From Escherichia coli (GTDB lineage: Bacteria > Pseudomonadota > Gammaproteobacteria > Enterobacterales > Enterobacteriaceae): 64,000 nt of DNA. Positions 1 through 64,000 of this stretch are shown here, piece after piece (positions within the stretch are counted from its first letter, which is position 1; each line of letters begins with the position of its first letter). The notes under the pieces are model-generated. The model did not search any database, was not told where the DNA came from, and saw nothing but the letters and a program-made list of their open reading frames with translations. Both the position numbers and the translations under genes were made by a program. The stretch lies in NCBI RefSeq assembly GCF_016903815.1, contig NZ_CP069973.1; one strand, written 5' to 3'.

Positions 1-382
1 GCGCCACCACCAGCCCGACCACCAGATAAAAGAAACGTAATATCTTGCGATGGTTGTGTGGCGAAATCGTTTTAAAGCGAATACTCCACACCATGCCAAT
101 AATGATCACAATATAGACAAACAGCATGGTTGAAGTGACGTATTTACTGGCATCCAACGACTGACCAAACAGATAGTTGAACGCCGTGAGTCCCGCACCA
201 ATCCCTAAGGCAATCATCAATTTTTTAACGCTGATGCGTTCTAAAAACAGCAGTAACAAGACAGGTAAAAAAGTGACGATAGTGATGGGGAAACTTTCAC
301 CAAGCTGGGCGATTTTGACGTTAACCAGCAGGTAGATCAGCGGCAGCAGCAGGTAGCTACAGATTCTGATAGAAGTTGACAT
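1..382 (-). CDS. wcaD: Colanic acid polymerase WcaD, N-terminal part (gene continues beyond window start)
   Basis: Minus-strand ATG at 380-382 gives MSTSIRICSYLLLPLIYLLVNVKIAQLGESFPIT..., a hydrophobic membrane protein. Position downstream of wcaC fits the colanic acid cluster. Confidence 0.8.
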   Translation of the reverse strand, partial: MSTSIRICSYLLLPLIYLLVNVKIAQLGESFPITIVTFLPVLLLLFLERISVKKLMIALGIGAGLTAFNYLFGQSLDASKYVTSTMLFVYIVIIIGMVWSIRFKTISPHNHRKILRFFYLVVGLVVA

Positions 383-1574
383 ACTCCTCCAGCATCTGTT
401 GTCCACTGTAGGCGGCGCGGCTGCGTTGGCTGAACTCAGCCAGCGTGGTACCAAATATCGCCTGCGCGATTTCCGGTTTGCTTAACTGCACCAGTTGCAG
501 CACCTCTTCTTCACTGACGGTTTTACCACCGGATTTTTGCAGCACTTCCCGCGCCGCATCGCTATGGGTGGCGATCACCGGCACGCCAATCGATAGCGCC
601 TCACACAAAATCAGCGGGTAGTTATCGACGCGAGAACTGAACACCAGCGCATCCATCTGATTGAGCGCGCTCATCAACTTGCGCTTGTCAGTTTCAAAGC
701 CGTGATTAACCACGTTGCCAGCGGTGAACGGCGAGAACTTACCAAAGGTATGCAGTTCAATTTTGTCGCCCAGCGCCATCATCTGACGCACCAGTTGCTG
801 GTTAGTCTTGCCGTCGTAACGCAGGTCATGCGCCACCACCGCGATTTTCGGCTTGCCCTGGGTTTCGCGCACCGGAGGCAAGTCCGCCAGAATCGCTTCG
901 GTTGCCATATCAATACCATTATTGATAATCCGGCAACGCCCTGGCCCGTACAGACTATTGAAAGCGTCAGCCACATGCTGGCTGGGGGAAATAAACTGAC
1001 AGCCCAGCGCCAGCATCTCGCGGAATAACTGGCGTTTGCCCGCCACCAGCTGGTGCGCGCGATCAATCTTCACCGGCGGATAGTTATTTAAGGTCGGGCA
1101 TTTCTGGCAGCCCGTTTTCCAGCCTTCGCAACCGTCGGTAAAGGCGCAGCGTCCGGTAACGCTCCAGTGGTCGTGTAACGTCCAGACCAGAGTGACGTCC
1201 GGTTTATGGTTTTTCACCTTCTCGCAAAAGCGCACCACGCTCTTAAGATTCAACCAGTAGCTGTGCAGCACATGCAAATGCAGGACCACCGGGCCCGGTG
1301 TGCGAGTAATGGTGCGATATAACTCATTGAAATTGCCGAACAGATCGCGATTAAACAGACGAAACAACGCAATGTTCGCCATCGCGGTCATCCGCGGCGT
1401 ATGTTTGATGACCTGCGGATAGTTCTGATGGCTGACGCTCTCTTTGCCGCCTTTGCCGTAGCCGTAGACAAAATGTGACGCCAGCCCCTGTTGCAGCGCA
1501 CGCTGGTGAAGATCTAACGCCACACCTGCTGCCCCGCCTTCCGCCAGTCGCACATTAAATTGCAAAATATTCAT
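357..1574 (-). CDS. wcaC: Colanic acid biosynthesis glycosyltransferase WcaC
   Basis: 405-aa ORF with GT-B glycosyltransferase-like C-terminal region; synteny wcaD-wcaC-wcaB-wcaA-wzc. Confidence 0.9.
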   Translation of the reverse strand: MNILQFNVRLAEGGAAGVALDLHQRALQQGLASHFVYGYGKGGKESVSHQNYPQVIKHTPRMTAMANIALFRLFNRDLFGNFNELYRTITRTPGPVVLHLHVLHSYWLNLKSVVRFCEKVKNHKPDVTLVWTLHDHWSVTGRCAFTDGCEGWKTGCQKCPTLNNYPPVKIDRAHQLVAGKRQLFREMLALGCQFISPSQHVADAFNSLYGPGRCRIINNGIDMATEAILADLPPVRETQGKPKIAVVAHDLRYDGKTNQQLVRQMMALGDKIELHTFGKFSPFTAGNVVNHGFETDKRKLMSALNQMDALVFSSRVDNYPLILCEALSIGVPVIATHSDAAREVLQKSGGKTVSEEEVLQLVQLSKPEIAQAIFGTTLAEFSQRSRAAYSGQQMLEEYVNFYQNL

Positions 1575-2059
1575 TTAATTACCTTCACTCGCGCTTTTTC
1601 TCCCACCACCAGCGCGTTGTCCGGGACAGAGTCGAGCACCACGCTGCCCGCGCCCACGGTGACATTGTTACCAAGCGTGATATCACCAAGAATAATAACG
1701 TTGGCACCGAGTTCGACGCCGTTGCCAATGTGTGGACATGCCATGTTATCGGCACCCCGATTGCCGATAGTGACGCCGTGGCGAATGGTGAAATCATCCC
1801 CCGCCACCACGTTTTTATTGATCACTACGGCGTAACCGTGATGGATAGTAAAGCGGCGGCCAATGGTCGCGGCGGCCTGGATTTCATAACCGAAAAAGCA
1901 TTCGGTGATAATGCGATACAGCACCAGCAGCGGGGCCGCCCACAGATTGTTGAGGACGTTCTTTTTGCGCCACACCGAACAAAAATGAGCAACACGATAG
2001 GCAAGAACCATGCAGCACGGGCGTAAACTCCAGCTGTTGGCACGCAGATCTTCCAGCAT
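1571..2059 (-). CDS. wcaB: Colanic acid biosynthesis acetyltransferase WcaB (hexapeptide-repeat)
   Basis: 162-aa ORF with left-handed beta-helix hexapeptide repeats (IGxxVxIG-type); synteny. Confidence 0.9.
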   Translation of the reverse strand: MLEDLRANSWSLRPCCMVLAYRVAHFCSVWRKKNVLNNLWAAPLLVLYRIITECFFGYEIQAAATIGRRFTIHHGYAVVINKNVVAGDDFTIRHGVTIGNRGADNMACPHIGNGVELGANVIILGDITLGNNVTVGAGSVVLDSVPDNALVVGEKARVKVIK

Positions 2060-2061
2060 CT

Positions 2062-2901
2062 TTAGCGCCCCCGAATACCATCAGCCAGACGTTTGCCGTT
2101 ACGCACCGACAGCAGCGTCAGCAACGTGCGCCAGGTCATACGTTTATTGCGGATCTGGTAGAGGGTAAACAGCTGATATTTTTTGCTTGCACGGTCAAAT
2201 TTATCTTTGTGCTTGCGGTAAAAGTGGAAGTACCCGGAGAATTTTTTCGGTGACGAGGTGATCTGCATTTCACCGTGATTGATATGCAGGATCTGCGTCG
2301 CCTCTTCCACTTTCCACGGTTCGCCATACTCCACCACCATCCGCAGGAAGATGTCGTAATCCTGTGCTGCTTTCAGTTCGGTATCGAACAAGCACTCTTT
2401 GAAACGCCACGCCCAGGTAAAAACCTGATTGCCAATGATATTGCGTTTATAGAACAGGCGGCGTGAGTACGGCGATTTGGGATACAGTGGTAAGCTTGCC
2501 GGTTGGGAATAAACTTCTCCCTGGCATACGTAGTCGTTAGCGTACAAAAAGGCGTGAGTGACCAGTTGCTGTTTATGGGCGAGGAAGACGCTCAGACGGT
2601 TGGGTGTCCATTCGTCATCGTCATCGATCCCGGTAATGTATTCCCCTTGCGCCAGCATAATAGCCTGGTTACGTACCGCGCACGCCCCGCTGTTAATATC
2701 GTTGTGGATGTAAGTGATACGCGGATCGTTGAGGGCGGTGACGTACTGTTGCAGTTGTTCCCAGGAGGTGGAGCAATCATCCACGATGATCATCTCCCAG
2801 TTGCTGTAGTCCTGGCGCAGGACCGATTTTATCGCCCGAATCGCCAGTTGTTGGCGGTTCCAGGTTGGCATATAGATTGAGATCAGCGGATTATCTTTCA
2901 T
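2062..2901 (-). CDS. wcaA: Colanic acid biosynthesis glycosyltransferase WcaA (GT2 family)
   Basis: 279-aa ORF; N-terminal SIYMPTWNRQQ...IIVDDCS is a GT2 signature; synteny. Confidence 0.9.
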   Translation of the reverse strand: MKDNPLISIYMPTWNRQQLAIRAIKSVLRQDYSNWEMIIVDDCSTSWEQLQQYVTALNDPRITYIHNDINSGACAVRNQAIMLAQGEYITGIDDDDEWTPNRLSVFLAHKQQLVTHAFLYANDYVCQGEVYSQPASLPLYPKSPYSRRLFYKRNIIGNQVFTWAWRFKECLFDTELKAAQDYDIFLRMVVEYGEPWKVEEATQILHINHGEMQITSSPKKFSGYFHFYRKHKDKFDRASKKYQLFTLYQIRNKRMTWRTLLTLLSVRNGKRLADGIRGR

Positions 2902-2935
2902 AGGTTGTTCTCCCGGCTTATGAGCTGGTTTGCTT

Positions 2936-2969
2936 GCCGGATGCGGCGTGAGCGCCTTATCCGGCCTAC
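2936..2969. repeat. REP (repetitive extragenic palindromic) element
   Basis: gccggatgcggcgtgagcgccttatccggcctac, the typical E. coli REP palindrome, in the wcaA-wzc spacer. Confidence 0.6.
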
Positions 2970-2993
2970 GGGGCGGTGCGAATGCAGGCGTCG

Positions 2994-5156
2994 TTATTTC
3001 GCATCCGACTTATATTCGTATTCGTAATAGCCATAATCCTGATACGCGCTGGCGCGGCGGAAGATGGAGTTCAGAATCACCCCTTTCACCGGAATACCGT
3101 TTTGCTCAAAGCGGCTCAGACTGGTTTCCACTTCTTTCAATGTGTTGACCGCATAACGCGCCACCATTAACGTGGTTCCAACATGACGACCAACAATTGC
3201 CGCATCGGTCACTGCCAGAATCGGCGGCGTATCAATCAACACCAGGTCGTAGTTTTTACTCGCCCAGTTCACCAGTTCGGCAAAGCGTTCGCTCATCAAC
3301 AGTTCAGAAGGATTTGGCGGTACCTGACCGCGCGGGATCAGGTCAAATTTGGCAATAGAGGTCGGTTTAGCAGCGGTAGTAATATCGCCCTGACCAATCA
3401 GAATTTCCGACAGGCCATTGACGTTATTGGTACCCAACAGCTCGTGGGTGTAGCCTTTGCGCATATCGCAGTCGATCAACAACACCCGTTTATTGGTCTG
3501 ACTGATCACCGCCGCCAGGTTGGCGCAGACAAAGGTTTTACCGATTGACGGGCTAACCCCTGTCATCATCAACACATTGTTCTGCGCCTGCATCATCGCG
3601 AAGTGCAAACTGGTACGCAGACTACGGATGGCTTCAATCGCCAGATCGGTTGGATTCCCCACCGCCAGTAGCTGGCTCTGTTTATAGCGTTTAATCCCTT
3701 TGATGGTTTTGACGCTATCGCGCGCTTTTTGCCATTCCGACAGCGGGATGCTGGCATAGACGCTGATACCGTGTTCTTCCAGTACTTGCGGGCTTTCGAT
3801 GCCGCGATTAAACAACGAGCGCAGCAGCACACCCACGATAGAAAGCATCAGGCCGAGGATAATCGCGCCGAGGATAATCAGCCCTTTCTTCGGTTTTAAC
3901 ACGCCAGGCTGGGTGATTGCCGGGTCAACAATGCGCACATCGCCGACGGTACTGGCTTCGGTGATTTTCAGCTCCTGCTCTTTATTCAGCAGTTGCATAT
4001 AGACCTGCTGCCCAGACTCGACATCGCGGGTCAGACGGACAATCTCCTGCTGGGTTTTCGGCATCGCCGTTACGCGACCGTTAAGTTTGGCTTTATCTTC
4101 TTCCAGCGCCTGACGTTTCTCCAGCAGCGTGCGGTACGCCGGGTGAACTTTGGTGTACAGCTTGGAGATTTCCGCCTCTTTAAAGGTCAGTTCGTTCAAC
4201 TGCGCGTCGATGTTCACCATCGAATCGAGCACCGCTTTCGCTTCCAGCGGCAGATCAACAGAATCTTTATCCTGACGGAAGGCATTCAGTTTGTTTTCGG
4301 CAACATCAAGGCGGCTACGTACTTCCGGTAACTGTTGCGCGAGGAAGGCGAGGCTTTTCGACGCTTCCGCCGATTTGCGCTCAATATTTTGTTCCTGATA
4401 GTTACGAGCGATGCTGTTAAGAATGTCGCGGATCTGTTCGCGATCTTCACCGGTATAAGTCAGGCTCAGTACGCCTGCGTCTTTGCCGTTCTCCGTTACC
4501 GTCAGGCTGTTTTGCAGTTGATTGATCATCCCCAGCGTGGAGTATTTGGTGACGGTAAACTCACTGCCCGGGCGGGCGTGAATGGCTTCAACCATCAGCG
4601 TGACGCCTTCTTTTTTCAGTATCTGGCCCGCTTGCCCACGGGCGCTAAAGCCGCCATCGCTGCTCAGAGTGTAGTTTTTATCGTCCAGCACATTAAGCGT
4701 AAACACCTGATCCGCCATCTCTTTCGGGCGGTTAAAGGTAGTCACTTTTACCGTCTCGTTCTGACGCCCCATCAGGCGATCCCAGCCCGCACCGAAAATC
4801 GGGAACGTGTTTTTGCTCACCGCAATATCGAGGTCGAGATCGTCCACCGTTTTACCAAGCACCAGGCGCGAACGAATCAACTGGATCTCGGCATCCGATG
4901 CTGGCGGTTTGTTGGCTAATGCCGATCCGATATCCTGCACCAGCGAATTGCCGCTGCTTTGTTCGATTTGTACCAGTGCGTCGGCGCTGTATATCGGCGT
5001 GGCGAAGAAGGTGTAAACCACGGCACAGAGGGCGAATACGGCGGTGATGCCAATTACCCACCAGCGCGCTTCAATGACGGTGCCGACCAGGCGACCAATA
5101 TCGATTTCATCACTGCCCGTTACCGGAGCGGCATGTTGTTTTACTTTTTCTGTCAT
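2994..5156 (-). CDS. wzc: Tyrosine autokinase Wzc (capsular polysaccharide co-polymerase)
   Basis: ORF track gives 732 aa; internal start MTEKVKQHAAPVTG... gives 720 aa. Walker A (GVSPSIGKT) and C-terminal Tyr-rich tail YGYYEYEYKSDAK. Confidence 0.9.
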   Translation of the reverse strand: MTEKVKQHAAPVTGSDEIDIGRLVGTVIEARWWVIGITAVFALCAVVYTFFATPIYSADALVQIEQSSGNSLVQDIGSALANKPPASDAEIQLIRSRLVLGKTVDDLDLDIAVSKNTFPIFGAGWDRLMGRQNETVKVTTFNRPKEMADQVFTLNVLDDKNYTLSSDGGFSARGQAGQILKKEGVTLMVEAIHARPGSEFTVTKYSTLGMINQLQNSLTVTENGKDAGVLSLTYTGEDREQIRDILNSIARNYQEQNIERKSAEASKSLAFLAQQLPEVRSRLDVAENKLNAFRQDKDSVDLPLEAKAVLDSMVNIDAQLNELTFKEAEISKLYTKVHPAYRTLLEKRQALEEDKAKLNGRVTAMPKTQQEIVRLTRDVESGQQVYMQLLNKEQELKITEASTVGDVRIVDPAITQPGVLKPKKGLIILGAIILGLMLSIVGVLLRSLFNRGIESPQVLEEHGISVYASIPLSEWQKARDSVKTIKGIKRYKQSQLLAVGNPTDLAIEAIRSLRTSLHFAMMQAQNNVLMMTGVSPSIGKTFVCANLAAVISQTNKRVLLIDCDMRKGYTHELLGTNNVNGLSEILIGQGDITTAAKPTSIAKFDLIPRGQVPPNPSELLMSERFAELVNWASKNYDLVLIDTPPILAVTDAAIVGRHVGTTLMVARYAVNTLKEVETSLSRFEQNGIPVKGVILNSIFRRASAYQDYGYYEYEYKSDAK

Positions 5157-5158
5157 TC

Positions 5159-5602
5159 TTATACCTGCTCTGCGTTCAATGCCTGCGCCCACTGGCGGGC
5201 AGACCGTTCAAGTAATGTGTACACCGCTGCAAACGTTTCCCGGCTTTTGCGATACGGATCGGGGATTTCACATTCGTTATCCCAGTGACCAAACAGCATC
5301 ACTTTGCCGCGCATCTCAGGTGCCATCTCGCATAAGCGTTCGATATGGCGCTTTTCCATGGTCAAAATCAGGTCATAGTTGCGACACAGGCGGCGGCTGA
5401 TTTGCCGTGCACAGTGACCTTCCAGAGACAGTTGATGTTCTGCGGCGACGCTGATAGCGGTAGGATCAGCGCCCTTACCGACCAGCGCGCCGAGTCCAGC
5501 GGACTCCACTTTCAGCTCCGGGTGATAACGTTGCAGTAAGCGTTCCGCCGTCGGGGAACGGCAAATATTGCCGACACAGACAACTAAGATGTTGTTAAAC
5601 AT
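5159..5602 (-). CDS. wzb: Low-molecular-weight protein-tyrosine phosphatase Wzb
   Basis: 147-aa ORF with N-terminal CVGNICRSP P-loop of LMW-PTPs. Confidence 0.9.
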   Translation of the reverse strand: MFNNILVVCVGNICRSPTAERLLQRYHPELKVESAGLGALVGKGADPTAISVAAEHQLSLEGHCARQISRRLCRNYDLILTMEKRHIERLCEMAPEMRGKVMLFGHWDNECEIPDPYRKSRETFAAVYTLLERSARQWAQALNAEQV

Positions 5603-5607
5603 GACGA

Positions 5608-6747
5608 TTACCAGTTATGAATGTCGCTGGCTGTATCCGTCATGTAACGGACACCGCTAATAGTTGGCAGCAACTGATTGATCAGACGGTTCCAGCGGGA
5701 AACCGGGGCGGTGGTGACATACACCACGTCATAAGGTTGCAGGCGGAATTCTGTCGCCATCACCAGCGACGTCGCATCGGACATATCCAGCTGGTAGATA
5801 TTGGCAATCTTGCCGTTACGCCCGCCCTCGCCTTTCAGCGGACGAATGACAAAGATGCCGCTGGCGTTGGAGGTGGTCATGTCGATACCTTCGGCATTGC
5901 CCAGGGCTTCAGTCAGGGTCATGCCGCTAAAGTCCATTTTCAGGGTGCTCTGTTTCTTCACTTCACCCATCACAAACACTTTCAGATCATCATTACGCGG
6001 CACGTAGAGAATATCGCCGGGGTAAAGCAGTCGGTTCTGATTGAGGTCGCCGTTTTGCATCAGCGCCTGCAAAGAAATGCGTTCTTCACGACCATTGTGT
6101 GTTAGCACCACGTTGCGCCAGTCAGCGGTGTCGGTCAGGCCACCTGCGGCGTTGATGGCGTCGAGAATGGTCAGTGGTACGTTGGTGATCGCCTGTTGAC
6201 CGGATTTATTCACCTGACCTGAGATATAGGCCTTTTGCGAGCGGAAGGCGGCGATATTAACATCCACCTGCGGGTCAGCGATGTACGTCGCTAAGCGCCC
6301 GGTAATATCACTGCGGATTTCAGCGAGCGTTTTCCCGACTACGTGGACCTTGCCGATATACGGGTAAAACATAGTGCCGTCAGGCTGTACCCAGTTGCCG
6401 GTGTCGCTGGAGCTGCGGTACTGACCGGCTGGCGTGGTGAGTTCCGGGTGATCCCAGACGGTGACATTCAGAACGTCGCCCGGCCCGACGCGATACTGGT
6501 AATTCGCGATCTCACTTTCCAGCGTCATATTGGGGCGCGCTACATTCGGGCGTGGGCGTAATTGGTCAATCAGGCGCGGGGTCAGCGGATAAACATTCAC
6601 CATTTTGTCGAGATCGAAATCAGCGTCCTGCTGTTTGATGACGTCTTTGCCCATCGTCGACATATTGCTGCCCGGAAGTACTGTGCAACCGCTTATCAAG
6701 GTTACTGACACCAATAATGGCATCAATTTCATTTTGGATTTCATCAT
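5608..6747 (-). CDS. wza: Outer-membrane polysaccharide export lipoprotein Wza
   Basis: 379-aa ORF; signal peptide with lipobox LISGC; synteny with wzb/wzc. Confidence 0.9.
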
Positions 6748-6926
6748 TGTTTATTTATCACTTTGGCAGAGTAATTATCCTGTGCACTATTAATAGCAAT
6801 GTCGCCATGCACATTTACCTTGCAGTTAATTGAATAAAAATTTAACTGGCATCAGTCCTAAAAAAATTGATTTCATCCGCAGGCTATTGACAGAATAATT
6901 CAGACTGGTCTTTCAGGCATCCAGAC

Positions 6927-6937
6927 ACGCTACCGCC
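6927..6937 (-). promoter_or_regulatory. ops element (GGCGGTAGCGT) within JUMPStart leader of the colanic acid operon, RfaH antitermination site
   Basis: Exact reverse complement acgctaccgcc found in the long 5' leader upstream of wza. Confidence 0.7.
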
Positions 6938-7405
6938 CCTGGCTTTTTAGCTACCAATACACTGATTTAGCTTAATTTTTAAAACCCTCTCAACATACAG
7001 TCGTTGATGAGAAAGGGTTATTGCGGAAATTAACTTCCGAATATAAGGTGACATTATGGTAATTGAATATTGGCTCTCCAATAATGCAGGAGGAAGTGTT
7101 ACAGCTAACGGAATAGCAGGCAAGGTAACAATTCGGTAATTGGCTATTTTTAAGAATTATATTAAGTGTCATTCAATATGGTTTTTAGGAGTTTCTTTAG
7201 GTTGACAATATTTAATATTGCGCCTCCACATGCGATATTTCTTAAATAATGTTTTATTATTACCACTTTTAATTCAGGGATAATGTGAGGTTATTACCCT
7301 CAAATAATATGAGATAAATAGTGCTGCAACATTGCATTTTTGCCCCGATTTATCCATGATCGAATTGTGACATTTGTCATACAACGAATAGGTTTTGTAC
7401 TTACT

Positions 7406-8989
7406 ATGGAATGGATTGCCGATCCGTCTATCTGGGCCGGGTTAATCACGCTGATTGTGATCGAACTGGTCCTCGGCATTGATAACCTGGTCTTTATTGC
7501 CATCCTCGCCGAAAAACTACCGCCGAAGCAGCGCGACCGCGCACGGGTTACCGGGCTGCTGCTGGCGATGTTAATGCGCCTGTTACTGCTGGCGTCAATC
7601 TCCTGGCTGGTCACCCTGACGCAACCGCTGTTCAGCTTCCGCTCGTTTACCTTTAGCGCCCGCGACTTAATCATGCTGTTTGGTGGTTTCTTCCTGCTGT
7701 TCAAAGCCACGATGGAGCTGAACGAACGGCTGGAGGGGAAAGACAGCAATAACCCCACGCAACGCAAAGGTGCGAAGTTCTGGGGGGTGGTGACACAAAT
7801 TGTGGTACTGGACGCCATCTTCTCACTCGACTCGGTGATTACCGCCGTCGGGATGGTCGACCATTTACTGGTCATGATGGCCGCCGTGGTTATCGCTATC
7901 AGCCTGATGTTGATGGCCAGCAAGCCGTTAACGCAATTTGTTAACAGTCACCCGACCATCGTTATTCTCTGCTTAAGCTTCCTGTTGATGATTGGCTTTA
8001 GCCTGGTGGCAGAAGGTTTCGGCTTCGTCATTCCGAAAGGCTACCTGTACGCTGCCATTGGTTTCTCGGTGATGATCGAGGCGCTCAATCAGTTGGCTAT
8101 CTTTAACCGTCGACGTTTTCTTTCCGCTAACCAGACACTGCGCCAGCGGACTACCGAAGCGGTAATGCGCCTGCTTAGCGGGCAAAAAGAAGATGCGGAA
8201 CTGGACGCCGAAACCGCGTCCATGCTGGTGGATCATGGTAACCAGCAGATCTTTAATCCGCAGGAACGGCGGATGATTGAGCGGGTACTTAATCTTAATC
8301 AGCGTACCGTCAGCAGCATTATGACGTCGCGCCACGATATTGAGCATATCGATCTCAACGCGCCGGAAGAAGAAATCCGCCAGTTGCTGGAGCGAAATCA
8401 GCATACGCGGGTGGTGGTTACCGACGGTGATGACGCAGAAGATTTGCTCGGTGTTGTTCACGTTATCGACCTGCTACAACAGTCTCTGCGCGGCGAACCG
8501 CTCAACCTGCGGGTGTTGATTCGCCAGCCGCTGGTGTTCCCGGAAACCTTGCCGTTGTTACCTGCCCTGGAGCAGTTCCGTAATGCCCGCACGCACTTTG
8601 CTTTTGTAGTGGATGAGTTTGGCTCGGTGGAAGGGATTGTGACATTAAGTGACGTCACTGAAACCATTGCCGGTAACTTACCGAACGAAGTGGAAGAGAT
8701 CGACGCCCGCCATGATATTCAGAAAAATGCGGACGGTTCCTGGACGGCGAATGGTCATATGCCGCTGGAGGATCTGGTGCAATATGTGCCGCTGCCGCTG
8801 GATGAAAAACGTGAATATCACACCATTGCCGGGCTATTGATGGAATATTTGCAGCGTATTCCAAAACCTGGCGAAGAAGTTCAGGTGGGGGATTATTTGC
8901 TTAAAACGTTGCAGGTGGAAAGCCATCGCGTGCAGAAGGTGCAGATTATTCCGCTGCATAAGGATGGCGAGTTGGAGTACGAGGTGTGA
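7406..8989 (+). CDS. yegH: Inner membrane protein YegH (TerC-like membrane domain plus CBS/CorC-type domains)
   Basis: ORF track 549 aa; internal start [13 protein letters not shown] gives 527 aa; multi-TM N-terminus and soluble C-terminal region. Confidence 0.85.
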
Positions 8990-9205
8990 TGGTATCGGTC
9001 ATTTTACCCGATAGCCGAAAGGAATAAGATGAGGGAACCGCGCCAGCGGCGATTTACCGCCGGGAGCCCGGGTTGCCAGGGTGGTGGCGATTGAGCCACC
9101 CTGGCACGTTCACCGGCTTGAGCGTTCCATAGTAGTGAGGAACATCAAGTGAACGGAACAGCCTTCGATCTTACATATTCAGAATATAATGGTGCCGCCG
9201 CGAAC

Positions 9206-9242
9206 GCCTGATGCGACGCTTTACGCGTCTTATCAGGCCTAC
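9206..9242. repeat. REP element
   Basis: gcctgatgcgacgctttacgcgtcttatcaggcctac palindrome between yegH and asmA. Confidence 0.6.
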
Positions 9243-9262
9243 AGGACAGGTCACCTGGTAAC

Positions 9263-11116
9263 CTACATCTTCTCCAGCAACTTCTTCACATCTTTGCCAT
9301 TGCGGGAATCTTTATTCCGCTCGGCCCAGTCATTCAGGCGACGTTTCGCTTCGTCCTGTAGATGTTTGCGCAGTAACTGATCCACTTGCAGACTGTAATT
9401 GAGTTGCTGCCAGTTGCCATAAACCCGCAGCGGTACTGGCGTTTCTTTGAGGAAATCAATCAGTTTGCTTTCCCCGTTCCAGCCACCCACGACCCGAATA
9501 TCAAACTGGGTGTCGCAGGTTTGATCTGCCAGATTCAACATGCCTTCCCCTGTCAGCGCCAGCACAGGCGATTGACCTTGCATGTCGTTTAACGTCACGA
9601 CGCCATCCTTCAACGTCAAATCGGTGGTAAAGCGGTCAAGACGCGTTACGTTATCGAAGTTTTCAGCGGCCTTCACATCACCACCATTACGTTCTACCGC
9701 TTGCTGAATCATCTGCTGGAAGTTCATCCCTTCCATGCGCGTGTCGGTCATTTCGACATGTGCCTGTCCTTGCCAGTTGTGGCGGAATGCGTCGGCATCT
9801 ATGTCAGCACCGGAGAAATCACCAGCCAGTGACATTTTTCCGGTCAACGAAATCGGATAGTTAAACGCCTTCAGAATGGTACCAATCTCAACGTTTTCCA
9901 GCCGTGGCTGGAAGTTTATCCGCGGATTTACTGATGTCGCGTCCAGCGTGCCCGGCAGTGAAACCTGTCCACCGTTAAGTTTGCCCTGCAACTGGATAAT
10001 CTCCAGCAAACCCGACTTGTTGGTCATTTGCGTGGCAACATCTGTAAAATTCACTCCGCGCCAGCGCACGTTACTGGCCTGCAACAAAATATCAGCCGTA
10101 AAGCCTTGCAGTCCCTGATATGCCGGTTCATCAATACGCGAAGAAATGACCGGGCGCGGCAATGTTGATTGGCTCTGCCCCTGCTGCGCGGCACCGTTTT
10201 CACCATTCGCTGTTTCATTAAGCGGGATGAGGTTGTCAAGATTCAGTTGCGGGAATTGCAGTCTCAGCTGCCATTCAGGTTTCTCTGTCAGCGTGACCTG
10301 TGCTTGCCCGCTCAGCGTGCTGTCATTGGCGGTCAAGCTGATTTGGTTAAATGAAAGGCGTTTATGTGACTCCTGCCACTGGGCCTGGAAACTCCCCTGC
10401 CCCTGAATACCTTGTTTTGGTAAATCTGCACCCTGCAACTGCCAGTTAATTTGTTCAATAGCCGCCGTTAAATCATGCGGATAATCAGAAGCATCTACCG
10501 TACCGTTAAGGGATATCGTGAGATCGCGCTGATCGCGATTAACCCGCCCGGAGAACTCAAATGAGCCACGATGTTGGGGATCTTGTTCCATTTGCAGGCG
10601 GATATTGCGGATTGTCACCTGCTCGTCATCTTCATGCTGGAACACCAGCACGCTGTCCGCCACCTTAAGACTGGATATATCAAACGACCATCCGCGATCG
10701 TCTGACAGATCCGGCAAGGTATTGTCGCGCGGTGCAACCGGAGCGTCTTCACTGCGCACCGCTTCCGTCTGCGGCGTCAGTTGGATCACTGCCCCTTTTA
10801 GCATCACCTGCTTAACGCTCAGTTGATGACTCAGTAGTGGTAAAAGCGCCACGTCCAGACGCATGTTGTCGGCGCGAACCAGTGGCTGGCTTGCGCCCTG
10901 GGCGGTGAGAGACATTCGCCCGGAGAGGATACTAAGCTGCGGCCAGACGTGCCAACGCAGTGGCCCGTCGAGCTGCAATTGATAACCGCTACGTGCAGCA
11001 ACTTGCTTGACCATATAGTCGCGGAAATCATTCGGATTCACCAGCAACACTAACGCAGATAACCCGGCCACCAGCACGACCAGGAGTATCATCAGCGTCG
11101 TCAGAAATCGTCTCAT
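9263..11116 (-). CDS. asmA: Outer membrane assembly protein AsmA
   Basis: 617-aa ORF with N-terminal TM anchor (LMILLVVLVAGLSALVLLV); size and synteny next to dcd/udk. Confidence 0.9.
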   Translation of the reverse strand: MRRFLTTLMILLVVLVAGLSALVLLVNPNDFRDYMVKQVAARSGYQLQLDGPLRWHVWPQLSILSGRMSLTAQGASQPLVRADNMRLDVALLPLLSHQLSVKQVMLKGAVIQLTPQTEAVRSEDAPVAPRDNTLPDLSDDRGWSFDISSLKVADSVLVFQHEDDEQVTIRNIRLQMEQDPQHRGSFEFSGRVNRDQRDLTISLNGTVDASDYPHDLTAAIEQINWQLQGADLPKQGIQGQGSFQAQWQESHKRLSFNQISLTANDSTLSGQAQVTLTEKPEWQLRLQFPQLNLDNLIPLNETANGENGAAQQGQSQSTLPRPVISSRIDEPAYQGLQGFTADILLQASNVRWRGVNFTDVATQMTNKSGLLEIIQLQGKLNGGQVSLPGTLDATSVNPRINFQPRLENVEIGTILKAFNYPISLTGKMSLAGDFSGADIDADAFRHNWQGQAHVEMTDTRMEGMNFQQMIQQAVERNGGDVKAAENFDNVTRLDRFTTDLTLKDGVVTLNDMQGQSPVLALTGEGMLNLADQTCDTQFDIRVVGGWNGESKLIDFLKETPVPLRVYGNWQQLNYSLQVDQLLRKHLQDEAKRRLNDWAERNKDSRNGKDVKKLLEKM

Positions 11117-11137
11117 GGTATCCTCAATGGGCCTGAA

Positions 11138-11719
11138 TTAGTCTTTATCGATTCGGCTGGCTACCGCGCCCTGCTGGTTGCGATATTTCGCATCTTCACG
11201 GCGGTTGTAAGGTCGCGCCGCCGGGCCGGAAAGCGGCTCAAAGCTCAGCGCACCAATTAACATGCCCGGACGCAGCGCCAGCGGCAGCTTACCGGAGTTG
11301 TAGAACTCCAGCACAATACAGCCAGACCAGCCCGGATCGATACGGTGCGCGGTGACGTGCACCATAAGCCCCAGACGCGCCAGTGAGGAACGACCGTCCA
11401 GCCATCCCACCAGATCGGCTGGCAGCGTCACCGACTCCAGCGTCACCGCCAGCGCCAGCTCTCCTGGGTGAAGATAAAACGCCTCGCTTTCATCGAGTAC
11501 GATCTCATCGCTCATCACGCGGTCAAGCGCGGCGCTCACTTCATCTTTGGGACCGCTCAGATCGATAAACGCTGCCGTGTGACCACGGAAGGTACGAAAT
11601 TTATTGCCCAGGCGCACATCCACCGTCGCGCCATTAATACGCTCCACTGGCGGACGTGGGTTGATCGACAAACGGCCTTCATCAAGCCAGGCTTCAATAT
11701 CTCGGTCACACAGACGCAT
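11138..11719 (-). CDS. dcd: dCTP deaminase
   Basis: 193-aa ORF beginning [19 protein letters not shown]; size and synteny. Confidence 0.9.
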
Positions 11720-11810
11720 GGCATTTTCTCCTTTCGTGCATCACTCCCTTAACGCCAATTACGTCAAGGGCATACCAGGTTATCACTGAACGGTACACAA
11801 TTTATCAAGC

Positions 11811-12452
11811 TTATTCAAAGAACTGACTTATTTTCGCTTTCAATATATCGATGGCGATGCGGTTTTTCCCGCCGCGCGGCACGATAATGTCCGCATATTG
11901 TTTAGAAGGCTCAATGAATTGCAGGAACATCGGGCGCACGGTTTTTTGATATTGCGCCATCACTGAATCCATTGAACGCCCACGCTCGTTAACGTCACGC
12001 TTGATGCGGCGCATCAGGCAGATATCCAGCGGGGTATCAACGAAAATTGAGAAGTTAAGTTCATCACGCAAACGCGCATCCGTCAGCAGCAAAATGCCTT
12101 CGAGAATGATGACTTTCTTCGGCTCAACCGTCACCGTTTCTTTCATACGCGTATGTTCAACATAGCTGTAAACCGGCAGGTCAATGGCCGAGCCGCGTTT
12201 CAATGCTTGTAAATGCTCAAGCAGCAGGCTGTGATCCATCGCGCTGGGATGGTCGTAGTTGGTCTTAACGCGTTCTTCCATCGACAGATGGCTTTGATCT
12301 TTGTAATAGCAGTCTTCGGGAATTACGCCGATGTGTTCATCACCGACTTGCTCACGTAATTCACGATAAAGGGTACTGGCAATAAGACTCTTGCCGGAAG
12401 CCGATGCGCCAGCGATACCGATAATGACGCACTGATGAGACTGATCAGTCAT
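11811..12452 (-). CDS. udk: Uridine/cytidine kinase
   Basis: ORF track 234 aa; internal start [22 protein letters not shown] (P-loop) gives 213 aa. Confidence 0.9.
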
Positions 12453-12769
12453 ATATTTAGCGACCTGATTAACCTGGATGTTAGGAAGGGGGCGACGAAG
12501 CGCCAAACGCGGCAATTATAGGGATTTCATCCGCCTGATACCAGTCGAATAGCGTTGCCGCGCGCTCAGAGTAATTGTTGACGAATAATTCCCGGTGGCA
12601 AATTACGTTGTTCAGTTTTAATGCAAGGTAAAAATTGTTATACGAAGTTGCGCAAATTATCCGCCTTTACGTCACTTTATGAGCAATTCGCATATAAAAT
12701 GTAAAACTTTTGTACTAGCATAAACACAGAAACGAATACTGGCGACCTGGTCTTACGGATAAAGCGGTA

Positions 12770-15700
12770 ATGAGCAAACAATCACAGCATGTATTAATTG
12801 CCCTGCCCCACCCGCTGCTTCACCTGGTCAGTTTAGGTTTAGTCTCGTTTATCTTTACCCTTTTCTCGCTTGAGCTTTCGCAGTTTGGCACCCAACTCGC
12901 CCCATTGTGGTTCCCGACGTCCATCATGATGGTGGCGTTTTATCGCCATGCCGGGCGCATGTGGCCGGGGATTGCGCTGAGCTGCTCGCTGGGAAATATC
13001 GCCGCATCCATCCTGCTTTTTTCCACCAGCTCGCTGAACATGACCTGGACGACCATCAATATTGTTGAAGCCGTGGTCGGGGCAGTGCTACTGCGTAAAT
13101 TGCTGCCGTGGTATAACCCATTGCAAAATCTGGCTGACTGGCTGCGTCTGGCACTCGGCAGCGCCATTGTTCCGCCTCTGTTGGGGGGTGTTCTGGTTGT
13201 CCTGCTGACGCCCGGAGACGATCCTCTCAGGGCATTTTTGATATGGGTACTTTCAGAATCCATCGGCGCACTGGCACTGGTGCCGCTGGGGTTGTTATTT
13301 AAACCACACTATCTGCTGCGCCATCGCAACCCACGGTTGCTTTTTGAGTCGCTGCTCACGTTAGCCATCACACTGACGTTAAGCTGGCTTTCGATGCTGT
13401 ATCTGCCGTGGCCTTTTACTTTCATTATTGTGCTGTTGATGTGGAGCGCCGTGCGCCTGCCACGAATGGAAGCCTTTTTGATCTTCCTTACCACGGTGAT
13501 GATGGTGTCACTGATGATGGCCGCTGATCCCTCCCTGCTTGCTACGCCGCGTACATACCTGATGAGCCATATGCCGTGGCTACCGTTTTTGCTGATCCTG
13601 CTGCCCGCCAACATCATGACCATGGTGATGTATGCCTTTCGTGCGGAACGCAAACACATTTCCGAAAGCGAAACCCGTTTTCGTAACGCGATGGAATATT
13701 CCGCCATCGGCATGGCATTAGTGGGCACCGAAGGGCAATGGCTGCAATCCAACAAAGCACTCTGCCAGTTTCTCGGTTACAGTCAGGAAGAACTGCGCGG
13801 ACTCACCTTTCAGCAACTGACCTGGCCGGAGGATCTCAATAAAGATCTGCAACAGGTTGAAAAGCTGATCAGCGGTGAAATAAACACCTATTCAATGGAA
13901 AAACGCTACTACAACCGCAATGGCGATGTTGTCTGGGCGTTGCTTGCCGTCTCACTGGTACGCCACACGGATGGCACGCCGCTCTATTTTATCGCTCAGA
14001 TTGAAGACATTAACGAGCTAAAACGCACCGAACAGGTGAATCAGCAACTGATGGAGCGCATCACGCTGGCTAACGAAGCGGGCGGGATTGGCATCTGGGA
14101 GTGGGAGCTAAAGCCGAATATTTTTAGCTGGGATAAGCGGATGTTCGAGCTGTATGAAATTCCTCCGCATATCAAACCGAACTGGCAGGTGTGGTACGAG
14201 TGCGTGCTGCCGGAAGATCGCCAGCACGCCGAAAAAGTGATTCGCGATTCATTGCAATCACGCTCTCCCTTTAAACTGGAATTTCGCATTACCGTGAAAG
14301 ACGGCATTCGCCATATCCGCGCCCTCGCTAACCGGGTACTGAATAAAGAAGGCGAAGTCGAACGCCTGCTCGGCATTAATATGGATATGACCGAAGTGAA
14401 ACAGCTTAACGAGGCATTGTTTCAGGAAAAAGAGCGCCTGCACATTACGCTGGACTCCATCGGTGAAGCCGTGGTCTGTATTGATATGGCGATGAAAATT
14501 ACCTTTATGAATCCGGTGGCGGAGAAGATGAGCGGCTGGACGCAGGAAGAAGCATTAGGTGTTCCGCTCCTGACGGTGTTGCATATTACTTTTGGCGACA
14601 ACGGACCATTAATGGAGAACATTTACAGTGCCGACACCTCACGTTCCGCGATTGAACAAGATGTGGTGTTGCACTGTCGGAGCGGCGGCAGCTACGACGT
14701 GCATTATAGTATTACGCCGTTAAGTACTCTGGACGGCAGCAATATAGGCTCGGTTCTGGTGATTCAGGACGTCACCGAATCACGCAAAATGCTGCGCCAG
14801 CTGAGCTACAGCGCCACCCATGATGCACTGACGCATCTCGCCAATCGCGCCAGTTTTGAGAAGCAACTGCGTATCCTGCTGCAAACGGTAAACAATACAC
14901 ATCAGCGACATGCACTGGTGTTTATCGATCTTGATCGCTTTAAAGCGGTGAATGACAGCGCCGGGCACGCCGCTGGCGACGCTTTGTTGCGCGAACTGGC
15001 GTCATTGATGCTGAGTATGCTGCGCTCCAGCGACGTGCTGGCGCGACTCGGTGGCGATGAATTTGGTCTGCTGCTGCCAGACTGTAATGTCGAAAGTGCG
15101 CGTTTTATCGCTACACGCATTATCAGCGCCGTTAATGACTATCACTTTATCTGGGAAGGACGAGTACATCGGGTAGGTGCCAGTGCCGGGATTACCTTGA
15201 TTGATGACAACAATCATCAGGCAGCTGAAGTGATGTCGCAGGCTGATATCGCCTGTTATGCCTCCAAAAATGGTGGACGGGGCCGGGTGACGATTTACGA
15301 ACCGCAGCAAGCTGCCACACATAGCGAACGGGCGGCGATATCGCTTGATGAACAGTGGCGGATGATTAAAGAAAATCAGTTGATGATGATCGCCCACGGT
15401 GTCGCTTCGCCGCGGATCCCGGAAGCACGTAATTTGTGGCTGATTTCACTTAAGCTCTGGAGTTGCGAAGGCGAGATTATTGATGAACAAACATTTCGTC
15501 GTAGCTTCAGCGATCCGGCACTTAGCCATGCTCTTGACCGACGGGTATTCCACGATTTTTTCCAGCAGGCCGCAAAAGCTATTGCCAGTAAAGGCTTAAG
15601 TATCGCCCTCCCCCTTTCCGTTGCCGGTTTGAGTAGCGCCACGCTGGTGAATGAACTAATTGAGCAGCTGGAAAATAGCCCTCTACCACCACGGTTATTA

Positions 15701-16087
15701 CATCTGATTATTCCGGCAGACGCGATTTTAGATCACGCAGAAAGCGTGCAAAAACTGCGGCTGGCGGGATGTCGGATCGTATTCAGTCAGGTGGGCCGCG
15801 ATCTGCAAATCTTCAACTCGCTGAAAGCAAATATGGCAGATTACCTGCTACTTGATGGTGAGTTATGCGCCAACGTGCAGGGAAATTTGATGGATGAGAT
15901 GCTGATTACGATCATTCAGGGGCACGCTCAGCGGCTCGGGATGAAGACCATCGCCGGGCCAGTAGTTTTACCCCTGGTGATGGATACGCTTTCTGGCATC
16001 GGCGTCGATCTGATTTATGGCGATGTGATTGCCGATGCCCAACCGCTGGATTTGCTGGTGAATAGCAGTTATTTCGCGATTAACTAA
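12770..16087 (+). CDS. dgcE: Diguanylate cyclase DgcE (YegE): membrane sensor with PAS, GGDEF and degenerate EAL domains
   Basis: 1105-aa ORF; multi-TM N-terminus, PAS-like regions, and a GGDEF active-site variant (RLGGDEFGLLL). Confidence 0.9.
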   Translation: MSKQSQHVLIALPHPLLHLVSLGLVSFIFTLFSLELSQFGTQLAPLWFPTSIMMVAFYRHAGRMWPGIALSCSLGNIAASILLFSTSSLNMTWTTINIVEAVVGAVLLRKLLPWYNPLQNLADWLRLALGSAIVPPLLGGVLVVLLTPGDDPLRAFLIWVLSESIGALALVPLGLLFKPHYLLRHRNPRLLFESLLTLAITLTLSWLSMLYLPWPFTFIIVLLMWSAVRLPRMEAFLIFLTTVMMVSLMMAADPSLLATPRTYLMSHMPWLPFLLILLPANIMTMVMYAFRAERKHISESETRFRNAMEYSAIGMALVGTEGQWLQSNKALCQFLGYSQEELRGLTFQQLTWPEDLNKDLQQVEKLISGEINTYSMEKRYYNRNGDVVWALLAVSLVRHTDGTPLYFIAQIEDINELKRTEQVNQQLMERITLANEAGGIGIWEWELKPNIFSWDKRMFELYEIPPHIKPNWQVWYECVLPEDRQHAEKVIRDSLQSRSPFKLEFRITVKDGIRHIRALANRVLNKEGEVERLLGINMDMTEVKQLNEALFQEKERLHITLDSIGEAVVCIDMAMKITFMNPVAEKMSGWTQEEALGVPLLTVLHITFGDNGPLMENIYSADTSRSAIEQDVVLHCRSGGSYDVHYSITPLSTLDGSNIGSVLVIQDVTESRKMLRQLSYSATHDALTHLANRASFEKQLRILLQTVNNTHQRHALVFIDLDRFKAVNDSAGHAAGDALLRELASLMLSMLRSSDVLARLGGDEFGLLLPDCNVESARFIATRIISAVNDYHFIWEGRVHRVGASAGITLIDDNNHQAAEVMSQADIACYASKNGGRGRVTIYEPQQAATHSERAAISLDEQWRMIKENQLMMIAHGVASPRIPEARNLWLISLKLWSCEGEIIDEQTFRRSFSDPALSHALDRRVFHDFFQQAAKAIASKGLSIALPLSVAGLSSATLVNELIEQLENSPLPPRLLHLIIPADAILDHAESVQKLRLAGCRIVFSQVGRDLQIFNSLKANMADYLLLDGELCANVQGNLMDEMLITIIQGHAQRLGMKTIAGPVVLPLVMDTLSGIGVDLIYGDVIADAQPLDLLVNSSYFAIN

Positions 16088-16124
16088 GGCGTGCTTCCCC
16101 ATCGCCTGATGCGGCGTATCAGGC

Positions 16125-16982
16125 CTACAATTCGTCCGTTCCGTCTGGTTGCCAGCCTTCCGTATACCAGATATGCAACAGCGCATAAGAACGCCAGGGC
16201 TTCCAGCGTTCGGCATAACGGCGGATTTGTGCCGGTGTCATTCCCGGAAATCGCTGTTTAATCAGATAATCATCCGGCAGGAAAACATCTTTCGCCTGCC
16301 AGCCACGTAAGGCGAAATAATTCGCCGTCCAGCGCCCGATACCCGGAAAAGTTTGCAGCATTTTCATCGCCTGCTCCACATCGCCCGGAATTGTCATTGA
16401 TAAGGTGCCCTCCAGCGCCGCATTTGCCAGATGAATCAGTGCCTCTGCCCGTTTCAACGGCATACCTAACGCTTTTAATGCCTGCGGGTCGGCTGCTGCC
16501 AGCCGCTGAGGCGTGGGGAAGCAGACATAATCCGGAAAATCATCCAGCCGTTCGCCATAAAGCTGTGCCACTCTGGCGGTCAATTTTGCCGCCATCGCCA
16601 CGCTCACCAGTTGGCCTAAAATCGCCCGCACGCCCTGCTCAAAAGCATCAACACAACCAGGTAAACGCAATCCGGGCCGCGCCGCGCCTAACTTGCCCAA
16701 CGCACCGTTAACAATCTGCGGGTTACATTGCAGATCAAACAGGCGGCTCATTTTCGCCAGACACTCTGCGGCAACAGGTTCTAAACCTGCACTTAAATTT
16801 ATGTGCAGAGTATGGCGGGCTATATCCGGAATAGCAGTCACCACGCCGCGACATTCGCCCACCGCCAGACTACGGGCATAATAATCGTCAGCGACCGTTT
16901 CCACACCGTTCACCGCACGGGCGGCGAGAAATCCCAACATCCACGACCAGTCATACGGCGGCTGCCAGTTCAAGGTATACAT
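16125..16982 (-). CDS. alkA: 3-methyladenine DNA glycosylase II AlkA
   Basis: 285-aa ORF starting MYTLNWQPPYDWSWMLGFLAARAV; size and synteny. Confidence 0.9.
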   Translation of the reverse strand: MYTLNWQPPYDWSWMLGFLAARAVNGVETVADDYYARSLAVGECRGVVTAIPDIARHTLHINLSAGLEPVAAECLAKMSRLFDLQCNPQIVNGALGKLGAARPGLRLPGCVDAFEQGVRAILGQLVSVAMAAKLTARVAQLYGERLDDFPDYVCFPTPQRLAAADPQALKALGMPLKRAEALIHLANAALEGTLSMTIPGDVEQAMKMLQTFPGIGRWTANYFALRGWQAKDVFLPDDYLIKQRFPGMTPAQIRRYAERWKPWRSYALLHIWYTEGWQPDGTDEL

Positions 16983-17115
16983 CGCATCTCCTTGTTAATC
17001 CGCTTTCAGCATAAACGTTATTCAGACGCTACGCTTTGCTTTCATATTCCGGTTGTCGCGACGGCAACATTTCGCTAAAGTCACGCCCCTTCTTCACCGG
17101 CATGGGGATTATTTC

Positions 17116-18468
17116 GTGTTTATTGGTTTTGATTACGGTACAGCAAACTGTTCAGTGGCGGTCATGCGCGACGGTAAGCCGCAATTACTGAAAATGGAAA
17201 ACGACAGCACGCTGCTGCCTTCAATGCTTTGCGCGCCAACGCGTGAAGCGGTAAGCGAATGGCTGTACCGCCATCATGATGTTCCGGCAGACGACGATGA
17301 AACGCAGGCGCTGTTGCGTCGGGCGATTCGTTATAACCGCGAAGAAGATATCGATGTTACGGCGAAAAGCGTGCAGTTCGGTCTTTCCTCACTGGCACAG
17401 TACATTGATGATCCAGAAGAAGTGTGGTTTGTGAAATCACCAAAATCGTTCCTCGGTGCCAGCGGCTTAAAACCGCAGCAGGTAGCGCTGTTTGAGGATC
17501 TGGTCTGCGCAATGATGTTGCACATTCGCCAGCAGGCGCAGGCACAGCTGCCAGAAGCGATTACTCAGGCGGTGATTGGTCGCCCTATCAACTTCCAGGG
17601 GCTGGGCGGCGATGAAGCAAACACCCAGGCGCAGGGGATTCTGGAACGCGCGGCGAAGCGTGCCGGGTTTAAGGATGTGGTATTCCAGTACGAGCCGGTC
17701 GCGGCTGGGCTGGATTACGAAGCCACCTTGCAGGAAGAAAAACGGGTGCTGGTGGTGGATATCGGCGGTGGTACGACTGACTGTTCATTGCTGCTGATGG
17801 GGCCGCAGTGGCGTTCGCGTCTCGATCGTGAAGCCAGCCTGCTGGGTCACAGTGGTTGCCGTATTGGCGGTAACGATCTGGATATCGCACTGGCGTTTAA
17901 AAACCTGATGCCGTTACTGGGCATGGGTGGCGAAACCGAAAAAGGCATCGCCCTGCCGATTCTGCCGTGGTGGAATGCGGTTGCCATCAACGACGTACCT
18001 GCGCAAAGTGATTTCTACAGTAGTGCCAACGGTCGTCTGCTTAACGATCTGGTACGCGATGCCCGCGAACCGGAAAAAGTGGCCCTGTTACAGAAAGTCT
18101 GGCGTCAGCGTTTAAGCTATCGCCTGGTACGTAGCGCAGAAGAGAGCAAAATTGCGCTTTCAAGCGTAGCGGAAACCCGCGCCTCACTGCCGTTTATCAG
18201 CGATGAACTGGCTACGCTGATTAGCCAGCAAGGGCTGGAAAGCGCCCTCAACCAGCCACTGGCGCGGATTCTGGAACAGGTGCAACTGGCGCTGGATAAC
18301 GCCCAAGAAAAACCGGATGTTATCTATCTGACCGGCGGTAGCGCCCGTTCACCGCTGATTAAAAAAGCGCTGACAGAACAGTTGCCGGGCATTCCGATTG
18401 CAGGTGGCGATGACTTTGGCTCCGTCACCGCCGGGCTGGCACGCTGGGCGGAAGTGGTGTTTCGTTAA
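17116..18468 (+). CDS. yegD: Hsp70-family (DnaK-like) protein YegD
   Basis: Actin/Hsp70 ATPase fold motifs (IGFDYGTANCSVA, VVDIGGGTTD). ORF track starts at 17053 (471 aa); GTG at 17116 gives about 450 aa. Start choice is uncertain. Confidence 0.8.
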   Translation: MFIGFDYGTANCSVAVMRDGKPQLLKMENDSTLLPSMLCAPTREAVSEWLYRHHDVPADDDETQALLRRAIRYNREEDIDVTAKSVQFGLSSLAQYIDDPEEVWFVKSPKSFLGASGLKPQQVALFEDLVCAMMLHIRQQAQAQLPEAITQAVIGRPINFQGLGGDEANTQAQGILERAAKRAGFKDVVFQYEPVAAGLDYEATLQEEKRVLVVDIGGGTTDCSLLLMGPQWRSRLDREASLLGHSGCRIGGNDLDIALAFKNLMPLLGMGGETEKGIALPILPWWNAVAINDVPAQSDFYSSANGRLLNDLVRDAREPEKVALLQKVWRQRLSYRLVRSAEESKIALSSVAETRASLPFISDELATLISQQGLESALNQPLARILEQVQLALDNAQEKPDVIYLTGGSARSPLIKKALTEQLPGIPIAGGDDFGSVTAGLARWAEVVFR

Positions 18469-18480
18469 TTGAAAACTGGC

Positions 18481-20421
18481 TCAGCAACGGCTTAAATCAG
18501 CCTGCGCCTGAGCCAGTTTTTCTGCCGCCTGACGTAACGGTTCCATCAACGGCATGGTCCGTGCTGGAGCATGAAGGCGGAATCGCTGCAACTCTGTCGC
18601 ACCGACAGTCAGCGCCGATTCCAGCCGATGTCGTTTGGCGGCCATTTTTGCCATTACCGCTTGTCTGTCTGCAGGCGTTACCGCTTCGTTCGGCCTGAAA
18701 ACAAAACGGCGTTCGCAACTCGCTTTCCAGTCGATAACCGCCTGGGTCAGATGATCACCAAAACCTTTCACTTGCTTAACGCTCCGTCGGGTAACGTCTG
18801 CCGCCGTTTCAATACCAAAGGACCGTAACGCCGCTTTACGCGCAGGGCCAACGCCGGGAATAGAGGCAACATCAATAAAAAATCCCTCCAGAAACTTCTG
18901 CTTCTGCCGTTCCCTTGCGGTGTCCTGAAGTGCTGCCAGAGCGCGTTTCTCTTCTTCCGGTAACCCGAGAATTTCGTCCTTCATTTTTTCGAGCATCGCC
19001 CGTTTGGCGATAAAACCTTCCAGCCCGCCCAACTGTTGGATCTGGCTGACTAAATGGTCATAGTCCATTTTCGCGCGATTAAATGCCTCACGGCGTTGCT
19101 GGATTTCTGCTTTATAAGCTTTGCTTGTCAGACTGCCAATAATCCAGATAGCCGCCAGCACAGGAACCAAAATGATATAACGCGGTTCTGCCTGAAGGCC
19201 GCAAAGCAACAGCGATAACGCTGACAGTGCGATCTCAATCAGAATGATGTATTCGCGCCGTAACAGGCCTAAAGGAAGCGGCCTGCCAGCAGCCTGGAAA
19301 TGATCGGGTAATGGCAATTGCAATGCTGGCGGTGCTACTGACGCCATCACCATCGCCCAGACTTTCGCCAGCACAAAATCACCGCTGGTGGTAATGACCT
19401 CTTCGCCGAGATCAATAAAATAGATAACGCCTTGATTATCCAGCGCACACCACGGGCAGTCAGTCAAATGACCGGGGTAAACATGCATTGCCGAAACGGT
19501 ACATTTCTTTAACTGTTGGCGTAGTAAATCAAGTGCCGCTACCCACGCTTTTGCCGTCGGACGCCCGGTTGCCACGCCACTTTCCGTGAATGCCTGCTGA
19601 AACATGGCTTCAACATCACCCGGTAACATCGACAGCGGAATAGATCGTGGCGGCGGTTTTAAACCACGTCGCTGATTATCTGACGCGTAGGCATAACGGA
19701 AATGGGCAATATCCGTCTCCAGTGCATTACCCGCATCAGAGATAAGCGGTACACCGGAATAAGGATGCCGCCCACCAAACAAGACGTGAAAAATCAGCAA
19801 CGCAAGGCCAAAATTATCGTGATTCGCGGTGCGTTCAAAGCCGACAAATGATGGCAAGGTTTGTAGCTCTGGCGGCGTAAAATGCGACACGCCGACTTCG
19901 CATAAATGCAGTGTGCCATTGGCGTTAATCTGAAAGGAGTCGCTATCAATCAACACCACTTTGCTGTCACGGCCTACCATAAAGCTGTTCTGGTTTACGT
20001 CACCCACGACGTGCTCGTGAACCGTAGCAAAAGATGAAGCAATATTGCGTGCAACATAGAGTAGAAAATCCCACGCACAATGAGGGTAACGTTGACGACG
20101 ATGTGCCGGGCTATAGATCATATGAATCGGTTCTTTACCAGAAACTTTTGGCATCATAAAACCGATAACCTTTCCGCCTCGTCCACCGTGAAGCGTTGCC
20201 TGCGGCCAGGCGACATAATTCAGCAACTGTGCGTCAGCTGTCGCAGCCATAAAGGCAAGTTTGTCCTGTTTTAAGGCGGGTGGCGGCGTGTGATAAATCT
20301 TGGCGACGCTATCGACAAACTCCTCGATATCATAAACCGCACCTTCACCACCTTTGCCCAGTTCACGCCCGAGAGTGGTCAATTCATCTGTCGATGTAAA
20401 TACTTTTATATTTTTCTTCAT
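18481..20421 (-). CDS. yegI: Eukaryotic-like Ser/Thr protein kinase YegI
   Basis: 646-aa ORF with N-terminal kinase-like domain, a central TM segment and a C-terminal region. Confidence 0.8.
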   Translation of the reverse strand: MKKNIKVFTSTDELTTLGRELGKGGEGAVYDIEEFVDSVAKIYHTPPPALKQDKLAFMAATADAQLLNYVAWPQATLHGGRGGKVIGFMMPKVSGKEPIHMIYSPAHRRQRYPHCAWDFLLYVARNIASSFATVHEHVVGDVNQNSFMVGRDSKVVLIDSDSFQINANGTLHLCEVGVSHFTPPELQTLPSFVGFERTANHDNFGLALLIFHVLFGGRHPYSGVPLISDAGNALETDIAHFRYAYASDNQRRGLKPPPRSIPLSMLPGDVEAMFQQAFTESGVATGRPTAKAWVAALDLLRQQLKKCTVSAMHVYPGHLTDCPWCALDNQGVIYFIDLGEEVITTSGDFVLAKVWAMVMASVAPPALQLPLPDHFQAAGRPLPLGLLRREYIILIEIALSALSLLLCGLQAEPRYIILVPVLAAIWIIGSLTSKAYKAEIQQRREAFNRAKMDYDHLVSQIQQLGGLEGFIAKRAMLEKMKDEILGLPEEEKRALAALQDTARERQKQKFLEGFFIDVASIPGVGPARKAALRSFGIETAADVTRRSVKQVKGFGDHLTQAVIDWKASCERRFVFRPNEAVTPADRQAVMAKMAAKRHRLESALTVGATELQRFRLHAPARTMPLMEPLRQAAEKLAQAQADLSRC

Positions 20422-20618
20422 AATGTTTCAAGGGCAGTCATATTATATTTCAATGAATAATAACACTGCCCATTATAATTATTTCTATATGGGAAGAGTC
20501 CACTCAAGAATAAAAATGATAATGTAATTTCATCAGGATACAATTCAATTCCAACCTGATAATGATTAACTTCCACAGGTTTTGCTAACTTTTACTACAC
20601 AGAGATTCTGGAGAAAAA

Positions 20619-21080
20619 ATGAAAAAGATATTACTTATGTTGAGTCTGCTATTTTTTACTACCGCGGGCTTTAGTGAAGTTTCGGATACGTTAGTGACGG
20701 GAGGTTATGATAAACAAGCGATGTCTGACGCCATTCAACATGCGCGGAAAGAAACTGATAAATTCATCGAGGTTATGAATAAAAAAGATGCCGATACTTT
20801 CGCGGTCAAAGCCCCGATAACCGATCACGGAAGAACAGAGCATTTCTGGCTTACGGATGTCACTTATTCTAACGGCATGTTTATTGGCGTAATAAGCAAT
20901 GACCCTGGTATTGTTACAAACGTAGAATATGGTCAGGAGTGGAAAATCAAGAAAGAAGATATTTCAGACTGGATGTATACGCGCGGGGATAAAATTTACG
21001 GCGGTTATACCATTGATCCTTTATTGGTCACCTATCCAAAAGAAGAAGCCGACGAGCTAAGAGCAAAATTAGTTCGCTAA
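20619..21080 (+). CDS. yegJ: Secreted protein YegJ (DUF2314-like)
   Basis: 153-aa ORF with signal peptide MKKILLMLSLLFFTTAGFS; divergent from yegI. Confidence 0.8.
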   Translation: MKKILLMLSLLFFTTAGFSEVSDTLVTGGYDKQAMSDAIQHARKETDKFIEVMNKKDADTFAVKAPITDHGRTEHFWLTDVTYSNGMFIGVISNDPGIVTNVEYGQEWKIKKEDISDWMYTRGDKIYGGYTIDPLLVTYPKEEADELRAKLVR

Positions 21081-21144
21081 CCAGCCATTATATTAATTGC
21101 TTAAACTGGCGGTTGAACTGTTGTCTTCAACCGCCATGCGATGT

Positions 21145-21906
21145 TCATTCTGTCCACAGCGCCAGTGCCAACGTTTTATCATCATCGGTACGCTCGTTTA
21201 CCGCCGGGCCGGACAAAAACTGCTTTAACAATTCAGGTAATAAATCGAGTTGTTCCTGCGTTGCTGACGCCAGCCCATTGAAAAACGGGGTAAAGAAAGG
21301 CACATGGGGAGAATTATCCAGCATATTTAACGCCAGCCGCTGGATACCATCCGTAAATGCTGCAACTTTGTGCGCACGCTCAGTGCTGGTGAAAGTTTCC
21401 AGTCTGGAAACCGCATCTTCATCGGTAATGAAGTGCGTCATGTTGGCATATTCACCCACCATCGGCGTGAGCGGCAGTTGCAGACCGTGCCCCAAATCTA
21501 CCACCATGCCGCCATCGCCAATCTGCATAATCAAGGTGCCGTCAGGCGATGAAATCAGTCCCAGAAATGTGCAGGCAAAATCGCGAACCTCTAATTCTTT
21601 TGCCTCTGCCTCGGCAAAAAGTCGCTGACGAATGGTCAGCACAATATCCGTGGCGAGGACATCATTAAGCCCCAATTCCCCGCCCTGCACTTTTTGCGAC
21701 ATATAAGCCATCGCTTCATTGACGGCGAGCATCGCGCCTTCGCCACCCTGCGAGACACTGCCTGCGCCATCAGCGACAAATACCGACAATAATGGCTGCT
21801 GGTCATTTAACCAGGCAACCTGCATCTGGCAGGCATCCTGGCAAGGCAAGTCCGCGCTGATGTGCGACGTTCCAACGGTTGATGCATAGACCAGACGCCA
21901 GCTCAC
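21145..21906 (-). CDS. pphC: PP2C-type Ser/Thr phosphatase PphC (YegK)
   Basis: 253-aa ORF; overlaps yegL stop by 4 bp (operon). Confidence 0.8.
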
Positions 21907-22562
21907 ACTGACGTCCAGCCTTTTGGCGCTTCCAGCACAACTTCCGTTCCCGGCGTGGAGTGGGAAACCGAACGCAGCGAACTGGATAACCAGCTAAACA
22001 GTTCACGGAATTGTAATCCCTGCAGTGGCAAAGGCTGACGAACGCTGATTTGTGCCAAAGTCTTCATATCCGCCCCCTGAACACCGATGGAAAAGAAGGC
22101 AAACTTCTTATCTTCTTCCCCCTGAAACACTTTGTTGGCGGCAGCCTGCCACTCATCGGTTGGAGCGCCATCGGTGATCAGGAAAATCCACGGGCGATAA
22201 TAGGAAATACCATTGGCGCGATACTCACGTTTGCGCTCCTCAACCATATCCAGGGCTTTGGTAATGGCGGCCCCCATTGGTGTATCGCCCTGGGCAAACA
22301 GGATGGGCGGGAAAAAATTAGCGGCGCTGGTAAAGGGTTGTTCCACATGCACCGGGCCGAACGTCACAATACCGAGTTCCACTCTTTTTAAGGCCAGCGA
22401 ATCGGCAAGCAGCTCATCGCGAAAGGTAACCAATCCGGCGTTAAGTTCATTAATGGGTCTACCGTTCATAGAACCAGAAACATCCAGCAGCAAAATGCAG
22501 GGGCAACGTGGTTCCGGGTTACTGGCAAAATCGCTGGTGGCAAACGTGATTTGTTCGCTCAT
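21903..22562 (-). CDS. yegL: von Willebrand factor A domain protein YegL (TerY-like)
   Basis: 219-aa ORF with vWA MIDAS motif (DVSGSM) near the N-terminus. Confidence 0.85.
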
Positions 22563-22744
22563 AAGAAATCCTTTCTTAGAGAATTATTGAGGTCCGGTAT
22601 CATACCGACTGCAACAATGAAATATGAGCAGGCAAAGCAACTTTCAGAATTAGGCCCGGCGGCGCAGAAAATTTTGCTATTCGCCTCGCAAGAACGGAGA
22701 GCCGTCGATTGACACTAAGGGCGGAGTGACATAATTTCAGGAGT

Positions 22745-22890
22745 GAGGGTTAGGGAGAGGTTTCCCCCTCCCCCTGGTGTTCTTAGTAAGCCTGGAAGCT
22801 AATCACTAAGAGTATCACCAGTATGATGACGTGCTTCATCATAACCCTTTCCTTATTAAAAGCCCTCTTCTCCGGGAGAGGGTTTCCCGT
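22745..22890 (+). ncRNA. sibA: Sib antisense sRNA, copy 1 (approximate ends)
   Basis: Antisense to the ibs ORF; ends in a GC hairpin plus T-rich tract (ccctcttctccgggagaggg tttcccgttt). Boundaries estimated. Confidence 0.45.
22783..22842 (-). CDS. ibsA: Ibs type I toxin peptide, copy 1 (MMKHVIILVILLVISFQAY)
   Basis: Minus-strand 19-codon ORF encoding a hydrophobic Ibs-family peptide inside tandem repeat unit 1. Confidence 0.75.
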   Translation of the reverse strand: MMKHVIILVILLVISFQAY

Positions 22891-23079
22891 TTCAGCGTCC
22901 CGCTGAAATCGTCGGCTTACCTCCTTTCGCCCTGAATGCAGTCTATCGCTAACGCGTGAACAAAATAGTTTCCTCTGTGATTATTGCGTAACGACTCGCA
23001 AAGAATATTTGCTGGCAGGATCGCAGACTGCAAAGCCTGCAGATTGACAATCTTATCGTGAAGGCATAATTTCAGGAGT

Positions 23080-23225
23080 GAGGGTAGAGCGGGGTTTCCC
23101 CCGCCCTGGTAGTCTTAGTAAGCGGGGAAGCTTATGACTAAGAGCACCACGATGATGAGTAGCTTCATCATGACCCTTTCCTTATTTAAGGCCCCTTCCT
23201 CGGGAGGGGCTTTCCCGTTTCAGCG
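23080..23225 (+). ncRNA. sibB: Sib antisense sRNA, copy 2 (approximate ends)
   Basis: Antisense to ibs copy 2 with a matching terminator hairpin; boundaries estimated. Confidence 0.45.
23115..23171 (-). CDS. ibsB: Ibs type I toxin peptide, copy 2 (MMKLLIIVVLLVISFPAY)
   Basis: Minus-strand ORF encoding an Ibs-family peptide inside repeat unit 2. Confidence 0.75.
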   Translation of the reverse strand: MMKLLIIVVLLVISFPAY

Positions 23226-23404
23226 TCCCGCTGAAATCGTCGACTTACCTCCTTTCGCCCTGTATGCAGTCTATCGCTGACTTGCGGATAAAATAGTTTC
23301 CAGTGTGATTATTGCGTAACGTCTCGCAAAGAATATTTGCTGGCAGGATCGCAGACTGCAAAGCCTGCAGATTGACAATCTTATCGTGAAGGCATACTTT
23401 CAGG

Positions 23405-23552
23405 AGTGAGGGTAGAGCGGGGTTTCCCCCGCCCTGGTAGTCTTAGTATGCTGGGTAGCTAATCACTAAGAGCACCACGATGATGATCCACTTCATCATG
23501 ACCCTTTCCTTATTTAAGGCCCCTTCCTCGGGAGGGGCTTTCCCGTTTCAGC
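23405..23552 (+). ncRNA. Sib antisense sRNA, copy 3 (approximate ends)
   Basis: Antisense to ibs copy 3 with the same terminator-like hairpin; boundaries estimated. Confidence 0.4.
23443..23499 (-). CDS. Ibs type I toxin peptide, copy 3 (MMKWIIIVVLLVISYPAY)
   Basis: Third Ibs-family ORF in a third tandem repeat unit (period about 330 bp). Confidence 0.7.
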   Translation of the reverse strand: MMKWIIIVVLLVISYPAY

Positions 23553-23777
23553 GTCCCGCTGAAATCATCGGCTTACCTCCTTTCGCCATGCACGTAGTCT
23601 ATCGCTAACGCGTAGATAAAATAGTTTCATGTGTTATTACTGGATGCGTGCTCGCAAATGTGCCCGCCATTCAGACGATTCCCGATAGTGTTTCATAATT
23701 CCTCCATTTTTCTCCCTTATTGGCTGGCTACACTAGTATCATTCCGCGAAACGTTTCAGGAAGAGAAACTCTTAACG

Positions 23778-25025
23778 ATGAAAGGTAGTTATAAATCCCG
23801 TTGGGTAATCGTAATCGTGGTGGTTATCGCCGCCATCGCTGCATTCTGGTTCTGGCAAGGCCGCAATGACTCCCAGAGTGCAGCCCCAGGGGCGACGAAA
23901 CAAGCGCAGCAATCGCCAGCGGGTGGTCGCCGTGGTATGCGTTCCGGCCCATTAGCCCCGGTTCAGGCGGCGACCGCCGTAGAACAGGCAGTTCCGCGTT
24001 ACCTCACCGGGCTTGGCACCATTACCGCCGCTAATACTGTTACGGTGCGCAGCCGCGTGGACGGTCAACTGATGGCGTTGCATTTCCAGGAAGGCCAGCA
24101 GGTCAAAGCAGGCGATTTATTGGCAGAAATTGACCCCAGCCAGTTCAAAGTTGCATTAGCACAAGCCCAGGGCCAACTGGCAAAAGATAAAGCCACGCTT
24201 GCCAACGCCCGCCGTGACCTGGCGCGTTATCAACAACTGGTAAAAACCAATCTCGTATCTCGTCAGGAACTGGATGCCCAACAAGCGCTGGTCAGTGAAA
24301 CCGAAGGCACCATTAAGGCTGATGAAGCAAGCGTCGCCAGCGCACAGCTGCAACTCGACTGGAGCCGCATCACCGCGCCAGTTGATGGTCGCGTTGGTCT
24401 CAAGCAGGTTGATGTTGGTAACCAAATCTCCAGTGGTGATACCACCGGGATTGTGGTGATCACCCAGACGCATCCTATCGATTTGCTCTTTACCCTGCCG
24501 GAAAGCGATATCGCTACCGTAGTACAGGCGCAAAAAACCGGAAAACCGCTGGTGGTAGAAGCCTGGGATCGCACCAACTCGAAGAAATTAAGTGAAGGCA
24601 CGCTGTTAAGCCTCGATAACCAAATCGATGCCACTACCGGTACGATTAAAGTGAAAGCACGCTTTAATAATCAGGATGATGCGCTGTTTCCCAATCAGTT
24701 TGTTAACGCGCGTATGTTAGTCGACACCGAACAAAACGCCGTGGTGATCCCCACCGCCGCTCTGCAAATGGGCAACGAAGGCCATTTTGTCTGGGTGCTG
24801 AATAGCGAAAACAAGGTCAGCAAACATCTGGTGACGCCGGGCATTCAGGACAGTCAGAAAGTGGTGATCCGCGCAGGTATTTCTGCGGGCGACCGCGTAG
24901 TGACAGACGGCATTGATCGCCTGACCGAAGGGGCGAAAGTGGAAGTAGTGGAAGCCCAGAGCGCCACCACTCCGGAAGAGAAAGCCACCAGCCGCGAATA
25001 CGCGAAAAAAGGAGCACGCTCCTGA
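23778..25025 (+). CDS. mdtA: Multidrug efflux RND membrane fusion protein MdtA
   Basis: ORF track starts at 23631; ATG at 23778 ([14 protein letters not shown]...) gives 415 aa; stop overlaps mdtB start. Confidence 0.9.
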
Positions 25026-28000
25026 TGCAGGTGTTACCCCCGAGCAGCACAGGCGGCCCGTCGCGCCTGTTTATTATGCGTCCTGTCGCCACCACGCTGC
25101 TGATGGTGGCGATCTTACTCGCTGGGATTATCGGTTATAGAGCCCTGCCCGTTTCGGCGCTGCCGGAAGTGGACTATCCGACCATTCAGGTAGTCACGCT
25201 CTACCCAGGTGCGAGCCCGGATGTCATGACCTCTGCCGTTACCGCGCCGCTTGAACGCCAGTTTGGGCAGATGTCTGGCCTGAAACAGATGTCGTCGCAA
25301 AGTTCCGGCGGTGCGTCAGTTATCACCTTACAGTTCCAGCTAACATTACCGCTGGATGTCGCCGAGCAGGAAGTGCAGGCCGCGATTAACGCTGCGACCA
25401 ACTTGTTGCCGAGCGATCTGCCTAACCCGCCGGTTTACAGCAAAGTGAACCCGGCAGATCCACCAATCATGACGCTCGCCGTCACCTCAACCGCCATGCC
25501 AATGACGCAAGTGGAAGATATGGTGGAAACCCGCGTCGCGCAGAAAATCTCGCAGATTTCCGGTGTCGGCCTGGTGACGCTTTCCGGCGGCCAGCGTCCG
25601 GCTGTTCGTGTCAAACTTAACGCTCAGGCGATTGCCGCCCTCGGCCTGACCAGCGAAACCGTGCGCACCGCTATTACCGGCGCTAACGTTAACTCGGCAA
25701 AAGGTAGCCTCGACGGCCCTTCCCGTGCGGTCACGCTTTCCGCGAACGACCAGATGCAATCCGCCGAAGAGTATCGCCAGCTGATCATCGCCTACCAGAA
25801 CGGCGCGCCGATTCGTCTTGGCGATGTCGCAACCGTAGAACAAGGCGCAGAAAACAGCTGGCTCGGCGCGTGGGCGAACAAAGAACAGGCCATCGTGATG
25901 AATGTTCAGCGCCAGCCCGGTGCTAACATTATCTCCACCGCCGACAGCATCCGGCAGATGCTGCCACAACTCACCGAGAGTTTGCCGAAATCGGTAAAAG
26001 TGACGGTACTTTCTGACCGTACCACCAATATTCGCGCATCCGTCGATGATACTCAGTTTGAATTGATGATGGCTATCGCGCTGGTAGTCATGATTATCTA
26101 CCTGTTTTTGCGTAATATTCCGGCGACTATCATTCCCGGCGTCGCAGTGCCGCTGTCGTTAATCGGCACCTTCGCGGTCATGGTGTTTCTCGATTTTTCA
26201 ATCAATAACCTGACGCTGATGGCGTTAACTATCGCCACCGGATTTGTGGTCGATGACGCCATCGTGGTGATCGAAAACATTTCCCGCTATATCGAAAAAG
26301 GCGAAAAACCGTTGGCGGCGGCGCTCAAAGGCGCGGGTGAAATCGGCTTTACCATTATCTCGCTGACCTTCTCACTGATTGCAGTGTTGATCCCACTGCT
26401 ATTTATGGGCGATATCGTCGGGCGACTGTTCCGCGAATTTGCTATTACTCTGGCAGTCGCGATTTTGATCTCAGCCGTGGTGTCGCTGACTCTGACGCCG
26501 ATGATGTGCGCGCGGATGCTCAGCCAGGAGTCGCTGCGTAAACAGAATCGCTTCTCCCGAGCCTCGGAGAAAATGTTCGACAGGATAATCGCCGCCTATG
26601 GTCGTGGACTGGCGAAAGTGCTGAATCATCCGTGGCTGACCTTAAGCGTGGCACTCAGCACGCTGCTGCTTAGTGTTCTCTTGTGGGTATTCATTCCGAA
26701 AGGTTTCTTCCCGGTACAGGACAACGGCATTATTCAGGGCACTTTGCAGGCACCGCAATCCAGCTCCTTTGCCAATATGGCCCAGCGGCAACGCCAGGTC
26801 GCGGATGTGATTTTGCAGGATCCGGCAGTGCAAAGCCTGACCTCATTTGTTGGCGTTGATGGCACTAACCCGTCGCTGAACAGTGCGCGTTTGCAGATCA
26901 ACCTCAAACCGTTGGATGAACGTGATGATCGGGTGCAAAAAGTCATCGCCCGTCTGCAAACGGCGGTGGATAAAGTGCCGGGCGTCGATCTCTTCCTGCA
27001 ACCAACGCAGGACCTGACCATCGATACTCAGGTCAGCCGCACCCAGTACCAGTTTACCTTGCAGGCCACGTCACTGGATGCGCTCAGTACCTGGGTGCCA
27101 CAGTTGATGGAAAAACTCCAGCAACTGCCACAGCTTTCTGATGTCTCCAGCGACTGGCAGGATCAAGGGCTGGTGGCGTATGTCAATGTTGATCGCGACA
27201 GCGCCAGCCGTCTGGGGATCAGCATGGCGGACGTCGATAACGCCCTGTACAACGCGTTTGGTCAGCGGCTGATTTCCACTATTTATACTCAGGCTAACCA
27301 GTATCGCGTGGTGCTGGAACACAACACTGAAAATACCCCAGGCCTCGCGGCGCTGGATACCATTCGCCTGACCAGCAGCGACGGCGGCGTGGTGCCGCTA
27401 AGCTCAATTGCCAAAATTGAGCAGCGTTTTGCGCCGCTCTCCATCAACCATCTGGATCAGTTCCCGGTAACGACTATCTCCTTTAACGTGCCGGATAACT
27501 ATTCGCTGGGCGATGCGGTGCAGGCGATTATGGACACCGAAAAGACGCTGAATCTGCCGGTGGATATCACCACGCAGTTCCAGGGCAGCACCCTCGCTTT
27601 CCAGTCGGCGCTGGGCAGCACTGTCTGGCTGATTGTCGCGGCGGTGGTGGCGATGTATATCGTGCTCGGCATTCTGTACGAGAGCTTTATTCACCCGATC
27701 ACCATTCTCTCGACGCTACCCACGGCAGGTGTTGGCGCACTGCTGGCGTTAATGATTGCCGGTAGCGAACTGGATGTGATTGCAATTATCGGCATTATTT
27801 TGCTGATCGGTATCGTGAAGAAGAACGCCATCATGATGATCGACTTCGCGCTGGCTGCTGAGCGCGAGCAAGGCATGTCGCCGCGCGATGCAATCTACCA
27901 GGCTTGTCTGTTGCGTTTTCGTCCGATCCTGATGACCACCCTGGCGGCTCTGCTTGGCGCGCTGCCGCTGATGTTAAGTACCGGGGTCGGCGCAGAACTG

Positions 28001-28147
28001 CGTCGTCCGTTAGGCATCGGCATGGTCGGCGGCCTGATTGTCAGCCAGGTGCTGACGCTGTTCACCACGCCGGTGATTTATCTGCTGTTCGACCGCCTGG
28101 CATTGTGGACCAAAAGTCGCTTTGCTCGCCATGAAGAGGAGGCGTAA
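25025..28147 (+). CDS. mdtB: Multidrug efflux RND transporter permease MdtB
   Basis: 1040-aa 12-TM RND protein; synteny mdtA-B-C-D-baeSR. Confidence 0.9.
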
Positions 28148-31100
28148 GTGAAGTTTTTTGCCCTCTTCATTTACCGCCCGGTGGCGACGATTTTACTGTC
28201 GGTCGCCATTACCCTATGCGGCATACTGGGTTTCCGTATGCTGCCGGTCGCCCCGCTGCCGCAGGTCGATTTTCCGGTGATTATGGTTAGCGCCTCGCTG
28301 CCCGGTGCGTCGCCGGAGACAATGGCGTCTTCCGTTGCCACGCCGCTGGAACGCTCACTTGGGCGCATTGCCGGGGTCAGTGAAATGACCTCCAGCAGTT
28401 CGCTCGGCAGCACGCGTATTATTTTGCAGTTTGATTTTGACCGGGATATCAACGGTGCGGCGCGTGATGTGCAGGCGGCGATCAACGCCGCACAAAGTCT
28501 GCTGCCCAGTGGGATGCCCAGCCGCCCGACTTATCGCAAAGCGAACCCGTCGGATGCGCCAATTATGATCCTGACGCTAACCTCCGATACTTATTCGCAG
28601 GGTGAACTGTACGATTTCGCCTCGACGCAGCTGGCTCCGACGATTTCGCAAATCGACGGCGTCGGTGATGTCGATGTTGGCGGCAGCTCGCTGCCCGCCG
28701 TGCGCGTCGGGCTGAACCCGCAGGCGCTGTTTAATCAGGGCGTGTCGCTGGACGACGTACGCACTGCCATCAGCAATGCCAACGTGCGTAAACCGCAGGG
28801 GGTGCTGGAAGATGGCACTCACCGCTGGCAGATCCAGACCAATGATGAGCTAAAAACCGCCGCTGAATATCAGCCGTTGATTATTCATTACAACAACGGC
28901 GGCGCGGTTCGTCTGGGCGATGTGGCGACGGTGACCGACTCAGTGCAGGATGTGCGCAACGCCGGGATGACCAACGCCAAACCGGCTATTTTGCTGATGA
29001 TCCGCAAGCTGCCGGAAGCCAATATTATCCAGACGGTTGACAGCATCCGGGCAAAATTACCGGAGTTGCAGGAGACCATTCCGGCGGCGATTGATCTGCA
29101 AATTGCCCAGGATCGCTCCCCCACCATTCGCGCCTCGCTGGAAGAAGTCGAGCAAACGCTGATTATCTCGGTGGCGCTGGTGATTCTGGTGGTCTTTTTA
29201 TTCCTGCGCTCGGGTCGCGCCACTATTATTCCCGCCGTTGCGGTGCCGGTTTCGCTGATTGGTACGTTTGCGGCGATGTACCTGTGCGGTTTCAGTCTCA
29301 ATAATCTTTCGTTAATGGCGCTCACCATTGCTACTGGTTTCGTGGTGGATGACGCCATCGTGGTGCTGGAAAACATTGCACGTCATCTGGAAGCGGGAAT
29401 GAAACCGTTGCAAGCCGCACTGCAAGGTACTCGCGAAGTCGGTTTTACGGTGCTGTCGATGAGTCTGTCACTGGTGGCGGTGTTCCTGCCGCTGCTGTTG
29501 ATGGGCGGATTGCCGGGCCGACTGTTACGCGAGTTTGCCGTGACGCTTTCTGTCGCCATTGGTATTTCGTTGCTGGTTTCCCTGACGCTAACGCCGATGA
29601 TGTGTGGCTGGATGCTGAAAGCCAGCAAGCCGCGCGAGCAAAAGCGACTACGTGGTTTTGGTCGCATGTTGGTAGCCCTGCAACAAGGCTACGGCAAGTC
29701 ACTGAAATGGGTGCTCAATCATACCCGTCTGGTGGGCGTGGTGCTGCTTGGCACCATTGCACTGAATATCTGGCTGTATATCTCGATCCCGAAAACCTTC
29801 TTCCCGGAGCAGGACACCGGCGTGTTGATGGGCGGGATACAGGCGGATCAGAGTATTTCGTTTCAGGCGATGCGCGGTAAGTTGCAGGATTTCATGAAAA
29901 TTATCCGTGACGATCCAGCAGTGGATAATGTCACCGGATTTACCGGCGGTTCGCGGGTGAACAGCGGGATGATGTTTATCACCCTCAAGCCACGCGGCGA
30001 ACGCAGCGAAACGGCGCAGCAAATTATCGACCGTCTGCGCGTGAAGCTGGCGAAAGAACCGGGGGCGAATCTGTTCCTGATGGCGGTACAGGATATTCGC
30101 GTTGGCGGACGTCAGTCGAACGCCAGCTATCAGTACACGTTACTGTCCGACGACCTGGCGGCACTGCGCGAATGGGAACCGAAAATCCGCAAAAAACTGG
30201 CGACATTGCCGGAACTGGCGGACGTGAACTCCGACCAGCAGGATAACGGCGCGGAGATGAATCTGGTTTACGACCGCGACACCATGGCACGGCTGGGAAT
30301 CGACGTGCAAGCCGCCAACAGTCTGTTAAATAACGCCTTCGGTCAGCGGCAAATCTCGACCATTTACCAGCCGATGAACCAGTATAAAGTGGTGATGGAA
30401 GTGGATCCGCGCTATACCCAGGACATCAGCGCGCTGGAAAAAATGTTCGTTATCAATAACGAAGGAAAAGCGATCCCGCTGTCGTATTTCGCTAAATGGC
30501 AACCGGCGAATGCTCCGCTGTCGGTGAATCATCAGGGATTATCGGCAGCCTCGACCATCTCGTTCAACCTGCCGACCGGGAAATCGCTCTCGGACGCCAG
30601 TGCAGCGATCGATCGCGCAATGACCCAGCTTGGTGTGCCTTCGACGGTGCGCGGTAGTTTTGCCGGCACGGCGCAGGTGTTCCAGGAGACGATGAACTCG
30701 CAGGTGATCCTGATTATCGCCGCCATCGCCACGGTGTATATCGTGCTGGGTATCCTTTACGAGAGTTACGTACATCCGCTGACGATTCTCTCCACCCTGC
30801 CCTCGGCGGGCGTTGGAGCGCTGCTGGCGCTGGAACTGTTCAATGCCCCGTTCAGCCTAATCGCCCTGATAGGGATCATGCTATTAATCGGCATCGTAAA
30901 GAAAAACGCCATCATGATGGTCGATTTTGCGCTTGAAGCCCAACGGCACGGTAACCTGACGCCGCAGGAAGCTATTTTCCAGGCCTGTCTGCTGCGTTTT
31001 CGCCCGATTATGATGACTACCCTGGCGGCGCTGTTTGGCGCGCTGCCGCTGGTGTTGTCGGGCGGTGACGGCTCGGAGCTGCGCCAACCCCTGGGGATCA

Positions 31101-31225
31101 CCATTGTCGGCGGTCTGGTAATGAGCCAGCTTCTGACGCTGTATACCACGCCGGTGGTGTATCTCTTTTTCGACCGTCTGCGGCTGCGTTTTTCGCGTAA
31201 ACCTAAACAAACGGTAACCGAGTAA
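28148..31225 (+). CDS. mdtC: Multidrug efflux RND transporter permease MdtC
   Basis: 1025-aa RND paralogue directly after mdtB; GTG start at 28148. Confidence 0.9.
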
Positions 31226-32641
31226 ATGACAGATCTTCCCGACAGCACCCGCTGGCAATTGTGGATTGTGGCTTTCGGCTTCTTTATGCAGTCGCTGGAC
31301 ACCACCATCGTCAACACCGCGCTTCCCTCAATGGCACAAAGCCTCGGGGAAAGTCCGTTGCGTATGCACATGGTCATTGTCTCTTATGTACTGACCGTGG
31401 CGGTGATGTTGCCTGCCAGCGGCTGGCTGGCGGACAAAGTCGGCGTGCGCAATATTTTCTTTACCGCCATCGTGCTGTTTACCCTCGGTTCACTGTTTTG
31501 CGCGCTTTCCGGCACGCTGAACGAACTGTTGCTGGCACGCGCGTTACAGGGCGTTGGCGGTGCGATGATGGTGCCGGTCGGCAGATTGACGGTGATGAAA
31601 ATCGTACCGCGCGAGCAATATATGGCGGCGATGACCTTTGTCACAGTGCCCGGTCAGGTCGGTCCGCTGCTGGGTCCGGCGCTCGGCGGTCTGCTGGTGG
31701 AGTACGCATCGTGGCACTGGATCTTTTTGATCAACATTCCGGTGGGGATTATCGGTGCGATCGCAACACTAATGTTGATGCCGAACTACACCATGCAGAC
31801 GCGGCGCTTTGATCTTTCCGGCTTTTTATTGCTGGCGGTTGGCATGGCGGTATTAACCCTGGCGCTGGATGGCAGTAAAGGTACAGGTTTATCGCCGCTG
31901 GCGATTACTGGCCTGGTCGCTGTTGGCGTGGTAGCACTGGTGCTTTATCTGCTGCACGCCAGAAATAACAACCGCGCTCTTTTCAGTCTGAAACTGTTCC
32001 GCACTCGCACCTTTTCGCTGGGCCTGGCGGGGAGCTTTGCCGGACGTATTGGCAGTGGTATGTTGCCCTTTATGACGCCGGTTTTCCTGCAAATTGGCCT
32101 TGGCTTCTCACCGTTTCATGCCGGACTGATGATGATCCCGATGGTGCTTGGCAGCATGGGGATGAAGCGGATTGTTGTACAGGTGGTGAATCGCTTTGGT
32201 TATCGTCGGGTACTGATAGCGACCACGCTGGGTCTGTCGCTGGTCACCCTGTTGTTTATGACTACCGCTCTGTTGGGCTGGTACTACGTTTTGCCGTTCG
32301 TCCTGTTTTTACAAGGGATGGTCAACTCGACCCGTTTCTCCTCCATGAACACCCTGACGCTGAAAGATCTCCCGGACAATCTGGCGAGCAGCGGCAATAG
32401 TCTGCTGTCGATGATTATGCAATTGTCGATGAGTATCGGCGTCACCATCGCCGGGCTGTTGCTGGGACTTTTTGGTTCGCAGCATGTCAGCGTCGACAGC
32501 GGCACCACACAAACCGTCTTTATGTACACCTGGCTTAGCATGGCGTTTATCATCGCCCTTCCGGCGTTCATCTTTGCCAGAGTGCCGAACGATACGCATC
32601 AAAATGTAGCTATTTCGCGGCGAAAAAGGAGCGCGCAATGA
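31226..32641 (+). CDS. mdtD: MFS transporter MdtD
   Basis: 471-aa polytopic MFS-like protein; synteny. Confidence 0.9.
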
Positions 32642-34041
32642 AGTTCTGGCGACCCGGTATTACCGGCAAACTGTTTCTGGCGATTTTCGCCACCTGCATT
32701 GTCTTGCTGATCAGTATGCACTGGGCGGTGCGTATCAGTTTTGAGCGTGGCTTTATTGATTACATCAAGCATGGTAATGAACAGCGATTACAACTGTTAA
32801 GTGATGCGCTTGGCGAGCAGTATGCGCAGCATGGCAACTGGCGCTTCCTGCGCAACAATGATCGCTTTGTCTTTCAGATCTTGCGTTCATTTGAACACGA
32901 TAATTCGGAAGATAAACCCGGCCCGGGTATGCCGCCGCACGGCTGGCGTACCCAGTTCTGGGTGGTCGATCAAAACAACAAAGTGCTGGTTGGTCCGCGA
33001 GCGCCGATTCCACCTGACGGTACACGGCGACCCATTCTGGTCAACGGTGCGGAAGTGGGTGCGGTGATTGCCTCCCCTGTTGAGCGACTGACCCGCAATA
33101 CTGATATCAATTTCGATAAACAACAGCGGCAAACCAGCTGGCTGATTGTTGCTCTGGCAACGTTACTCGCGGCACTCGCTACCTTTCTGCTGGCGCGTGG
33201 TTTGCTGGCACCGGTAAAACGGCTGGTGGACGGCACGCACAAACTGGCGGCGGGCGATTTCACTACCCGCGTAACGCCCACCAGTGAAGATGAACTGGGC
33301 AAACTGGCGCAAGACTTCAACCAGCTTGCCAGCACGCTGGAGAAAAACCAGCAAATGCGGCGCGATTTTATGGCCGATATTTCTCACGAACTGCGTACGC
33401 CATTAGCGGTGCTGCGCGGTGAACTGGAAGCCATTCAGGATGGCGTGCGTAAATTCACGCCGGAGACGGTGGCGTCTTTACAGGCGGAGGTCGGTACACT
33501 GACCAAACTGGTTGACGATCTCCATCAGTTGTCGATGTCTGATGAAGGCGCTCTCGCCTATCAAAAAGCACCGGTAGATTTGATCCCACTGCTGGAAGTG
33601 GCGGGCGGCGCATTTCGCGAACGATTCGCCAGCCGTGGCCTGAAACTGCAATTTTCCCTGCCAGACAGTATTACCGTATTTGGCGATCGCGACCGTTTAA
33701 TGCAGTTATTCAATAACTTACTGGAAAACAGCCTGCGCTACACTGACAGCGGCGGTAGCCTGAAAATCTCTGCCGGGCAGCACGACAAAACGGTGCGACT
33801 GACCTTTGCCGACAGCGCGCCGGGCGTCAGTGACGATCAGCTACAAAAATTGTTTGAACGTTTTTATCGCACCGAAGGTTCCCGCAACCGAGCCAGCGGC
33901 GGTTCCGGGCTGGGGCTGGCGATTTGCCTGAACATTGTTGAAGCACATAATGGTCGCATTATTGCTGCCCATTCGCCTTTTGGCGGGGTAAGCATTACAG
34001 TAGAGTTACCGCTGGAACGGGATTTACAGAGAGAAGTATGA
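32638..34041 (+). CDS. baeS: Envelope-stress sensor histidine kinase BaeS
   Basis: 467-aa ORF with HAMP, H-box ([10 protein letters not shown]) and HATPase motifs; 4-bp overlap with mdtD. Confidence 0.9.
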
Positions 34042-34760
34042 CCGAGTTACCAATCGACGAAAACACACCGCGTATTTTGATCGTGGAAGATGAACCGAAG
34101 CTGGGACAGTTGCTCATTGATTATCTGCGTGCTGCGAGCTATGCGCCGACGCTTATCAGCCACGGCGATCAGGTACTGCCGTATGTGCGCCAGACACCAC
34201 CGGATCTGATCCTGTTGGATCTGATGCTCCCTGGCACCGATGGCTTGACGCTGTGCCGGGAAATTCGTCGTTTTTCTGACATTCCTATCGTGATGGTGAC
34301 GGCAAAAATAGAAGAGATCGACCGCCTGCTCGGACTGGAGATTGGCGCAGATGATTATATCTGTAAGCCGTACAGCCCACGGGAAGTGGTAGCGCGCGTC
34401 AAAACCATTTTGCGCCGTTGCAAACCGCAGCGTGAGTTGCAGCAACAGGATGCTGAAAGCCCGTTGATTATCGACGAAGGTCGTTTTCAGGCTTCATGGC
34501 GCGGTAAAATGCTTGACCTGACGCCTGCGGAATTTCGTCTGCTGAAAACGCTCTCTCATGAACCAGGAAAAGTGTTCTCCCGCGAGCAATTGCTCAATCA
34601 TCTTTATGACGACTACCGCGTAGTAACCGACCGCACCATCGACAGCCACATTAAAAACCTGCGCCGCAAGCTGGAATCTCTCGACGCCGAACAGTCCTTT
34701 ATCCGTGCCGTTTACGGCGTCGGTTACCGCTGGGAAGCCGACGCCTGCCGCATCGTTTAA
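34038..34760 (+). CDS. baeR: OmpR-family response regulator BaeR
   Basis: 240-aa ORF with receiver domain and winged-helix C-terminus; 4-bp overlap with baeS. Confidence 0.9.
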
Positions 34761-34939
34761 CATTTTTACCTGCCGGAGAAGGCATTCACGCCGCATCCGG
34801 CAACATAATCCCACGCATGGTCAGCAAACTGACATTATCTCTCCGCCCTGGCAGGCACCAGAAAATCGCTCATACTTTAATCGGTAAACAGTCCTTTTAG
34901 ATGCTGTTTTCGATACGCAATTTCAATCAAGGAGTCATT

Positions 34940-35272
34940 ATGGCTGGTTGGTTTGAACTCAGTAAAAGCAGTGATAATCAATTTCGGTTTGTGCTAAAAG
35001 CGGGCAATGGTGAGACTATCCTTACCAGCGAGCTGTATACCTCAAAAGCCTCTGCGGAAAAGGGCATCGCGTCGGTGCGTAGCAACAGCCCGCAAGAAGA
35101 ACGCTATGAGAAAAAAACGGCAAGCAACGGCAAATTCTATTTCAATCTGAAAGCCGCTAATCATCAAATTATCGGCTCCAGCCAGATGTACGCCACCGCG
35201 CAATCTCGTGAAACCGGAATTGCCTCCGTTAAAGCCAATGGCACAAGCCAGACGGTGAAAGACAATACGTAA
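34940..35272 (+). CDS. yegP: UPF0339 family protein YegP (tandem DUF1508 repeats)
   Basis: Start MAGWFELSKSSDNQFRFVLKAGNGE gives 110 aa; two internal repeats. Confidence 0.85.
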   Translation: MAGWFELSKSSDNQFRFVLKAGNGETILTSELYTSKASAEKGIASVRSNSPQEERYEKKTASNGKFYFNLKAANHQIIGSSQMYATAQSRETGIASVKANGTSQTVKDNT

Positions 35273-35419
35273 TTACGATGCCGGGCGTGGGTTGTTGGCG
35301 TCCGGCGCTTTACCAGCTCCCCCCTACAGCGCTACAATGCCCGCCCTTAAAGTGGGGGCACTCCCCTGGCCGCTTCATCAGGTGAAGCGGATCTGACCTG
35401 TCATCAGAACGAGAGAATT

Positions 35420-36781
35420 ATGTTTAAACCGGAACTCCTTTCCCCGGCGGGAACGCTGAAAAATATGCGTTACGCTTTCGCTTATGGCGCAGATGCTGTT
35501 TATGCGGGCCAGCCGCGTTACTCCCTGCGTGTGCGCAACAACGAATTTAACCACGAAAATCTTCAGCTCGGCATCAATGAAGCCCACGCGCTGGGGAAAA
35601 AGTTTTATGTCGTGGTCAACATTGCACCGCACAACGCCAAGCTGAAAACCTTTATCCGTGACCTGAAACCGGTGGTGGAAATGGGGCCGGATGCGCTGAT
35701 TATGTCTGATCCAGGGCTGATTATGCTGGTGCGCGAGCACTTCCCTGAAATGCCGATCCATCTCTCAGTACAGGCTAACGCCGTGAACTGGGCGACGGTG
35801 AAATTCTGGCAGCAAATGGGTCTGACCCGCGTGATCCTCTCTCGCGAACTGTCACTGGAAGAGATTGAAGAGATCCGCAATCAGGTGCCAGATATGGAGA
35901 TCGAAATCTTCGTTCACGGCGCGCTGTGCATGGCCTACTCCGGTCGCTGCCTGCTCTCTGGCTATATCAACAAGCGCGACCCGAACCAGGGCACCTGCAC
36001 CAACGCCTGCCGCTGGGAGTATAACGTCCAGGAAGGGAAAGAAGATGACGTCGGCAACATCGTACACAAGTACGAACCGATTCCGGTGCAAAACGTTGAA
36101 CCGACGCTGGGGATCGGCGCACCAACCGACAAAGTGTTTATGATCGAAGAAGCCCAGCGTCCGGGCGAGTATATGACCGCGTTTGAAGATGAGCACGGCA
36201 CTTACATCATGAACTCGAAAGATCTGCGCGCCATCGCCCATGTTGAACGCCTGACCAAAATGGGCGTGCATTCGCTGAAAATCGAAGGCCGTACCAAATC
36301 TTTCTACTATTGCGCACGCACCGCGCAGGTTTACCGTAAAGCTATCGATGACGCAGCTGCGGGAAAACCATTCGATACCAGCCTGCTGGAAACCCTGGAA
36401 GGTCTGGCGCATCGTGGCTATACCGAAGGTTTCCTGCGTCGTCATACTCACGACGATTATCAGAACTACGAATACGGTTATTCAGTTTCTGACCGCCAGC
36501 AGTTTGTTGGTGAGTTTACCAGTGAGCGCAAGGGCGACCTCGCGGCGGTAGCGGTGAAAAATAAATTCTCCGTTGGCGACAGCCTTGAGCTGATGACGCC
36601 GCAAGGGAACATTAACTTTACCCTTGAGCACATGGAAAACGCCAAAGGCGAAGCAATGCCGGTCGCACCGGGCGATGGTTATACTGTGTGGATCCCGGTG
36701 CCGCAGGATCTTGAGCTAAATTACGCGCTGCTGATGCGTAATTTCTCCGGGGAAACCACGCGTAACCCCCACGGTAAGTGA
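35420..36781 (+). CDS. yegQ: Peptidase U32 family protein YegQ (TrhP-type tRNA hydroxylation factor)
   Basis: 453-aa ORF; size and synteny before cyaR. Confidence 0.85.
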   Translation: MFKPELLSPAGTLKNMRYAFAYGADAVYAGQPRYSLRVRNNEFNHENLQLGINEAHALGKKFYVVVNIAPHNAKLKTFIRDLKPVVEMGPDALIMSDPGLIMLVREHFPEMPIHLSVQANAVNWATVKFWQQMGLTRVILSRELSLEEIEEIRNQVPDMEIEIFVHGALCMAYSGRCLLSGYINKRDPNQGTCTNACRWEYNVQEGKEDDVGNIVHKYEPIPVQNVEPTLGIGAPTDKVFMIEEAQRPGEYMTAFEDEHGTYIMNSKDLRAIAHVERLTKMGVHSLKIEGRTKSFYYCARTAQVYRKAIDDAAAGKPFDTSLLETLEGLAHRGYTEGFLRRHTHDDYQNYEYGYSVSDRQQFVGEFTSERKGDLAAVAVKNKFSVGDSLELMTPQGNINFTLEHMENAKGEAMPVAPGDGYTVWIPVPQDLELNYALLMRNFSGETTRNPHGK

Positions 36782-36815
36782 TTAATTTCGATTATTTTTC
36801 CCGGATGGAAAATTC

Positions 36816-36831
36816 TTAGAAACCGATCACA
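36816..36831 (+). promoter_or_regulatory. CRP binding site of the cyaR promoter
   Basis: ttagaaaccgatcaca matches the TGTGA-N6-TCACA consensus on the complementary strand; a -10-like ttatcat follows about 20 bp downstream. Confidence 0.6.
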
Positions 36832-36865
36832 TACAGCTGCATTTATTAAGGTTATCATCTGTTTC

Positions 36866-36952
36866 GCTGAAAAACATAACCCATAAAATGCTAGCTGTAC
36901 CAGGAACCACCTCCTTAGCCTGTGTAATCTCCCTTACACGGGCTTATTTTTT
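36866..36952 (+). ncRNA. cyaR: CyaR (RyeE) Hfq-dependent sRNA
   Basis: gctgaaaaacataacccataaaatgctagctgtaccaggaaccacctccttagcctgtgtaatctcccttacacgggcttatttttt matches the remembered CyaR sequence, including terminator hairpin and U-tract. Confidence 0.85.
36926..36952. other. P2 attachment core (27 nt), host/prophage junction overlapping the cyaR terminator
   Basis: aatctcccttacacgggcttatttttt is the reverse complement of the P2 att core AAAAAATAAGCCCGTGTAAGGGAGATT as recalled; ogr begins about 100 bp further on. Confidence 0.7.
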
Positions 36953-37053
36953 ACGCGTAACACAATGAAATAAAAGGATTTATTTCTGGTCACGTCCACA
37001 CATTGACCACATCGACAAAAAAGCCCCTCGACTGAGGGGCTTCCTGTTTGTAA

Positions 37054-37272
37054 TTACATCCACATAATTTGCTGCCCTGACGGCAACGGGTGCGGTCTTA
37101 CGGCGTGGACTTCTCCCGGCTTCACGATGTATCGCTGTACCGACTCATAAGTGATGAATGTGGCGCTGCAATTCACGTTCTGACACTGGTGATAACGCTC
37201 TTTTGTCGTGTCAGTGATATAGCGGCTTGTACGCGCATGTGCGGCATGCTGGCATAAAGGACAATGAAACAT
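37054..37272 (-). CDS. ogr: Late gene transcription activator Ogr (zinc finger)
   Basis: Internal start MFHCPLCQHAAHARTSRYITDTTKERYHQCQNVNCSATF gives 72 aa with a Cys4 motif. Confidence 0.9.
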   Translation of the reverse strand: MFHCPLCQHAAHARTSRYITDTTKERYHQCQNVNCSATFITYESVQRYIVKPGEVHAVRPHPLPSGQQIMWM

Positions 37273-37353
37273 CGCGAGCACCTCTTCCGGTTTTGTTGAT
37301 GGTGCCATTTTAGTTAATTTATCCTTATAAAACAAACAGATAAATAAATTACA

Positions 37354-38517
37354 TCACTCATCATCTTCTGTTTCGTACTCCACATCAGAAAGCCTGACCT
37401 CAAGCTCTAAGGACGTCGTGAAGCCGCTATTATTCAGAAAATGTGTCACCTTAGTGATTGTCCAGTCCTGCTCGTCTATGACGCGCTTAAAGCCTGATAC
37501 TTTAACCGGTGTTTCCGTGTAAATATCAGCACGACCGGTAGCCAGGCTGATGGAGAACTCCGCAACGCCCCGTTGCAGTTTATCCCACTTCGCCTGAGCG
37601 GCACGCATGGCCTGTGCTTTCGTGGCATATACCGTGGTCAGGGCAAAAACGTTGTCAGCCTCACCGGCCATGTATTCACCTTCGCGCGCTTCCGGTACTT
37701 TTGGCGCTTTCTTCTGCCTGACCGGTTTTGCTTTCGGGTGCTCCAGTGCGCGCAGGTGTTTTTCTTTCTTTTTGCGTTTCAGTTTTACCTTCTGCTTTTG
37801 CGGCTTCGGGTCTTTGGTGTGTAACCACTTTGCCGTTACGCCGGTATAGGCTCCACGGTCAGCAATCGCAAAATGATGGCGGTCGCCGTCGCTGCGGGTG
37901 ATGGTAATCTGCGGGATTTTTTTACCGCTGGCCGTCACCCCCTGCCCCGCTTTGAGAAACAGCAGTTTTCCCATTTTTACCGACACCTCACCGCCGTTGC
38001 GTTCTGCAAGACGGGTCAGGAATTTCGCATCAGACTCCTGCGACTGGTCGATGTGCGGGATTTTAATTCCGGCCAGTGACGGAGCGACACTGGCTTCCAG
38101 CCTGTTACGGGAGGCTATCGCCTCAACAATCGCACCGAGCGTGGTGTCATGCCAGGAGCCTTCCCGGCGGGAATTGAGCGTCCCGCGGAAATCTGCACTC
38201 CGGGCGCGGATGGTGACCACATCCGGCGCGCCCCGGTGTTCAACCTCATCAACGGTGAATTTCCCTTTGCATACCAGGGCAAAACCTTTCCAGCCGATAT
38301 ACACCGTCAGGACAGCGCCACGAACCGGCAGCCCGACCTGCCCGTCGGCATCGTTCAGTTCAATATCAAGCTGGTCAGCTTCAAAGCCCCGGTTATCCGT
38401 CAGAGTCATGCTCATCAGACGGTCGCTGATATTGCCGGTAATATCCCTGCTGTCGAGCATCAGCATGTAATCCGGCGTCAGCGTACTGCCTGCATCAAAT
38501 GTCAGCGCATCCAGCAT
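37354..38517 (-). CDS. D: Tail protein D
   Basis: 387 aa, same length and position as P2 gpD. Confidence 0.85.
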   Translation of the reverse strand: MLDALTFDAGSTLTPDYMLMLDSRDITGNISDRLMSMTLTDNRGFEADQLDIELNDADGQVGLPVRGAVLTVYIGWKGFALVCKGKFTVDEVEHRGAPDVVTIRARSADFRGTLNSRREGSWHDTTLGAIVEAIASRNRLEASVAPSLAGIKIPHIDQSQESDAKFLTRLAERNGGEVSVKMGKLLFLKAGQGVTASGKKIPQITITRSDGDRHHFAIADRGAYTGVTAKWLHTKDPKPQKQKVKLKRKKKEKHLRALEHPKAKPVRQKKAPKVPEAREGEYMAGEADNVFALTTVYATKAQAMRAAQAKWDKLQRGVAEFSISLATGRADIYTETPVKVSGFKRVIDEQDWTITKVTHFLNNSGFTTSLELEVRLSDVEYETEDDE

Positions 38518-38996
38518 TATCCCGCCCCCATCATACCTGTGAATCTGGTCGCCAGACTGCCGGCCTTACCGATGAGCGACTCCGCCTGTTTACCGATATC
38601 GCCATAAAGCGCGGCCAGTGATTCATCAACGCGGGTGAGCGACAGCGTAAAATCAATTTTCCGGGGTGTGCCGTCTGCAAAGAAAATACTCCCTGTTTCA
38701 CTCACCTTGCTGATGACATACATACCGTAAATCATGCCGGTGCCATCCAGCAACGGCCACGCCCGGCCTTCCTCTGCCATCAGTCTGAGCGTGGTCATCG
38801 TCAGCTTGCCGCCGGTCAGTTCGGGATAAAGCACACCGGCAAGCGTGATGTTTTCCTCGCCCACACCGAGAAACTGAAAGGCATCCCGTTTACCGATACG
38901 GGAATTTGACGGCCAGCGATAATCTGATTCACGCTGCATGGTCTGGTGTGGCAGCGTCTGGCGCATAAAAACAAACATACCTAACGCGAGCATCAT
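38517..38996 (-). CDS. U: Tail protein U
   Basis: 159 aa, same length and position as P2 gpU. Confidence 0.85.
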   Translation of the reverse strand: MMLALGMFVFMRQTLPHQTMQRESDYRWPSNSRIGKRDAFQFLGVGEENITLAGVLYPELTGGKLTMTTLRLMAEEGRAWPLLDGTGMIYGMYVISKVSETGSIFFADGTPRKIDFTLSLTRVDESLAALYGDIGKQAESLIGKAGSLATRFTGMMGAG

Positions 38997-39010
38997 TTTT
39001 CGTCACCTCC

Positions 39011-41458
39011 TTAACCGTCATGCATCATGCTGGCACGGGCGCGCGCACGTTTATCCCGCTCGTATTTTTCGAGCGCATCCTGTAACTGGCGGTCGAGCTG
39101 AGTCCCCGGCGCAGTACCGCCCGTCAGACTGATGTGATATTCGTTTTTACTCTGGTCCACATAAGAGCGGCCAGCCGGTGCCGTAACCGGCTGATAAGCC
39201 TGATAGCCTGCATAAGAGCTGGTCGCCGGAATATAACCACCGGTGCCATACGTGGCGGCATGAGTTCTGGCGGCGGTCTGGTCAAGCGTGCCTGACTCTT
39301 TGTTGATAACACCGAGTTTTTCCAGTACCCAGTCAATACCGCTGCGCAGTTTGTTGAACGCATTAAGCGGCAGCATCAACGCGTCAGCCAGTGCCTGCCC
39401 GAACATGACGCCCGTATCACGGCAACGGTTCAGGGTGTCCCGGGTGGCTTTGACCGGGGCAATCAGGTTTTTAAACCACTGCCACGCGGCCTGTAACTTT
39501 TCGCCCAGCCAGTCAAACACCGGCTTAAGTGGCGTGAACAGTTCCCCCACCGGCGCAAATGCCGCTTTCAGCCCTTCAACCACACCGCCAAAGAATGCGC
39601 TGACAGGCTCCCAGTATTTACGGATAAGTAACGCCCCGGCGACAATGGCGGCCACCACGGCCACAACCGGCCAGCTAATCGCCCCGATGGCCGTCATAAC
39701 AGCACTGCCAACCGTCGTGAAGATTGCTCCCATTGCGCCTGCTGCCGCGATGATGGCATTGATGCCGGTGATAACCGGCCAGGCTACGAGGCCAATGGCA
39801 CCGATGACACCAATCAGTGCCAGTGCACCACCGACAATGATGCCGATGGTTAACGCCAGTGATTTGTTTTTCTGTATCCAGCCGTCGAGTTTTAACACAT
39901 ACTTTGTGGCCGTCTGCGTGAGCTTACGCAGTGCGCCTTCCTGCTGGTCAAACAGGTCAGTCCCCACCGCCTCATAAGCGGACTGAAACTCCTTAAAGTC
40001 ACCGCCGAGGTTGTCCTGCATGATATTTACCAGCTCGGCGGTCTTCCCGTCTGAGGCTTTAAACGCAGCGGTCAGTTTGTCCAGCTTTCCAGTTGAGGCG
40101 GCAGTCATCAGCACGGCGGCGGCTGAGCTGGCCTCCTCCCCGAAAATAGTTTTCATGTATTCAGCCTGCTGGGCAGTACCGAGCCGGTTTTTCTCAAAAC
40201 TGGCCTGCATTTCTTTCAGAATGGTAAATACTGGTCGAGTATTCCCTTTACTGTCTGAGGTTTTCACGCCAAGCTCTTTCAGTGCATCCCATGCTTTTCC
40301 CGTCGGTGCCTGCAGGCGGCTTAACACGGCACGGCTTCCCGTCCCCGCCATTGAACCGGTAATTTTTGCATCATGCAGCGCCCCGACCATTGCGGCGGTT
40401 TCTTCAATGCTGACACCAGCATTTTTTGCCACAGGTGCGGCATAGGTCAGCGCATCGCTCATGCCATCAAAATCGGCGGCGGTTTTGTTCATCGTCATGG
40501 AGAGAACATCCCCGATATGAGCGACCTTATCGTTTGAAAGCTGAAAGGCGGATTTCATCCCCATCAGCAGGGCGGCGTTTTCTTCCATCGTGCGACGGTT
40601 CGCCAGCGCCATATTCAGCGTGACCGGCGTTGCCGCCTGAATGGCATCAACATCCCCACCGGCTTTCGCAATAATAATCTGCGCACCGGCTGCATCATCT
40701 GCCGAGGCTGCGGTATTGTTGCCGAGCTGGCGCGCCTGCTTGCGTAGTGCAGCCATTTCGGCGGAGTCTTTTGCCACACCGAGCACAGCCTGCAATTCTG
40801 AGTTTTTCTGCGCAAACTCATAACCGGGCATCAGCAACTTAACTCCGGCCATCGTTCCCGCAGCAGCAATCCCCACACCGGCAGCGCCCACCGAGGCCAT
40901 ATTTCCGGCCAGTTCCTTTCCGGCCTGATAACGCTGTTTTACTGCGTTAAGTTTTGCCTGTTGTGCACTGACACGCGCCAGCGCGTCACGCTGACGGTTA
41001 AGCTGTGCGGTGGTTTCACTGATACGGTTTTTCAGTCCCTGCTCATCATGTGCAAGATTGCGGGTATTAATTCCCACAGCGGCCAGTTCCCGCTGCTGGC
41101 GTTTAATGGAATCTGTCAGGCGGTTATATTTCGCCTGTAAGTCCTCCGCCGCACGCTTTGCGGATTCCAGCACTTTCGCCTGAGCACGGGTCGGACGTTC
41201 GGTATTTTTAAACTGTGTGGCAAGGGCTTCGGCCTCCTGCCGAGCCTTTTCAAGTGCATGACCAGTCACGGCGAGCTGTGCACTGGTCTTGCGGAATCCC
41301 TCAATACGGGATGCCTGACCGTTCAGCTCGCGCAGTGATTTTTGTGTTTCCCGGATATCCCCCGACAGCGATTTGCTCGCTGTGCGGATGGATTTAAACG
41401 GGCGGGATGCCTGGTCAACAGCCCTGAGCAATACCTGTAATTTTACATTGTTACTCAT
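39011..41458 (-). CDS. T: Tail tape measure protein T
   Basis: 815 aa, Ala/Gln-rich coiled-coil with Gly/Ala-rich TM-like segment; same length as P2 gpT. Confidence 0.9.
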   Translation of the reverse strand: MSNNVKLQVLLRAVDQASRPFKSIRTASKSLSGDIRETQKSLRELNGQASRIEGFRKTSAQLAVTGHALEKARQEAEALATQFKNTERPTRAQAKVLESAKRAAEDLQAKYNRLTDSIKRQQRELAAVGINTRNLAHDEQGLKNRISETTAQLNRQRDALARVSAQQAKLNAVKQRYQAGKELAGNMASVGAAGVGIAAAGTMAGVKLLMPGYEFAQKNSELQAVLGVAKDSAEMAALRKQARQLGNNTAASADDAAGAQIIIAKAGGDVDAIQAATPVTLNMALANRRTMEENAALLMGMKSAFQLSNDKVAHIGDVLSMTMNKTAADFDGMSDALTYAAPVAKNAGVSIEETAAMVGALHDAKITGSMAGTGSRAVLSRLQAPTGKAWDALKELGVKTSDSKGNTRPVFTILKEMQASFEKNRLGTAQQAEYMKTIFGEEASSAAAVLMTAASTGKLDKLTAAFKASDGKTAELVNIMQDNLGGDFKEFQSAYEAVGTDLFDQQEGALRKLTQTATKYVLKLDGWIQKNKSLALTIGIIVGGALALIGVIGAIGLVAWPVITGINAIIAAAGAMGAIFTTVGSAVMTAIGAISWPVVAVVAAIVAGALLIRKYWEPVSAFFGGVVEGLKAAFAPVGELFTPLKPVFDWLGEKLQAAWQWFKNLIAPVKATRDTLNRCRDTGVMFGQALADALMLPLNAFNKLRSGIDWVLEKLGVINKESGTLDQTAARTHAATYGTGGYIPATSSYAGYQAYQPVTAPAGRSYVDQSKNEYHISLTGGTAPGTQLDRQLQDALEKYERDKRARARASMMHDG

Positions 41459-41602
41459 TCGTGTTTCCGCTTCGCCGGAGCGCCTTTTCGCGCCATGTGA
41501 TGAGTTCGGTCAGGCTCATGGGATACAGTTCTGATGGCGGCCAGTGAAATATCACTGCCACATCCGCCATCAGGTCATCGACCGACAGATTTTTTGGAAA
41601 CG

Positions 41603-41878
41603 TCACTGCACCGAGTTCGGCGACAAAAAACCGACCACCTTACCGGCCAGCGCCACAAGGTCAGGCAGTTCCAGCGCGGCGACTTCCTGCTCGGTCAGCA
41701 TCGGTGCCGTCATGCGCGGCAGCACCTTAATCAGTGCATCGACTTCAGAGTTCGCGACCGCTGCCAGACTGACACCGCGCAGCGTCCCGGCATTGGGTTT
41801 CATCAGCGTGACCTGTTCGATAACCTGCTCACCACGCTTGACCGGATTGTCCAGGGTAATCACATTTTCTTTGTTCAT
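41603..41878 (-). CDS. E: Tail assembly chaperone E (E+E' made by -1 frameshift)
   Basis: 91 aa, same as P2 gpE; slippery TTTTTTG near the 3' end. Confidence 0.85.
   Translation of the reverse strand: MNKENVITLDNPVKRGEQVIEQVTLMKPNAGTLRGVSLAAVANSEVDALIKVLPRMTAPMLTEQEVAALELPDLVALAGKVVGFLSPNSVQ
41624..41630 (-). other. Programmed -1 ribosomal frameshift slippery heptamer (TTTTTTG) for E/E'
   Basis: caaaaaa on the plus strand is ttttttg on the coding strand near the end of E; the E' extension would run to about 41460. Confidence 0.65.
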
Positions 41879-41934
41879 GGTTTTCTCACTTCTGAATCGG
41901 GGTTAACCGGTCAGCCAGGCTGACCGGATGAAAA

Positions 41935-42453
41935 TCACAGGCCGATATTGCGGCGGTGTTGCTCCAGCCGGTCGACGCCGTTCACCTTCTCAATCATGTT
42001 GATGGTGTCGATTTCGACCAGCTCCTTACCGTCCATCGTCAGCCGGAAATAGGTGCAGACCACGGAGATTTTCGACTCGGTATCTTCTCCCTGTTTGCCC
42101 TCGCCGGTGTCGATTTCTTTCTGACGTCCACGCATGACCACCTCGACGGCCACCGTTTCGCCGGTATCGTCGCGCTGGTAAGAGCCTGCAAAACGAATCG
42201 GTACGGAATCCACACCGGTTGCGGCGTAAAGCTCCCAGATAACCGAATCCGGGAAGCCACCGAGCGACCACTCCATTGACAGCGCATCGTCATCAAGGCC
42301 GAGGTCTACCGGTGCGCTGCCGTTCATCCCCGCACCGCGATAGTTTTCGAGCTTACGGGTCAGTTTTGGTAGCGTGACGGACTTCGCGACGCCCTGATAG
42401 CTGTAGCCGTTCAGAAAGACGTTCATTAACTTGAGTTTGCGCGGCATTGCCAT
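41935..42453 (-). CDS. FII: Tail tube protein FII
   Basis: 172 aa, same length and position as P2 gpFII. Confidence 0.9.
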   Translation of the reverse strand: MAMPRKLKLMNVFLNGYSYQGVAKSVTLPKLTRKLENYRGAGMNGSAPVDLGLDDDALSMEWSLGGFPDSVIWELYAATGVDSVPIRFAGSYQRDDTGETVAVEVVMRGRQKEIDTGEGKQGEDTESKISVVCTYFRLTMDGKELVEIDTINMIEKVNGVDRLEQHRRNIGL

Positions 42454-42465
42454 CGGTCAGGCTCC

Positions 42466-43656
42466 TTAATTGCTGTTAACCGAGGTGACCAGATTTGCCA
42501 GGTATTTATCGGTAATACGCTGGCGCAGGGTCAGGTTTTCAAGAGGAGGCACCGGTGTATAGTCGTAGTCGATATACAGTTTTCCGGCCTTGAGGGTTTC
42601 CGCATCGTTGGATTCTTCGCTGAACCAGCAGGTCGCATCCACGATATAGCCGTTTGTTTTCAGCTCACGGAATTTGGCATTGATGCCGTCAACGATGTCG
42701 CGAATCAGCGTTGCGGTGATGGGCTTGTCCACCGCCCACATGTGCGCCTCAGCCATCGTGTCGGCCATCACCTGCGCGGTGCGGGTGTAGTTTTCAAAGA
42801 GGAACAGCGGGTCATCAGAGCAGGTACGGTTACCCCAGAATCGGAAACCGTCGCGGCGAATCAGCGTAGTGACGCCTGACTCGTTAAGCAGGTCAGCATC
42901 GGTGCCGGACTCCTGCAAATCCCAGAATACAGATGCGCTGATGCCGGTAACACCGTTTACCCCGACGTTGGACAGCGTTTTATGCCAGCCCTGCTCCTGG
43001 TCGATTTTAGCGCGCAGACCCAGCGCACGGGCGGTGGCATACGCGGTGGCGGTGGTACTGGTGACCGTATCCCATGCGAGGAAATCCGGCCAGATGACCA
43101 TCAGCTCACGCTGGCTGAAATTCTGGCGGTAGGCTTTCACCTCGGAAATGGTCTTACAGCTCCATGCGCTGATATATCCGAAAGCGCGCAGCTTCTGACA
43201 GACGGATGCCAGTGCAACTGCCACCTCTTTGGTATCCAGTCCCGGCACACCGAGAATACGCGGTTTAACACCGGTTACCGACTCCGCCGCCAGCAGGGCT
43301 TTTAGTCCGGTGTACTGACCGTTTTCGTCGGTGGTGCCGATGATATTGGAAACGGTCTGCGCGAGTTTCGTTTCCTCGTCGTCGCCGGTGCCGTCTTCCA
43401 CACGCACGACTACGGTGACCGGTTTTGACTGGTCAGCGATGGCCTGCAACGACGCCGCCAGCGTGCCTTTTTTACCGGCCTTTGCAATTGCGCTCTGCAC
43501 ATTGGTAATCAGCACCGGTTTATTGAGGGGGAAGATTTCCGCATCCGCATCGCTGGCCGTGCAGACCATGCCGACAATGGCGGTGGATACGGTGGAAATG
43601 ACGCGGGTGCCGTCGTTAATCTCCAGCACCTGCACGCCATGATGATAGTCGCTCAT
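42466..43656 (-). CDS. FI: Contractile tail sheath protein FI
   Basis: 396 aa, same length and position as P2 gpFI. Confidence 0.9.
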   Translation of the reverse strand: MSDYHHGVQVLEINDGTRVISTVSTAIVGMVCTASDADAEIFPLNKPVLITNVQSAIAKAGKKGTLAASLQAIADQSKPVTVVVRVEDGTGDDEETKLAQTVSNIIGTTDENGQYTGLKALLAAESVTGVKPRILGVPGLDTKEVAVALASVCQKLRAFGYISAWSCKTISEVKAYRQNFSQRELMVIWPDFLAWDTVTSTTATAYATARALGLRAKIDQEQGWHKTLSNVGVNGVTGISASVFWDLQESGTDADLLNESGVTTLIRRDGFRFWGNRTCSDDPLFLFENYTRTAQVMADTMAEAHMWAVDKPITATLIRDIVDGINAKFRELKTNGYIVDATCWFSEESNDAETLKAGKLYIDYDYTPVPPLENLTLRQRITDKYLANLVTSVNSN

Positions 43657-43749
43657 CCGTTTAACTCCGTGGTTAATGGGTGCAACTATTTTCTGTTGGG
43701 CAGTGCATGAGACGCCATTTGACCTGGCTGGTCAGTGGATGAAACAACA

Positions 43750-43778
43750 GATAAAGAAAATGCGGGCAATTCGCCCGC
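43750..43778 (-). terminator. Rho-independent terminator downstream of the 197-aa cargo gene
   Basis: Minus-strand hairpin gcgggcgaattgcccgc followed by ttttctttatc. Confidence 0.5.
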
Positions 43779-43985
43779 CTGTCCTGATTTGCACACACTC
43801 ATTTTCCGACTGACAGTTTACATAGCCCAAAAGTTATCAAATCTGACAGTCTGCTTTGAGCAAGAAGCGGACATTTGCCTGTCAGGGTATATGCCGCTCT
43901 GTGGTTATTATCCAGAATCAATAATTCATCTGAGTTGGATGACATATAAAACATAGTTACTCCATGAATAACCATTAGCAGATTA

Positions 43986-44579
43986 TCAATTATGTAAATC
44001 TTTTGTTTTATGTTCTTTAGCGTATTGTGACAACAAATGGCTATAGCGTTTAAGCAAAATATTAGAAAGATTAAGCTCATTCATGAAGTGTTCTTCTAAT
44101 AAGTAACCATCAATATCAACTTTAATATCATTACCACTTTTCATCTTCTGTAACGTAGATTTCACACGCTCCAGCAGGATGCTTTGCTCATGGTAATAGT
44201 CCATAAGAAGAGTAACATCCTCTTTATCAAGCTTACTTAATTCGCTGAAGTAGGATTTAAACACTTTATCAGTCTGGTTTAATGCAATCTGTAAGCGAGG
44301 CCCCCCTAATGATTTGACATTAATGGCAAAAGGCTCGCCAACAAAATGCTCCGAATTTTCGTCAAAGCCAATATATCTCGTTTTATCAAGAAAAGTGAGA
44401 GCGCGATGGTTATTAGCGATTTCATATGCAAACATTGTTCTGATACTGTCCCTCTCAGCCTCCATGCTTATATCATCACGGTGATTTGTATAAAATATAT
44501 TTCCAACAAAGAGAACCATAGCAAGAATCACTGAACTTGCCTCCCAGTTAATATTTTTAAATCGTCGCTTAGTAAACAT
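43986..44579 (-). CDS. Hypothetical membrane-anchored protein (cargo gene at the P2 Z/fun position)
   Basis: 197-aa ORF in an AT-rich block between G and FI; N-terminal basic stretch plus one TM helix (SSVILAMVLFVGNIFY); no recognised catalytic motif. Confidence 0.6.
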   Translation of the reverse strand: MFTKRRFKNINWEASSVILAMVLFVGNIFYTNHRDDISMEAERDSIRTMFAYEIANNHRALTFLDKTRYIGFDENSEHFVGEPFAINVKSLGGPRLQIALNQTDKVFKSYFSELSKLDKEDVTLLMDYYHEQSILLERVKSTLQKMKSGNDIKVDIDGYLLEEHFMNELNLSNILLKRYSHLLSQYAKEHKTKDLHN

Positions 44580-44800
44580 ACCGCACCTTAATTATCAAAA
44601 ATATTCCTTCAGTGTTATCTGGTTAGCCTAAACCAAGTCATTAAAGTCCGCAGGATATCATATACATAAAATGTATTGATTAGAATTTGCACTAATAAAA
44701 TAATGCTTTACTGAAATCTACTCCAGACATAGAGCGGCCTGTCAGATTAGGCTTTACTCTGTGCCATAGATATGTAATCTCACACCAGAGCTTATACAAC

Positions 44801-45328
44801 TTATTGCGGCATTTCCGGCCATTCAGGATTTACAGGATCCACACGGCTGACCAGAACGCTGTAGCGTTCCCATGACTCCAGTCGTGCACGTTCCTCATCC
44901 GTCGCCATATTCAGCCTGACAGCGCGTTCCAGTGGCTGAATAACGCTTTCCGCTTCGGAAAGTAATGCGGCCTTTTGTGATTCTGCCTGTTGTTGCTGTT
45001 CATCTGCCGTATAAATCCGTTTAACCACAGCACCATCCTTAAACATCCATTTACCTGAGTCGTCAGCACGTCGGTTGGAGGTAATATCAGGAACCTCAAC
45101 AACGCTAAAACCTTCAGGGTTAAGCGTTGAAGCATCTCTGGTGATAGCGACAATAATATTATTTTCATCGTAAACAATCTTTATTGTGTCTGGCTGAAAG
45201 TTCTTCACTTCCTCATACCAGTTTTTTCCATCCTCAGAGTAAAGCCAGATAACTCCGTGTTTCTTTGTTAACTCATACTGTTCCAGTGTTTTAGCGTTAC
45301 CCGCTTTTATGTTCTTTAAGTGCATCAT
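44801..45328 (-). CDS. G: Tail fiber assembly protein G
   Basis: 175 aa, same length and position as P2 gpG. Confidence 0.85.
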
Positions 45329-45329
45329 A

Positions 45330-47351
45330 TTAAACGCTCGCTACATTATACCAGGTGCCATTTATATACTTTTGAACGGGTCTGTAATAAACGCCCGCTA
45401 TATTATCGGCAGAGTTGGACCCTGTATCCTGAACATTAATACCAGACAATACATGACCTGACGGGCACTGGAAATTCCATGTTTGCCAGTTGTTCACTCC
45501 ATAATATTGCTGTGAACCAAGTCGAACATCTTTCACATATCTGGAATCAAAATTGCCATAGTTGCCAGGAATAACTTGCGAGCCACAAAGCCAGTTACCG
45601 TTATTATCCATGTACGCCTGACCATCGGTGCCATTGGCTGTCCTTGAGTTATTAATCATGTAGATGCCAAATTGCTTGTTCCCCAGTCCACCTATCATGA
45701 ACTTGCGGTCAGCGTGATTCTGGCGAAGCAACGCCTGAGCGCTATCAGTGTTAACTATATTTTTCCCAAAGATAGCGTTGTTATCGCGCATCTGAATCCA
45801 CATACCATTACTGCTGTTAATAGCAAAACGGTCTGAAAGCGTCTCCCCTGAAACATTAAGGCCACGCCCCATCGAAACAGCGCCAGTAGCGTTATTAATC
45901 CATAATGGCCTTAATCCGTTATAAGTCCCCATGTTGTCACCGGAGTTTGTCAACATGAAGTATGTATTTGAACCATCATTACGAATAAAGAATCCGTAAT
46001 TACCATAAGCAATACGTAGGCCGTTTGCTGATTTTGATATGACTTCGCCATTTACAATGGCATTGACAAGAACATACAAAGCATCCCATTTAAGATTCAT
46101 CAGGTCTTTTGTTGTAGTACTCTGGCGGCTTCTCCATTTGAAATATTCATTGCCGTTATCCCCCGTTTCAAACCACATGAATGAATCAGTGTCACCATCG
46201 GCATCATTTTTAAATCCAATCTTCGCCCAGTCAGTATTTCGAATCCAGGCAAGGATTGAGTCGTTTTCAAAAGTAAGTCCACCGGACAAGGTATCGCCAT
46301 TTTTTTGCACGGCGTTCCCGGCTCGGTTTACCGTTTCCTGTAAACCGAGATATTCGATAACGGCGGCAACGGTCGATTTAGCCAGAATATCCCGCCCGAC
46401 TTTTGTCAGGGTTGCCAGGCTGGCAACATCATTCCCCATAAAATACGGAAACCTGTCTGCCGCAGTAGCAAGCCCCGCCAGTGCCGTCAGGGTGGCATCT
46501 TTCGGTTGCTTCCCCGCAAGCGCATTAGTCATGGTGGTAGCAAAATTCGGGTCATTGCCCAGCGCCGCCGCCAGCTCGTTCAGCGTATTCAGTGCGTCAG
46601 GCGACGAGTCTACAAGGGCGGCAATCGCGGCCATAACGAAAGCCGTGTTTGCGATCTGAGTATTATTCGTTCCCTGTCGCGCAGTTGGCGTCGTTGGCGT
46701 TCCGGTCAGTGCAGGGCTGTTTAATGGCGCTTTCTTGTTCGTTTCATCCATTACCGTCTTAACGGCTTTCGGCGTTGCAGCCAGTGTTTCAGACGTGCTG
46801 TTGGTCGCACTGCTTAACTGAGTAAAACCTTTTGCGGTCAGCGAGGCGTCAGGGTGACGTCGTGACTGTTCATGTTCTGCAATTTTGTCATCAACGTAAT
46901 CCTGCGTCGCCATCACCGTTGTGGTGTCGATGGTCAGATCCACTGAGGCCACACTGCTGACGATAATGACCATGCGGCAGGTCTGCGAACGTCCTGAGCC
47001 TTCGGCAAGGGCTGGCTTATAACTTTCGGCCATGTTCGCCACGGCAATTAACGTTCCTGCATCATCGTACAGGCCAAGCTCACGCATCCAGAAACCGCCC
47101 ACCTCCGGCGGAATAACCAGCTCTGCGATAATATAATTACTGTTTCGTTTGTCCTGGCTGATTTTGTTCAGCGCATGTCGCCAGACTTCGTGGATAAGCC
47201 CGGTCTGTCCGGCATCCGGGACAGGCAATTTACCACCGCCATCCCCGACGGCCATCGTGGTAATGTTGACCTTCCGCCCTCCCGGCGCGGTTGCCGCTGC
47301 CAGCTTTGCTGCACCGGCAGTGGTGATAACGGTTTTGAATTTTGTGCTCAT
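45330..47351 (-). CDS. H: Tail fiber protein H
   Basis: 673 aa (P2 gpH about 669 aa); Thr/Ala/Gly-rich repeats in the fiber shaft. Confidence 0.9.
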
Positions 47352-47361
47352 TATTCCTCAC

Positions 47362-47892
47362 TTATCCGGGGTAAACCGTAATTACATCGCCGTCATAAGC
47401 CACACCACCGGCAAACAGGTAGCCGGGAATGTCCCGGGTAATGTTCAGACCAATAAGGTGGCGGCTTGCAGGTTTGGCATCAGCAATCAGCCGTTCCATT
47501 TCCTGATACATTGCCTCTGTGATGCCGCTTTCCAGTACACCAATATCAAGCCGGAAGGTGCCGGGCGGGTCACTGTTTTCCCACCACTCCGTCACGTTGA
47601 TGAGATAGCCGAGCGGCTCCACCACACGCCGGATTGCACCTATTGTGCCTTTATGACAGTGGATGAAATACGCATCGCGGATAACGGCGCGTTTTGTCGC
47701 TTCCGGCCACTTTTCATCCCACCTGTCGACCGAAAACGCCCACGCCAGCCACGGCAGCAGATTTGCCGGACAGGTGTCCGGGTTCCACAGCTCACGAATA
47801 CTGACCGGCGTTTTTTCAATTTCCGCACAGGCTTTTGCGGCGGCGACCTCAAGCGGTGATGAGCCGGTCGGCAGCAGTCGCGAATCACTCAT
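47362..47892 (-). CDS. I: Baseplate assembly protein I
   Basis: 176 aa, same as P2 gpI. Confidence 0.85.
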   Translation of the reverse strand: MSDSRLLPTGSSPLEVAAAKACAEIEKTPVSIRELWNPDTCPANLLPWLAWAFSVDRWDEKWPEATKRAVIRDAYFIHCHKGTIGAIRRVVEPLGYLINVTEWWENSDPPGTFRLDIGVLESGITEAMYQEMERLIADAKPASRHLIGLNITRDIPGYLFAGGVAYDGDVITVYPG

Positions 47893-48793
47893 CCGAGCCT
47901 CCGGTCACGACGCGGTATTCGGTACAGAAAGACGCCTGCGTACTGTTGAGCACGATGTCGGCCAGTGGTGCAGCCAGTTCGACACGCTGCACACCTTCCA
48001 CATGCAAAGCGGCATAAATGGCAGACAGACGGATGTCGCGCCCCAGCCGGTGCTGTGCCGTGATATACGCTTCCAGCTTTTTCACAGCGGCAGCGCGGAT
48101 GGGTTCGCTTTCGGGACCAGGGTAAAGGTAAAGCGTGGCGTTTATCTGGTATTCAACGATGGCGGCAGACTGCACGGTCACGCGGTCGGCCACCGGCCTG
48201 ACGTCCTCGCCATTAAGGGCGTTACGCACCACAGCCAGCAGGTCTTCGGATGCGACGCCGTTATTTTCACGTGACAGCACAGAGATGGTGACACAGGCAG
48301 GAGACGGACTGGTGACAGAAATATCCGCGACACGCCCGTCAGCACTGCGACCATGATACTGATAGGCTCCCACTGACCCGGCGACGCTTAAGCCCTCAAA
48401 AGCCTGCTGAATACGCAGACGATAATCGGTGTCAGATTCCATCACTGCCGGTGTCGGTGGAATGGTCGAATCATCTGCCGGGGTGATAGTCAGGCGCGTG
48501 GTGTTGTAATTGGCACCAATCACATCAAGGTCATTACCGGCGGCACAGGCCAGCATCACCGCCCGTGCGGCCTCATTCACACGCTGACGCCAGATAAGCT
48601 CACGATAAGCATTTTCTTCCAGCAGTTTGACGAGAGGCTCAGATTCCAGTGTCAGGGTACGGGCGACCGCCTCCTGCTGATCTTCCGGGTAAAGGGAAAT
48701 CAGTGTCGCCTTGCGTTCAGCGAGAATGCTTTCAAAGTCCAGCTCCTCGACCACATCTGGTGCGGGTAGCTGGTTCAGGTCGATAATCGGCAT
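47885..48793 (-). CDS. J: Baseplate assembly protein J
   Basis: 302 aa, same as P2 gpJ. Confidence 0.85.
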   Translation of the reverse strand: MPIIDLNQLPAPDVVEELDFESILAERKATLISLYPEDQQEAVARTLTLESEPLVKLLEENAYRELIWRQRVNEAARAVMLACAAGNDLDVIGANYNTTRLTITPADDSTIPPTPAVMESDTDYRLRIQQAFEGLSVAGSVGAYQYHGRSADGRVADISVTSPSPACVTISVLSRENNGVASEDLLAVVRNALNGEDVRPVADRVTVQSAAIVEYQINATLYLYPGPESEPIRAAAVKKLEAYITAQHRLGRDIRLSAIYAALHVEGVQRVELAAPLADIVLNSTQASFCTEYRVVTGGSDE

Positions 48794-48797
48794 GGTT

Positions 48798-49145
48798 TCA
48801 ACTCACAGGGATGGTTAATGAAAGTGGCTGGCCGGTGTCGTTGTGCTGGCCGGTTAACGTGACCGTCATTCGCCCGTCAAAACTGCGCTCAGTGGTGACG
48901 GATGACAGGGTGACGCGGGGTTCCCATTTCAGCACCGCCATGTAACAGGCGACCTTAATCTGCAACTCAAGCGCCGGGGTCTGCGGCTGGTCAATCATTG
49001 ATGCCAGCAACGAGCCGTAATCACGACGCATCACCCGTGAGCCGACCGGTGTGCGCAGGATATCGCCGATACTCTGGCTGATATGCTCAAGGTCAGTGAC
49101 AGTCAGGCCATCACTGCGATTCATTCCGAGATAACGCGCTGTCAT
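48798..49145 (-). CDS. W: Baseplate protein W (gp25-like)
   Basis: 115 aa, same as P2 gpW. Confidence 0.85.
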   Translation of the reverse strand: MTARYLGMNRSDGLTVTDLEHISQSIGDILRTPVGSRVMRRDYGSLLASMIDQPQTPALELQIKVACYMAVLKWEPRVTLSSVTTERSFDGRMTVTLTGQHNDTGQPLSLTIPVS

Positions 49146-49771
49146 AAAGGACTCCCGGTTGTGCCGCCGCTGTCGCCGGGGTGTTTGTGGGTATGCAGTA
49201 CCTTACCGTTTGATGAGAGTTCACCGCCGGTGTGTTCAATGTTGCCGCGCATCGTCCCGCCCTTCTGCACTTCCAGCGTGCCGGTAGTCAGTTTGTTAGT
49301 GCAGACCACTTCTGGTGTGTCCAGGGTGACGCGGGTTGATGCTTTCACCGTGACCACTGGTACCGTGGCAGTAACAGAATCAGAAGCCGTCACGCTGGCC
49401 GTTTTAATTCCGCTTACCGTGAGTGCACTGGTTTCAGGTTCATACTCAATCACCGCCCCGTCAGGGAAACGGATATGCAGGGCATCCGCCGACGCAGACG
49501 GCGCAGGGTTATCGCCGGAATAAATCCCCGGCAGAACGAACGCCGTGTCGAGTTCACCGCCCACGGCCAGAATCAGCACCTGTTCCCCCACGGAAGGTGC
49601 CCACCATGTGCGCGAACGCCCAGCGCGATGGGTCAGCCACTGAAGCCAGTCGGTGCACATGCCGCCAGTCTGCACACGGCAGCGACCGGCATTAAGGTCG
49701 GTTTCGACGATAATGCCAGTGCGAATCATATTGCGTATAAAGCGAAGAATTTCATTGTATTGTGCATTCAT
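49142..49771 (-). CDS. V: Baseplate spike protein V
   Basis: ORF track 235 aa; internal start MNAQYNEILRFIRNM gives about 209 aa (P2 gpV about 211 aa). Confidence 0.85.
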   Translation of the reverse strand: MNAQYNEILRFIRNMIRTGIIVETDLNAGRCRVQTGGMCTDWLQWLTHRAGRSRTWWAPSVGEQVLILAVGGELDTAFVLPGIYSGDNPAPSASADALHIRFPDGAVIEYEPETSALTVSGIKTASVTASDSVTATVPVVTVKASTRVTLDTPEVVCTNKLTTGTLEVQKGGTMRGNIEHTGGELSSNGKVLHTHKHPGDSGGTTGSPL

Positions 49772-49857
49772 TCGATAATAATGATTCTGTACAATCTCGA
49801 AGTAAATCACACCACGATTTCTGGTGCACAGAACAACAAGGGACAACAAAATCCATT

Positions 49858-50931
49858 ATGAGTACTTACTTTTTCTCGTCAGAAACAATGAAAGAATTGT
49901 TCAAAGATTATCTGGTCTTTTTGAACACGCTGACTCCCAGCACAAACTTTGAATCAAACAGAAACAAAATAATTGCTCAAGCAATAAACTTCATTTCCGA
50001 AAACCCTGAAGATTGGGACAAAAAATCCCAGTACAACATTGCTATGATTGGCGACACCTTTAAAAGTTTCTTAAGAGAAAAGGGGGAAGATAACAACAGC
50101 ATCAACCTTATATTCACTTGCTTTTTTAGATTTATCATTGAACCAAGCATTCTCTCTCCGGAAATAGAGTCTCACTTTTCACCACTAAGAACCATCAAGG
50201 ATTTTGCTCTGTATAACTATAATGAATTCGATGAGCGGAGCAGAGCACAGATAGACTTTTCTCTTAGAGAACTGCCATTAGCAATGGTTAAAGAAGTTTT
50301 AAGCTCCAGCAATGTTGACACATATAAAAAATACATTGATAGTTTAAACGAAGGGCGTCAATTTTTCGAAAAGTGCGACTCCTTCTTAAAGGAGCAACAT
50401 GCCAAAATAGAGTCAATTAAAGAGTCATTAAAAGGGTATGAGGTCGCATTTAATTTTGTTGGATTGTTTGATGGCTTTAATTCACTTGGCAAAAAGAAAG
50501 AAAGTGAAATCATGCTATCAAGAATAATTCTTATCATCTTGGCTATAATCATTCCCTCCCCGCTGATATACTATGGAATGCATAAATTACCAACTCTCGA
50601 AACGACAAATGCTGCCACATATTTTATGTCAGCACTACCTTTTGCATCAGTTACATTGATTTTCATGTATTACTTTAGAGTTGTACTGATAAATCATATA
50701 TCGTTACGAACTCAGATTATGCAAATAGAACTCAGAAAGAGCCTTTGTCAGTTCATTCAGAGTTATAGCGACTATTCCTCAGAGATAAGGAAAAACAATC
50801 CGGAAGCGCTTTCAAAATTCGAAGACGTAGTATTTTCAAACATCATGCTATCCGATGATAAGATACCATCTACATTTGATGGCATTGAGCAAATAGCATC
50901 GTTAATCAATTCATTAAAAAATGGAAAGTAA
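49858..50931 (+). CDS. Hypothetical two-TM membrane protein (cargo gene between V and S)
   Basis: ATG at 49858 (MSTYFFSSETMKELF) gives 357 aa; AT-rich; soluble N-terminal region, two hydrophobic helices (IILIILAIIIPSPLIYYG and ALPFASVTLIFMYYF), C-terminal tail; opposite strand to phage late genes. Confidence 0.65.
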   Translation: MSTYFFSSETMKELFKDYLVFLNTLTPSTNFESNRNKIIAQAINFISENPEDWDKKSQYNIAMIGDTFKSFLREKGEDNNSINLIFTCFFRFIIEPSILSPEIESHFSPLRTIKDFALYNYNEFDERSRAQIDFSLRELPLAMVKEVLSSSNVDTYKKYIDSLNEGRQFFEKCDSFLKEQHAKIESIKESLKGYEVAFNFVGLFDGFNSLGKKKESEIMLSRIILIILAIIIPSPLIYYGMHKLPTLETTNAATYFMSALPFASVTLIFMYYFRVVLINHISLRTQIMQIELRKSLCQFIQSYSDYSSEIRKNNPEALSKFEDVVFSNIMLSDDKIPSTFDGIEQIASLINSLKNGK

Positions 50932-50935
50932 TGAT

Positions 50936-50963
50936 AAAAGGCCAATAACTGGCCTTTTATTTA
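50936..50963 (+). terminator. Rho-independent (probably bidirectional) terminator
   Basis: aaaaggccaataactggcctttta: hairpin flanked by A-run and T-run, between the cargo gene (+) and S (-). Confidence 0.6.
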
Positions 50964-51033
50964 TTAACATGAAAATTCAAAATAAATTATGCTAATCAAT
51001 TGATTTCTATCTTATATTCTCAGATGATTAAAT

Positions 51034-51486
51034 CTAACGATTCAGGTGAGCCAGGATAATCTCTTCAATCATCTGCACATCCTCACCGGTAAAGCCAAGC
51101 AGAGGACGCGCCGGATAATCAATTTTCTTACCGTCTTTCCGGGTTTCTTCCGACAGACCGAACTGATGCACACTGGCGATTTTCGGTGACTTCCCGCCGT
51201 AAAACTCCATTGATGCCTGTTCAGGGCTGGCGCGGATATGCAAAAAACGACTGGTGATAAGTTTCGCAAACATTTTTCGCTTAACGCGACCGGTCTTTTT
51301 TCTGGCGCTCTGCTGCTGGCGTGGTGCGTAGGGTGTGCCGTCCGGGGCTTTCTGTGCCATCACCCGACGCTGCTGACTCTGCCGCAGACGTTTCGCCAGT
51401 TCTGCACTCAGTCGCCGACGCCCAGACGGTGACAGCGATTCAATCAGTCCGGTCAGCCGGTCTTCAAAACGCTTAAACTCATTCAT
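51034..51486 (-). CDS. S: Tail completion protein S
   Basis: 150 aa, same as P2 gpS. Confidence 0.85.
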   Translation of the reverse strand: MNEFKRFEDRLTGLIESLSPSGRRRLSAELAKRLRQSQQRRVMAQKAPDGTPYAPRQQQSARKKTGRVKRKMFAKLITSRFLHIRASPEQASMEFYGGKSPKIASVHQFGLSEETRKDGKKIDYPARPLLGFTGEDVQMIEEIILAHLNR

Positions 51487-51946
51487 CCCACTTGCTCACC
51501 AGTTCACCATTGATATAAAGCTCCATCGGGCGATTGACTGGCTCCGGCGGCGGAGGTTCCGGGATATTCTTCACATGCAGCGCACCGTCAACCTCACTGA
51601 CCAGCGTTCGCTCGGTCAGCATCAGGCTGATGCTGATATCAAAGCTGCTGTCATTGTTGATGTCTGCATAAAACGTGAAACCTTTTTTCTGACCTTCGTC
51701 GGTGGTCATGATGTCGGGCTGATTTTCCCGCAGCCACGCCAGCACCGGCACGATGAGCAGGTCAAAATCACCGGTAAAGTCGGTCACAATCACATTGAGC
51801 GTGTAACGCTTTTCGAACGACAGCGACGTCGCCAGCGTGGAGGCAATACTCCCGTTATCCACGAATATCCGCAGCATCTCTGGACTGGTTTTCAGCACCG
51901 TGACGGCATCAGTCAGCGCCCTGCGCAGGCTGTCGGGTTTGAGCAT
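51479..51946 (-). CDS. R: Tail completion protein R
   Basis: 155 aa, same as P2 gpR. Confidence 0.85.
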   Translation of the reverse strand: MLKPDSLRRALTDAVTVLKTSPEMLRIFVDNGSIASTLATSLSFEKRYTLNVIVTDFTGDFDLLIVPVLAWLRENQPDIMTTDEGQKKGFTFYADINNDSSFDISISLMLTERTLVSEVDGALHVKNIPEPPPPEPVNRPMELYINGELVSKWDE

Positions 51947-52199
51947 CGTTTTCGTCCTGACAGTGTTTAATCATTTTTACCTGGCTGGCACAACGTGCCA
52001 GCGCGTTCTCAAGCTGCCGGATATCGGCACTTAAATCGCCGTTCGTCTCCGGGTCACTGCCCGGCATCGGGCAAAGGCTCACTTTCGGGCAGGCGTTGGC
52101 GACAATCACTGGCGTCGGTGCAGGCGGGGCGCTGGTGCAACCGGCGCACAGCATCAGGCAGGTCAGCACCATACCAGCGGCGAAAATCTTCGTTTTCAT
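51909..52199 (-). CDS. lysC: LysC, Rz1-like outer-membrane lipoprotein spanin
   Basis: Internal start MKTKIFAAGMVLTCLMLCAGC gives a lipobox signal peptide and Pro-rich body; embedded in the 3' part of lysB in another frame. Confidence 0.7.
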   Translation of the reverse strand: MKTKIFAAGMVLTCLMLCAGCTSAPPAPTPVIVANACPKVSLCPMPGSDPETNGDLSADIRQLENALARCASQVKMIKHCQDENDAQTRQPAQGAD

Positions 52200-52479
52200 T
52201 AAGTAACCTCGTGATGGTTTTCTCGCGCTGTGCTTCACGCTTCGCGGCGTTCTCCAGTTCCTGACGCAGTGCCACCTGCGCCAGCTCGTTTTTGTCTGCC
52301 CTGGTGATGGCAACATGAAGCTGATTTTTCAGCATGGTGATGGTCGTCTGCTGTTCACTGGCGACGTTATTCGCCCTGTCCAGCGAGGCGCGCAGGCTGG
52401 CATTTTTGTGTTTCACCAGAAACAGACCGGTCACCGCCAGCGATAACAACACGACCAGCACAATCATCAGCTTTGACAT
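52054..52479 (-). CDS. lysB: LysB, Rz-like inner-membrane spanin
   Basis: 141 aa with N-terminal TM anchor and coiled-coil periplasmic region. Confidence 0.8.
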   Translation of the reverse strand: MSKLMIVLVVLLSLAVTGLFLVKHKNASLRASLDRANNVASEQQTTITMLKNQLHVAITRADKNELAQVALRQELENAAKREAQREKTITRLLNENEDFRRWYGADLPDAVRRLHQRPACTDASDCRQRLPESEPLPDAGQ

Positions 52480-52892
52480 AGTTCCCGCCCCTCAAAACGC
52501 TGACGGCAGGCCGTACGTATCAGCCGGAAGAACACCGATACCACGAGATAAATCAGCGCGGTAAAAATCCACCCGGCAGCGACCAGCGAGATAAACGTCG
52601 CCACCATCACCACCAGAGCCGCCGCCCGTCTGCGCCACGGCACCGGCTGCAAAAACAGCGACGTGACGATCTTCACGGCCAGCGATTCCGGCGGCAGCTC
52701 CCGCCCGTAGCGTTCCAGCACATACTCCGTGGCATACACGCCGACACCACCGGCAACCACACAGATAACCGTCGCCAGAATCGCCCATGCAGCGACAAAA
52801 CTGACGGCCACGCTCTGCGGGTAAATCAGGGACAGTGCCAGCATCAGCGCCAGCGACACGTTCAGCATCAGTGAAAGGGATAATTTCTTCAT
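52467..52892 (-). CDS. lysA: LysA, lysis-timing membrane protein
   Basis: 141 aa polytopic membrane protein, same size and position as P2 LysA. Confidence 0.8.
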   Translation of the reverse strand: MKKLSLSLMLNVSLALMLALSLIYPQSVAVSFVAAWAILATVICVVAGGVGVYATEYVLERYGRELPPESLAVKIVTSLFLQPVPWRRRAAALVVMVATFISLVAAGWIFTALIYLVVSVFFRLIRTACRQRFEGRELCQS

Positions 52893-52906
52893 GGTGTTTA
52901 CTCCGT

Positions 52907-53404
52907 TTAAGCCGGTACGCCGCCAGCGGTACGCCAGACGGTGACCAGTTTTTCCAGTGAATGCTCACGCTGACCGTAACCGGCACCCGGCAGGGACGCC
53001 CAGATATTGCGACAGCGTAAAATGGCGCGCTCAATGCGTCCCGCCCGGATGTCATCCAGTGCACCGCGTTCGCGGATCAACTGAATGGCGAGCCTGTCCT
53101 GTGACAACGGACTGAAATCCGGCAGGGCAAGCTGTTTGCGGTAGTGCGGCCAGAACAGGTAAAGCTGCTGATAGCGACCGGAGGCCGTGGATTTTTCACC
53201 GCGACGGTTAAACACCTTCGCCGGTCGGCCATGCGCGAACGGGTGGTCACTGTAGTCGGTGAAAATTTCCGGCTTCCCGTCCAGTCCGGTGACTATCACG
53301 TCATAGCCCCGGTTTTTCGTCAGCGGATGATTCGCCGTCCCTTCGGACACCGCCAGCATGTCGAGAAAGGCAGCGATATTCTGATGCGTGTTAATTACCG
53401 GCAT
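52907..53404 (-). CDS. K: Endolysin K (lysozyme-like)
   Basis: 165 aa, same as P2 gpK. Confidence 0.85.
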   Translation of the reverse strand: MPVINTHQNIAAFLDMLAVSEGTANHPLTKNRGYDVIVTGLDGKPEIFTDYSDHPFAHGRPAKVFNRRGEKSTASGRYQQLYLFWPHYRKQLALPDFSPLSQDRLAIQLIRERGALDDIRAGRIERAILRCRNIWASLPGAGYGQREHSLEKLVTVWRTAGGVPA

Positions 53405-53685
53405 TACGGTTTCCCCCTGCCCTTAAAGCGGCGCTGAATGGCAATCTCAATCACCTGATAACCGGCGATACCCAGCATGGAGCCGATGCCGCACACCGCA
53501 GGCAGTGACAGGTCAGGAAACTGCACCAGAACAACACCGGCAACCATCGAGACAAAACCACCGAGCAACATGCGCCCGATAAACAGACGCGGGGTGATGG
53601 GTTCACCACCGGCAAGCACCTTGCCGACAACAATCAGCACCCCAATCATGAAAAGCGACAGGACGCTTTTTTCTTCTGCTGTCAT
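53404..53685 (-). CDS. Y: Holin Y
   Basis: 93 aa with hydrophobic helices, same as P2 gpY. Confidence 0.85.
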   Translation of the reverse strand: MTAEEKSVLSLFMIGVLIVVGKVLAGGEPITPRLFIGRMLLGGFVSMVAGVVLVQFPDLSLPAVCGIGSMLGIAGYQVIEIAIQRRFKGRGKP

Positions 53686-53688
53686 GCG

Positions 53689-53892
53689 TTACTCCCACAG
53701 ATTGACAGTTTCAGCCACGGGCGCGGTCTGAACGTCGGGCAGTTCGACGGCGGTGCCGTGTGGCAGCACCGCACCCAGTTCAGCCAGTCCCGGATTTGCG
53801 GCGAGCACGGTCTCAACCACGCCCTCAGTGCGCCCGTAATACCGGACACAAATGGCGTCGAGCGTGTCGCCCTGTAGCGCAAAGGTCTTCAT
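53689..53892 (-). CDS. X: Tail protein X (LysM-like)
   Basis: Internal start MKTFALQGDTLDAICVRYYGR gives 67 aa, as P2 gpX. Confidence 0.8.
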   Translation of the reverse strand: MKTFALQGDTLDAICVRYYGRTEGVVETVLAANPGLAELGAVLPHGTAVELPDVQTAPVAETVNLWE

Positions 53893-54401
53893 CAGATTTG
53901 ACTCACGATGCAGCGCGGCTTGTCCTGGATGCGCGCCACTGCCCAGCGCATATCCCGCCACAGTTCATCAATGGTGCTGTCAATGCTGTCGGCCTTCTTG
54001 TCGCCTTTCGCACTGGCATCCACGCCGCGATAACGCTCATAAAGCGACGCGGTCGCCATCGCACACACGGCGCGCTCGTAGTAAAAAACTTTGATGCTTT
54101 CACCGTCGATGTCGTCCGCCGGGACGTCAGCCAGACGCGAAAAACCGGCAGCAATTTTCTGTTCGCGGTACTCGTACAGCTCCGCATTCGTCTCCGCCAT
54201 GCCTGACTTGACGGCCTCACGCAGACGGGCGGGGGCGACAGTCTGCTCAAGGCGCATACGTTCCCGGACGCGCTTCGGGTCGATATCGGGAAAAAAGAAC
54301 GTGTTTTTAATCACCGGCTCGTCGCCTGCCGGTTGCGGGATGACCACCGTACCCTCACCGGACACGGGAGCCTCCTTTCGCGGAATAATCAGCGTCATCA
54401 T
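53892..54401 (-). CDS. L: Head completion/stabilisation protein L
   Basis: Internal start MMTLIIPRKEAPVSGEG gives 169 aa, as P2 gpL. Confidence 0.85.
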   Translation of the reverse strand: MMTLIIPRKEAPVSGEGTVVIPQPAGDEPVIKNTFFFPDIDPKRVRERMRLEQTVAPARLREAVKSGMAETNAELYEYREQKIAAGFSRLADVPADDIDGESIKVFYYERAVCAMATASLYERYRGVDASAKGDKKADSIDSTIDELWRDMRWAVARIQDKPRCIVSQI

Positions 54402-54500
54402 GACTACCTCTGAAAAGTCGGGCGGTGGACGCCGGTGCAGTGTCAGGTGATTCACCCTCACTGACCGGCGTGCCGCCCTGGCGCGGGGCGCATTCGGTTG

Positions 54501-55244
54501 TTAACTGGCTTTCTTTTTCGGGCGTCCACGTTTTGCCGGTGTCGCACTCCGGGTCTTACGCGGGGCGCGGGTGGCCGCTTTTGGCTGTGGCTCCGGCTTC
54601 GGTTTCAGCTCCCGCTCCAGTCGTTCAATCTCTTTTTTGACGCCTGCCTGACAGTCGAGCTGTGTCGCACGTTGCAGGTGCGCCAGCGCACCGGCGGCAT
54701 CACCAGCGTCACGCAGAAACAGACCGGTGATTTTGTGCAGCTTTGCGCGCACTTCATCAGGCATGTCTGCCGTGGCGGTCAGTTCAAGGGTGTCCGTCAG
54801 CAGGCGGGTATCCACAGACTCACCGGCAGCGTGAGCGCGCATGGCCGCGAGCGCCACCTCCTCGGTGAACATGTACGGCGGGGTGCGGCGGTGTTTACCC
54901 GGCATGGTCAGACCGTACTTCAGGGCATAACGGGCAATCTCCAGCGCACCGGCAATATCGCCGGTATCCAGACGCCACAGCATGACCGTCATCAGAATGT
55001 CATCCTGTGCACCTTTGCCCTGCTCCAGCACGCCGTTCACCCACGGCAACCAGAACGGCAGCAGTTCGCGCTTTTTCGCGGCCTTAAGCTCTTTTGAATA
55101 AATCGCTTTCAGTGTGCGCTGGTCTGCGGCCAGCTTGACCAGCATCTGCTCATAGACAGTTGCATGTCGCAGCGGGGCGGCTTCCCGCTGCGCGGTCATC
55201 GCTGCCGAGACCCGCATCATGTGGCGCTGTGCGGGACTCGTCAT
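54501..55244 (-). CDS. M: Terminase small (endonuclease) subunit M
   Basis: 247 aa, as P2 gpM; basic C-terminal tail. Confidence 0.85.
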   Translation of the reverse strand: MTSPAQRHMMRVSAAMTAQREAAPLRHATVYEQMLVKLAADQRTLKAIYSKELKAAKKRELLPFWLPWVNGVLEQGKGAQDDILMTVMLWRLDTGDIAGALEIARYALKYGLTMPGKHRRTPPYMFTEEVALAAMRAHAAGESVDTRLLTDTLELTATADMPDEVRAKLHKITGLFLRDAGDAAGALAHLQRATQLDCQAGVKKEIERLERELKPKPEPQPKAATRAPRKTRSATPAKRGRPKKKAS

Positions 55245-55247
55245 CGG

Positions 55248-56321
55248 TTACGCTCCCGGCTCTGCGGTCGCCTTAGCCGGTGTGGAGAAATCACCGACCT
55301 TAATTTTTTCCACCAGACAACCGGCGGCGTAGTCCTCCACCACGTAATCAATGTTCATTGACTCGTAGTTCTCCACGCGGTCGAGTTTCGGGTTTTCCTC
55401 AATCACGCGGCGATGGCTGTCATCCATGTAGTAGATGGACAGGTTTTCCAGCTTCGTGATGAGCATTGCATCCGCCGGGAAGTACGGGACGCGTACCGCT
55501 GGCAGGTTGCCGATGCGTTTCTGGCTGATGATGACGTCAGCGGCCAGCGTTTCGCTGTTGTCCTGCTCCTTGTTGACGATGGGAAAATACTTGTCCGCCA
55601 GTAGCTGACGTCCCACAATCACCACAAGGTCAGGGTCTTCCTGATACCACGGCTCAATCAGGTTGTTGGTCGCATCCATCACCAGTGCATCAAGGCTGGC
55701 ATAATCACCGCCCTTACCCACGCGGATAACCTCAGAGGTGGTGCGGCCTTCCTCGTCAGTGACCTTGCTCATCACGCGCGCCGGGGCTTCATTGCGGTAT
55801 TTCTGCAGCCAGCCGACCGCCACATCCTGCAGCATCGGATTACTGTTGCGGTCAGAGGTTTCGGCACGCTTCACGCCGTTAAAACCGGCCATGATGAAAT
55901 CAAGGGACTGGCGTTTGATAATGGCGTTACGGACACGGAGCTGGAAATCCTGATAACGCGCCCACAGGTCCAGCGTTTTGTAGCGGATATAAAAATCGAA
56001 GTTAATCTGGTCGCATTCGTACTTGTTTGACGCCAGCTTCGAGAAGTCCTTCGGCTGACGCTCGGTGCCACCGGCGGTATCGGTGGTGCTGGCGATGGAG
56101 CCGGTGACACCGATGCCAATTTTTTCCCCTTTCATTTCGCTGACCGGCACAATGTTGATGCGGGTCAGGAAATCAGAGGACTCCTGCATGGTGTTCATCA
56201 GGGTCTGGGTGACCGAAGGTTCAACGGTGAATTTTTTCGACACATCACCGGCGTCGATGCCGTTCAGTTCGGCAACACGGGACAGGTAGGCATTAAATTT
56301 AAAGCGGGTTTCCTGGCGCAT
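55248..56321 (-). CDS. N: Major capsid protein N
   Basis: 357 aa, as P2 gpN. Confidence 0.9.
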   Translation of the reverse strand: MRQETRFKFNAYLSRVAELNGIDAGDVSKKFTVEPSVTQTLMNTMQESSDFLTRINIVPVSEMKGEKIGIGVTGSIASTTDTAGGTERQPKDFSKLASNKYECDQINFDFYIRYKTLDLWARYQDFQLRVRNAIIKRQSLDFIMAGFNGVKRAETSDRNSNPMLQDVAVGWLQKYRNEAPARVMSKVTDEEGRTTSEVIRVGKGGDYASLDALVMDATNNLIEPWYQEDPDLVVIVGRQLLADKYFPIVNKEQDNSETLAADVIISQKRIGNLPAVRVPYFPADAMLITKLENLSIYYMDDSHRRVIEENPKLDRVENYESMNIDYVVEDYAAGCLVEKIKVGDFSTPAKATAEPGA

Positions 56322-56375
56322 AGTTATTCCTGAAATTAAGGGTTAATCGTGAAGGTTTTCCCGGACTGCCCCCGG

Positions 56376-57230
56376 TCAGCAGTTCGTCATCAGGGCGTCA
56401 CCGCCACCGCCGGTGGCCTTGCTGCGGCGCTGCTGGGTCAGACTTTCGGTGTGGTCGAGACTGTTTTTCAGGCGGCTGAATGCCTGACTGGTTTCATCCG
56501 CCCTGTCAGTCACCTCCTGCTTAAGAGCGGAAAAGGCAGTTTCCATCTCAGCGAGGCGCTGCTCAGTGGCGCTCAGTTTTTCCTGCACATGTTCAGCAAC
56601 AGCGGTCACCGCTTCATGCACGTCATTCAGACGGGCGTCATCGCTGGCCTGTTTGCGGCCAAAAATGGATTTCACCTTTTCGGTCAGGGCGGTAAACACG
56701 GTTTCAGGCAGGTCTTCAAATTCCAGCTCAACAGGCGTTGCCACTGAAATCAGGTTTTCAGGGCTTAATTTGAAGCGGTTCAGGGGGTTGTGTTTTGCCG
56801 TGCGGCAGAATTCCAGGTATTCCGTGCCGAGGCTTGCCGGGTCATCGGTGACGGCCAGACCCACCAGATAACATTTGCCGGTGTTGGCAAAGTTCGGCTG
56901 AATTTCCATTGAGGTATAGACCTTCTGCGCGGCCTTGTTCATCGCGATAAGGTCATCGGTCGGGGTGATTTTCGCAAACAGCGCCCATTTGCCTTTCAGC
57001 GCCGAATCATCGTCAATCTTTTCGGCCTTCAGTTCGGCCACATCGCCATAACGTTTAAAAATACCGTCAGGCAGGATGCCGCGCAGATGTTCCAGGTTAA
57101 TGCGGCAACCATAGACACGCGGGTCAAAGGTTTCGGCCATTTCCTGAATATCCTGCGCACTGATGACACGCCCGTCACAGGTGTCACCCTCAACGCCGAT
57201 ACGAAAGAATTTTGAGACTTTTTTTGCCAT
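56376..57230 (-). CDS. O: Capsid scaffolding protein O
   Basis: Internal start MAKKVSKFFRIGVEGDT gives 284 aa, as P2 gpO. Confidence 0.85.
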   Translation of the reverse strand: MAKKVSKFFRIGVEGDTCDGRVISAQDIQEMAETFDPRVYGCRINLEHLRGILPDGIFKRYGDVAELKAEKIDDDSALKGKWALFAKITPTDDLIAMNKAAQKVYTSMEIQPNFANTGKCYLVGLAVTDDPASLGTEYLEFCRTAKHNPLNRFKLSPENLISVATPVELEFEDLPETVFTALTEKVKSIFGRKQASDDARLNDVHEAVTAVAEHVQEKLSATEQRLAEMETAFSALKQEVTDRADETSQAFSRLKNSLDHTESLTQQRRSKATGGGGDALMTNC

Positions 57231-57403
57231 TGTCAGGAGTCCTGAATAGTGATTAGAGGAGTCACATGTCGGCATCAGTTTCCCGACGATGCGCATCCTC
57301 CGCCATCAGTCCCGGATGGCTTATCACTGACACAACAGCACCTTAGCGAATCGCGGGGCGCGACTCAGTAGCCTTGCCGTGTATTCATCACGGCGAGGTA
57401 TTC

Positions 57404-59176
57404 ATGACCATCACCACAGACACCACTCTTTTACACGACCCGCGTCGTCAGGCGGCGCTGCTGTACTGGCAGGGGTTTTCCGTGCCGCAGATTGCCGCCA
57501 TGTTGCAGATGAAACGCCCGACGGTGCAGAGCTGGAAACAGCGCGACGGCTGGGACAGCGTTGCCCCCATCAGCCGTGTCGAAATGAGTCTGGAAGCGCG
57601 GCTGACCCAGCTCATCATCAAACCGCAGAAAACCGGCGGTGACTTCAAGGAAATTGACCTGCTGGGACGCCAGATTGAACGACTGGCACGGGTCAACCGT
57701 TACAGCCAGACCGGCAACGAGGCAGACCTTAATCCGAACGTCGCTAACCGCAACAAAGGCGGGCGGCGCAAACCGAAAAAGAATTTTTTCAGTGACGAGG
57801 CCATCGAAAAGCTGGAGCAGATTTTCTTTGAGCAGTCTTTCGACTATCAGTTGCACTGGTATCGCGCCGGGCTTGAGCACCGCATCCGCGATATCCTGAA
57901 ATCCCGCCAGATTGGCGCAACGTTTTATTTTTCCCGCGAGGCGCTGCTGCGCGCCCTGAAAACCGGTCATAACCAGATTTTTCTGTCGGCCAGTAAAACG
58001 CAGGCGTATGTGTTCCGCGAATACATCATCGCCTTTGCCCGGCTGGTTGACGTTGACCTGACCGGTGACCCGATTGTCCTGGGCAATAACGGCGCAAAAC
58101 TGATTTTTCTCGGCACCAACTCCAACACCGCACAGAGCCATAACGGCGACCTGTACGTCGACGAGATTTTCTGGATCCCGAATTTTCAGGTACTGCGTAA
58201 GGTGGCATCAGGTATGGCCTCACAGAGTCACCTGCGCTCGACCTATTTCTCCACCCCGTCCACGCTGGCGCACGACGCCTACCCGTTCTGGTCGGGTGAA
58301 CTGTTCAACCGGGGACGCGCCAGCGCCGCCGAACGCGTGGAAATCGACGTCAGTCATAACGCCCTTGCCGGTGGGCTTCTCTGTGCGGACGGCCAGTGGC
58401 GACAGATTGTCACCATTGAGGACGCCCTGAAAGGCGGCTGCACGCTGTTCGACATTGAGCAGCTCAAACGCGAAAACAGCGCCGACGATTTTAAAAACCT
58501 GTTCATGTGTGAATTTGTTGACGACAAGGCATCGGTGTTCCCGTTCGAGGAGCTGCAACGCTGCATGGTCGACACGCTGGAAGAATGGGAAGACTATGCA
58601 CCGTTTGCCGCCAATCCGTTCGGCTCCCGCCCGGTATGGATTGGTTACGACCCGTCACACCGTGGCGACAGCGCCGGATGCGTGGTGCTGGCACCGCCGG
58701 TGGTGGCCGGTGGCAAATTCAGAATACTTGAGCGTCACCAGTGGAAAGGCATGGACTTTGCCACCCAGGCTGAATCCATCCGCAAACTCACCGAAAAATA
58801 CAACGTCGAATACATCGGAATTGATGCCACCGGCCTCGGTGTCGGCGTGTTCCAGCTCGTGCGCTCGTTCTATCCCGCCGCGCGCGACATCCGCTACACG
58901 CCGGAAATGAAAACCGCAATGGTGCTCAAGGCCAAAGACGTTATCCGCCGTGGCTGTCTGGAATATGACGTCAGCGCCACCGACATCACCAGCTCGTTTA
59001 TGGCTATCCGCAAGACCATGACCAGCAGCGGACGCAGTGCCACCTATGAAGCCAGCCGCAGCGAGGAAGCCAGCCACGCCGACCTCGCCTGGGCGACCAT
59101 GCACGCCCTGTTAAATGAGCCACTCACCGCCGGTATCAGCACCCCGCTGACATCCACCATTCTGGAGTTTTACTGA
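57404..59176 (+). CDS. P: Terminase large (ATPase) subunit P
   Basis: Internal start MTITTDTTLLHDPRRQAALLYWQG gives 590 aa, as P2 gpP; divergent from O. Confidence 0.9.
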   Translation: MTITTDTTLLHDPRRQAALLYWQGFSVPQIAAMLQMKRPTVQSWKQRDGWDSVAPISRVEMSLEARLTQLIIKPQKTGGDFKEIDLLGRQIERLARVNRYSQTGNEADLNPNVANRNKGGRRKPKKNFFSDEAIEKLEQIFFEQSFDYQLHWYRAGLEHRIRDILKSRQIGATFYFSREALLRALKTGHNQIFLSASKTQAYVFREYIIAFARLVDVDLTGDPIVLGNNGAKLIFLGTNSNTAQSHNGDLYVDEIFWIPNFQVLRKVASGMASQSHLRSTYFSTPSTLAHDAYPFWSGELFNRGRASAAERVEIDVSHNALAGGLLCADGQWRQIVTIEDALKGGCTLFDIEQLKRENSADDFKNLFMCEFVDDKASVFPFEELQRCMVDTLEEWEDYAPFAANPFGSRPVWIGYDPSHRGDSAGCVVLAPPVVAGGKFRILERHQWKGMDFATQAESIRKLTEKYNVEYIGIDATGLGVGVFQLVRSFYPAARDIRYTPEMKTAMVLKAKDVIRRGCLEYDVSATDITSSFMAIRKTMTSSGRSATYEASRSEEASHADLAWATMHALLNEPLTAGISTPLTSTILEFY

Positions 59177-60210
59177 TGAGCAAGAAAAAAGGGAAAACAC
59201 CGCAACCTGCGGCAAAAACAATGACCGCCAGCGCCCCGAAAATGGAGGCATTCACCTTTGGTGAGCCGGTGCCGGTACTCGACCGCCGTGACATTCTGGA
59301 TTACGTTGAGTGCATCAGTAACGGCAGATGGTATGAGCCACCGGTCAGCTTTACCGGTCTGGCAAAAAGCCTGCGTGCTGCCGTGCATCACAGCTCACCG
59401 ATTTACGTCAAACGTAATATTCTGGCCTCGACATTTATCCCGCATCCGTGGCTTTCCCAGCAGGATTTCAGCCGCTTTGTGCTGGATTTTCTGGTGTTCG
59501 GTAATGCATTTCTGGAAAAGCGTTACAGCACCACCGGTAAGGTCATCAGACTGGAAATCTCACCGGCAAAATATACCCGCCGTGGCGTGGAGGAGGATGT
59601 TTACTGGTGGGTGCCGTCCTTCAACGAGCCGACAGCCTTCGCGCCCGGTTCCGTGTTTCACCTGCTGGAGCCGGATATTAATCAGGAGCTGTACGGCCTG
59701 CCGGAATATCTCAGCGCCCTTAACTCTGCCTGGCTGAATGAGTCGGCCACGCTGTTCCGCCGCAAGTATTACGAAAACGGCGCTCATGCCGGATACATCA
59801 TGTACGTCACTGATGCCGTGCAGGATCGCAACGATATCGAAATGCTTCGCGAAAACATGGTTAAGTCGAAAGGCCGCAATAACTTTAAAAATCTGTTTCT
59901 CTATGCCCCGCAGGGGAAAGCCGACGGCATTAAAATTATCCCGCTCAGTGAAGTGGCGACGAAGGACGATTTTTTTAATATCAAAAAAGCCAGCGCCGCA
60001 GACCTGCTGGACGCGCACCGCATCCCCTTTCAGTTGATGGGCGGCAAGCCGGAGAACGTCGGGTCGCTGGGTGATATTGAGAAAGTGGCAAAGGTCTTTG
60101 TCCGCAATGAGCTTATCCCGCTACAGGACAGGATCCGCGAGATAAACGGCTGGCTCGGTCAGGAGGTCATCCGCTTTAAAAACTACTCACTGGACACTGA
60201 CAACGACTGA
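59176..60210 (+). CDS. Q: Portal protein Q
   Basis: 344 aa, as P2 gpQ; start overlaps P stop. Confidence 0.9.
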   Translation: MSKKKGKTPQPAAKTMTASAPKMEAFTFGEPVPVLDRRDILDYVECISNGRWYEPPVSFTGLAKSLRAAVHHSSPIYVKRNILASTFIPHPWLSQQDFSRFVLDFLVFGNAFLEKRYSTTGKVIRLEISPAKYTRRGVEEDVYWWVPSFNEPTAFAPGSVFHLLEPDINQELYGLPEYLSALNSAWLNESATLFRRKYYENGAHAGYIMYVTDAVQDRNDIEMLRENMVKSKGRNNFKNLFLYAPQGKADGIKIIPLSEVATKDDFFNIKKASAADLLDAHRIPFQLMGGKPENVGSLGDIEKVAKVFVRNELIPLQDRIREINGWLGQEVIRFKNYSLDTDND

Positions 60211-60214
60211 ACAT

Positions 60215-60237
60215 CGCCGCCTGCGGGCGGCTTTTTT
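60215..60237 (+). terminator. Rho-independent terminator after Q
   Basis: cgccgcc tgcg ggcggc followed by tttttt. Confidence 0.7.
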
Positions 60238-60379
60238 ACATCCCGTCATCACGCCCTCACACGCTCACCACCGCACAAAACACCCCTTAGACACACCAAC
60301 GCCCCGACGCACAATCTAAACGCCATCACGACGCGCTCAGACGCTGAAAAAATAAAATCAGCACCACCGCCAGCGCGCA

Positions 60380-60398
60380 GTGCTTTCCCCGCCTCGCC
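60380..60398. other. P2 cos site (19-nt cohesive end)
   Basis: gtgctttccccgcctcgcc is the reverse complement of the P2 cohesive end GGCGAGGCGGGGAAAGCAC as recalled. Confidence 0.7.
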
Positions 60399-60596
60399 CG
60401 CCCGCTTCATGAGACGGTTTTGATGCAGTCGCATTTGTCTTGAAAACCAAGTAACTAGACGGCTATCAGTCATAGACAGGCAGCTTTTTTTTTCATACAT
60501 TTTGTATGCAAAATCATGCACGCCTAATCAAGACGAATCTTCGTTCACAGCCATTATGCATGAATGCGAAAATTACTGTTCGAAAAAGGATAATTT

Positions 60597-62021
60597 ATGG
60601 TTTCGTCAAACGTCAAAATAGCAGCATTTCCAGCAAAAAGATTCTTTGTTGAGATGCTCACCCGAGATATTGAGTTGTCTGACTCAATTCTAGATTTACT
60701 AGATAACTGCCTAGATGGTGTATTAAGAAAAAACAATTTCACTCCAGAGCAAACCTTCGGTAAATCAGACGTTTACAAGGGTTACTATGCTCATATTGAA
60801 TTTGATGAGAATAGTTTCAGAATAACTGATAATTGCGGAGGTATTCCAGCAAAACTTGCGGAAAGCTATGCGTTTAGGTTGGGTAGACCTGCAGAACGTG
60901 AGGCGGATGATCTCCCGACAATTGGTGTATATGGTATCGGAATGAAACGAGCGATTTTCAAAATGGGGACATCTGCTCAGATTTTAAGCAAAACTGAAAA
61001 CGAACAATTTTCAGTTACCATTTCTCCTGAATGGATGGCTGATGATGAAAACTGGTCTTTGGAGTTAGAGCGAAATAATGTTGACTTAAACGAAACAGGC
61101 GTCAGCATCCAAATTAACAATTTAAGGAAAGATATTAAAGCATCCCTATCAAAGGATCGTGGCTTTGAAGAAGTTTTGATTAATATCATAGCAAATCATT
61201 ATAGTTTAATCATTAAAAAAGGGTTTGAGGTTAAAGTAAATGGATGTATTGTTAAGCCAAATAGCACCAATTTAATATTTGATGAAGAAGCCATTAAAGG
61301 CAATACCGACGGCATTGCTCCTTATGTATATAAAAATAATTCAAATGGAGTTTCAATTAAAGTTGCAGTTGGATTTTATCGTAACTTGCCTAGTGAGGAA
61401 GAAGAAGAGAATTTATTATCAGGCCGTTCCACAACAGAAAAAGCTGGTTGGACAATTATATGCAATGATCGTGTAGTCCTACATGCGGATAAAACCAAGC
61501 TTACAGGTTGGGGAGAAGCTGGAGTTCCACAATATCATACTCAATTCATCGGAATTTCTGGTGTTGTTATTTTCACATCATCAAATGCTGAATTACTACC
61601 TATCACTACAACTAAACGAGGTGTTGATGGTAACTCTGAGCTATATCTTTCTACTAAAGATTTTATGCGCGAGGGTTTAAAATTCTTCACGGACTTTACC
61701 AACAAATGGAAAAGTAACGCAGAGGAAAGAAAGCAAATTATTAATACTGCATCCAATATGGTTTCAACAACTGAGGTCGACTTTACTAAATCAATTCCTA
61801 GAGAAAACTGGTCGAACGTTCGACGTTCAATAGGAGGAGAAGTTTTCAAACCGAAGCTACCAATGCCTCGGGATTCGGATCCATTACGTCAGATAAAATT
61901 TAGCCGTAGACATAGTGAAATAAAACTGGTGTCAGAGTTTCTCTTTGATGATGCAACTCAACCACCAACAGAGGTTGGTCAATATTGTTTTGATGAATTT
62001 CTAAAAAAGGCTAAACAATGA
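60597..62021 (+). CDS. GHKL-superfamily (Bergerat-fold) ATPase, cargo gene 1 of a two-gene operon
   Basis: 474 aa, AT-rich. GHKL motifs readable in order: N-box DLLDNCLDG, G1 box ITDNCGGIP, G2 box GVYGIGMKRAIF. SD aaggat 6 nt upstream of ATG. Confidence 0.75.
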   Translation: MVSSNVKIAAFPAKRFFVEMLTRDIELSDSILDLLDNCLDGVLRKNNFTPEQTFGKSDVYKGYYAHIEFDENSFRITDNCGGIPAKLAESYAFRLGRPAEREADDLPTIGVYGIGMKRAIFKMGTSAQILSKTENEQFSVTISPEWMADDENWSLELERNNVDLNETGVSIQINNLRKDIKASLSKDRGFEEVLINIIANHYSLIIKKGFEVKVNGCIVKPNSTNLIFDEEAIKGNTDGIAPYVYKNNSNGVSIKVAVGFYRNLPSEEEEENLLSGRSTTEKAGWTIICNDRVVLHADKTKLTGWGEAGVPQYHTQFIGISGVVIFTSSNAELLPITTTKRGVDGNSELYLSTKDFMREGLKFFTDFTNKWKSNAEERKQIINTASNMVSTTEVDFTKSIPRENWSNVRRSIGGEVFKPKLPMPRDSDPLRQIKFSRRHSEIKLVSEFLFDDATQPPTEVGQYCFDEFLKKAKQ

Positions 62022-63010
62022 GTACTGGCGGAAGCATCCCATATCATTTGCGGCAAAACAAAGCCATTGAAAGGAATCTATTTATAGAATCCCTAAGAAG
62101 GTTAAACAATTATACAAACATATCCGAATATGTATATATAGGATTCGGGGGGCCTTTCCTCGAAGATTTCAAACAAATTCATAATTTGTTAAAAGTGACT
62201 AAAATGATATCTATCGAAGGAGATAAAAATGTCCATTGCCGACAACAGTTTAACAAACCATTATCTTGCATAAATTTGGGTGATACCCCAGAAATGAGCG
62301 GAGACTTCATCAATCGCTATAACTTTGACGATAAAACGATCATATGGTTAGATTATGCAACGCCTTCAGACTTAAATGCTCAGTTAAATGAAATAGTTAA
62401 TTTGGTTACAAAGCTAAAACCCAAAGACATTTTTAAGATCACTTTAAATGCAAACCCTGAAGCCTTGGGAAAAAACCCGAGCGAACGAGATCCAAGAGCA
62501 TATAGATTTCAAAAGATAAACGATATTTTGACTCAAGATTTTTTACCACCGAATGCAGTAGTCGAAGATGTCGGATTTAAAAAATACCCTATGCTCCTAG
62601 TTAATGCTATGAGACGCGCAATAGGGCATGGATTAAAAGGTCGAAATGACATAAGAATACATCCATTAACTTCTTTCGTTTATAAAGATGGCCAACAGAT
62701 GGTTACTTTAACAGCTATCGTTCTTGAAAACACTGATACAGAAGAAGCTAAATTTATTGATAATTCCAGAATCAAGAATTGGCCATTTTATGATGGGAAG
62801 TGGAGTAATCCTAAAAATATAAACGTCCCTGCTATGTCTTTAAAAGAAAGGATACATATTGAATCTTTATTACCCGAAGCTTCAGTAGAAAACATCCATG
62901 AAACTCTAGGGTTTTACATTGGCTCCACTCCTTCTGGAGCCAACTCCGATCTAAGTAATTTTATCGAATACTACAAGGTCGTTCCATGGTATTCAAAGAT
63001 TCTTTTTTAA
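62018..63010 (+). CDS. Hypothetical protein, cargo gene 2 (partner of the GHKL ATPase)
   Basis: 330 aa; start overlaps the upstream stop (ATGA), implying translational coupling. Gly-rich YIGFGGPF then ISIEGD and IIWLDYATPSD resemble a Rossmann-like nucleotide/SAM-binding fold only loosely. Confidence 0.65.
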   Translation: MSTGGSIPYHLRQNKAIERNLFIESLRRLNNYTNISEYVYIGFGGPFLEDFKQIHNLLKVTKMISIEGDKNVHCRQQFNKPLSCINLGDTPEMSGDFINRYNFDDKTIIWLDYATPSDLNAQLNEIVNLVTKLKPKDIFKITLNANPEALGKNPSERDPRAYRFQKINDILTQDFLPPNAVVEDVGFKKYPMLLVNAMRRAIGHGLKGRNDIRIHPLTSFVYKDGQQMVTLTAIVLENTDTEEAKFIDNSRIKNWPFYDGKWSNPKNINVPAMSLKERIHIESLLPEASVENIHETLGFYIGSTPSGANSDLSNFIEYYKVVPWYSKILF

Positions 63011-64000
63011 CTTTTAAACAGTAATCGTATAAAGGTAATAGCATAGCCTCAGCCACAAGCGGACTAACGCTATTACCTATCTGTCTAAAACTGTGCCACT
63101 TTGTAGGATGAAAACGGAACCAATCAGGAAACCCTTGTAACCTAGCTGCTTCACGAGGAGTTATCACCCTAGCTTGAGTAGGGTGAATTGGCCTAACGGC
63201 CTGATAACTCCCCTTGTCACTTCCTGTACCTGCTCTCAAAGTTGGACAAAAACCGTTAGGATTGAGTCGTTGTGATCTCGAAATCTTATCAGTTTCACCG
63301 AATGAAAGTTGTCTATATCTCCTGAGCACTTCCTCCGAATGAGCTGTACCTAAAAAGCCAGATACCAATCCTTTCTTTAAATTTTGAATGGATTCTGCAT
63401 CACCTACACCATTTGGTATATGTCCCCAAAGTCGCTCATAATAGTAACCATCTTTATCCATTTTTACTGAACGCCAGCCTTGCTCCTCTGTCTGCCACTC
63501 TTTTCTTATAGTTCGCGGTAATCCGTAGAGTGCATCTTTGACAAGAGTCTGCTCTATTATATTTTTAGGAAAAAAATCAGATTCTTTTAACTGATTAATA
63601 AAACCTCTTTTAAAACCCATGAAAAATATTCGTGTCCGTGTCGTAGGTGCTCCATAATTTGAAGCATTAACCCTTATTGGATGTAATAAACAATAGCCAT
63701 CTCTAACTAAAGAAAATGCTTCTTCTCTTACTGGATTATATTTCTCACCCATAATTCCTGGAACATTCTCTGCCAAAAAACAAATTGGAGATAACTCACT
63801 TACCAACCTAAAAAAATGAATATACAATTCATTTCTTGTATCATTGGCATTCCTTTTTCCAATGGTGCTAAATCCTTGGCAAGGTGGACCACCAATAACG
63901 CAATCAATGTCCTTTACAGCACATGCAGACAAAATATCTTTTGCTGTAAGCGAGCAGACATCCCGATGCAAATGTGTTGATTTTGGGAAGTTTAACTCAT
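62961..64000 (-). CDS. DNA (cytosine-5)-methyltransferase, C-terminal part in window (N-terminus beyond window end)
   Basis: m5C-MTase motifs: GGPPCQGFS (motif IV), FLAENVPG (motif VI), TTRTRIFF (motif VIII), IGNSVSP (motif X). Reading frame stays open past 63971 to the window edge, so motif I lies outside. Confidence 0.8.
   Translation of the reverse strand, partial: ELNFPKSTHLHRDVCSLTAKDILSACAVKDIDCVIGGPPCQGFSTIGKRNANDTRNELYIHFFRLVSELSPICFLAENVPGIMGEKYNPVREEAFSLVRDGYCLLHPIRVNASNYGAPTTRTRIFFMGFKRGFINQLKESDFFPKNIIEQTLVKDALYGLPRTIRKEWQTEEQGWRSVKMDKDGYYYERLWGHIPNGVGDAESIQNLKKGLVSGFLGTAHSEEVLRRYRQLSFGETDKISRSQRLNPNGFCPTLRAGTGSDKGSYQAVRPIHPTQARVITPREAARLQGFPDWFRFHPTKWHSFRQIGNSVSPLVAEAMLLPLYDYCLKVKKESLNTMERPCSIR

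What the first reader, a model, noticed from the sequence alone, without database searches (positions are those of the whole stretch)
43660..44800. AT-rich single-gene cargo at the P2 Z/fun position encoding a 197-aa membrane-anchored protein
Between G and FI, the slot where P2 carries Z/fun (T5 exclusion), there is an AT-rich block with one 197-aa ORF (43986-44579, minus). It has a basic N-terminus, one TM helix and a roughly 160-aa charged domain with no motif I recognise, plus its own terminator hairpin. A membrane-anchored moron here would fit a superinfection-exclusion or injection-blocking role.
Basis: partly seen in the sequence, partly recalled or inferred. Interest (0 to 1): 0.6.

Follow-up and report, generated by a model that had tools for sequence, protein, structure and literature searches.

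The report
Uncharacterised membrane-anchored cargo in P2 hotspot
A P2-like prophage of E. coli carries a common but unstudied gene in a slot known to hold anti-phage genes; it encodes a small inner-membrane protein whose bulk faces the periplasm, which makes it a reasonable but untested candidate for blocking incoming phages at the cell envelope.

Summary
An 856-bp AT-rich cassette (window 43872-44727, GC about 0.35) lies between tail-fibre assembly gene G and sheath gene FI of a P2-like prophage. That is the Z/fun slot. It holds one real gene (43986-44579, minus strand, 197 aa).

The protein has a basic N-tail of about 11 residues, one strongly conserved TM helix and a predicted four-helix bundle of about 150 residues that should face the periplasm. 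It is unrelated to P2 Fun(Z) and matches nothing in Pfam, PADLOC or NCBIfam. Its only family match is PHROG 3829, of unknown function.

The "own terminator" is a conserved P2 backbone hairpin. I found no convincing promoter of its own.

The family is small and restricted to Enterobacterales. It always moves as a single gene between cargo sites of mobile elements: both P2 hotspots, P4 satellites, ICEs, plasmids and islands. Five distant members sit next to Gabija, Lamassu, SIR2-HerA, a TIR candidate and PDC-S49.

My best reading is envelope-level exclusion of incoming phages or other mobile DNA (confidence about 0.35). Published lysogens carrying this cassette showed no attributable protection against eight phages; T5 was not among them.

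It is a sound but ordinary candidate: a new, uncharacterised member of a known hotspot's cargo.

The parts
43872..44727 (.). Cargo cassette (856 bp, AT-rich) that replaces the fun(Z) segment of P2
   Evidence: Homology to P2, Wphi and P2-EC58 stops at exactly 43871 and resumes at 44728. GC is 0.29-0.39.
43986..44579 (-). Gene for the 197-aa bitopic membrane protein (PHROG 3829; named 'lysogenic conversion protein' by NCBI without evidence)
   Evidence: Purifying selection is shown.
44584..44589 (-). Shine-Dalgarno AAGGTG, 4 nt upstream of the ATG
   Evidence: Read directly from the sequence.
44547..44579 (-). Codons 1-11: short basic tail, predicted cytoplasmic
   Evidence: Net charge is +4 here and +2 to +7 across the family.
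44490..44546 (-). Codons 12-30: single TM helix, the most conserved segment of the family
   Evidence: Hydropathy; AF2 helix 12-66; conservation.
43989..44489 (-). Codons 31-197: stalk plus helical bundle, predicted periplasmic. Conserved positions are R47, A51, Y52, E53, I54, N57, L117, M126, Y128, Y129 and F165.
43840..43872 (.). Backbone inverted-repeat arm on the FI side (core AATCTGACAG)
   Evidence: It corresponds to the 'right inverted repeat' annotated in AJ512683. It is only modestly above shuffles.
44728..44760 (.). Backbone inverted-repeat arm on the G side
   Evidence: 'left inverted repeat' of AJ512683.
43752..43778 (-). Intrinsic-terminator-like hairpin GCGGGCGAATTGCCCGC plus T-run. 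It is a backbone feature, not part of the cassette.
   Evidence: conserved in P2 and Wphi.
43724..43749 (-). Counterpart of the P2 pF activator-binding site (context only)
   Evidence: Transferred from the NC_001895 annotation through alignment A5.
44801..45328 (-). gpG tail-fibre assembly gene (upstream flank). No terminator lies between it and the ORF.
42466..43656 (-). FI tail sheath gene (downstream flank)

Best explanation
The cassette is a one-gene accessory module in the Z/fun hotspot of P2-like phages.

Its product is a bitopic inner-membrane protein. About 11 basic residues sit in the cytoplasm, one sequence-specific TM helix crosses the membrane, and a stalk plus four-helix bundle of about 150 residues sits in the periplasm.

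I propose that it acts at the envelope to exclude incoming phages, or other mobile DNA, without killing the cell. It would do this either by binding the ejection or tape-measure apparatus of the incoming phage, or by occupying a host inner-membrane component that phage needs for genome entry.

Shown here: the location, the cassette boundaries, that the gene is real, its conservation, the lack of homology to known families, its spread among mobile elements, and its neighbourhood to defence systems.

Predicted: the topology and the fold.

Inferred: the exclusion function, the target, and expression in lysogens.
For: 1. The slot is a published defence hotspot. It holds P2 fun(Z) plus three validated systems (PMC9519451; bioRxiv 10.1101/2024.10.15.618418).
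2. The family moves as a solitary ORF between cargo sites of mobile elements:
   - P2 Z/fun slot: 27 IMG/VR loci with varied G and H alleles, 200 of 5426 complete E. coli genomes and 13 phage records.
   - P2 old/tin hotspot (L052).
   - P4-like satellites, downstream of the primase, twice (L007; L051).
   - Integrase-adjacent site (L015), ICE (L012) and plasmids (L004; L055).
   - Only the ORF is conserved between these contexts, not its flanks.
3. Five distant members lie within 0-3 kb of PADLOC-recognised systems or candidates: TIR PDC-S66 and Lamassu, PDC-S49, and SIR2-HerA and Gabija.
4. N-tails carry +2 to +7 net charge against -4 to +2 just after the TM. Three distant members have C-terminal C-x4-C pairs. 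Both features point to N-in/C-out topology. With about 11 cytoplasmic residues the protein cannot sense or act in the cytoplasm, so any effect must be at the envelope.
5. The TM helix is the most conserved segment: majority-residue frequency 0.89 and entropy 0.41. This suggests a specific contact within the membrane.
6. There is no catalytic motif and no enzyme-like fold.
Against: - There is no experimental evidence for any function.
- E. coli C lysogens of AC1 and SIDE7 carry this cassette. Among the lysogens tested against eight phages, protection is reported only for AC1, and its cloned TIR system reproduced that protection (PMC9122126).
- The gene did not emerge from a functional selection on 71 E. 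coli strains against T4, lambda-vir and T7 (PMC9519451). This is weak evidence, because its presence in that library is only likely.
- No convincing sigma-70 promoter was found; the best usable candidate scores 8 of 12. Expression in lysogens is therefore unproven.
- No homology was found to any PHROG family annotated as superinfection exclusion.
- Some contexts show no defence genes (L013, L006, L018).
Confidence: 0.35

Rival explanations
1. It is an abortive-infection membrane effector. The periplasmic bundle would sense an envelope cue such as tail-tip insertion or peptidoglycan damage. The conserved TM helices would then oligomerise into a holin-like lesion that collapses the membrane potential.
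For: - The TM is highly conserved and contains polar or small residues (N11, W12, E13, S15, S16, A20, N27).
- The layout of one TM plus a large periplasmic domain resembles the T4 class III holin (my own knowledge).
- It shares the defence-island neighbourhood.
- Two homologues lie 39-45 bp downstream of single-gene defence candidates on the same strand.
Against: - The gene is solitary in nearly all contexts.
- The cytoplasmic tail of 10-25 residues is too short to receive a cytoplasmic signal.
- It matches no PHROG family annotated as a holin or Abi protein; its only PHROG matches at E<=1 are two families of unknown function.
- The same negative lysogen data apply.
Confidence: 0.15
2. It is a host-benefit lysogenic-conversion gene unrelated to phage. 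For example, it could give periplasmic immunity against a bacteriocin, a T6SS effector or a lysozyme-type toxin, or it could modulate the envelope in some other way.
For: - The protein is periplasm-facing, membrane-tethered and non-enzymatic.
- The colicin M immunity protein Cmi has a similar N-terminal anchor with a periplasmic domain (my own knowledge).
- The family is found on plasmids and ICEs as well as phages.
- The P2 hotspots also carry non-defence cargo such as a cytolethal distending toxin (PMC9122126).
Against: - No toxin gene is adjacent in any context examined.
- The association is with anti-phage systems rather than toxin loci.
- No homology was found to known immunity families.
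Confidence: 0.2
3. It is a late-expressed helper for the phage's own lytic cycle, transcribed as the last gene of the V-W-J-I-H-G operon. It could tune lysis timing or protect the producing cell or the progeny.
For: - It has the same orientation as the late genes.
- No terminator lies between G and the ORF, whereas P2 has its V-operon terminator there.
- No strong promoter of its own was found.
- The TM-plus-periplasmic-helices layout resembles i-spanins or antiholins (my own knowledge).
Against: - The family also occurs in P4 satellites, ICEs, plasmids and chromosomal islands that have no late operon.
- The cassette is absent from about 80% of the complete E. coli genomes that match this P2-like backbone, so it is dispensable.
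- ORFs in the window around 51.9-53.7 kb have the size and order of the P2 lysis cassette, but I did not annotate them.
- It matches no PHROG family annotated as a spanin, holin or antiholin.
Confidence: 0.1

Closest known systems
P2 Fun(Z) (NP_046777; the cloned gene blocks T5)
   Same: It occupies the same slot between G and FI, is non-essential AT-rich cargo, and is bounded by the same backbone breakpoints and inverted repeats.
   Different: Fun(Z) is 528 aa against 197 aa here, lies on the opposite strand and has its own V-operon terminator next to it. BLASTP finds no similarity (best E = 3.1).
Validated defence systems of P2 hotspot #2 (Vassallo et al. 2022), and other cargo of this slot such as Wphi gp44 and P2-EC58 ORF1
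   Same: They share the hotspot and are likewise exchanged as small cassettes.
   Different: No PADLOC model matches this protein, even at E<=1. It shows no similarity to Wphi gp44 or EC58 ORF1. It has not been tested.
Membrane-anchored superinfection-exclusion proteins (T4 Imm and Sp, HK97 gp15, lactococcal Sie2009 type); comparison from my own knowledge
   Same: They are small prophage- or phage-encoded inner-membrane or periplasmic proteins without enzymatic motifs that act on genome entry. The predicted N-in/C-out anchor with an extracytoplasmic domain matches the Sie2009-type layout.
   Different: There is no detectable sequence relationship: the only PHROG matches are families of unknown function. 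The periplasmic domain is larger, at about 150 residues. No phenotype is known.
Four-helix-bundle periplasmic sensor domains of chemoreceptors and histidine kinases (for example PcaY 6s18, PilJ 8wdf, MCP2201 9kup)
Rst_2TM_1TM_TIR system of phage AC1 (Rousset et al. 2022)
   Same: It is present in the same phage, AC1, which also carries this cassette, and it includes single-TM proteins.
   Different: It sits in a different hotspot (old/tin). I compared one candidate TM protein of that locus, the 185-aa AC1 gp03, and BLASTP found no alignment at E<=100.

Membership tests
P2 Fun(Z) | Sequence homology to the 528-aa Fun(Z) protein | tested here: not met
   BLASTP best E = 3.1 over 19 residues.
P2 Fun(Z) | Located between G and FI | tested here: met
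P2 Fun(Z) | Blocks growth of T5 when cloned | not testable with these tools
   This needs a plaque assay. T5 was not in the published AC1/SIDE7 lysogen panel.
Moron (Hendrix/Juhala sense) | Extra DNA between genes that are adjacent in relatives, with deviant base composition | tested here: met
   Sharp breakpoints at 43871/43872 and 44727/44728; GC 0.35 against 0.52-0.57.
Moron (Hendrix/Juhala sense) | Own promoter | tested here: inconclusive
   The best usable candidate is TTCTAA-17-TATGAT (8 of 12) at 44685-44657. The 9-of-12 hit overlaps the Shine-Dalgarno. Hits were fewer than in shuffles.
Moron (Hendrix/Juhala sense) | Own terminator | tested here: not met
   The only downstream hairpin (43762-43778) is conserved P2 backbone.
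Known anti-phage defence systems (PADLOC-DB 2.0) | Match to a defence-protein HMM | tested here: not met
   Zero families at E<=1 for this protein. At E<=0.01, three of the four distant homologues tested had none; P0056 had only a marginal Cas8b hit (E 0.006), which I treat as noise.
Known anti-phage defence systems (PADLOC-DB 2.0) | Enrichment next to known defence genes | tested here: inconclusive
   Of about 13 distinct contexts outside the Z/fun slot, 5 have PADLOC-positive neighbours and 3 more lie in P2 or P4 hotspots. The sample is small and no genome-wide background was computed.
Annotated superinfection-exclusion families (PHROGs) | Profile match to a Sie-annotated family | tested here: not met
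   The only matches are PHROG 3829 (unknown function, 6e-137) and PHROG 25274 (unknown function, E 0.033).
Annotated superinfection-exclusion families (PHROGs) | Inner-membrane location with an extracytoplasmic domain | tested here: met
   This is a prediction only: hydropathy, the positive-inside rule and the AF2 model.
4HB_MCP / sensor four-helix bundle | Pfam profile match, and TM2 plus a cytoplasmic transmitter | tested here: not met
   No Pfam hit. The protein has a single TM and ends in the periplasm. There is only fold-level similarity.
i-spanin (Rz-like) | Located in the lysis cassette with a partner o-spanin lipoprotein | tested here: not met
   The gene lies between G and FI, outside the stretch of small late-strand ORFs near 51.9-53.7 kb that has the layout of the P2 lysis cassette (not annotated here). 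The cassette has no partner ORF. No spanin-annotated PHROG family matches.

The most novel reading that the evidence does not exclude
This would be a new class of single-protein immunity that works entirely from the periplasmic face of the inner membrane. The four-helix bundle would recognise an incoming phage's tail-tip or ejection proteins, or the local envelope damage they cause. The unusually conserved TM helix would then either plug the host channel that the phage uses or self-assemble into a lesion. That would amount to an extracytoplasmic phage sensor with no cytoplasmic part, spread by P2, P4, ICEs and plasmids across Enterobacterales.
Probability: 0.12. Interest if true: 0.7.

Novelty: new member of a known kind. 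Interest (0 to 1): 0.4.

Why it matters
The cassette is present in 200 of 5426 complete E. coli genomes, about one in five of the 1016 that match this P2-like backbone. The exact protein was seen on about 1000 contigs, which is the counting cap. It is therefore one of the commoner unknowns in a hotspot whose other cargo has repeatedly turned out to be antiviral.

Almost all characterised defence systems sense and act in the cytoplasm. This protein can only work on the periplasmic side, so if it excludes phages it would give a simple one-gene handle on the poorly understood step of genome passage through the inner membrane.

If it turns out to have no phage phenotype, it becomes a useful counter-example to 'guilt by location' in P2 hotspots.

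Tried and rejected
- **Direct family searches:** Pfam on the single sequence and on the alignment found nothing. PADLOC found nothing. NCBIfam gave only a noise hit, so the NCBI name 'lysogenic conversion protein' does not come from a curated HMM. I could not trace the origin of the name.
- **PDB sequence searches:** The single sequence and the profile gave only noise.
- **Homology to other cargo:** No similarity to Fun(Z), Wphi gp44, P2-EC58 ORF1 or the 185-aa AC1 gp03. One search compared only a Fun(Z) fragment and is superseded.
- **Domain fusions:** A profile search of 5.8 billion proteins found only stand-alone proteins of roughly 160-220 aa, plus truncated fragments.
- **Fold searches:** The first AF2 model (pLDDT 63.6) was replaced by a better one (83.5). 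In both cases only generic four-helix bundles matched.
- **DUF4760 lead:** Weak Foldseek hits (E 0.04-0.07) have no sequence support and no literature behind them, so I dropped it.
- **RNA in the cassette:** Only a sub-threshold snoRNA hit, which I treat as noise.
- **Other ORFs overlapping the cassette:** For example 43799-44080, which crosses the cassette boundary; I treat these as spurious.
- **Effector for a neighbouring TIR protein:** Judged unlikely because of the 10-25-residue cytoplasmic tail.
- **Nilsson et al. 2004:** Not held in the library.
- **Literature searches:** Searches for the family, for PHROG 3829 and for recent work on this slot found nothing on this protein.
- **Not run:** The costly genome-contig scan. 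With few family-search calls left I could not have annotated the neighbours it would return.

Full report
**1. The observation**

Window 42466-47351 is the tail region of a P2-like prophage on the minus strand. It reads H (45330-47351), G (44801-45328), a 1144-bp gap, then FI (42466-43656), FII, E and T.

- The gap holds one long ORF, 43986-44579 (minus strand, 197 aa), preceded by AAGGTG 4 nt upstream.
- GC falls to 0.29-0.39 over 43800-44800, against 0.55-0.60 in FI and T.
- The ORF has GC 0.35 and GC3 0.34, against 0.565 and 0.69 for FI.
- In P2 itself this gap carries fun(Z).

**2. Anatomy of the locus**

BLASTN against P2, Wphi and the P2-EC58 'Z-region' entry shows that backbone homology ends at exactly 43871 on the FI side and resumes at exactly 44728 on the G side, in all three. 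The cargo is therefore 43872-44727, 856 bp.

- Just outside the breakpoints lie imperfect inverted repeats with the core AATCTGACAG (43840-43872 and 44728-44760).
- These correspond to the 'right' and 'left inverted repeat' features annotated in AJ512683.
- In this window they are only modestly above shuffles: alignment score 30 against 18 ± 3.5.
- The stretch 43657-43871 is conserved backbone. It holds the counterpart of the pF activator site (about 43724-43749) and a GC-rich hairpin with a T-run (43762-43778). That hairpin is conserved in P2 and Wphi.
- No terminator-like hairpin lies between the G stop codon and the ORF. P2 has its annotated V-operon terminator at that place, inside its own cassette.
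- No convincing sigma-70 promoter serves the ORF. The 9-of-12 hit overlaps the ribosome-binding site, and the best usable candidate scores 8 of 12 at 44685-44657. There were fewer hits than in shuffles.

From this I infer that the gene can be read through from the late V-G operon. Whether it is expressed in lysogens is open.

**3. The gene is real**

- The cassette is in 200 of 5426 complete E. coli genomes. That is about 20% of the 1016 genomes that match the P2-like backbone.
- It is in 13 phage records, including AC1, SIDE7, PhiR44_1, P24E6b, D8 and 12W.
- In 27 IMG/VR loci it always sits G -> ORF -> FI with identical spacing. The adjacent gpG alleles (70-100% identity) and H alleles vary, so the cassette assorts independently of the tail-fibre module.
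- Against a Pantoea homologue pN is 0.21 while pS is 0.80 and saturated, which shows purifying selection. Between E. coli alleles dN/dS is 0.62, based on few changes.
- Conservation of N11-W12-E13-A14 upstream of the alternative start supports the 197-aa start.

**4. The protein**

- The N-tail MFTKRRFKNI has net charge +4. One hydrophobic segment spans residues 12-30. There is no Cys and no AXA-type cleavage site.
- Across the 16 family members of alignment A2 that retain an N-tail, it carries +2 to +7, while the 15 residues after the TM carry -4 to +2. Three distant members end with C-x4-C pairs.
- This predicts N-in/C-out topology, with about 11 cytoplasmic residues and about 165 periplasmic residues.
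- AlphaFold2 on a diverse alignment gives pLDDT 83.5 and pTM 0.72. One long helix (12-66) forms the TM plus a stalk. A conserved loop follows (67-91), then helices 92-99, 105-116, 119-148 and 151-178 pack into a bundle.
- Positions conserved across the family are R47, A51, Y52, E53, I54, N57, L117, M126, Y128, Y129 and F165.
- The TM segment is the most conserved region: majority-residue frequency 0.89 and entropy 0.41. This is unusual for a simple anchor.

**5. Homology and fold**

- Pfam, PADLOC, NCBIfam and PDB sequence searches found nothing.
- The only family match is PHROG 3829, of unknown function, over the full length at 6e-137.
- phmmer against 1.84 billion cluster representatives found only 19 clusters.
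- A profile search of 5.8 billion proteins found 53 proteins. Every source-named hit is from Enterobacterales, and none carries a fused domain.
- Foldseek against AFDB50 finds only family members at significant E-values.
- There is no similarity to Fun(Z), Wphi gp44, EC58 ORF1 or the 185-aa AC1 gp03.

**6. Where relatives live**

| Locus or homologue | Context |
|---|---|
| L007, L051 | P4-like satellites, just downstream of the primase |
| L052 | P2-like phage, old/tin hotspot, 45 bp after a PDC-S49 candidate |
| L008 | 39 bp after a TIR protein (PDC-S66), beside an integrase |
| L010 | Divergent from Lamassu LmuA/LmuB on a ParA plasmid-like contig |
| L054 | Next to Gabija GajA/GajB in Serratia |
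| L053 | In a Dickeya island with SIR2-HerA, ArdC and IS elements |
| L012 | Inside an ICE transfer region |
| L015 | Right after a P4-type integrase |
| L004 | Beside resolvases and ParB |
| L055 | On an IncFII plasmid |
| L006, L013, L018 | No informative neighbours |

Non-coding flanks are not conserved between contexts. The ORF alone is therefore the mobile unit.

**7. Published experiments that touch it**

- The Z/fun slot is described as a second defence-enriched P2 locus with three validated systems (PMC9519451). It was rediscovered as a mixed-purpose hotspot in a later preprint (10.1101/2024.10.15.618418).
- Rousset et al. isolated four P2-like phages and tested E. coli C lysogens against lambda, T4, P1, 186cIts, CLB_P2, LF82_P8, AL505_P2 and T7.
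- Protection is reported only for AC1 (against lambda and LF82_P8), and its cloned TIR system reproduced that protection (PMC9122126).
- AC1 and SIDE7 both carry this cassette. It therefore gave no visible protection against those eight phages in lysogens.
- T5 was not in that panel.

**8. Mechanism**

With about 11 cytoplasmic residues the protein cannot sense or act in the cytoplasm, so whatever it does happens in the membrane or periplasm. Four further facts bear on its role: the published defence hotspot, its single-gene mobility between cargo sites, its neighbours among defence systems, and the absence of any catalytic motif. Together these make non-abortive envelope-level exclusion of incoming phage or other mobile DNA the best-supported reading. 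I put its confidence at about 0.35.

The rivals are:
- an abortive, holin-like membrane effector with a periplasmic trigger (0.15);
- a host-benefit conversion gene such as periplasmic immunity to a bacteriocin or T6SS toxin (0.2);
- a late-expressed helper of the phage's own lytic cycle (0.1), which is weakened by the family's presence on non-phage elements.

The remaining probability is 'something else'.

**9. Verdict**

It belongs to a known kind, namely cargo of the P2 Z/fun hotspot. Its protein family is uncharacterised and has no detectable relative among known exclusion or defence proteins.

A specialist would not find it surprising. It is, however, common, simple and directly testable, and its purely extracytoplasmic architecture is atypical for defence genes. 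I score interest at 0.4.

Noticed in passing
window 60597-63010 (+) and 62961-63971 (-): Directly after the portal gene Q (59176-60210), in the old/tin hotspot, there is a two-gene operon with a 4-nt overlap. The first gene is a 474-aa GHKL-type ATPase (Pfam HATPase_c_3, 6e-8; PHROG 20521). The second is a 330-aa Methyltransf_35 putative O-methyltransferase (5e-85; PHROG 19983). Neither matches PADLOC. A convergent C5 cytosine methyltransferase follows (PADLOC MTase_II, 9e-82). This may be an undescribed defence or modification system.
   Followed up: partly
window 49762-50931 (+): A 389-aa ORF lies on the strand opposite the late genes, between the ORFs at 49142-49849 and 51034-51486. By position these would be V and S, but I did not annotate them; this would be the P2 orf30 slot. 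It matches PHROG 9373 (unknown function) and has no Pfam or PADLOC hit. It is a third cargo site in this prophage.
   Followed up: partly
L008 5090-6657 and L052 4172-6585: Distant homologues of the 197-aa protein lie 39-45 bp downstream, on the same strand, of single-gene PADLOC defence candidates: a 290-aa TIR protein (PDC-S66) and a 593-aa PDC-S49 protein. These 'single-gene' candidates may sometimes be two-gene units, or the family may simply ride along in defence islets.
   Followed up: partly
window 44900-46300: The 3' part of tail-fibre gene H and gene G are also low in GC (0.38-0.49). They vary widely between phages that share the identical cassette (gpG 70-100% identity, H mosaic). 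This fits receptor-binding modules being swapped next to the Z/fun slot.
   Followed up: partly
protein cluster of the window ORF (P0059, P0061): Truncated 99-aa versions of the protein occur on about 40 contigs, including complete E. coli chromosomes. The gene has therefore been inactivated in some lineages.
   Followed up: no
window 35420-36781 (+): A 453-aa ORF matches PHROG 2895 (unknown function) over its full length and has no PADLOC hit. It lies just beyond the ogr-like regulator (37054-37335) at the edge of the prophage, so it may be further cargo near the attachment site.
   Followed up: no

What the first reader, a model, noticed from the sequence alone, without database searches (positions are those of the whole stretch)
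49780..51030. AT-rich cargo gene between V and S encoding a 357-aa two-TM protein on the opposite strand
At the position of P2 orf30, an ORF (49858-50931, +) runs against the late genes, has much lower GC than its neighbours, and ends at a bidirectional terminator. The product has a roughly 230-aa soluble N-terminal region, two adjacent hydrophobic helices and a short C-terminal tail. That architecture resembles membrane-acting abortive-infection effectors, but I could find no identifying motif.
Basis: partly seen in the sequence, partly recalled or inferred. Interest (0 to 1): 0.6.

Follow-up and report, generated by a model that had tools for sequence, protein, structure and literature searches.

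The report
Uncharacterised two-helix membrane protein, P2 prophage cargo
An AT-rich gene wedged backwards between two tail genes of a P2-like E. coli prophage encodes an inner-membrane protein from a large, unnamed family that rides in the variable cargo slots of phages and other mobile elements, so it is a good but untested candidate for a new one-gene anti-phage defence.

Summary
ORF 49858-50931 (+) encodes 357 aa at 35% GC, between gpV and gpS (53-57% GC, - strand), and ends at a hairpin terminator. It has two hydrophobic helices (about 219-241 and 255-279).

The gene is real: dN/dS is 0.13-0.23. It belongs to a large family, 927 clusters at 50% identity, almost all about 350-370 aa. The family has no Pfam, NCBIfam or PADLOC match; its only label is PHROG 9373, "unknown function".

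About 70 of 80 viral-contig relatives (32-100% identical) sit in the same V-S slot of P2-like phages, always AT-rich and without a conserved partner gene. Other members lie:
- beside a P2-type portal gene;
- next to Dazbog in an integrase island;
- in an inovirus-like element;
- in Klebsiella phage-plasmids;
- in a decayed prophage remnant in Enterobacter.

The N-terminal helical domain varies (23-29% pairwise identity). The juxtamembrane segments, TM2 and the 78-aa C-terminal region are conserved (40-65%). The periplasmic loop is not (10%).

My best reading (0.4) is a prophage-expressed sensor-effector that damages the inner membrane on infection, causing abortive infection. Superinfection exclusion and non-defence roles remain open. 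Nothing functional was tested. SLATT membership was tested with sequence profiles and was not met.

The parts
49858..50931 (+). Cargo CDS, 357 aa plus stop; single-gene module of an uncharacterised family (PHROG 9373)
   Evidence: ORF and translation. PHROG 9373 E = 2.6e-134. 349 and 927 homologues. dN/dS 0.13-0.23.
49858..50307 (+). Residues 1-150: compact all-helical N-terminal cytoplasmic domain, fast-evolving; proposed sensor
50308..50442 (+). Residues 151-195: long helix with a heptad pattern (consensus W-x3-L-x6-V-x2-L-x3-L) leading to the membrane
   Evidence: Alignment consensus. Continuous helix 153-231 in the model. Pairwise identity 0.22-0.25.
50443..50511 (+). Residues 196-218: conserved juxtamembrane motif AFNFVGLYxGF..LG..K, then a K-rich stretch
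   Evidence: N199, F200, L203, G206, F207, L210 and K214 are invariant in 36 sequences. Pairwise identity 0.49-0.58.
50512..50580 (+). Residues 219-241: transmembrane helix 1
   Evidence: Kyte-Doolittle peak of 2.4. Helical in the model.
50581..50619 (+). Residues 242-254: short periplasmic loop, not conserved
   Evidence: Pairwise identity 0.10.
50620..50694 (+). Residues 255-279: transmembrane helix 2 with conserved P261, Y271, F273, R274 and L277
   Evidence: Pairwise identity 0.40-0.52.
50695..50928 (+). Residues 280-357: conserved cytoplasmic C-terminal region with motifs RxQxxQIELRKSLCxFIQxY, KFExVIFSNI and IPSTFDG
   Evidence: Most conserved part of the protein: pairwise identity 0.55-0.65 for residues 280-330 and 0.45-0.60 for residues 331-357. 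Residues 330-357 are modelled with low confidence.
49772..49857 (.). 86-nt V-cargo intergenic region. It holds the divergent late promoter region of the V operon (- strand); the cargo gene's own promoter is not identified and must overlap this region or the 5' end of gpV
   Evidence: P2 annotation puts the pV activator site 42-69 nt upstream of V. The gap is 83-96 nt in most P2-like loci. The consensus scan found no sigma-70 match here on the + strand.
50934..50960 (.). Hairpin terminator flanked by A-run and T-run (bidirectional); ends the cargo gene and, on the other strand, the upstream late operon
   Evidence: -21 kcal/mol, z = -3.35. Equivalent terminator annotated in P2.
50961..51033 (.). 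AT-rich spacer that belongs to the cargo segment; similarity to P2 resumes at about 51029, at the end of gpS
   Evidence: The megablast piece to P2 begins at query position 1330, which is window 51029. GC profile.
49142..49771 (-). Left flank: baseplate spike gene V. Its first ~10 codons fall inside the low-GC, non-P2 segment (inferred)
   Evidence: Similarity to P2 on the left covers only about 40 nt of the query, an inference from the 8% coverage.
51034..51486 (-). Right flank: tail completion gene S

Best explanation
The gene encodes an inner-membrane protein with both ends in the cytoplasm. It is carried as autonomous one-gene cargo by a P2-like prophage. I propose that it acts in conflicts between phages as a self-contained sensor-effector.

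Proposed steps:
1. It is made in the lysogen and sits idle in the membrane.
2. Its fast-evolving N-terminal helical domain recognises a protein or state produced by an infecting phage.
3. The signal passes down the long helix to the conserved juxtamembrane segments.
4. The two-helix hairpin, probably as an oligomer, opens or disrupts the inner membrane.
5. The infected cell stops or dies before the invader completes its cycle (abortive infection).

Shown here: the gene is real and under purifying selection; its predicted topology; which parts are conserved and which vary; its near-exclusive residence in the cargo slots of mobile elements; the lack of a partner gene.

Inferred, not shown: expression in lysogeny, sensing, membrane damage, and any anti-phage effect.
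For: - Cargo status. The segment is 35% GC against 53-57% in the flanking genes, lies on the opposite strand to the late genes and has its own terminator. Only 59 of 1487 E. coli genomes that match the flanks carry it.
- Fixed slot. About 70 of 80 IMG/VR relatives, 32-100% identical, lie between gpV and gpS of P2-like phages. The same holds for Citrobacter and Yersinia prophages and for isolated Yersinia phages.
- Alleles are swapped. Alleles 76% and 92% identical sit between flanking genes that are 99% identical.
- Company it keeps elsewhere. One member lies beside a P2-type portal gene with an Argonaute-associated-like neighbour (L091). One lies in an integrase island next to DzbA (E = 2e-54) and a C5 methyltransferase (L087). 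One lies two genes from a putAbiC gene (L013).
- No conserved neighbour. Extra genes found in the slot differ from locus to locus; by my reading of the translations these are a HigBA-like pair, an antirepressor-like protein and another membrane protein.
- Sensor-effector conservation pattern. Pairwise identity is 0.23-0.29 for the N-terminal domain, 0.10 for the periplasmic loop, and 0.40-0.65 for the juxtamembrane segments, TM2 and the C-terminal region. dN/dS is 0.37 in the N-terminal domain and 0.10 in the C-terminal part.
- Kept when the phage is gone. The ORF is intact between V and S fragments in Enterobacter chromosomes, in many assemblies, and stands alone inside the his operon of Pasteurella.
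- UniProt names two relatives as SLATT 2TM effector proteins. This is a lead only.
Against: - No experiment or expression data of any kind.
- No match in PADLOC for 11 members, none in Pfam for 176 members, none in NCBIfam for 21 members, and none to PDB sequences.
- Fold searches gave only generic helical hairpins or bundles.
- No promoter was identified for the gene.
- In two distant P2-like loci the gene is co-oriented with the late genes (L088 and L089), which would be odd for a gene expressed in lysogeny.
- Guilt by association is weak evidence, because phage cargo slots also carry genes unrelated to defence.
- A two-helix hairpin with large cytoplasmic domains also fits an injection blocker, a scaffold or a regulator.
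Confidence: 0.4

Rival explanations
1. Superinfection exclusion. The protein sits in the inner membrane of the lysogen and blocks genome entry by incoming phages, as P22 SieA does, without killing the cell.
For: It is a prophage-borne inner-membrane protein carried as a single gene. SieA-type proteins are also inner-membrane, single-gene, prophage-expressed and very divergent in sequence (PMC10883804). Cargo-slot residence fits this reading equally well.
Against: The only periplasm-facing part is a loop of about 13 residues with 10% pairwise identity. Almost all conserved and all bulky parts are cytoplasmic, which is an unusual layout for intercepting an injection conduit. The family also occurs in an inovirus-like element, in phage-plasmids and inside a biosynthetic operon, so any target would have to be very general.
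Confidence: 0.2
2. An orphan SLATT-like effector. The C-terminal two-helix module is a distant SLATT domain, and the protein is triggered by a nucleotide or nucleic-acid signal made by an unlinked system rather than by its own N-terminal domain.
For: [quoted passage not shown]
Against: No SLATT model was matched in Pfam for 176 members or in NCBIfam for 21 members, even at permissive E-values, and nothing was matched in PADLOC. No nucleotide synthase, reverse transcriptase or other sensor is a conserved neighbour. The N-terminal domain is present in every full-length member.
Confidence: 0.1
3. A lysogenic-conversion or host-fitness gene unrelated to phages, for example envelope stress tolerance, immunity to a membrane-acting toxin, or a regulator anchored in the membrane.
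For: It is kept intact after prophage decay in Enterobacter and is embedded in the Pasteurella his operon. Phage cargo slots also carry virulence and partition genes (PMC9122126). Known defence models do not match it.
Against: Nothing links it to any metabolic or envelope pathway. The neighbours identified in non-P2 contexts are mostly defence or mobile-element genes. A fast-evolving N-terminal domain with a conserved membrane module is more typical of conflict proteins.
Confidence: 0.15
4. An accessory of the P2 lytic cycle itself, for example lysis timing, membrane remodelling for tail or virion assembly, or a counter-defence function.
For: The family shows very tight fidelity to one slot, next to the pV late promoter and downstream of the lysis and tail-completion genes. 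It is co-oriented with the late genes in L088 and L089. It is present in viable phages.
Against: Most P2-like prophages lack it: only 59 of 1487 matching E. coli genomes have it, and P2 carries an unrelated, non-essential orf30 instead. In about 70 loci it is on the opposite strand to the late genes, and in this window it has its own terminator. It persists where no phage remains.
Confidence: 0.1

Closest known systems
[quoted passage not shown]
   Same: A two-helix membrane hairpin with flanking cytoplasmic helices. It is found in conflict-related, mobile contexts, and a membrane-damaging effector role is predicted but not yet shown mechanistically (PMC9226505; bioRxiv 10.64898/2026.04.29.721553). 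Two relatives carry this name in UniProt.
   Different: No SLATT profile is matched by any of the members tested. This protein has its own 150-aa N-terminal domain and a long helix, has no partner sensor gene, and has a distinctive conserved C-terminal region (IPSTFDG and other motifs).
P22 SieA and other prophage inner-membrane superinfection exclusion proteins
   Same: A single prophage gene encoding an inner-membrane protein, in a very divergent family, with a conserved motif on the cytoplasmic side (PMC10883804).
   Different: SieA is 162-164 aa with three predicted transmembrane segments and acts on the P22 ejection-protein conduit. This protein is 357 aa with two transmembrane helices and large cytoplasmic domains. 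No sequence relationship to any Pfam family was detected.
P2 Orf30, the occupant of the same slot in phage P2
   Same: Same slot between V and S, same orientation against the late genes, AT-rich, predicted membrane protein, non-essential cargo (translation).
   Different: Unrelated in sequence (hhalign probability 0.4%). It is 261 aa with a different arrangement of hydrophobic segments. Its function is also unknown.
Cargo of the known P2 hotspots: old/tin between A and Q, and Z/fun among the tail genes
   Same: AT-rich, swappable cargo between conserved P2 genes. Many such cargos are proven anti-phage systems (PMC9122126, PMC9519451). One family member sits beside a P2-type portal gene, the flank of the Q-A hotspot (L091).
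   Different: The V-S (orf30) slot has long been known to be variable (PMC3091744, PMC6823313). None of the hotspot papers I read names it as a defence hotspot, and no cargo from it has been tested there.

Membership tests
SLATT domain (Pfam SLATT_1-6, DUF4231; NCBIfam SLATT models) | Significant match to a SLATT profile HMM | tested here: not met
   Pfam scans of the query and of 36 plus 140 family members gave no SLATT hit, even at E <= 0.1. NCBIfam scans of 21 members at E <= 1-10 gave none. The only contrary hint is the UniProt names of two relatives.
SLATT domain (Pfam SLATT_1-6, DUF4231; NCBIfam SLATT models) | Core of two (to three) transmembrane helices with flanking cytoplasmic helices | tested here: met
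   Hydropathy and positive-inside analysis and the AlphaFold model. This feature is generic and not diagnostic.
SLATT domain (Pfam SLATT_1-6, DUF4231; NCBIfam SLATT models) | Genomic association with a nucleotide- or nucleic-acid-generating sensor (SMODS, SLOG, reverse transcriptase, RADAR) | tested here: not met
   No such neighbour in the P2-slot loci, or in the other contexts examined: two loci by precomputed Pfam, two by Pfam, and seven by my reading of ORF translations plus nine selected neighbours scanned against NCBIfam and PADLOC.
Known anti-phage defence systems as catalogued in PADLOC-DB v2.0.0 | Match to any model of a known or candidate defence protein, including 2TM/4TM effectors and the PD-T4, PD-Lambda and PD-T7 systems | tested here: not met
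   No families for the query at E <= 1. Only chance-level hits (E > 0.003) for 10 diverse members.
Known anti-phage defence systems as catalogued in PADLOC-DB v2.0.0 | Experimentally shown protection against phage | not testable with these tools
   Needs plaque and liquid-infection assays.
Abortive-infection membrane effectors (functional class) | Infection-triggered loss of membrane integrity and death or arrest of the infected cell | not testable with these tools
   Only the architecture and the genomic context are consistent with it.
P2 accessory cargo at the orf30 (V-S) locus | Lies between V and S, is not conserved among P2-like phages, and differs in composition from the backbone | tested here: met
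   The variability of the locus is established (PMC3091744, PMC6823313).
PHROG 9373 | Full-length match to the PHROG profile | tested here: met
   E = 2.6e-134, residues 13-356 against profile positions 7-387 of 388. The family is annotated 'unknown function'.
P22 SieA / lambda SieB superinfection exclusion families | Sequence match to the family profile | tested here: not met
   Neither family appeared in the Pfam scans. The architecture differs from the 162-164-aa, three-segment SieA (PMC10883804).

The most novel reading that the evidence does not exclude
This is the founding example of an unnamed, widespread one-protein anti-phage immunity family, with at least 900 clusters at 50% identity in Enterobacterales, Vibrio, Pseudomonas, Pasteurellaceae, Neisseriaceae and others. 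A helical sensor domain without a close structural homologue is coupled through a long helix to a new kind of two-helix membrane-disrupting module. Its main home, the V-S (orf30) slot, would then be a further defence hotspot of P2-like phages that the hotspot surveys I read do not name. The family's persistent AT-richness may serve to keep a dangerous gene tightly repressed.
Probability: 0.35. Interest if true: 0.7.

Novelty: new variant of a known kind. Interest (0 to 1): 0.55.

Why it matters
Prophage cargo slots have repeatedly yielded new immune systems, but studies of P2 have focused on the A-Q and Z/fun loci. This gene shows that the V-S slot is dominated, across several genera, by one large uncharacterised membrane-protein family that current defence catalogues miss.

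If the family proves to be an anti-phage system, it would:
- add a compact single-gene module that is easy to test;
- provide a new membrane effector type;
- explain part of the "dark" accessory genome of P2-like phages, Klebsiella phage-plasmids and integrative islands.

If it does not, it is still a widespread conserved membrane protein of mobile elements whose role is unknown.

Tried and rejected
- Pfam, NCBIfam and PADLOC scans of the query and of many members returned nothing meaningful.
- PDB sequence searches with two family profiles returned nothing below E = 0.008, and the best hits were designed helical repeat proteins.
- Foldseek against AFDB50 returned only family members.
- A search with the C-terminal module alone found only truncated family members and no bridge to another family.
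- Homology to P2 Orf30 is rejected.
- I considered a link to the Tab tail-assembly blocker and dropped it. I read only its abstract and outline, which describe a Pseudomonas aeruginosa prophage system with a partner anti-Tab protein.
- Rfam found no RNA element in or around the gene.
- The consensus promoter scan found no convincing + strand promoter upstream. Alignment of upstream regions showed conservation that gpV coding and the pV promoter can explain.
- The literature searches found no paper that names this family or tests cargo from this slot.
- I first assumed that this prophage carries the Shedu and reverse-transcriptase cargos of E. coli 7/2. That was wrong: the coordinates did not translate and this window's other slots hold different genes.

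Full report
**1. What is in the sequence**

The window carries an E. coli P2-like prophage. The 1.4-kb stretch around the finding is 100% identical to the matching stretch of a P2-like prophage in E. coli 7/2 and other complete genomes.

- An ORF runs from the ATG at 49858 to the stop at 50929-50931 on the + strand and encodes 357 aa.
- It lies between baseplate gene V (49142-49771, -) and tail-completion gene S (51034-51486, -).
- The ORF is 34.9% GC (GC3 0.38), against 57% for gpV and 53% for gpS.
- By my arithmetic from the base composition, an open run of this length at this composition has a chance of about 4e-12.
- Three bases after the stop there is a 12-bp hairpin (50934-50960) with an A-run before it and a T-run after it. 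P2 has its annotated O-operon terminator at the same place.
- Similarity to P2 stops about 40 nt into the query on the left (inferred from the coverage figure) and resumes at about 51029 on the right. The swapped segment therefore includes the V-cargo intergenic region and probably the first few codons of gpV.

**2. The protein**

- Hydropathy shows two hydrophobic helices, about 219-241 and 255-279.
- Lys/Arg residues lie before the first helix and after the second, which predicts that both termini are cytoplasmic and that only about 13 residues face the periplasm.
- AlphaFold models the protein as all-helical. It has a compact N-terminal domain (residues 9-149), a very long helix (153-231) that runs into TM1, and a second long helix (252-313) that begins as TM2. 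The C-terminal 28 residues are modelled with low confidence.
- The N-terminal domain modelled alone is very confident (pLDDT 94.5, pTM 0.90).
Homologues begin at the same position, F6 is invariant among 36 homologues, and most homologues have a clear Shine-Dalgarno sequence before that ATG. RefSeq's start at M11 is too short.

**3. The family**

- The only library match is PHROG 9373, annotated "unknown function" (E = 2.6e-134).
- Pfam, NCBIfam and PADLOC give nothing for the query or for up to 176 members.
- A word-indexed search found 349 relatives, all "hypothetical protein".
- An exhaustive profile search found 927 cluster representatives at 50% identity, 674 of them below 1e-30. Among the best 150 listed, almost all are full-length at about 350-370 aa.
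- Named hosts include Escherichia, Citrobacter, Enterobacter, Cronobacter, Pantoea, Erwinia, Yersinia, Pectobacterium, Vibrio, Pseudomonas, Acinetobacter, Pasteurellaceae, Neisseriaceae and others.

Conservation is strongly uneven:

| Region | Mean pairwise identity |
|---|---|
| N-terminal domain (1-150) | 0.23-0.29 |
| Long helix (151-195) | 0.22-0.25 |
| Juxtamembrane motif AFNFVGLYxGF (196-218) | 0.49-0.58 |
| TM1 (219-241) | 0.24-0.33 |
| Periplasmic loop (242-254) | 0.10 |
| TM2 (255-279) | 0.40-0.52 |
| Residues 280-330 (RxQxxQIELRKSLCxFIQxY, KFExVIFSNI) | 0.55-0.65 |
| Residues 331-357 (IPSTFDG) | 0.45-0.60 |

The gene is under purifying selection. dN/dS is 0.13 against a 92%-identical allele and 0.23 against a 76%-identical allele. 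In the second comparison it is 0.37 for the N-terminal domain and 0.10 for the C-terminal part.

**4. Where the family lives**

- Of 80 relatives kept from a scan of IMG/VR viral contigs (155 found), about 70 lie between recognisable gpV and gpS genes of P2-like phages, on the strand opposite to them. Their identity to the query ranges from 100% down to 32%.
- The same placement holds in Citrobacter (50% identical) and Yersinia (37%) prophages, and in the isolated Yersinia phages vB_YenM_31.17 and vB_YenM_06.16-2.
- In every P2-like locus the gene is 30-38% GC against flanks of 45-65% (mostly 56-63%), although the proteins have diverged to a third identity. The AT-richness is therefore a lasting property of the family, not only a mark of recent arrival.
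- Alleles 76%, 92% and 100% identical sit between flanking genes that are 99% identical. Alleles are evidently exchanged within the slot.
- There is no conserved partner gene. When the slot holds more DNA, the extra genes differ from locus to locus. By my reading of the translations these are an antirepressor-like protein, a HigBA-like pair, and a second membrane protein next to duplicated V and S fragments.
- Only 59 of 1487 E. coli genomes that match the flanks carry this cargo.
- P2 itself carries an unrelated membrane protein, Orf30, in the slot, and phage R18C carries yet another ORF (PMC6823313). The orf30 locus has long been listed among the variable, horizontally acquired loci of P2-like phages (PMC3091744).

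Outside this slot, members occur in these places:
- beside a P2-type portal gene, next to a protein that matches Argonaute-associated models (L091);
- in an integrase-bounded island next to DzbA of Dazbog (E = 2e-54) and a C5 methyltransferase (L087);
- two genes upstream of a putAbiC gene, with resolvases further on (L013);
- in integrase/primase islands (L012, L090);
- in an inovirus-like element, judged from my reading of a Zot-like neighbour (L086);
- as a full-length divergent member in Klebsiella phage-plasmids of about 110 kb (hhalign probability 99.9%; 223 Klebsiella plasmid records);
- intact between fragments of V and S in Enterobacter chromosomes where the rest of the prophage has gone, in many assemblies;
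- alone inside the his operon of Pasteurella multocida;
- truncated, next to an insertion-sequence transposase, in Neisseriaceae.

**5. Structure comparisons**

- Foldseek against AFDB50 returned only family members. UniProt names two of them as SLATT 2TM effector proteins.
- Profile searches against PDB sequences found nothing.

**6. Interpretation**

The combination that matters is this:
- autonomous one-gene cargo of many kinds of mobile element;
- rapid allele exchange within the slot;
- occasional defence genes as neighbours;
- a fast-evolving cytoplasmic domain joined to a conserved membrane module;
- retention after prophage decay.

This pattern is what is seen for prophage-encoded immunity proteins. 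I therefore favour a sensor-effector that damages the inner membrane on infection, giving abortive infection (confidence 0.4). Only the anatomy, the selection and the genomic context are shown. Expression, sensing, membrane damage and protection are all inferred.

The main rival is superinfection exclusion in the manner of P22 SieA (PMC10883804). The tiny, unconserved periplasmic loop and the dominance of cytoplasmic parts argue against it. The other rivals are:
- an orphan SLATT-like effector triggered from elsewhere;
- a host-fitness gene unrelated to phages;
- a P2 lytic-cycle accessory, which the co-oriented copies in L088 and L089 keep alive.

**7. Comparison with what is known**

The protein would work like a SLATT-type or other membrane abortive-infection effector. 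Membership of SLATT was tested with sequence profiles and not met, and it has no partner sensor gene.

None of the P2 hotspot studies I read names the V-S slot or tests its cargo: Rousset 2022, Vassallo 2022, the iLund4u preprint and Moura de Sousa 2026. The last one mentions hotspots "within the late genes" only in general terms. I found no paper on this family.

**8. Verdict**

This is a real, conserved, uncharacterised membrane-protein gene in a classic but neglected P2 cargo slot. It is a credible, easily tested defence candidate. It is not yet more than that.

Noticed in passing
window 49858-50931 and L002-L094 (P2-like loci): The gene is 30-38% GC in every P2-like locus examined, while its flanks are 45-65% (mostly 56-63%). 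This holds even though the proteins are only 32-50% identical to one another. The AT-richness is therefore maintained over long divergence, which points to selection (for example H-NS silencing of a dangerous gene) or to constant exchange from an AT-rich gene pool, rather than to recent acquisition alone.
   Followed up: partly
window 43986-44579 (-), in the Z/fun slot between tail sheath gene FI (42466-43656) and tail fibre assembly gene G (44801-45328): A second AT-rich cargo ORF of 197 aa with one N-terminal hydrophobic helix. It has no NCBIfam match and was not scanned against PADLOC.
   Followed up: partly
window 60597-63971, just after the portal gene (59176-60210), where P2 has its Q-A (old/tin) hotspot: Two overlapping ORFs of 474 and 330 aa with no PADLOC or NCBIfam match lie next to a convergent C5 DNA methyltransferase (62961-63971, -; MTase_II E = 1.4e-81). 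This may be an uncharacterised restriction-modification-like or methyltransferase-linked system. It differs from the cargo at that position in E. coli 7/2, whose V-S stretch is identical.
   Followed up: partly
window 49888 (M11): RefSeq/PGAP annotates the gene (WP_223479977.1) from the internal Met11, giving 347 aa. Family alignments and the ribosome-binding sites of homologues support the 357-aa form that starts at 49858.
   Followed up: yes
L005 7440-9223 and L006 563-2346 (Enterobacter): The cargo ORF is intact between a 125-aa fragment of gpV and a short fragment of gpS, embedded among ordinary chromosomal genes (thiol-disulfide exchange genes, a chemoreceptor gene, sugar-utilisation genes) in many assemblies. 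The prophage has decayed to just this gene.
   Followed up: partly
L061 1677-5736: Two tandem copies of V and S gene fragments each frame a different cargo: this family, and an unrelated 256-aa multi-helix membrane protein. This looks like the footprint of recombination between phages carrying different cargos in the slot.
   Followed up: no
L088 and L089: In two distant P2-like phages (gpV 37% identical) the family member sits between S and V but on the same strand as the late genes, unlike the roughly 70 other loci.
   Followed up: no
L097 1481-9318 (Pasteurella multocida his operon): The histidine biosynthesis operon is interrupted by several inserted genes: a Fic/RhuM protein, this family's member between the genes for imidazoleglycerol-phosphate dehydratase and the glutamine amidotransferase subunit, and a DUF2726 protein. 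All are co-oriented with the operon.
   Followed up: no
window 49772-49857 and the upstream regions of 57 loci: The distance from the gpV start to the cargo start is held at 83-96 nt in most loci. It is almost filled by the pV late promoter and its activator site, so the cargo promoter must overlap pV or lie inside gpV. This raises the possibility that late-gene activation and cargo expression are mutually exclusive.
   Followed up: partly

Follow-up and report, generated by a model that had tools for sequence, protein, structure and literature searches.

The DNA at positions 51909-52479 of the window, by which we mean the whole 64,000-nt stretch of Escherichia coli contig NZ_CP069973.1 that was analysed, almost certainly encodes the lysB/lysC two-component spanin of a P2-like (Peduovirus) E. 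coli prophage, the pair that forms the last step of a Y-K-lysA-lysB-lysC lysis cassette, and its two genes are overlapped, not embedded. The gene pair is already known, ordinary, carried by a common prophage and already named in RefSeq; as a discovery it has little value, and the practical value of the analysis lies in annotation quality, where 'overlapped' rather than 'embedded' is the correct label.

Identity and setting of the gene pair

The stretch is the union of two ORFs, lysB and lysC, which lie on the minus strand and, as the earlier note had seen, in different frames; the coordinates given in the note span both genes from end to end (Table 1). The lysC frame is open from 51909 to 52316 on the minus strand, and the ATG at 52199 gives a protein of 96 aa with the N-terminus MKTKIFAAGMVLTCLMLCAGC... 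(MKTKIFAAGMVLTCLMLCAGCTS..., MKTKIFAAGMVLTCLMLCAGCTSAPPAPTP...).

Table 1. Coordinates of the spanin genes, their signals and the neighbouring late genes in the window
Feature	Position	Strand	Description
holin Y	53404-53685	minus	PF04550, E=2.6e-42
endolysin K	52907-53404	minus	upstream lysis gene, same cassette
lysA	52467-52892	minus	overlaps lysB start by 13 nt
lysB	52054-52479	minus	i-spanin (inner-membrane spanin subunit), 426 nt, 141 aa, starts MSKLMIVLVVLL...
LysB N-terminal transmembrane segment (predicted)	52414-52470	minus	residues ~4-22, LMIVLVVLLSLAVTGLFLV; Kyte-Doolittle 19-residue maximum 2.98 from residue 4
Shine-Dalgarno GAGG of lysC	52207-52210	minus	7 nt before ATG, inside LysB Thr-Arg codons
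lysC	51909-52199	minus	o-spanin (outer-membrane lipoprotein subunit), 291 nt; precursor 96 aa, predicted mature form 76 aa; +1 frame relative to lysB
LysC signal peptide (predicted)	52140-52199	minus	codons 1-20; n-region with K2 and K4, hydrophobic core I5-L17
LysC lipobox L17-C18-A19-G20-C21	52137-52151	minus	predicted lipid attachment at Cys21; A-G-C21 at -2/-1/+1
lysB/lysC dual-coding overlap	52054-52199	minus	146 nt
Perfect 8-bp hairpin	51984-52002	minus	GCUGGCAC-GUU-GUGCCAGC; lysC-only segment, from fold
lysC/R overlap	51909-51946	minus	38 nt; lysC 3' end enters tail-completion gene R
R	51479-51946	minus	tail-completion gene, PF06891
S	next after R	minus	tail-completion gene, PF05069

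Both proteins belong to named families. LysB scored 172.8 bits against the NCBIfam model TIGR03495 (Rz-like lysis system protein LysB; cut-off 92.75) and matched phrog_89, 'Rz-like spanin', at E=8.8e-61; LysC scored 130.8 bits against NCBIfam NF038368 (P2_Rz1, Rz1-like lysis system protein LysC; cut-off 27) and 62.5 bits against Pfam PF23793 LysC (E=3.6e-17; cut-off 27). TIGR03495 and NF038368 are curated NCBIfam equivalog models. At the DNA level, the 2.4-kb cassette is 97-99.5% identical to that of P2, Wphi, L-413C, fiAA91-ss and many other Peduovirus genomes, and copies 100% identical to the 571 nt of the pair stand in RefSeq E. coli chromosomes under the labels lysB and lysC; 1608 of 5426 complete E. 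coli genomes contain a match. When LysB and LysC were compared by sequence with PDB chains, nothing meaningful was returned (E=0.66 for DksA; E=0.11 for a protease inhibitor), and neither protein has a relative of solved structure there.

The closest known counterpart is the lysB/lysC pair of P2 itself (NC_001895, 7922-8347 and 8202-8492), which is the same in Wphi, L-413C and fiAA91-ss. In P2 the two genes have equal lengths (426 and 291 nt), the same 146-nt overlap in the +1 frame and the same 38-nt overlap with R, the products are 96% identical for LysB and for LysC alike, and the context of Shine-Dalgarno (SD) sequence and ATG, the LCAGC lipobox, the internal hairpin and the flanking genes are all shared. 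The differences amount to four residues in LysC (K2R, M10T, A34P and E51Q), six residues in LysB and one base in the hairpin loop; in addition, an ORF of 389 aa lies downstream of S here, where P2 has orf30. This cargo ORF had no match in searches of PADLOC, Pfam and NCBIfam. The late-gene block around the pair is intact (Y-K-lysA-lysB-lysC-R-S), in the order X-Y-K-lysA-lysB-lysC-R-S as in P2, and the upstream lysis genes Y, K and lysA (52467-53685, minus strand) match phrog_90, phrog_162 and phrog_175, with synteny to P2 and Wphi. Elsewhere in the window there is an apparent mdtABCD-baeSR cluster with a yegQ-like gene, followed by the P2-like prophage.

Architecture of the overlap

Three architectures of two-component spanins are distinguished: embedded, as in λ Rz/Rz1, where the o-spanin gene lies wholly in the i-spanin gene; overlapped, where it begins within the i-spanin gene in a different frame and stops past its end (Summer 2007; Kongari 2018); and separated, as in T4 (PMC3556154, PMC6139136). 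P2 lysB/lysC is the example given for the overlapped class, in contrast to the embedded λ Rz/Rz1 (PMC3556154, PMC3091744, PMC6139136). The earlier note had placed lysC inside lysB and called the arrangement the classic embedded one of Rz/Rz1, and the coordinates refute this. The 291 nt of lysC consist of 146 nt common with lysB, 107 nt of lysC alone and 38 nt common with R. The gene starts at 52199 within lysB, at an offset of +1, and ends at a stop codon (51909-51911) that lies 145 nt past the lysB stop (52054-52056), so that 51909-52053 is outside lysB altogether and only 146 of 291 nt are within it. The other part of the claim, that some of this DNA codes in two frames, holds for those 146 nt.

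The chance that the locus is an embedded pair of the λ type, its lipoprotein gene enclosed from start to stop by lysB, is practically nil. What speaks for such a pair is that lysC, like Rz1, starts within its partner gene in the +1 frame, but in λ, Rz1 (46186-46368) is wholly inside Rz (45966-46427), whereas lysC runs out of lysB and into R. The literature and RefSeq likewise class P2-type pairs as overlapped (PMC3556154, PMC3091744, PMC6139136): the RefSeq note on an identical gene reads 'substantially overlapping although not fully embedded', and the Wphi row of supplementary file 5 of PMC6139136 gives 'ovl', 7922-8348 and 8202-8493, with an overlap of 146, the same figures as in the window. 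We used the Wphi row for this comparison with SpaninDB; the Wphi coordinates are identical to those of P2.

Sequence similarity separates the two pairs as well. λ Rz and Rz1 fall in PF03245 and PF06085 (E=2.6e-54 and 2.9e-20), as against TIGR03495 and PF23793 for LysB and LysC; neither LysB nor LysC matched PF03245 or PF06085, and BLASTP against λ Rz and Rz1 gave E values of 0.37 and 0.36. Mature Rz1 has 40 aa, as compared with 76 aa predicted for mature LysC. Because the Pfam families differ, similarity is not significant and Rz1 lies wholly in Rz, we conclude that this pair would work like Rz/Rz1 but stands outside the Rz/Rz1 sequence families and architectural class. LysB and LysC have been described as the equivalents of Rz and Rz1 (PMC6139136, PMC3556154, PMC3091744). 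The same final lysis step is carried out by the separated pair pseT.3/pseT.2 of T4 and by the unimolecular spanin gp11 of T1 (PMC6139136); the former has no gene overlap and the latter is a single polypeptide.

Conservation and selection in both frames

We compared the locus with 15 diverse Peduoviridae loci from seven host genera (Escherichia, Salmonella, Erwinia, Yersinia, Burkholderia, Pseudomonas and Aeromonas), in which lysB, lysC and R were located by script, and with 64 close relatives taken from IMG/VR. The other Peduoviridae pairs compared were those of 186, PSP3, ENT90, Fels-2-like SEN8, Burkholderia KL3, Milagro and FLC5, Pseudomonas phiCTX-like Sirocco and Aeromonas LPM4; they belong to the same two protein families, with identities of 33-77% for LysC and 25-62% for LysB. 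Each of the 15 diverse loci has lysC in the +1 frame relative to lysB, with its start 146-176 nt before the lysB stop, its end 94-157 nt after that stop and inside R, and an overlap of 8-68 nt with R.

The earlier note had held that its reading would fall if homologues kept neither a ribosome-binding site nor the lipobox, and both signals are kept. An SD-like purine motif stands 7-9 nt before the lysC start in 15/15 diverse loci (GAGG in 11, GGAG or AAGG in 4), with GAGG in 59 and GAGA in 5 of the 64 close relatives, and Cys21 is invariant in all 15 diverse LysC homologues; the reading of lysC as a translated lipoprotein gene therefore survives. Among the close relatives, the lysC ORF is intact, codon 1 is ATG and the lipobox with the residue that follows it is LCAGC-T in 64/64. 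Across the diverse alignment of LysC, M1, G9, L15, C21, C37, C43 and C70 are invariant and C14 and C80 nearly so, and the tail (residues 84-96) is poorly conserved in distant homologues. The conservation of four cysteines on the presumed periplasmic side (37, 43, 70 and 80) suggests disulfide bonds. In LysB, the overlapped part (residues 94-141) is 35-75% conserved in distant relatives, as compared with 14-54% for residues 1-93; Cys120 and Cys126 are restricted to the P2/186 clade, and 4 of the 64 close relatives carry stop-loss variants of 147 and 156 aa.

Polymorphism among the 64 relatives indicates purifying selection in both the lysB and the lysC frame. Segregating sites make up 16% of the overlap as compared with 29% of lysB-only DNA (Fisher p=0.004), and the segregating fraction of lysB wobble positions, read as codon position 2 in the lysC frame, falls from 47% in lysB-only DNA to 24% in the overlap (p=0.011). 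The overlap shows 27 variants, of which only 5 change both LysB and LysC, although 53% of the conceivable single-base changes there would (binomial p=3e-4). Within the 107 nt of lysC alone, there are 2, 5 and 10 segregating sites at lysC codon positions 1, 2 and 3 (chi-square p=0.056). The R frame dominates in the 38 nt that lysC shares with R, where 3 of 4 variants alter LysC but are silent in R.

The openness of the +1 frame, on the other hand, was dropped as evidence for lysC, since the frame stays free of stops in 97% of synonymous recodings of LysB; the gene status of lysC follows from homology and conservation. The same recodings produce a signal-plus-lipobox-like pattern in 2.9% of cases, and with the 97% this is what could be put forward for regarding the +1 ORF as an untranslated by-product of GC content and of the codons used for LysB, with lysB the only gene and 51947-52053 an untranslated spacer before R. 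Such a by-product is extremely improbable in view of family HMM scores far above their cut-offs, of homologues down to 33% identity that keep the frame relation, the start context and the invariant cysteines in 15/15 loci, of an ORF intact in every close relative and a depletion of variants that change both frames, and of a lysC-only stretch that is most variable at lysC codon position 3. In addition, lysC alleles of P2 with phenotypes are on record (Markov 2004, as cited in PMC3556154). We thus retain lysC as a gene.

Start codon, signal peptide and lipobox of LysC

On identical or near-identical DNA, RefSeq PGAP starts lysC at codon 10 (264-nt CDS) or at codon 16 (246-nt CDS), and these calls are the grounds for supposing that the gene is real but begins downstream of the ATG at 52199. 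We consider this highly unlikely. Codon 10 is ACG (Thr) in P2 and 48 of the 64 close relatives, whereas codon 1 is ATG in all 64; a start at M16 would give MLCAGC and no signal peptide; and only the ATG of codon 1 has a properly spaced SD together with a Lys-containing n-region and a full hydrophobic core. Moreover, distant LysC homologues all begin at aligned codon 1, and the CDS is 291 nt in the P2, Wphi and 186 records. The supported start is thus the ATG at 52199, and the RefSeq starts are 9 or 15 codons too late. They are inconsistent with one another and strip the signal peptide from the protein, a practical matter in a gene that overlaps both of its neighbours, lysB and R, with which gene callers and six-frame views cope badly.

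The LCAGC motif named in the earlier note is present at 52137-52151, and the description of the lipoprotein as Pro-rich is borne out by 8 Pro in the first 30 residues of the predicted mature protein (9 of 76 in the whole). In the P2/186 clade, a Cys occupies position -3 of the lipobox (CAGC or CVGC), which in this form fails three patterns: a PROSITE-like PS51257, G+LPPv2 and [LVI][ASTVI][GAS]C, the last being the consensus quoted in PMC6139136. Pattern-based lipoprotein detectors will consequently miss LysC of the P2/186 clade because of this Cys. Nine more distant homologues have LSGC, LAGC or LCAC at the aligned position, and the residue at -1 is Gly or Ala in all 15 diverse homologues. The Cys at -3 is a small deviation within a family in which Cys21 is invariant, and this invariance, together with the canonical lipoboxes that distant homologues have at the corresponding position, points to processing at Cys21. 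Lipidation at Cys18 (L-M-L-C) was weighed as an alternative and rejected, since Leu at -1 breaks every lipobox rule and distant homologues have Leu in place of Cys18. The +2 position after Cys21 is Thr22 in 64/64 close relatives, with no Asp there; under the established '+2 rule' of lipoprotein sorting, this implies that LysC is, by prediction, sorted to the outer membrane.

For LysB, no second hydrophobic segment scored above residues 4-22 in a Kyte-Doolittle scan with a window of 19 residues, and the N-terminus is hydrophobic in 15/15 aligned homologues. LysB would accordingly span the inner membrane once, with the N-terminus in, the C-terminus out and the remainder in the periplasm. The earlier note is supported in its reading of a two-component spanin pair, which is homologous to P2 lysB/lysC and consists of a predicted inner-membrane protein and a predicted outer-membrane lipoprotein.

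Function in lysis

The spanin function, disruption of the outer membrane after degradation of peptidoglycan by a complex of i- and o-subunits, is carried over to this pair from the genetics of P2 and λ (PMC6139136, PMC3556154, PMC3091744), and the lipidation of LysC, its place in the outer membrane, the formation of the complex and membrane fusion are likewise expected by analogy with that literature. On this model, a single mRNA from the late O-operon promoter would cover all the genes from Y to S. LysB would insert its N-terminal TM helix as a type II inner-membrane protein with a periplasmic domain after it, and LysC would be translated in the +1 frame from its own SD and ATG within the 3' third of lysB, then exported, lipid-modified on Cys21, cut by signal peptidase II and, with Thr at +2, sorted to the outer membrane. 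By binding each other at their periplasmic ends, the two proteins would bridge the periplasm. After the holin had triggered and the endolysin had removed the peptidoglycan, the complex would draw the two membranes together and fuse them, so that the outer membrane is destroyed and virions are set free, as in the λ model (PMC6139136).

An alternative would be that LysB and LysC regulate the timing of lysis by acting on holin or antiholin and do not disrupt the outer membrane as spanins do. Older annotation of P2 describes lysB and lysC as 'nonessential; affects timing of lysis' or speaks of timing and regulation of lysis, many GenBank records carry the name 'lysis regulatory protein', and lysC missense alleles lead to early lysis in the account given by PMC3556154, citing Markov 2004. 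Nonetheless, such a regulatory role is very unlikely. In topology, LysB, with its predicted N-terminal TM segment, matches an i-spanin, and LysC, with its lipoprotein signal, an o-spanin; a location behind the endolysin gene and an overlap in the +1 frame also suit a spanin pair. The pair figures as a paradigm spanin in curated family names and in the spanin census (PMC6139136), and a timing phenotype would not conflict with a spanin role. Spanins are dispensable in shaken laboratory cultures, so the 'nonessential; timing' annotation of P2 is consistent with spanins, while falling short of direct proof of outer-membrane disruption. Nothing that we found contradicts the explanation of the pair as a spanin.

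The hairpin within lysC

In the part of lysC that overlaps neither neighbour, the transcript can fold into a perfect 8-bp hairpin (Table 1). A terminator scan gave weak in-gene matches only, and the lysC hairpin was not called because no U-run follows it. One could speculate that the P2/186 lipobox (L-C-A-G-C, with three cysteines in the signal peptide) is processed unusually, for example through slow or regulated maturation by Lgt and LspA or through an alternative Cys, that this, together with the hairpin and the position of the lysC stop in R, could couple the timing of lysis to expression of the tail genes, and that the stop-loss variants of LysB represent an overlap drifting towards embedding; we hold out very little hope for these ideas. 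The hairpin itself corresponds to the 'putative transcription attenuator' of the P2 record, and its stem is kept in 63 of the 64 close relatives when a change from A-U to G-U is counted as kept.

Natural variation in the lysB/lysC pair

The length of the overlap between the two spanin genes of this P2-like prophage is not fixed: in 4 of 64 close relatives (IMG/VR sequences L054, L072, L075 and L084), the TGA stop codon of lysB has been lost through a T-to-C or an A-to-C change, LysB runs to 147 or 156 aa, and the overlap of its gene with lysC lengthens to 164 or 191 nt. These alleles are natural variation in the extent of dual coding. Substitutions also occur in the mature part of the outer-membrane spanin LysC, where residue 25, its first proline, is Arg in 34 relatives, Pro in 29 and Gln in one, and residue 28 is likewise polymorphic (Pro in 46, Leu in 12, Gln in 6). 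PMC3556154, citing Markov 2004, reports that P2 lyses early when missense alleles affect the first two prolines.

The annotated start of lysC varies even within a single genome. In NZ_CP023820.1, which carries two copies of the prophage (L015 and L097), PGAP begins the gene at codon 10 in one copy and at codon 16 in the other; either choice removes the signal peptide, and the conserved start lies 27 or 45 nt upstream of these annotated starts.

Within lysC there is also a hairpin, the counterpart of a feature listed in the P2 record as a "putative transcription attenuator", from which it differs in one loop base (U here, C in P2). Its stem is conserved in 63 of 64 relatives, a figure that counts one A-U to G-U change as conserved, and no U-run follows it.

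Features of the window and of lysC in NZ_CP023820.1
Feature	Position	Strand	Remarks
lysC CDS, copy L015	3308-3571		NZ_CP023820.1; RefSeq PGAP
lysC CDS, copy L097	3092-3337		NZ_CP023820.1; RefSeq PGAP
Peptidase_U32 gene, yegQ-like	35420-36781		next after mdtABCD-baeSR-like genes
Third low-GC stretch in prophage	43800-46200		36-43%; 197-aa ORF, distal tail-fibre and assembly genes
197-aa ORF	43986-44579	-	phrog_3829 (labelled unknown function); P2 Z/fun position
389-aa ORF	49762-50931	+	between S and V, on the opposite strand; P2 orf30 position
Hairpin	51984-52002	-	perfect 8-bp stem, 3-nt loop; inside lysC, codons L-A-R-C70-A-S
LysC residues 25 and 28	about 52116-52127
Low-GC island	60597-63971		35-40%; directly past portal gene Q, near P2 cos and old/tin hotspot
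GHKL-type ATPase, 474 aa	within island		PF13589, phrog_20521
PF20553 "putative O-methyltransferase", 330 aa	within island		phrog_19983
C-5 cytosine DNA methyltransferase	62961-63971	-	PADLOC MTase_II, 273 bits

Candidate cargo and flanking genes

The ORF between S and V appears to be a cargo (moron) gene that has been swapped at this site. Its GC content is low (33-36%), the C-terminal half of its product is hydrophobic, and in other strains the same site holds a hypothetical gene of 786 nt or 1044 nt; it matches phrog_9373 (labelled unknown function), and Pfam, NCBIfam and PADLOC searches with it returned no match.

The island beyond Q resembles cargo of a restriction or defence type, and just 45 of 5426 complete E. 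coli genomes have it. The ATPase and PF20553 genes overlap each other, and both are convergent with the methyltransferase gene; neither of their products had a match in the PADLOC search.

Host genes occupy 23631-36781, upstream of the prophage, and include ORFs of 464, 1040, 1025, 471, 467 and 240 aa that, going by their sizes, look like mdtABCD-baeSR. This mdtABCD-baeSR/yegQ region is presumably where E. coli K-12 has a P2-like remnant (ogrK-yegZ).

Follow-up and report, generated by a model that had tools for sequence, protein, structure and literature searches.

A 50-bp tail-to-tail overlap between dcm and a PF20553 gene in a P2-like prophage cassette of Escherichia coli: probably a by-product of compaction

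Gene content and genomic setting of the cassette

The window analysed here, a stretch of 64,000 nucleotides from the Escherichia coli contig NZ_CP069973.1 (assembly GCF_016903815.1), carries a three-gene cassette between the portal gene Q, which lies beside cos, and the replication gene A of a P2-like prophage, and this position makes it a member of the gpQ–gpA hotspot. One border of the hotspot is formed by gpQ, the P2-type portal protein (59176..60210, + strand), an ORF annotated as 'phage portal protein' in NZ_CP023820 (locus L001), an identical E. coli chromosome segment; the Pfam model Phage_portal was matched in homologous loci. A strong intrinsic-terminator-like hairpin, GCCGCC-TGCG-GGCGGC followed by T6 (60216..60231, + strand), ends the P–Q operon and is the sole GC-rich terminator-like site within 60100-64000.

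The first gene of the plus-strand unit (60597..62021, +) encodes a MORC-like GHKL+S5 ATPase of 474 aa, and an ATGA stop/start overlap of 4 bp (62018..62021, +), also found in most homologous loci, couples it to the partner gene (62018..63010, +), whose 330-aa product belongs to PF20553 (Methyltransf_35) and has a class I SAM-methyltransferase fold. On the opposite strand lies dcm (62961..64000, −), for a C5 cytosine DNA methyltransferase of the Dcm family, whose C-terminal 345 codons lie within the window; the gene extends past the window edge to its start at window-equivalent 64112, the complete protein having 383 aa, and motif I (FSGVGG) falls outside the window. The GC content of the cargo is uniform over all three genes (33-41%, against 52-58% in the flanks), and the gene A beside the cassette is a pseudogene in its RefSeq context. 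The cassette is present at ≥99% identity in 45 of 5426 complete E. coli genomes and as a second allele in 3 more; the partner gene is split in one E. coli genome.

Identity of the encoded proteins

Dcm matches TIGR00675 with 131.9 bits (cut-off 100.65) and the PADLOC model MTase_II with an E value of 1e-84, and the full-length protein carries the motifs FSGVGG, PPCQGFS and GNSV, as a methyltransferase of Type II restriction–modification (R-M) systems does. The ATPase has the N-terminal Bergerat-fold ATP-binding domain of the GHKL proteins (HATPase_c_3, E 6e-8), with D36, N37, D78, G81, G82 and G113-G115 invariant in 49 sequences, and this domain is followed by an S5-fold transducer, the arrangement of a MORC-type module; K340 is invariant as well. 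The fold of the partner is Rossmann-like with seven strands, its motif I is glycine-rich and its strand 2 ends in an acidic residue, as in SAM-dependent methyltransferases, and the folds closest to it belong to RNA enzymes that methylate N or C (RsmD-like, Trm1, RlmI/RlmO); the database label 'O-methyltransferase' for this PF20553 protein is unsupported, and methyl transfer itself is predicted.

Neither the ATPase nor the partner matched any model in PADLOC-DB 2.0.0 or NCBIfam, both fall in PHROGs families of 'unknown function' only, and a PDB sequence search with the ATPase returned no match. The matches of Dcm in PADLOC-DB 2.0.0 are confined to the generic models MTase_II, DruM and DrmMII, and the cassette does not contain the signature proteins that would fit it to any anti-phage system catalogued there. 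No nuclease or toxin domain was recognisable in the ATPase or the partner by PADLOC, NCBIfam or fold comparison, and no cognate restriction endonuclease of a Type II R-M system was recognisable beside Dcm, the two other cassette proteins being a GHKL/MORC-like ATPase and a methyltransferase fold. Literature searches retrieved no publication text naming Methyltransf_35, PF20553, WP_029401227, WP_029401228 or WP_029401229.

Anatomy of the overlap

According to both the ORF list and the sequence, positions 62961-63010 are common to the two coding regions, which amounts to a tail-to-tail overlap of 50 bp, or 16 sense codons and a stop on each side. The stop of the partner ORF (62018-63010, +, 330 aa) is the TAA at 63008-63010, and that of the Dcm ORF, at 62963-62961, reads TAA on the minus strand; both stops lie where an earlier note on this DNA had placed them, and the same ends are given in the RefSeq/PGAP annotation of NZ_CP023820 (8819-9811, +, and 9762-10913, −). 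Stop codons are unaffected by the choice of start codon, so the overlap is not a gene-calling artefact. On the plus strand the 50 bp encode the conserved residues 315-330 of the partner and its stop, and on the minus strand they encode a non-conserved run-on tail of 16 residues of Dcm, VKKESLNTMERPCSIR, and its stop. Measured against the 64-kb window alone, which served as the baseline for convergent spacing, this is the most extreme of 11 convergent neighbour pairs (greedy ORF call), the others being spaced from +273 to +11 bp, plus one at -34 that involves a probably spurious ORF.

Origin of the overlap length and of the Dcm tail

The partner C-terminus, N-F-I-E-Y-Y-K-V-V-P-W-Y-S-K, is among the best-conserved parts of its family: F315 and P323 are invariant across 20 diverse partner sequences, and the Pfam PF20553 model extends to residue 328. 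On the Dcm side, the shortest of the system-linked relatives end 16-18 residues past motif X (GNSV), with a median of 22, against 34 residues in the E. coli, Klebsiella and Enterobacter proteins, and the surplus corresponds to the 16 overlapped codons, that is, to an antisense reading of the conserved partner C-terminus. Comparison with three diverged copies revealed 23 nucleotide differences in the overlap, 17 of them silent for the partner and none for Dcm; the tails encoded there are identical at 13-15 of 16 positions in the partner and at 6-12 of 16 in Dcm, despite an identity of 81-82% for Dcm as a whole protein. The junction of Trabulsiella is the same except for a 4-nt indel just past the partner stop, which shifts Dcm into another antisense frame; there the overlap measures 40 bp and the Dcm tail is unrelated, with the gene intact. 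Judged from these comparisons, the overlap-encoded Dcm residues are unconstrained.

The length of the overlap was addressed by synonymous recoding of the partner, with its amino-acid sequence and the antisense entry frame held fixed, and the first antisense stop fell at 16 codons in 76% of the trials and at 5 codons in the rest. An invariant Phe315 (TTY) followed by an A-initial codon gives TAA or TGA on the other strand. Given that most recodings stop at exactly 16 codons, the overlap length needs no selective explanation, and its use as a sign of selection is ruled out by the simulation. The constant 50 bp is fully accounted for by the conserved peptide of the partner, and what is left to explain is that the functional end of Dcm abuts the partner stop without a spacer or a stop codon of its own.

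Layout and inheritance across homologous loci

Homologous loci were collected by a scan of one genome per species (57 loci, ORFs labelled by phmmer), and layouts were counted over the 50 species-level loci with a complete partner gene. The loci span Proteobacteria, Cyanobacteria, Bacillota, Verrucomicrobiota, Planctomycetota, Latescibacterota and one archaeon, and the ATPase and partner genes are adjacent in every one of them. Of the 50 loci, 39 have a Dcm at most 6 kb away. In 19 of these it precedes the pair on the same strand (Dcm > ATPase > partner), which is the rule in the most distant phyla, and in 5 it follows the pair on the same strand; it is divergent in 2, directly convergent in 11, and convergent but behind a second GHKL gene in 2. 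No Dcm was present within 6 kb in the other 11 loci, which argues indirectly against obligatory toxicity of the pair; together with the methyltransferase fold of the partner, the MORC-like nature of the upstream ATPase and the lack of any nuclease or toxin domain in either, this leaves the label 'toxin-like', proposed earlier for the plus-strand unit, unsupported.

The spacings of the 11 directly convergent loci are -50, -40, -16, -11, -11, -11, -6, +6, +11, +33 and +86 bp. The identical 50-bp overlap is found in close relatives within P2-like prophages, including Klebsiella aerogenes and Enterobacter copies with a partner identity of 81-82% and the second E. coli allele, where identity has fallen to 65% for the partner and 63% for the ATPase. 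The persistence of exactly 50 bp although the proteins have diverged to that degree is an observation that speaks against a mere by-product, as does the fact that no more than 11 bp separate the stops in 9 of the 11 convergent loci, an unusual closeness that could reflect selection beyond compactness.

The convergent layouts do not group together in a rough neighbour-joining tree of the ATPase and partner but turn up in several subclades, each of which has a junction of its own. Because the layouts are plastic and the convergent junctions are scattered in this way, the overlap is, as far as these loci indicate, a junction specific to the Enterobacterales clade and not a property of the system. 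Conservation of the overlap in homologous loci, which the earlier note had proposed as a check, holds only within the Enterobacterales (-50 and -40), and its suggestion that the overlap is a possible route for reciprocal control is not supported, with other layouts elsewhere and an unconstrained Dcm tail.

The genes also occur in other settings. In Vibrio cholerae a Tn7-like element carries them as ATPase > partner > Dcm > second GHKL, and in the Pf inovirus PfAC20 all three are co-directional, the Dcm being regarded as an orphan methylase in the paper on that phage. On a Microvirga plasmid the ATPase–partner pair lies between an MmeI-like methylase gene and drmA/drmB, inside a DISARM locus, and in cyanobacteria the pair can lie, without Dcm, between ndhF and ndhD. 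A search for hidden methylases beside the Dcm-less cyanobacterial pairs found ndh, NRPS and unrelated genes as neighbours.

Divergence is correlated between the ATPase and partner (r=0.83) and also between Dcm and either of them (r=0.54-0.60; Mantel test, 0/2000 permutations). Vibrio-type loci carry a different Dcm subfamily, which travels together with a second GHKL gene, and in E. coli allele 2 the Dcm is conserved but stands beside an ATPase and partner that have diverged much further. To judge by these patterns, the cassette genes are co-inherited as a unit, with some shuffling. The proposal that the methyltransferase gene and the operon were acquired as one unit stands in that form, on the strength of the uniform GC content, the presence of Dcm in 39 of 50 loci and the correlated divergence (Mantel r=0.54, 0/2000); the overlap itself, which had been offered as its evidence, does not bear on it.

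Transcription signals at and around the junction

Two sigma-70-like promoter candidates, TAGACA-17-TACATT and TTCACA-18-TG-GAAAAT (60473..60573, + strand), precede the GHKL gene; they are consensus matches alone and are not enriched over shuffled sequences. A promoter-like TAGACA-16-TG-TAGAAT is present upstream of dcm at L001 10981-10954, just beyond the window. In E. coli allele 2, dcm starts 50 bp past the stop of gene A, and no terminator or promoter was matched in between; with nothing of the kind in the 50-bp gap, the P2 early operon of allele 2 probably ends with dcm.

No terminator-like site was found on either strand between or near the two stops, in agreement with the earlier statement that the junction leaves no room for one, and none was found in the spacers of two convergent relatives (L024 and L041). 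Rfam gave no match at E≤1 over 60200-64000, and the local folds near the junction are unremarkable, with no conserved RNA structure. Two candidate sites were considered and rejected. A GC-rich hairpin, GGCTCCA-N7-TGGAGCC (62921..62941), is located within the partner gene and would follow the dcm stop by about 20 nt on the minus strand; considered as a dcm terminator, it has no U tract, is absent in two of the compared loci (L005 and L013) and has folding z-scores of only -1.96 and -0.64. At the end of the partner gene (62966..63008, +), a weak AU-rich hairpin at 62966-62994 is followed by T6 at 63003-63008; it fails terminator criteria and, as an end signal for the partner gene, would be leaky at best.

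With no canonical terminator on either strand, the transcripts very probably interpenetrate, and complementary 3' ends together with some collision of RNA polymerases are likely, as far as can be read from the sequence. Owing to the strand composition of the cassette, the read-through RNAs from both sides have more C than G, which suits Rho, and Rho may act at this junction; in E. coli, Rho curbs untranslated antisense transcription. Nothing marks the 3' ends at the junction as a selected control element.

Interpretation of the overlap

The reading favoured here, to which we give a probability of roughly 70%, is that compaction at a rearrangement junction gave rise to the overlap as a by-product, with a run-on Dcm tail, and that the overlap is not a dedicated regulatory element. 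On this reading, the dcm of the Enterobacterales faces the partner gene in inverted orientation with zero spacer, and its conserved fold stops almost exactly where the partner stop codon lies. As no stop codon is available at that point, the dcm frame runs on through the antisense of the last 16 partner codons until halted by the TAA (or TGA) that Phe315 TTY and an A-initial codon make almost unavoidable. Purifying selection on the partner C-terminus is strong, and the 16-residue Dcm extension would simply mirror it and drift. The ATPase/partner unit and dcm may each be transcribed from its own promoter-like site, with the transcripts entering the antisense of the opposite gene and being ended by Rho or by collision of RNA polymerases, and some mutual dampening and short complementary 3' ends could follow as a side effect.

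Such dampening could instead be the function of the junction, in which case the convergent arrangement without a terminator would act as an excludon-like control device that sets the ratio of Dcm to ATPase/partner through collision of RNA polymerases and RNase III cleavage of the 3' duplex; in P2-like phages, dcm lies downstream of gene A on the strand of the early operon, and its product would be made first on entry and restrain the other unit. The lack of an intrinsic terminator on either strand, extending to convergent relatives that do have a spacer, the closeness of the stops in 9 of the 11 convergent loci, and the start of the allele 2 dcm 50 bp past the gene A stop with no terminator or promoter match between them would all fit such a device. 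Antisense or convergent-promoter control has precedents in the EcoRI, Eco29kI and SsoII R-M systems (PMC3141266, PMC12707154), and overlapping 3' transcription also has bacterial precedent (PMC3551857). Nevertheless, in half of the linked systems Dcm precedes the pair within a single operon, which indicates that the system needs no antisense arrangement, and neither the length nor the frame of the overlap is conserved, nor is there a conserved RNA structure or an Rfam match. The known antisense control of R-M genes works at promoters and 5' ends, not at 3' tails, and a need to restrain the partner unit is doubtful in view of the 11 loci of 50 without a nearby Dcm. On balance, a selected control device is unlikely.

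A more elaborate proposal, which should be seen as speculative and improbable, is that the cassette is a nuclease-free, methylation-guided defence system composed of the MORC-like ATPase, a PF20553 effector with a methyltransferase fold and a dedicated Dcm, for which the convergent overlap would be a timing or balance switch in P2-like phages. Upon entry, dcm at the end of the early operon would be the first to be read, its transcription running head-on into the ATPase/partner unit, and the effector would be released only after lysogeny had silenced the early promoter. Were this so, the junction would be part of an R-M-style 'methylase first' establishment circuit that dispenses with a C protein.

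It is very improbable that the 16-residue extension of Dcm has a function of its own, such as docking to the partner or ATPase, and that the overlap persists for the sake of this peptide. All the Enterobacterales copies examined do have the extension, with a recurring N-T at positions 6-7 and C at position 13, but the W-Y-S-K and E-Y-Y codons conserved in the partner on the opposite strand account for these residues; moreover, every substitution alters the tail, identity drops to 6 of 16, the Trabulsiella tail, from a frameshifted junction, is unrelated, and the relatives in all other layouts do without the extension. Equally hard to credit is a meaningless overlap in which one gene is dead or silent (a pseudogene, or AT-rich cargo silenced by H-NS) or the true stops lie elsewhere, since the AT-rich foreign DNA, the nearby gene A pseudogene and the one E. 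coli genome with a split partner gene are set against two full-length ORFs with intact catalytic or binding motifs, conservation across genera with mostly silent changes in the partner, identical copies in 45 genomes and unambiguous stop codons.

With the by-product reading, a striking 50-bp overlap is explained by one conserved C-terminus and a missing spacer, and it should not count as evidence for antisense regulation or for a toxin/antidote pair. A constrained overlap and a run-on tail can be told apart by three comparisons, namely the tail lengths of relatives, the silent changes in each frame and synonymous recoding. The cassette is of more interest than its overlap, as an uncharacterised, widespread and co-inherited combination of a MORC-like ATPase, a PF20553 protein and Dcm.

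Comparison with known systems

The arrangement resembles that of convergent Type II R-M pairs, in which a methylase on one strand and its partner genes on the other likewise converge within a single mobile cassette, leaving room for interference through convergent transcription; in those systems a restriction endonuclease is part of the set, whereas none is identifiable here. Antisense or convergent-promoter control of R-M genes, as with the reverse promoters of EcoRI and in Eco29kI and SsoII/Ecl18kI, acts at promoters or 5' ends and has been established from mapped transcripts (PMC3141266, PMC12707154). The cassette differs from these in that its overlap is a 3' coding overlap known from sequence alone.

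Excludons and overlapping 3'-UTR transcription, as in Listeria and Staphylococcus aureus, are defined from mapped long transcripts with reciprocal expression. The likeness to them consists in neighbours on opposite strands whose transcripts would be complementary if no terminator intervened, and the difference in that the overlap of the cassette is not conserved across homologous loci and is known from the genes alone.

[quoted passage not shown] The common element is a MORC-type GHKL+S5 ATPase linked to a C5 methylase on mobile DNA, but SF-II helicases or nucleases of the restriction-endonuclease-fold, HNH or Vsr type are typical members of the MORC/paraMORC operons, whereas the constant partner in the cassette is the PF20553 protein, which is described in neither PMC2292703 nor PMC8011034. 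A paper on GHKL defence in V. cholerae, considered as a relevant system, was set aside, as it concerns an unrelated Shedu fusion.

DISARM is connected to the cassette by the Microvirga ATPase–partner pair, whose location inside such a locus implies that the pair also travels with methylation-based defence; the window itself contains no DrmA, DrmB or DrmC, and the ATPase and partner have no PADLOC match.

As regards the insertion site, the cos-proximal gpA–gpQ cargo hotspot is occupied in P2 by tin and old (Rousset et al. 2022, PMC9122126), and WP_029401227, WP_029401228 and WP_029401229, exactly the three cassette proteins, are included in the hotspot-locus table of that paper, the cassette not being among the validated systems in its main text. 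As an uncharacterised set of genes with no recognisable nuclease, carried by P2-like prophages, Tn7-like elements and a filamentous phage and also found in a DISARM locus, the cassette is a reasonable candidate for defence-system screens. In P2 itself the units of tin and old likewise converge, one lying on the Q/P strand and the other on the A strand.

Architecture and divergence of the cassette

The cassette in the window (60597-64000, continuing to window-equivalent position 64112) comprises genes for a MORC-like GHKL ATPase, a PF20553 methyltransferase-fold protein as its partner, and a dedicated Dcm. The second, diverged E. coli version, allele 2 (L005-L008), is unequally related to this stretch, its ATPase and partner being 63% and 65% identical, respectively, to the window's proteins and its Dcm 81%; the corresponding values for K. 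aerogenes are 81-87% for all three cassette genes. Judged from these sequence identities, the discordant divergence of allele 2 points either to an exchange of modules at the tail-to-tail junction or to genes evolving at very unequal rates. In one allele-2 genome, E. coli GF43 (H25, NZ_CP172127), the cassette alignment is 1 base shorter than the query and the annotation splits the partner gene in two; the partner is likely inactivated by a frameshift in this strain. In the P2 lysis/tail region (53144-53685), the greedy ORF call also returned two convergent ORFs that seem to overlap by 34 bp; the RefSeq annotation contains minus-strand genes only there, and the plus-strand ORF is therefore probably spurious.

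The region upstream of dcm

In allele 2, only 50 bp separate the stop codon of replication gene A from the dcm start (L005, 8095-8148), and neither a terminator nor a promoter match is present in this gap; dcm therefore probably comes last in the P2 early operon there. By contrast, the window's allele carries a 294-bp spacer in this position, with its own promoter-like site (TAGACA-16-TG-TAGAAT), located outside the window on L001, an identical E. coli segment (NZ_CP023820) that reaches beyond the window's right end. At 10954-10991 of L001 (window-equivalent 64153-64190), this site overlaps a short inverted repeat, ATGAC-N4-GTCAT, which could be an operator serving, for example, methylase autoregulation. 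Gene A itself, which adjoins the cassette just past the window's right end (L001, 11208-13259), is a pseudogene in the annotation, with the C-terminus missing, so the prophage is probably replication-defective.

Distribution and relation to known systems

The three-gene unit (L009, L012-L063, L069 and L070) is widespread, with 57 species-level loci drawn from many phyla and one archaeon. It also travels on mobile elements, its settings being the P2 hotspot, a Tn7-like element, a Pf inovirus and a DISARM locus. In cyanobacterial loci L025-L028 and L030, the ATPase-partner pair has no Dcm within 6 kb, indicating that the pair can exist without an adjacent methylase; the neighbouring genes, examined in L025 and L030, encode NAD(P)H-quinone oxidoreductase subunits and, in L030, also an NRPS. 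Elsewhere (L009, L015, L016, L020-L022 and L031), the pair stands beside another GHKL protein of greater length (about 570-610 aa; HATPase_c_3 only) accompanied by a distinct Dcm subfamily, and these two may form a Dcm+GHKL module of their own within the shared locus. Since the three-gene unit matches none of the PADLOC models and no recognisable nuclease was found in it, it is regarded as an uncharacterised candidate for a defence or an epigenetic system.
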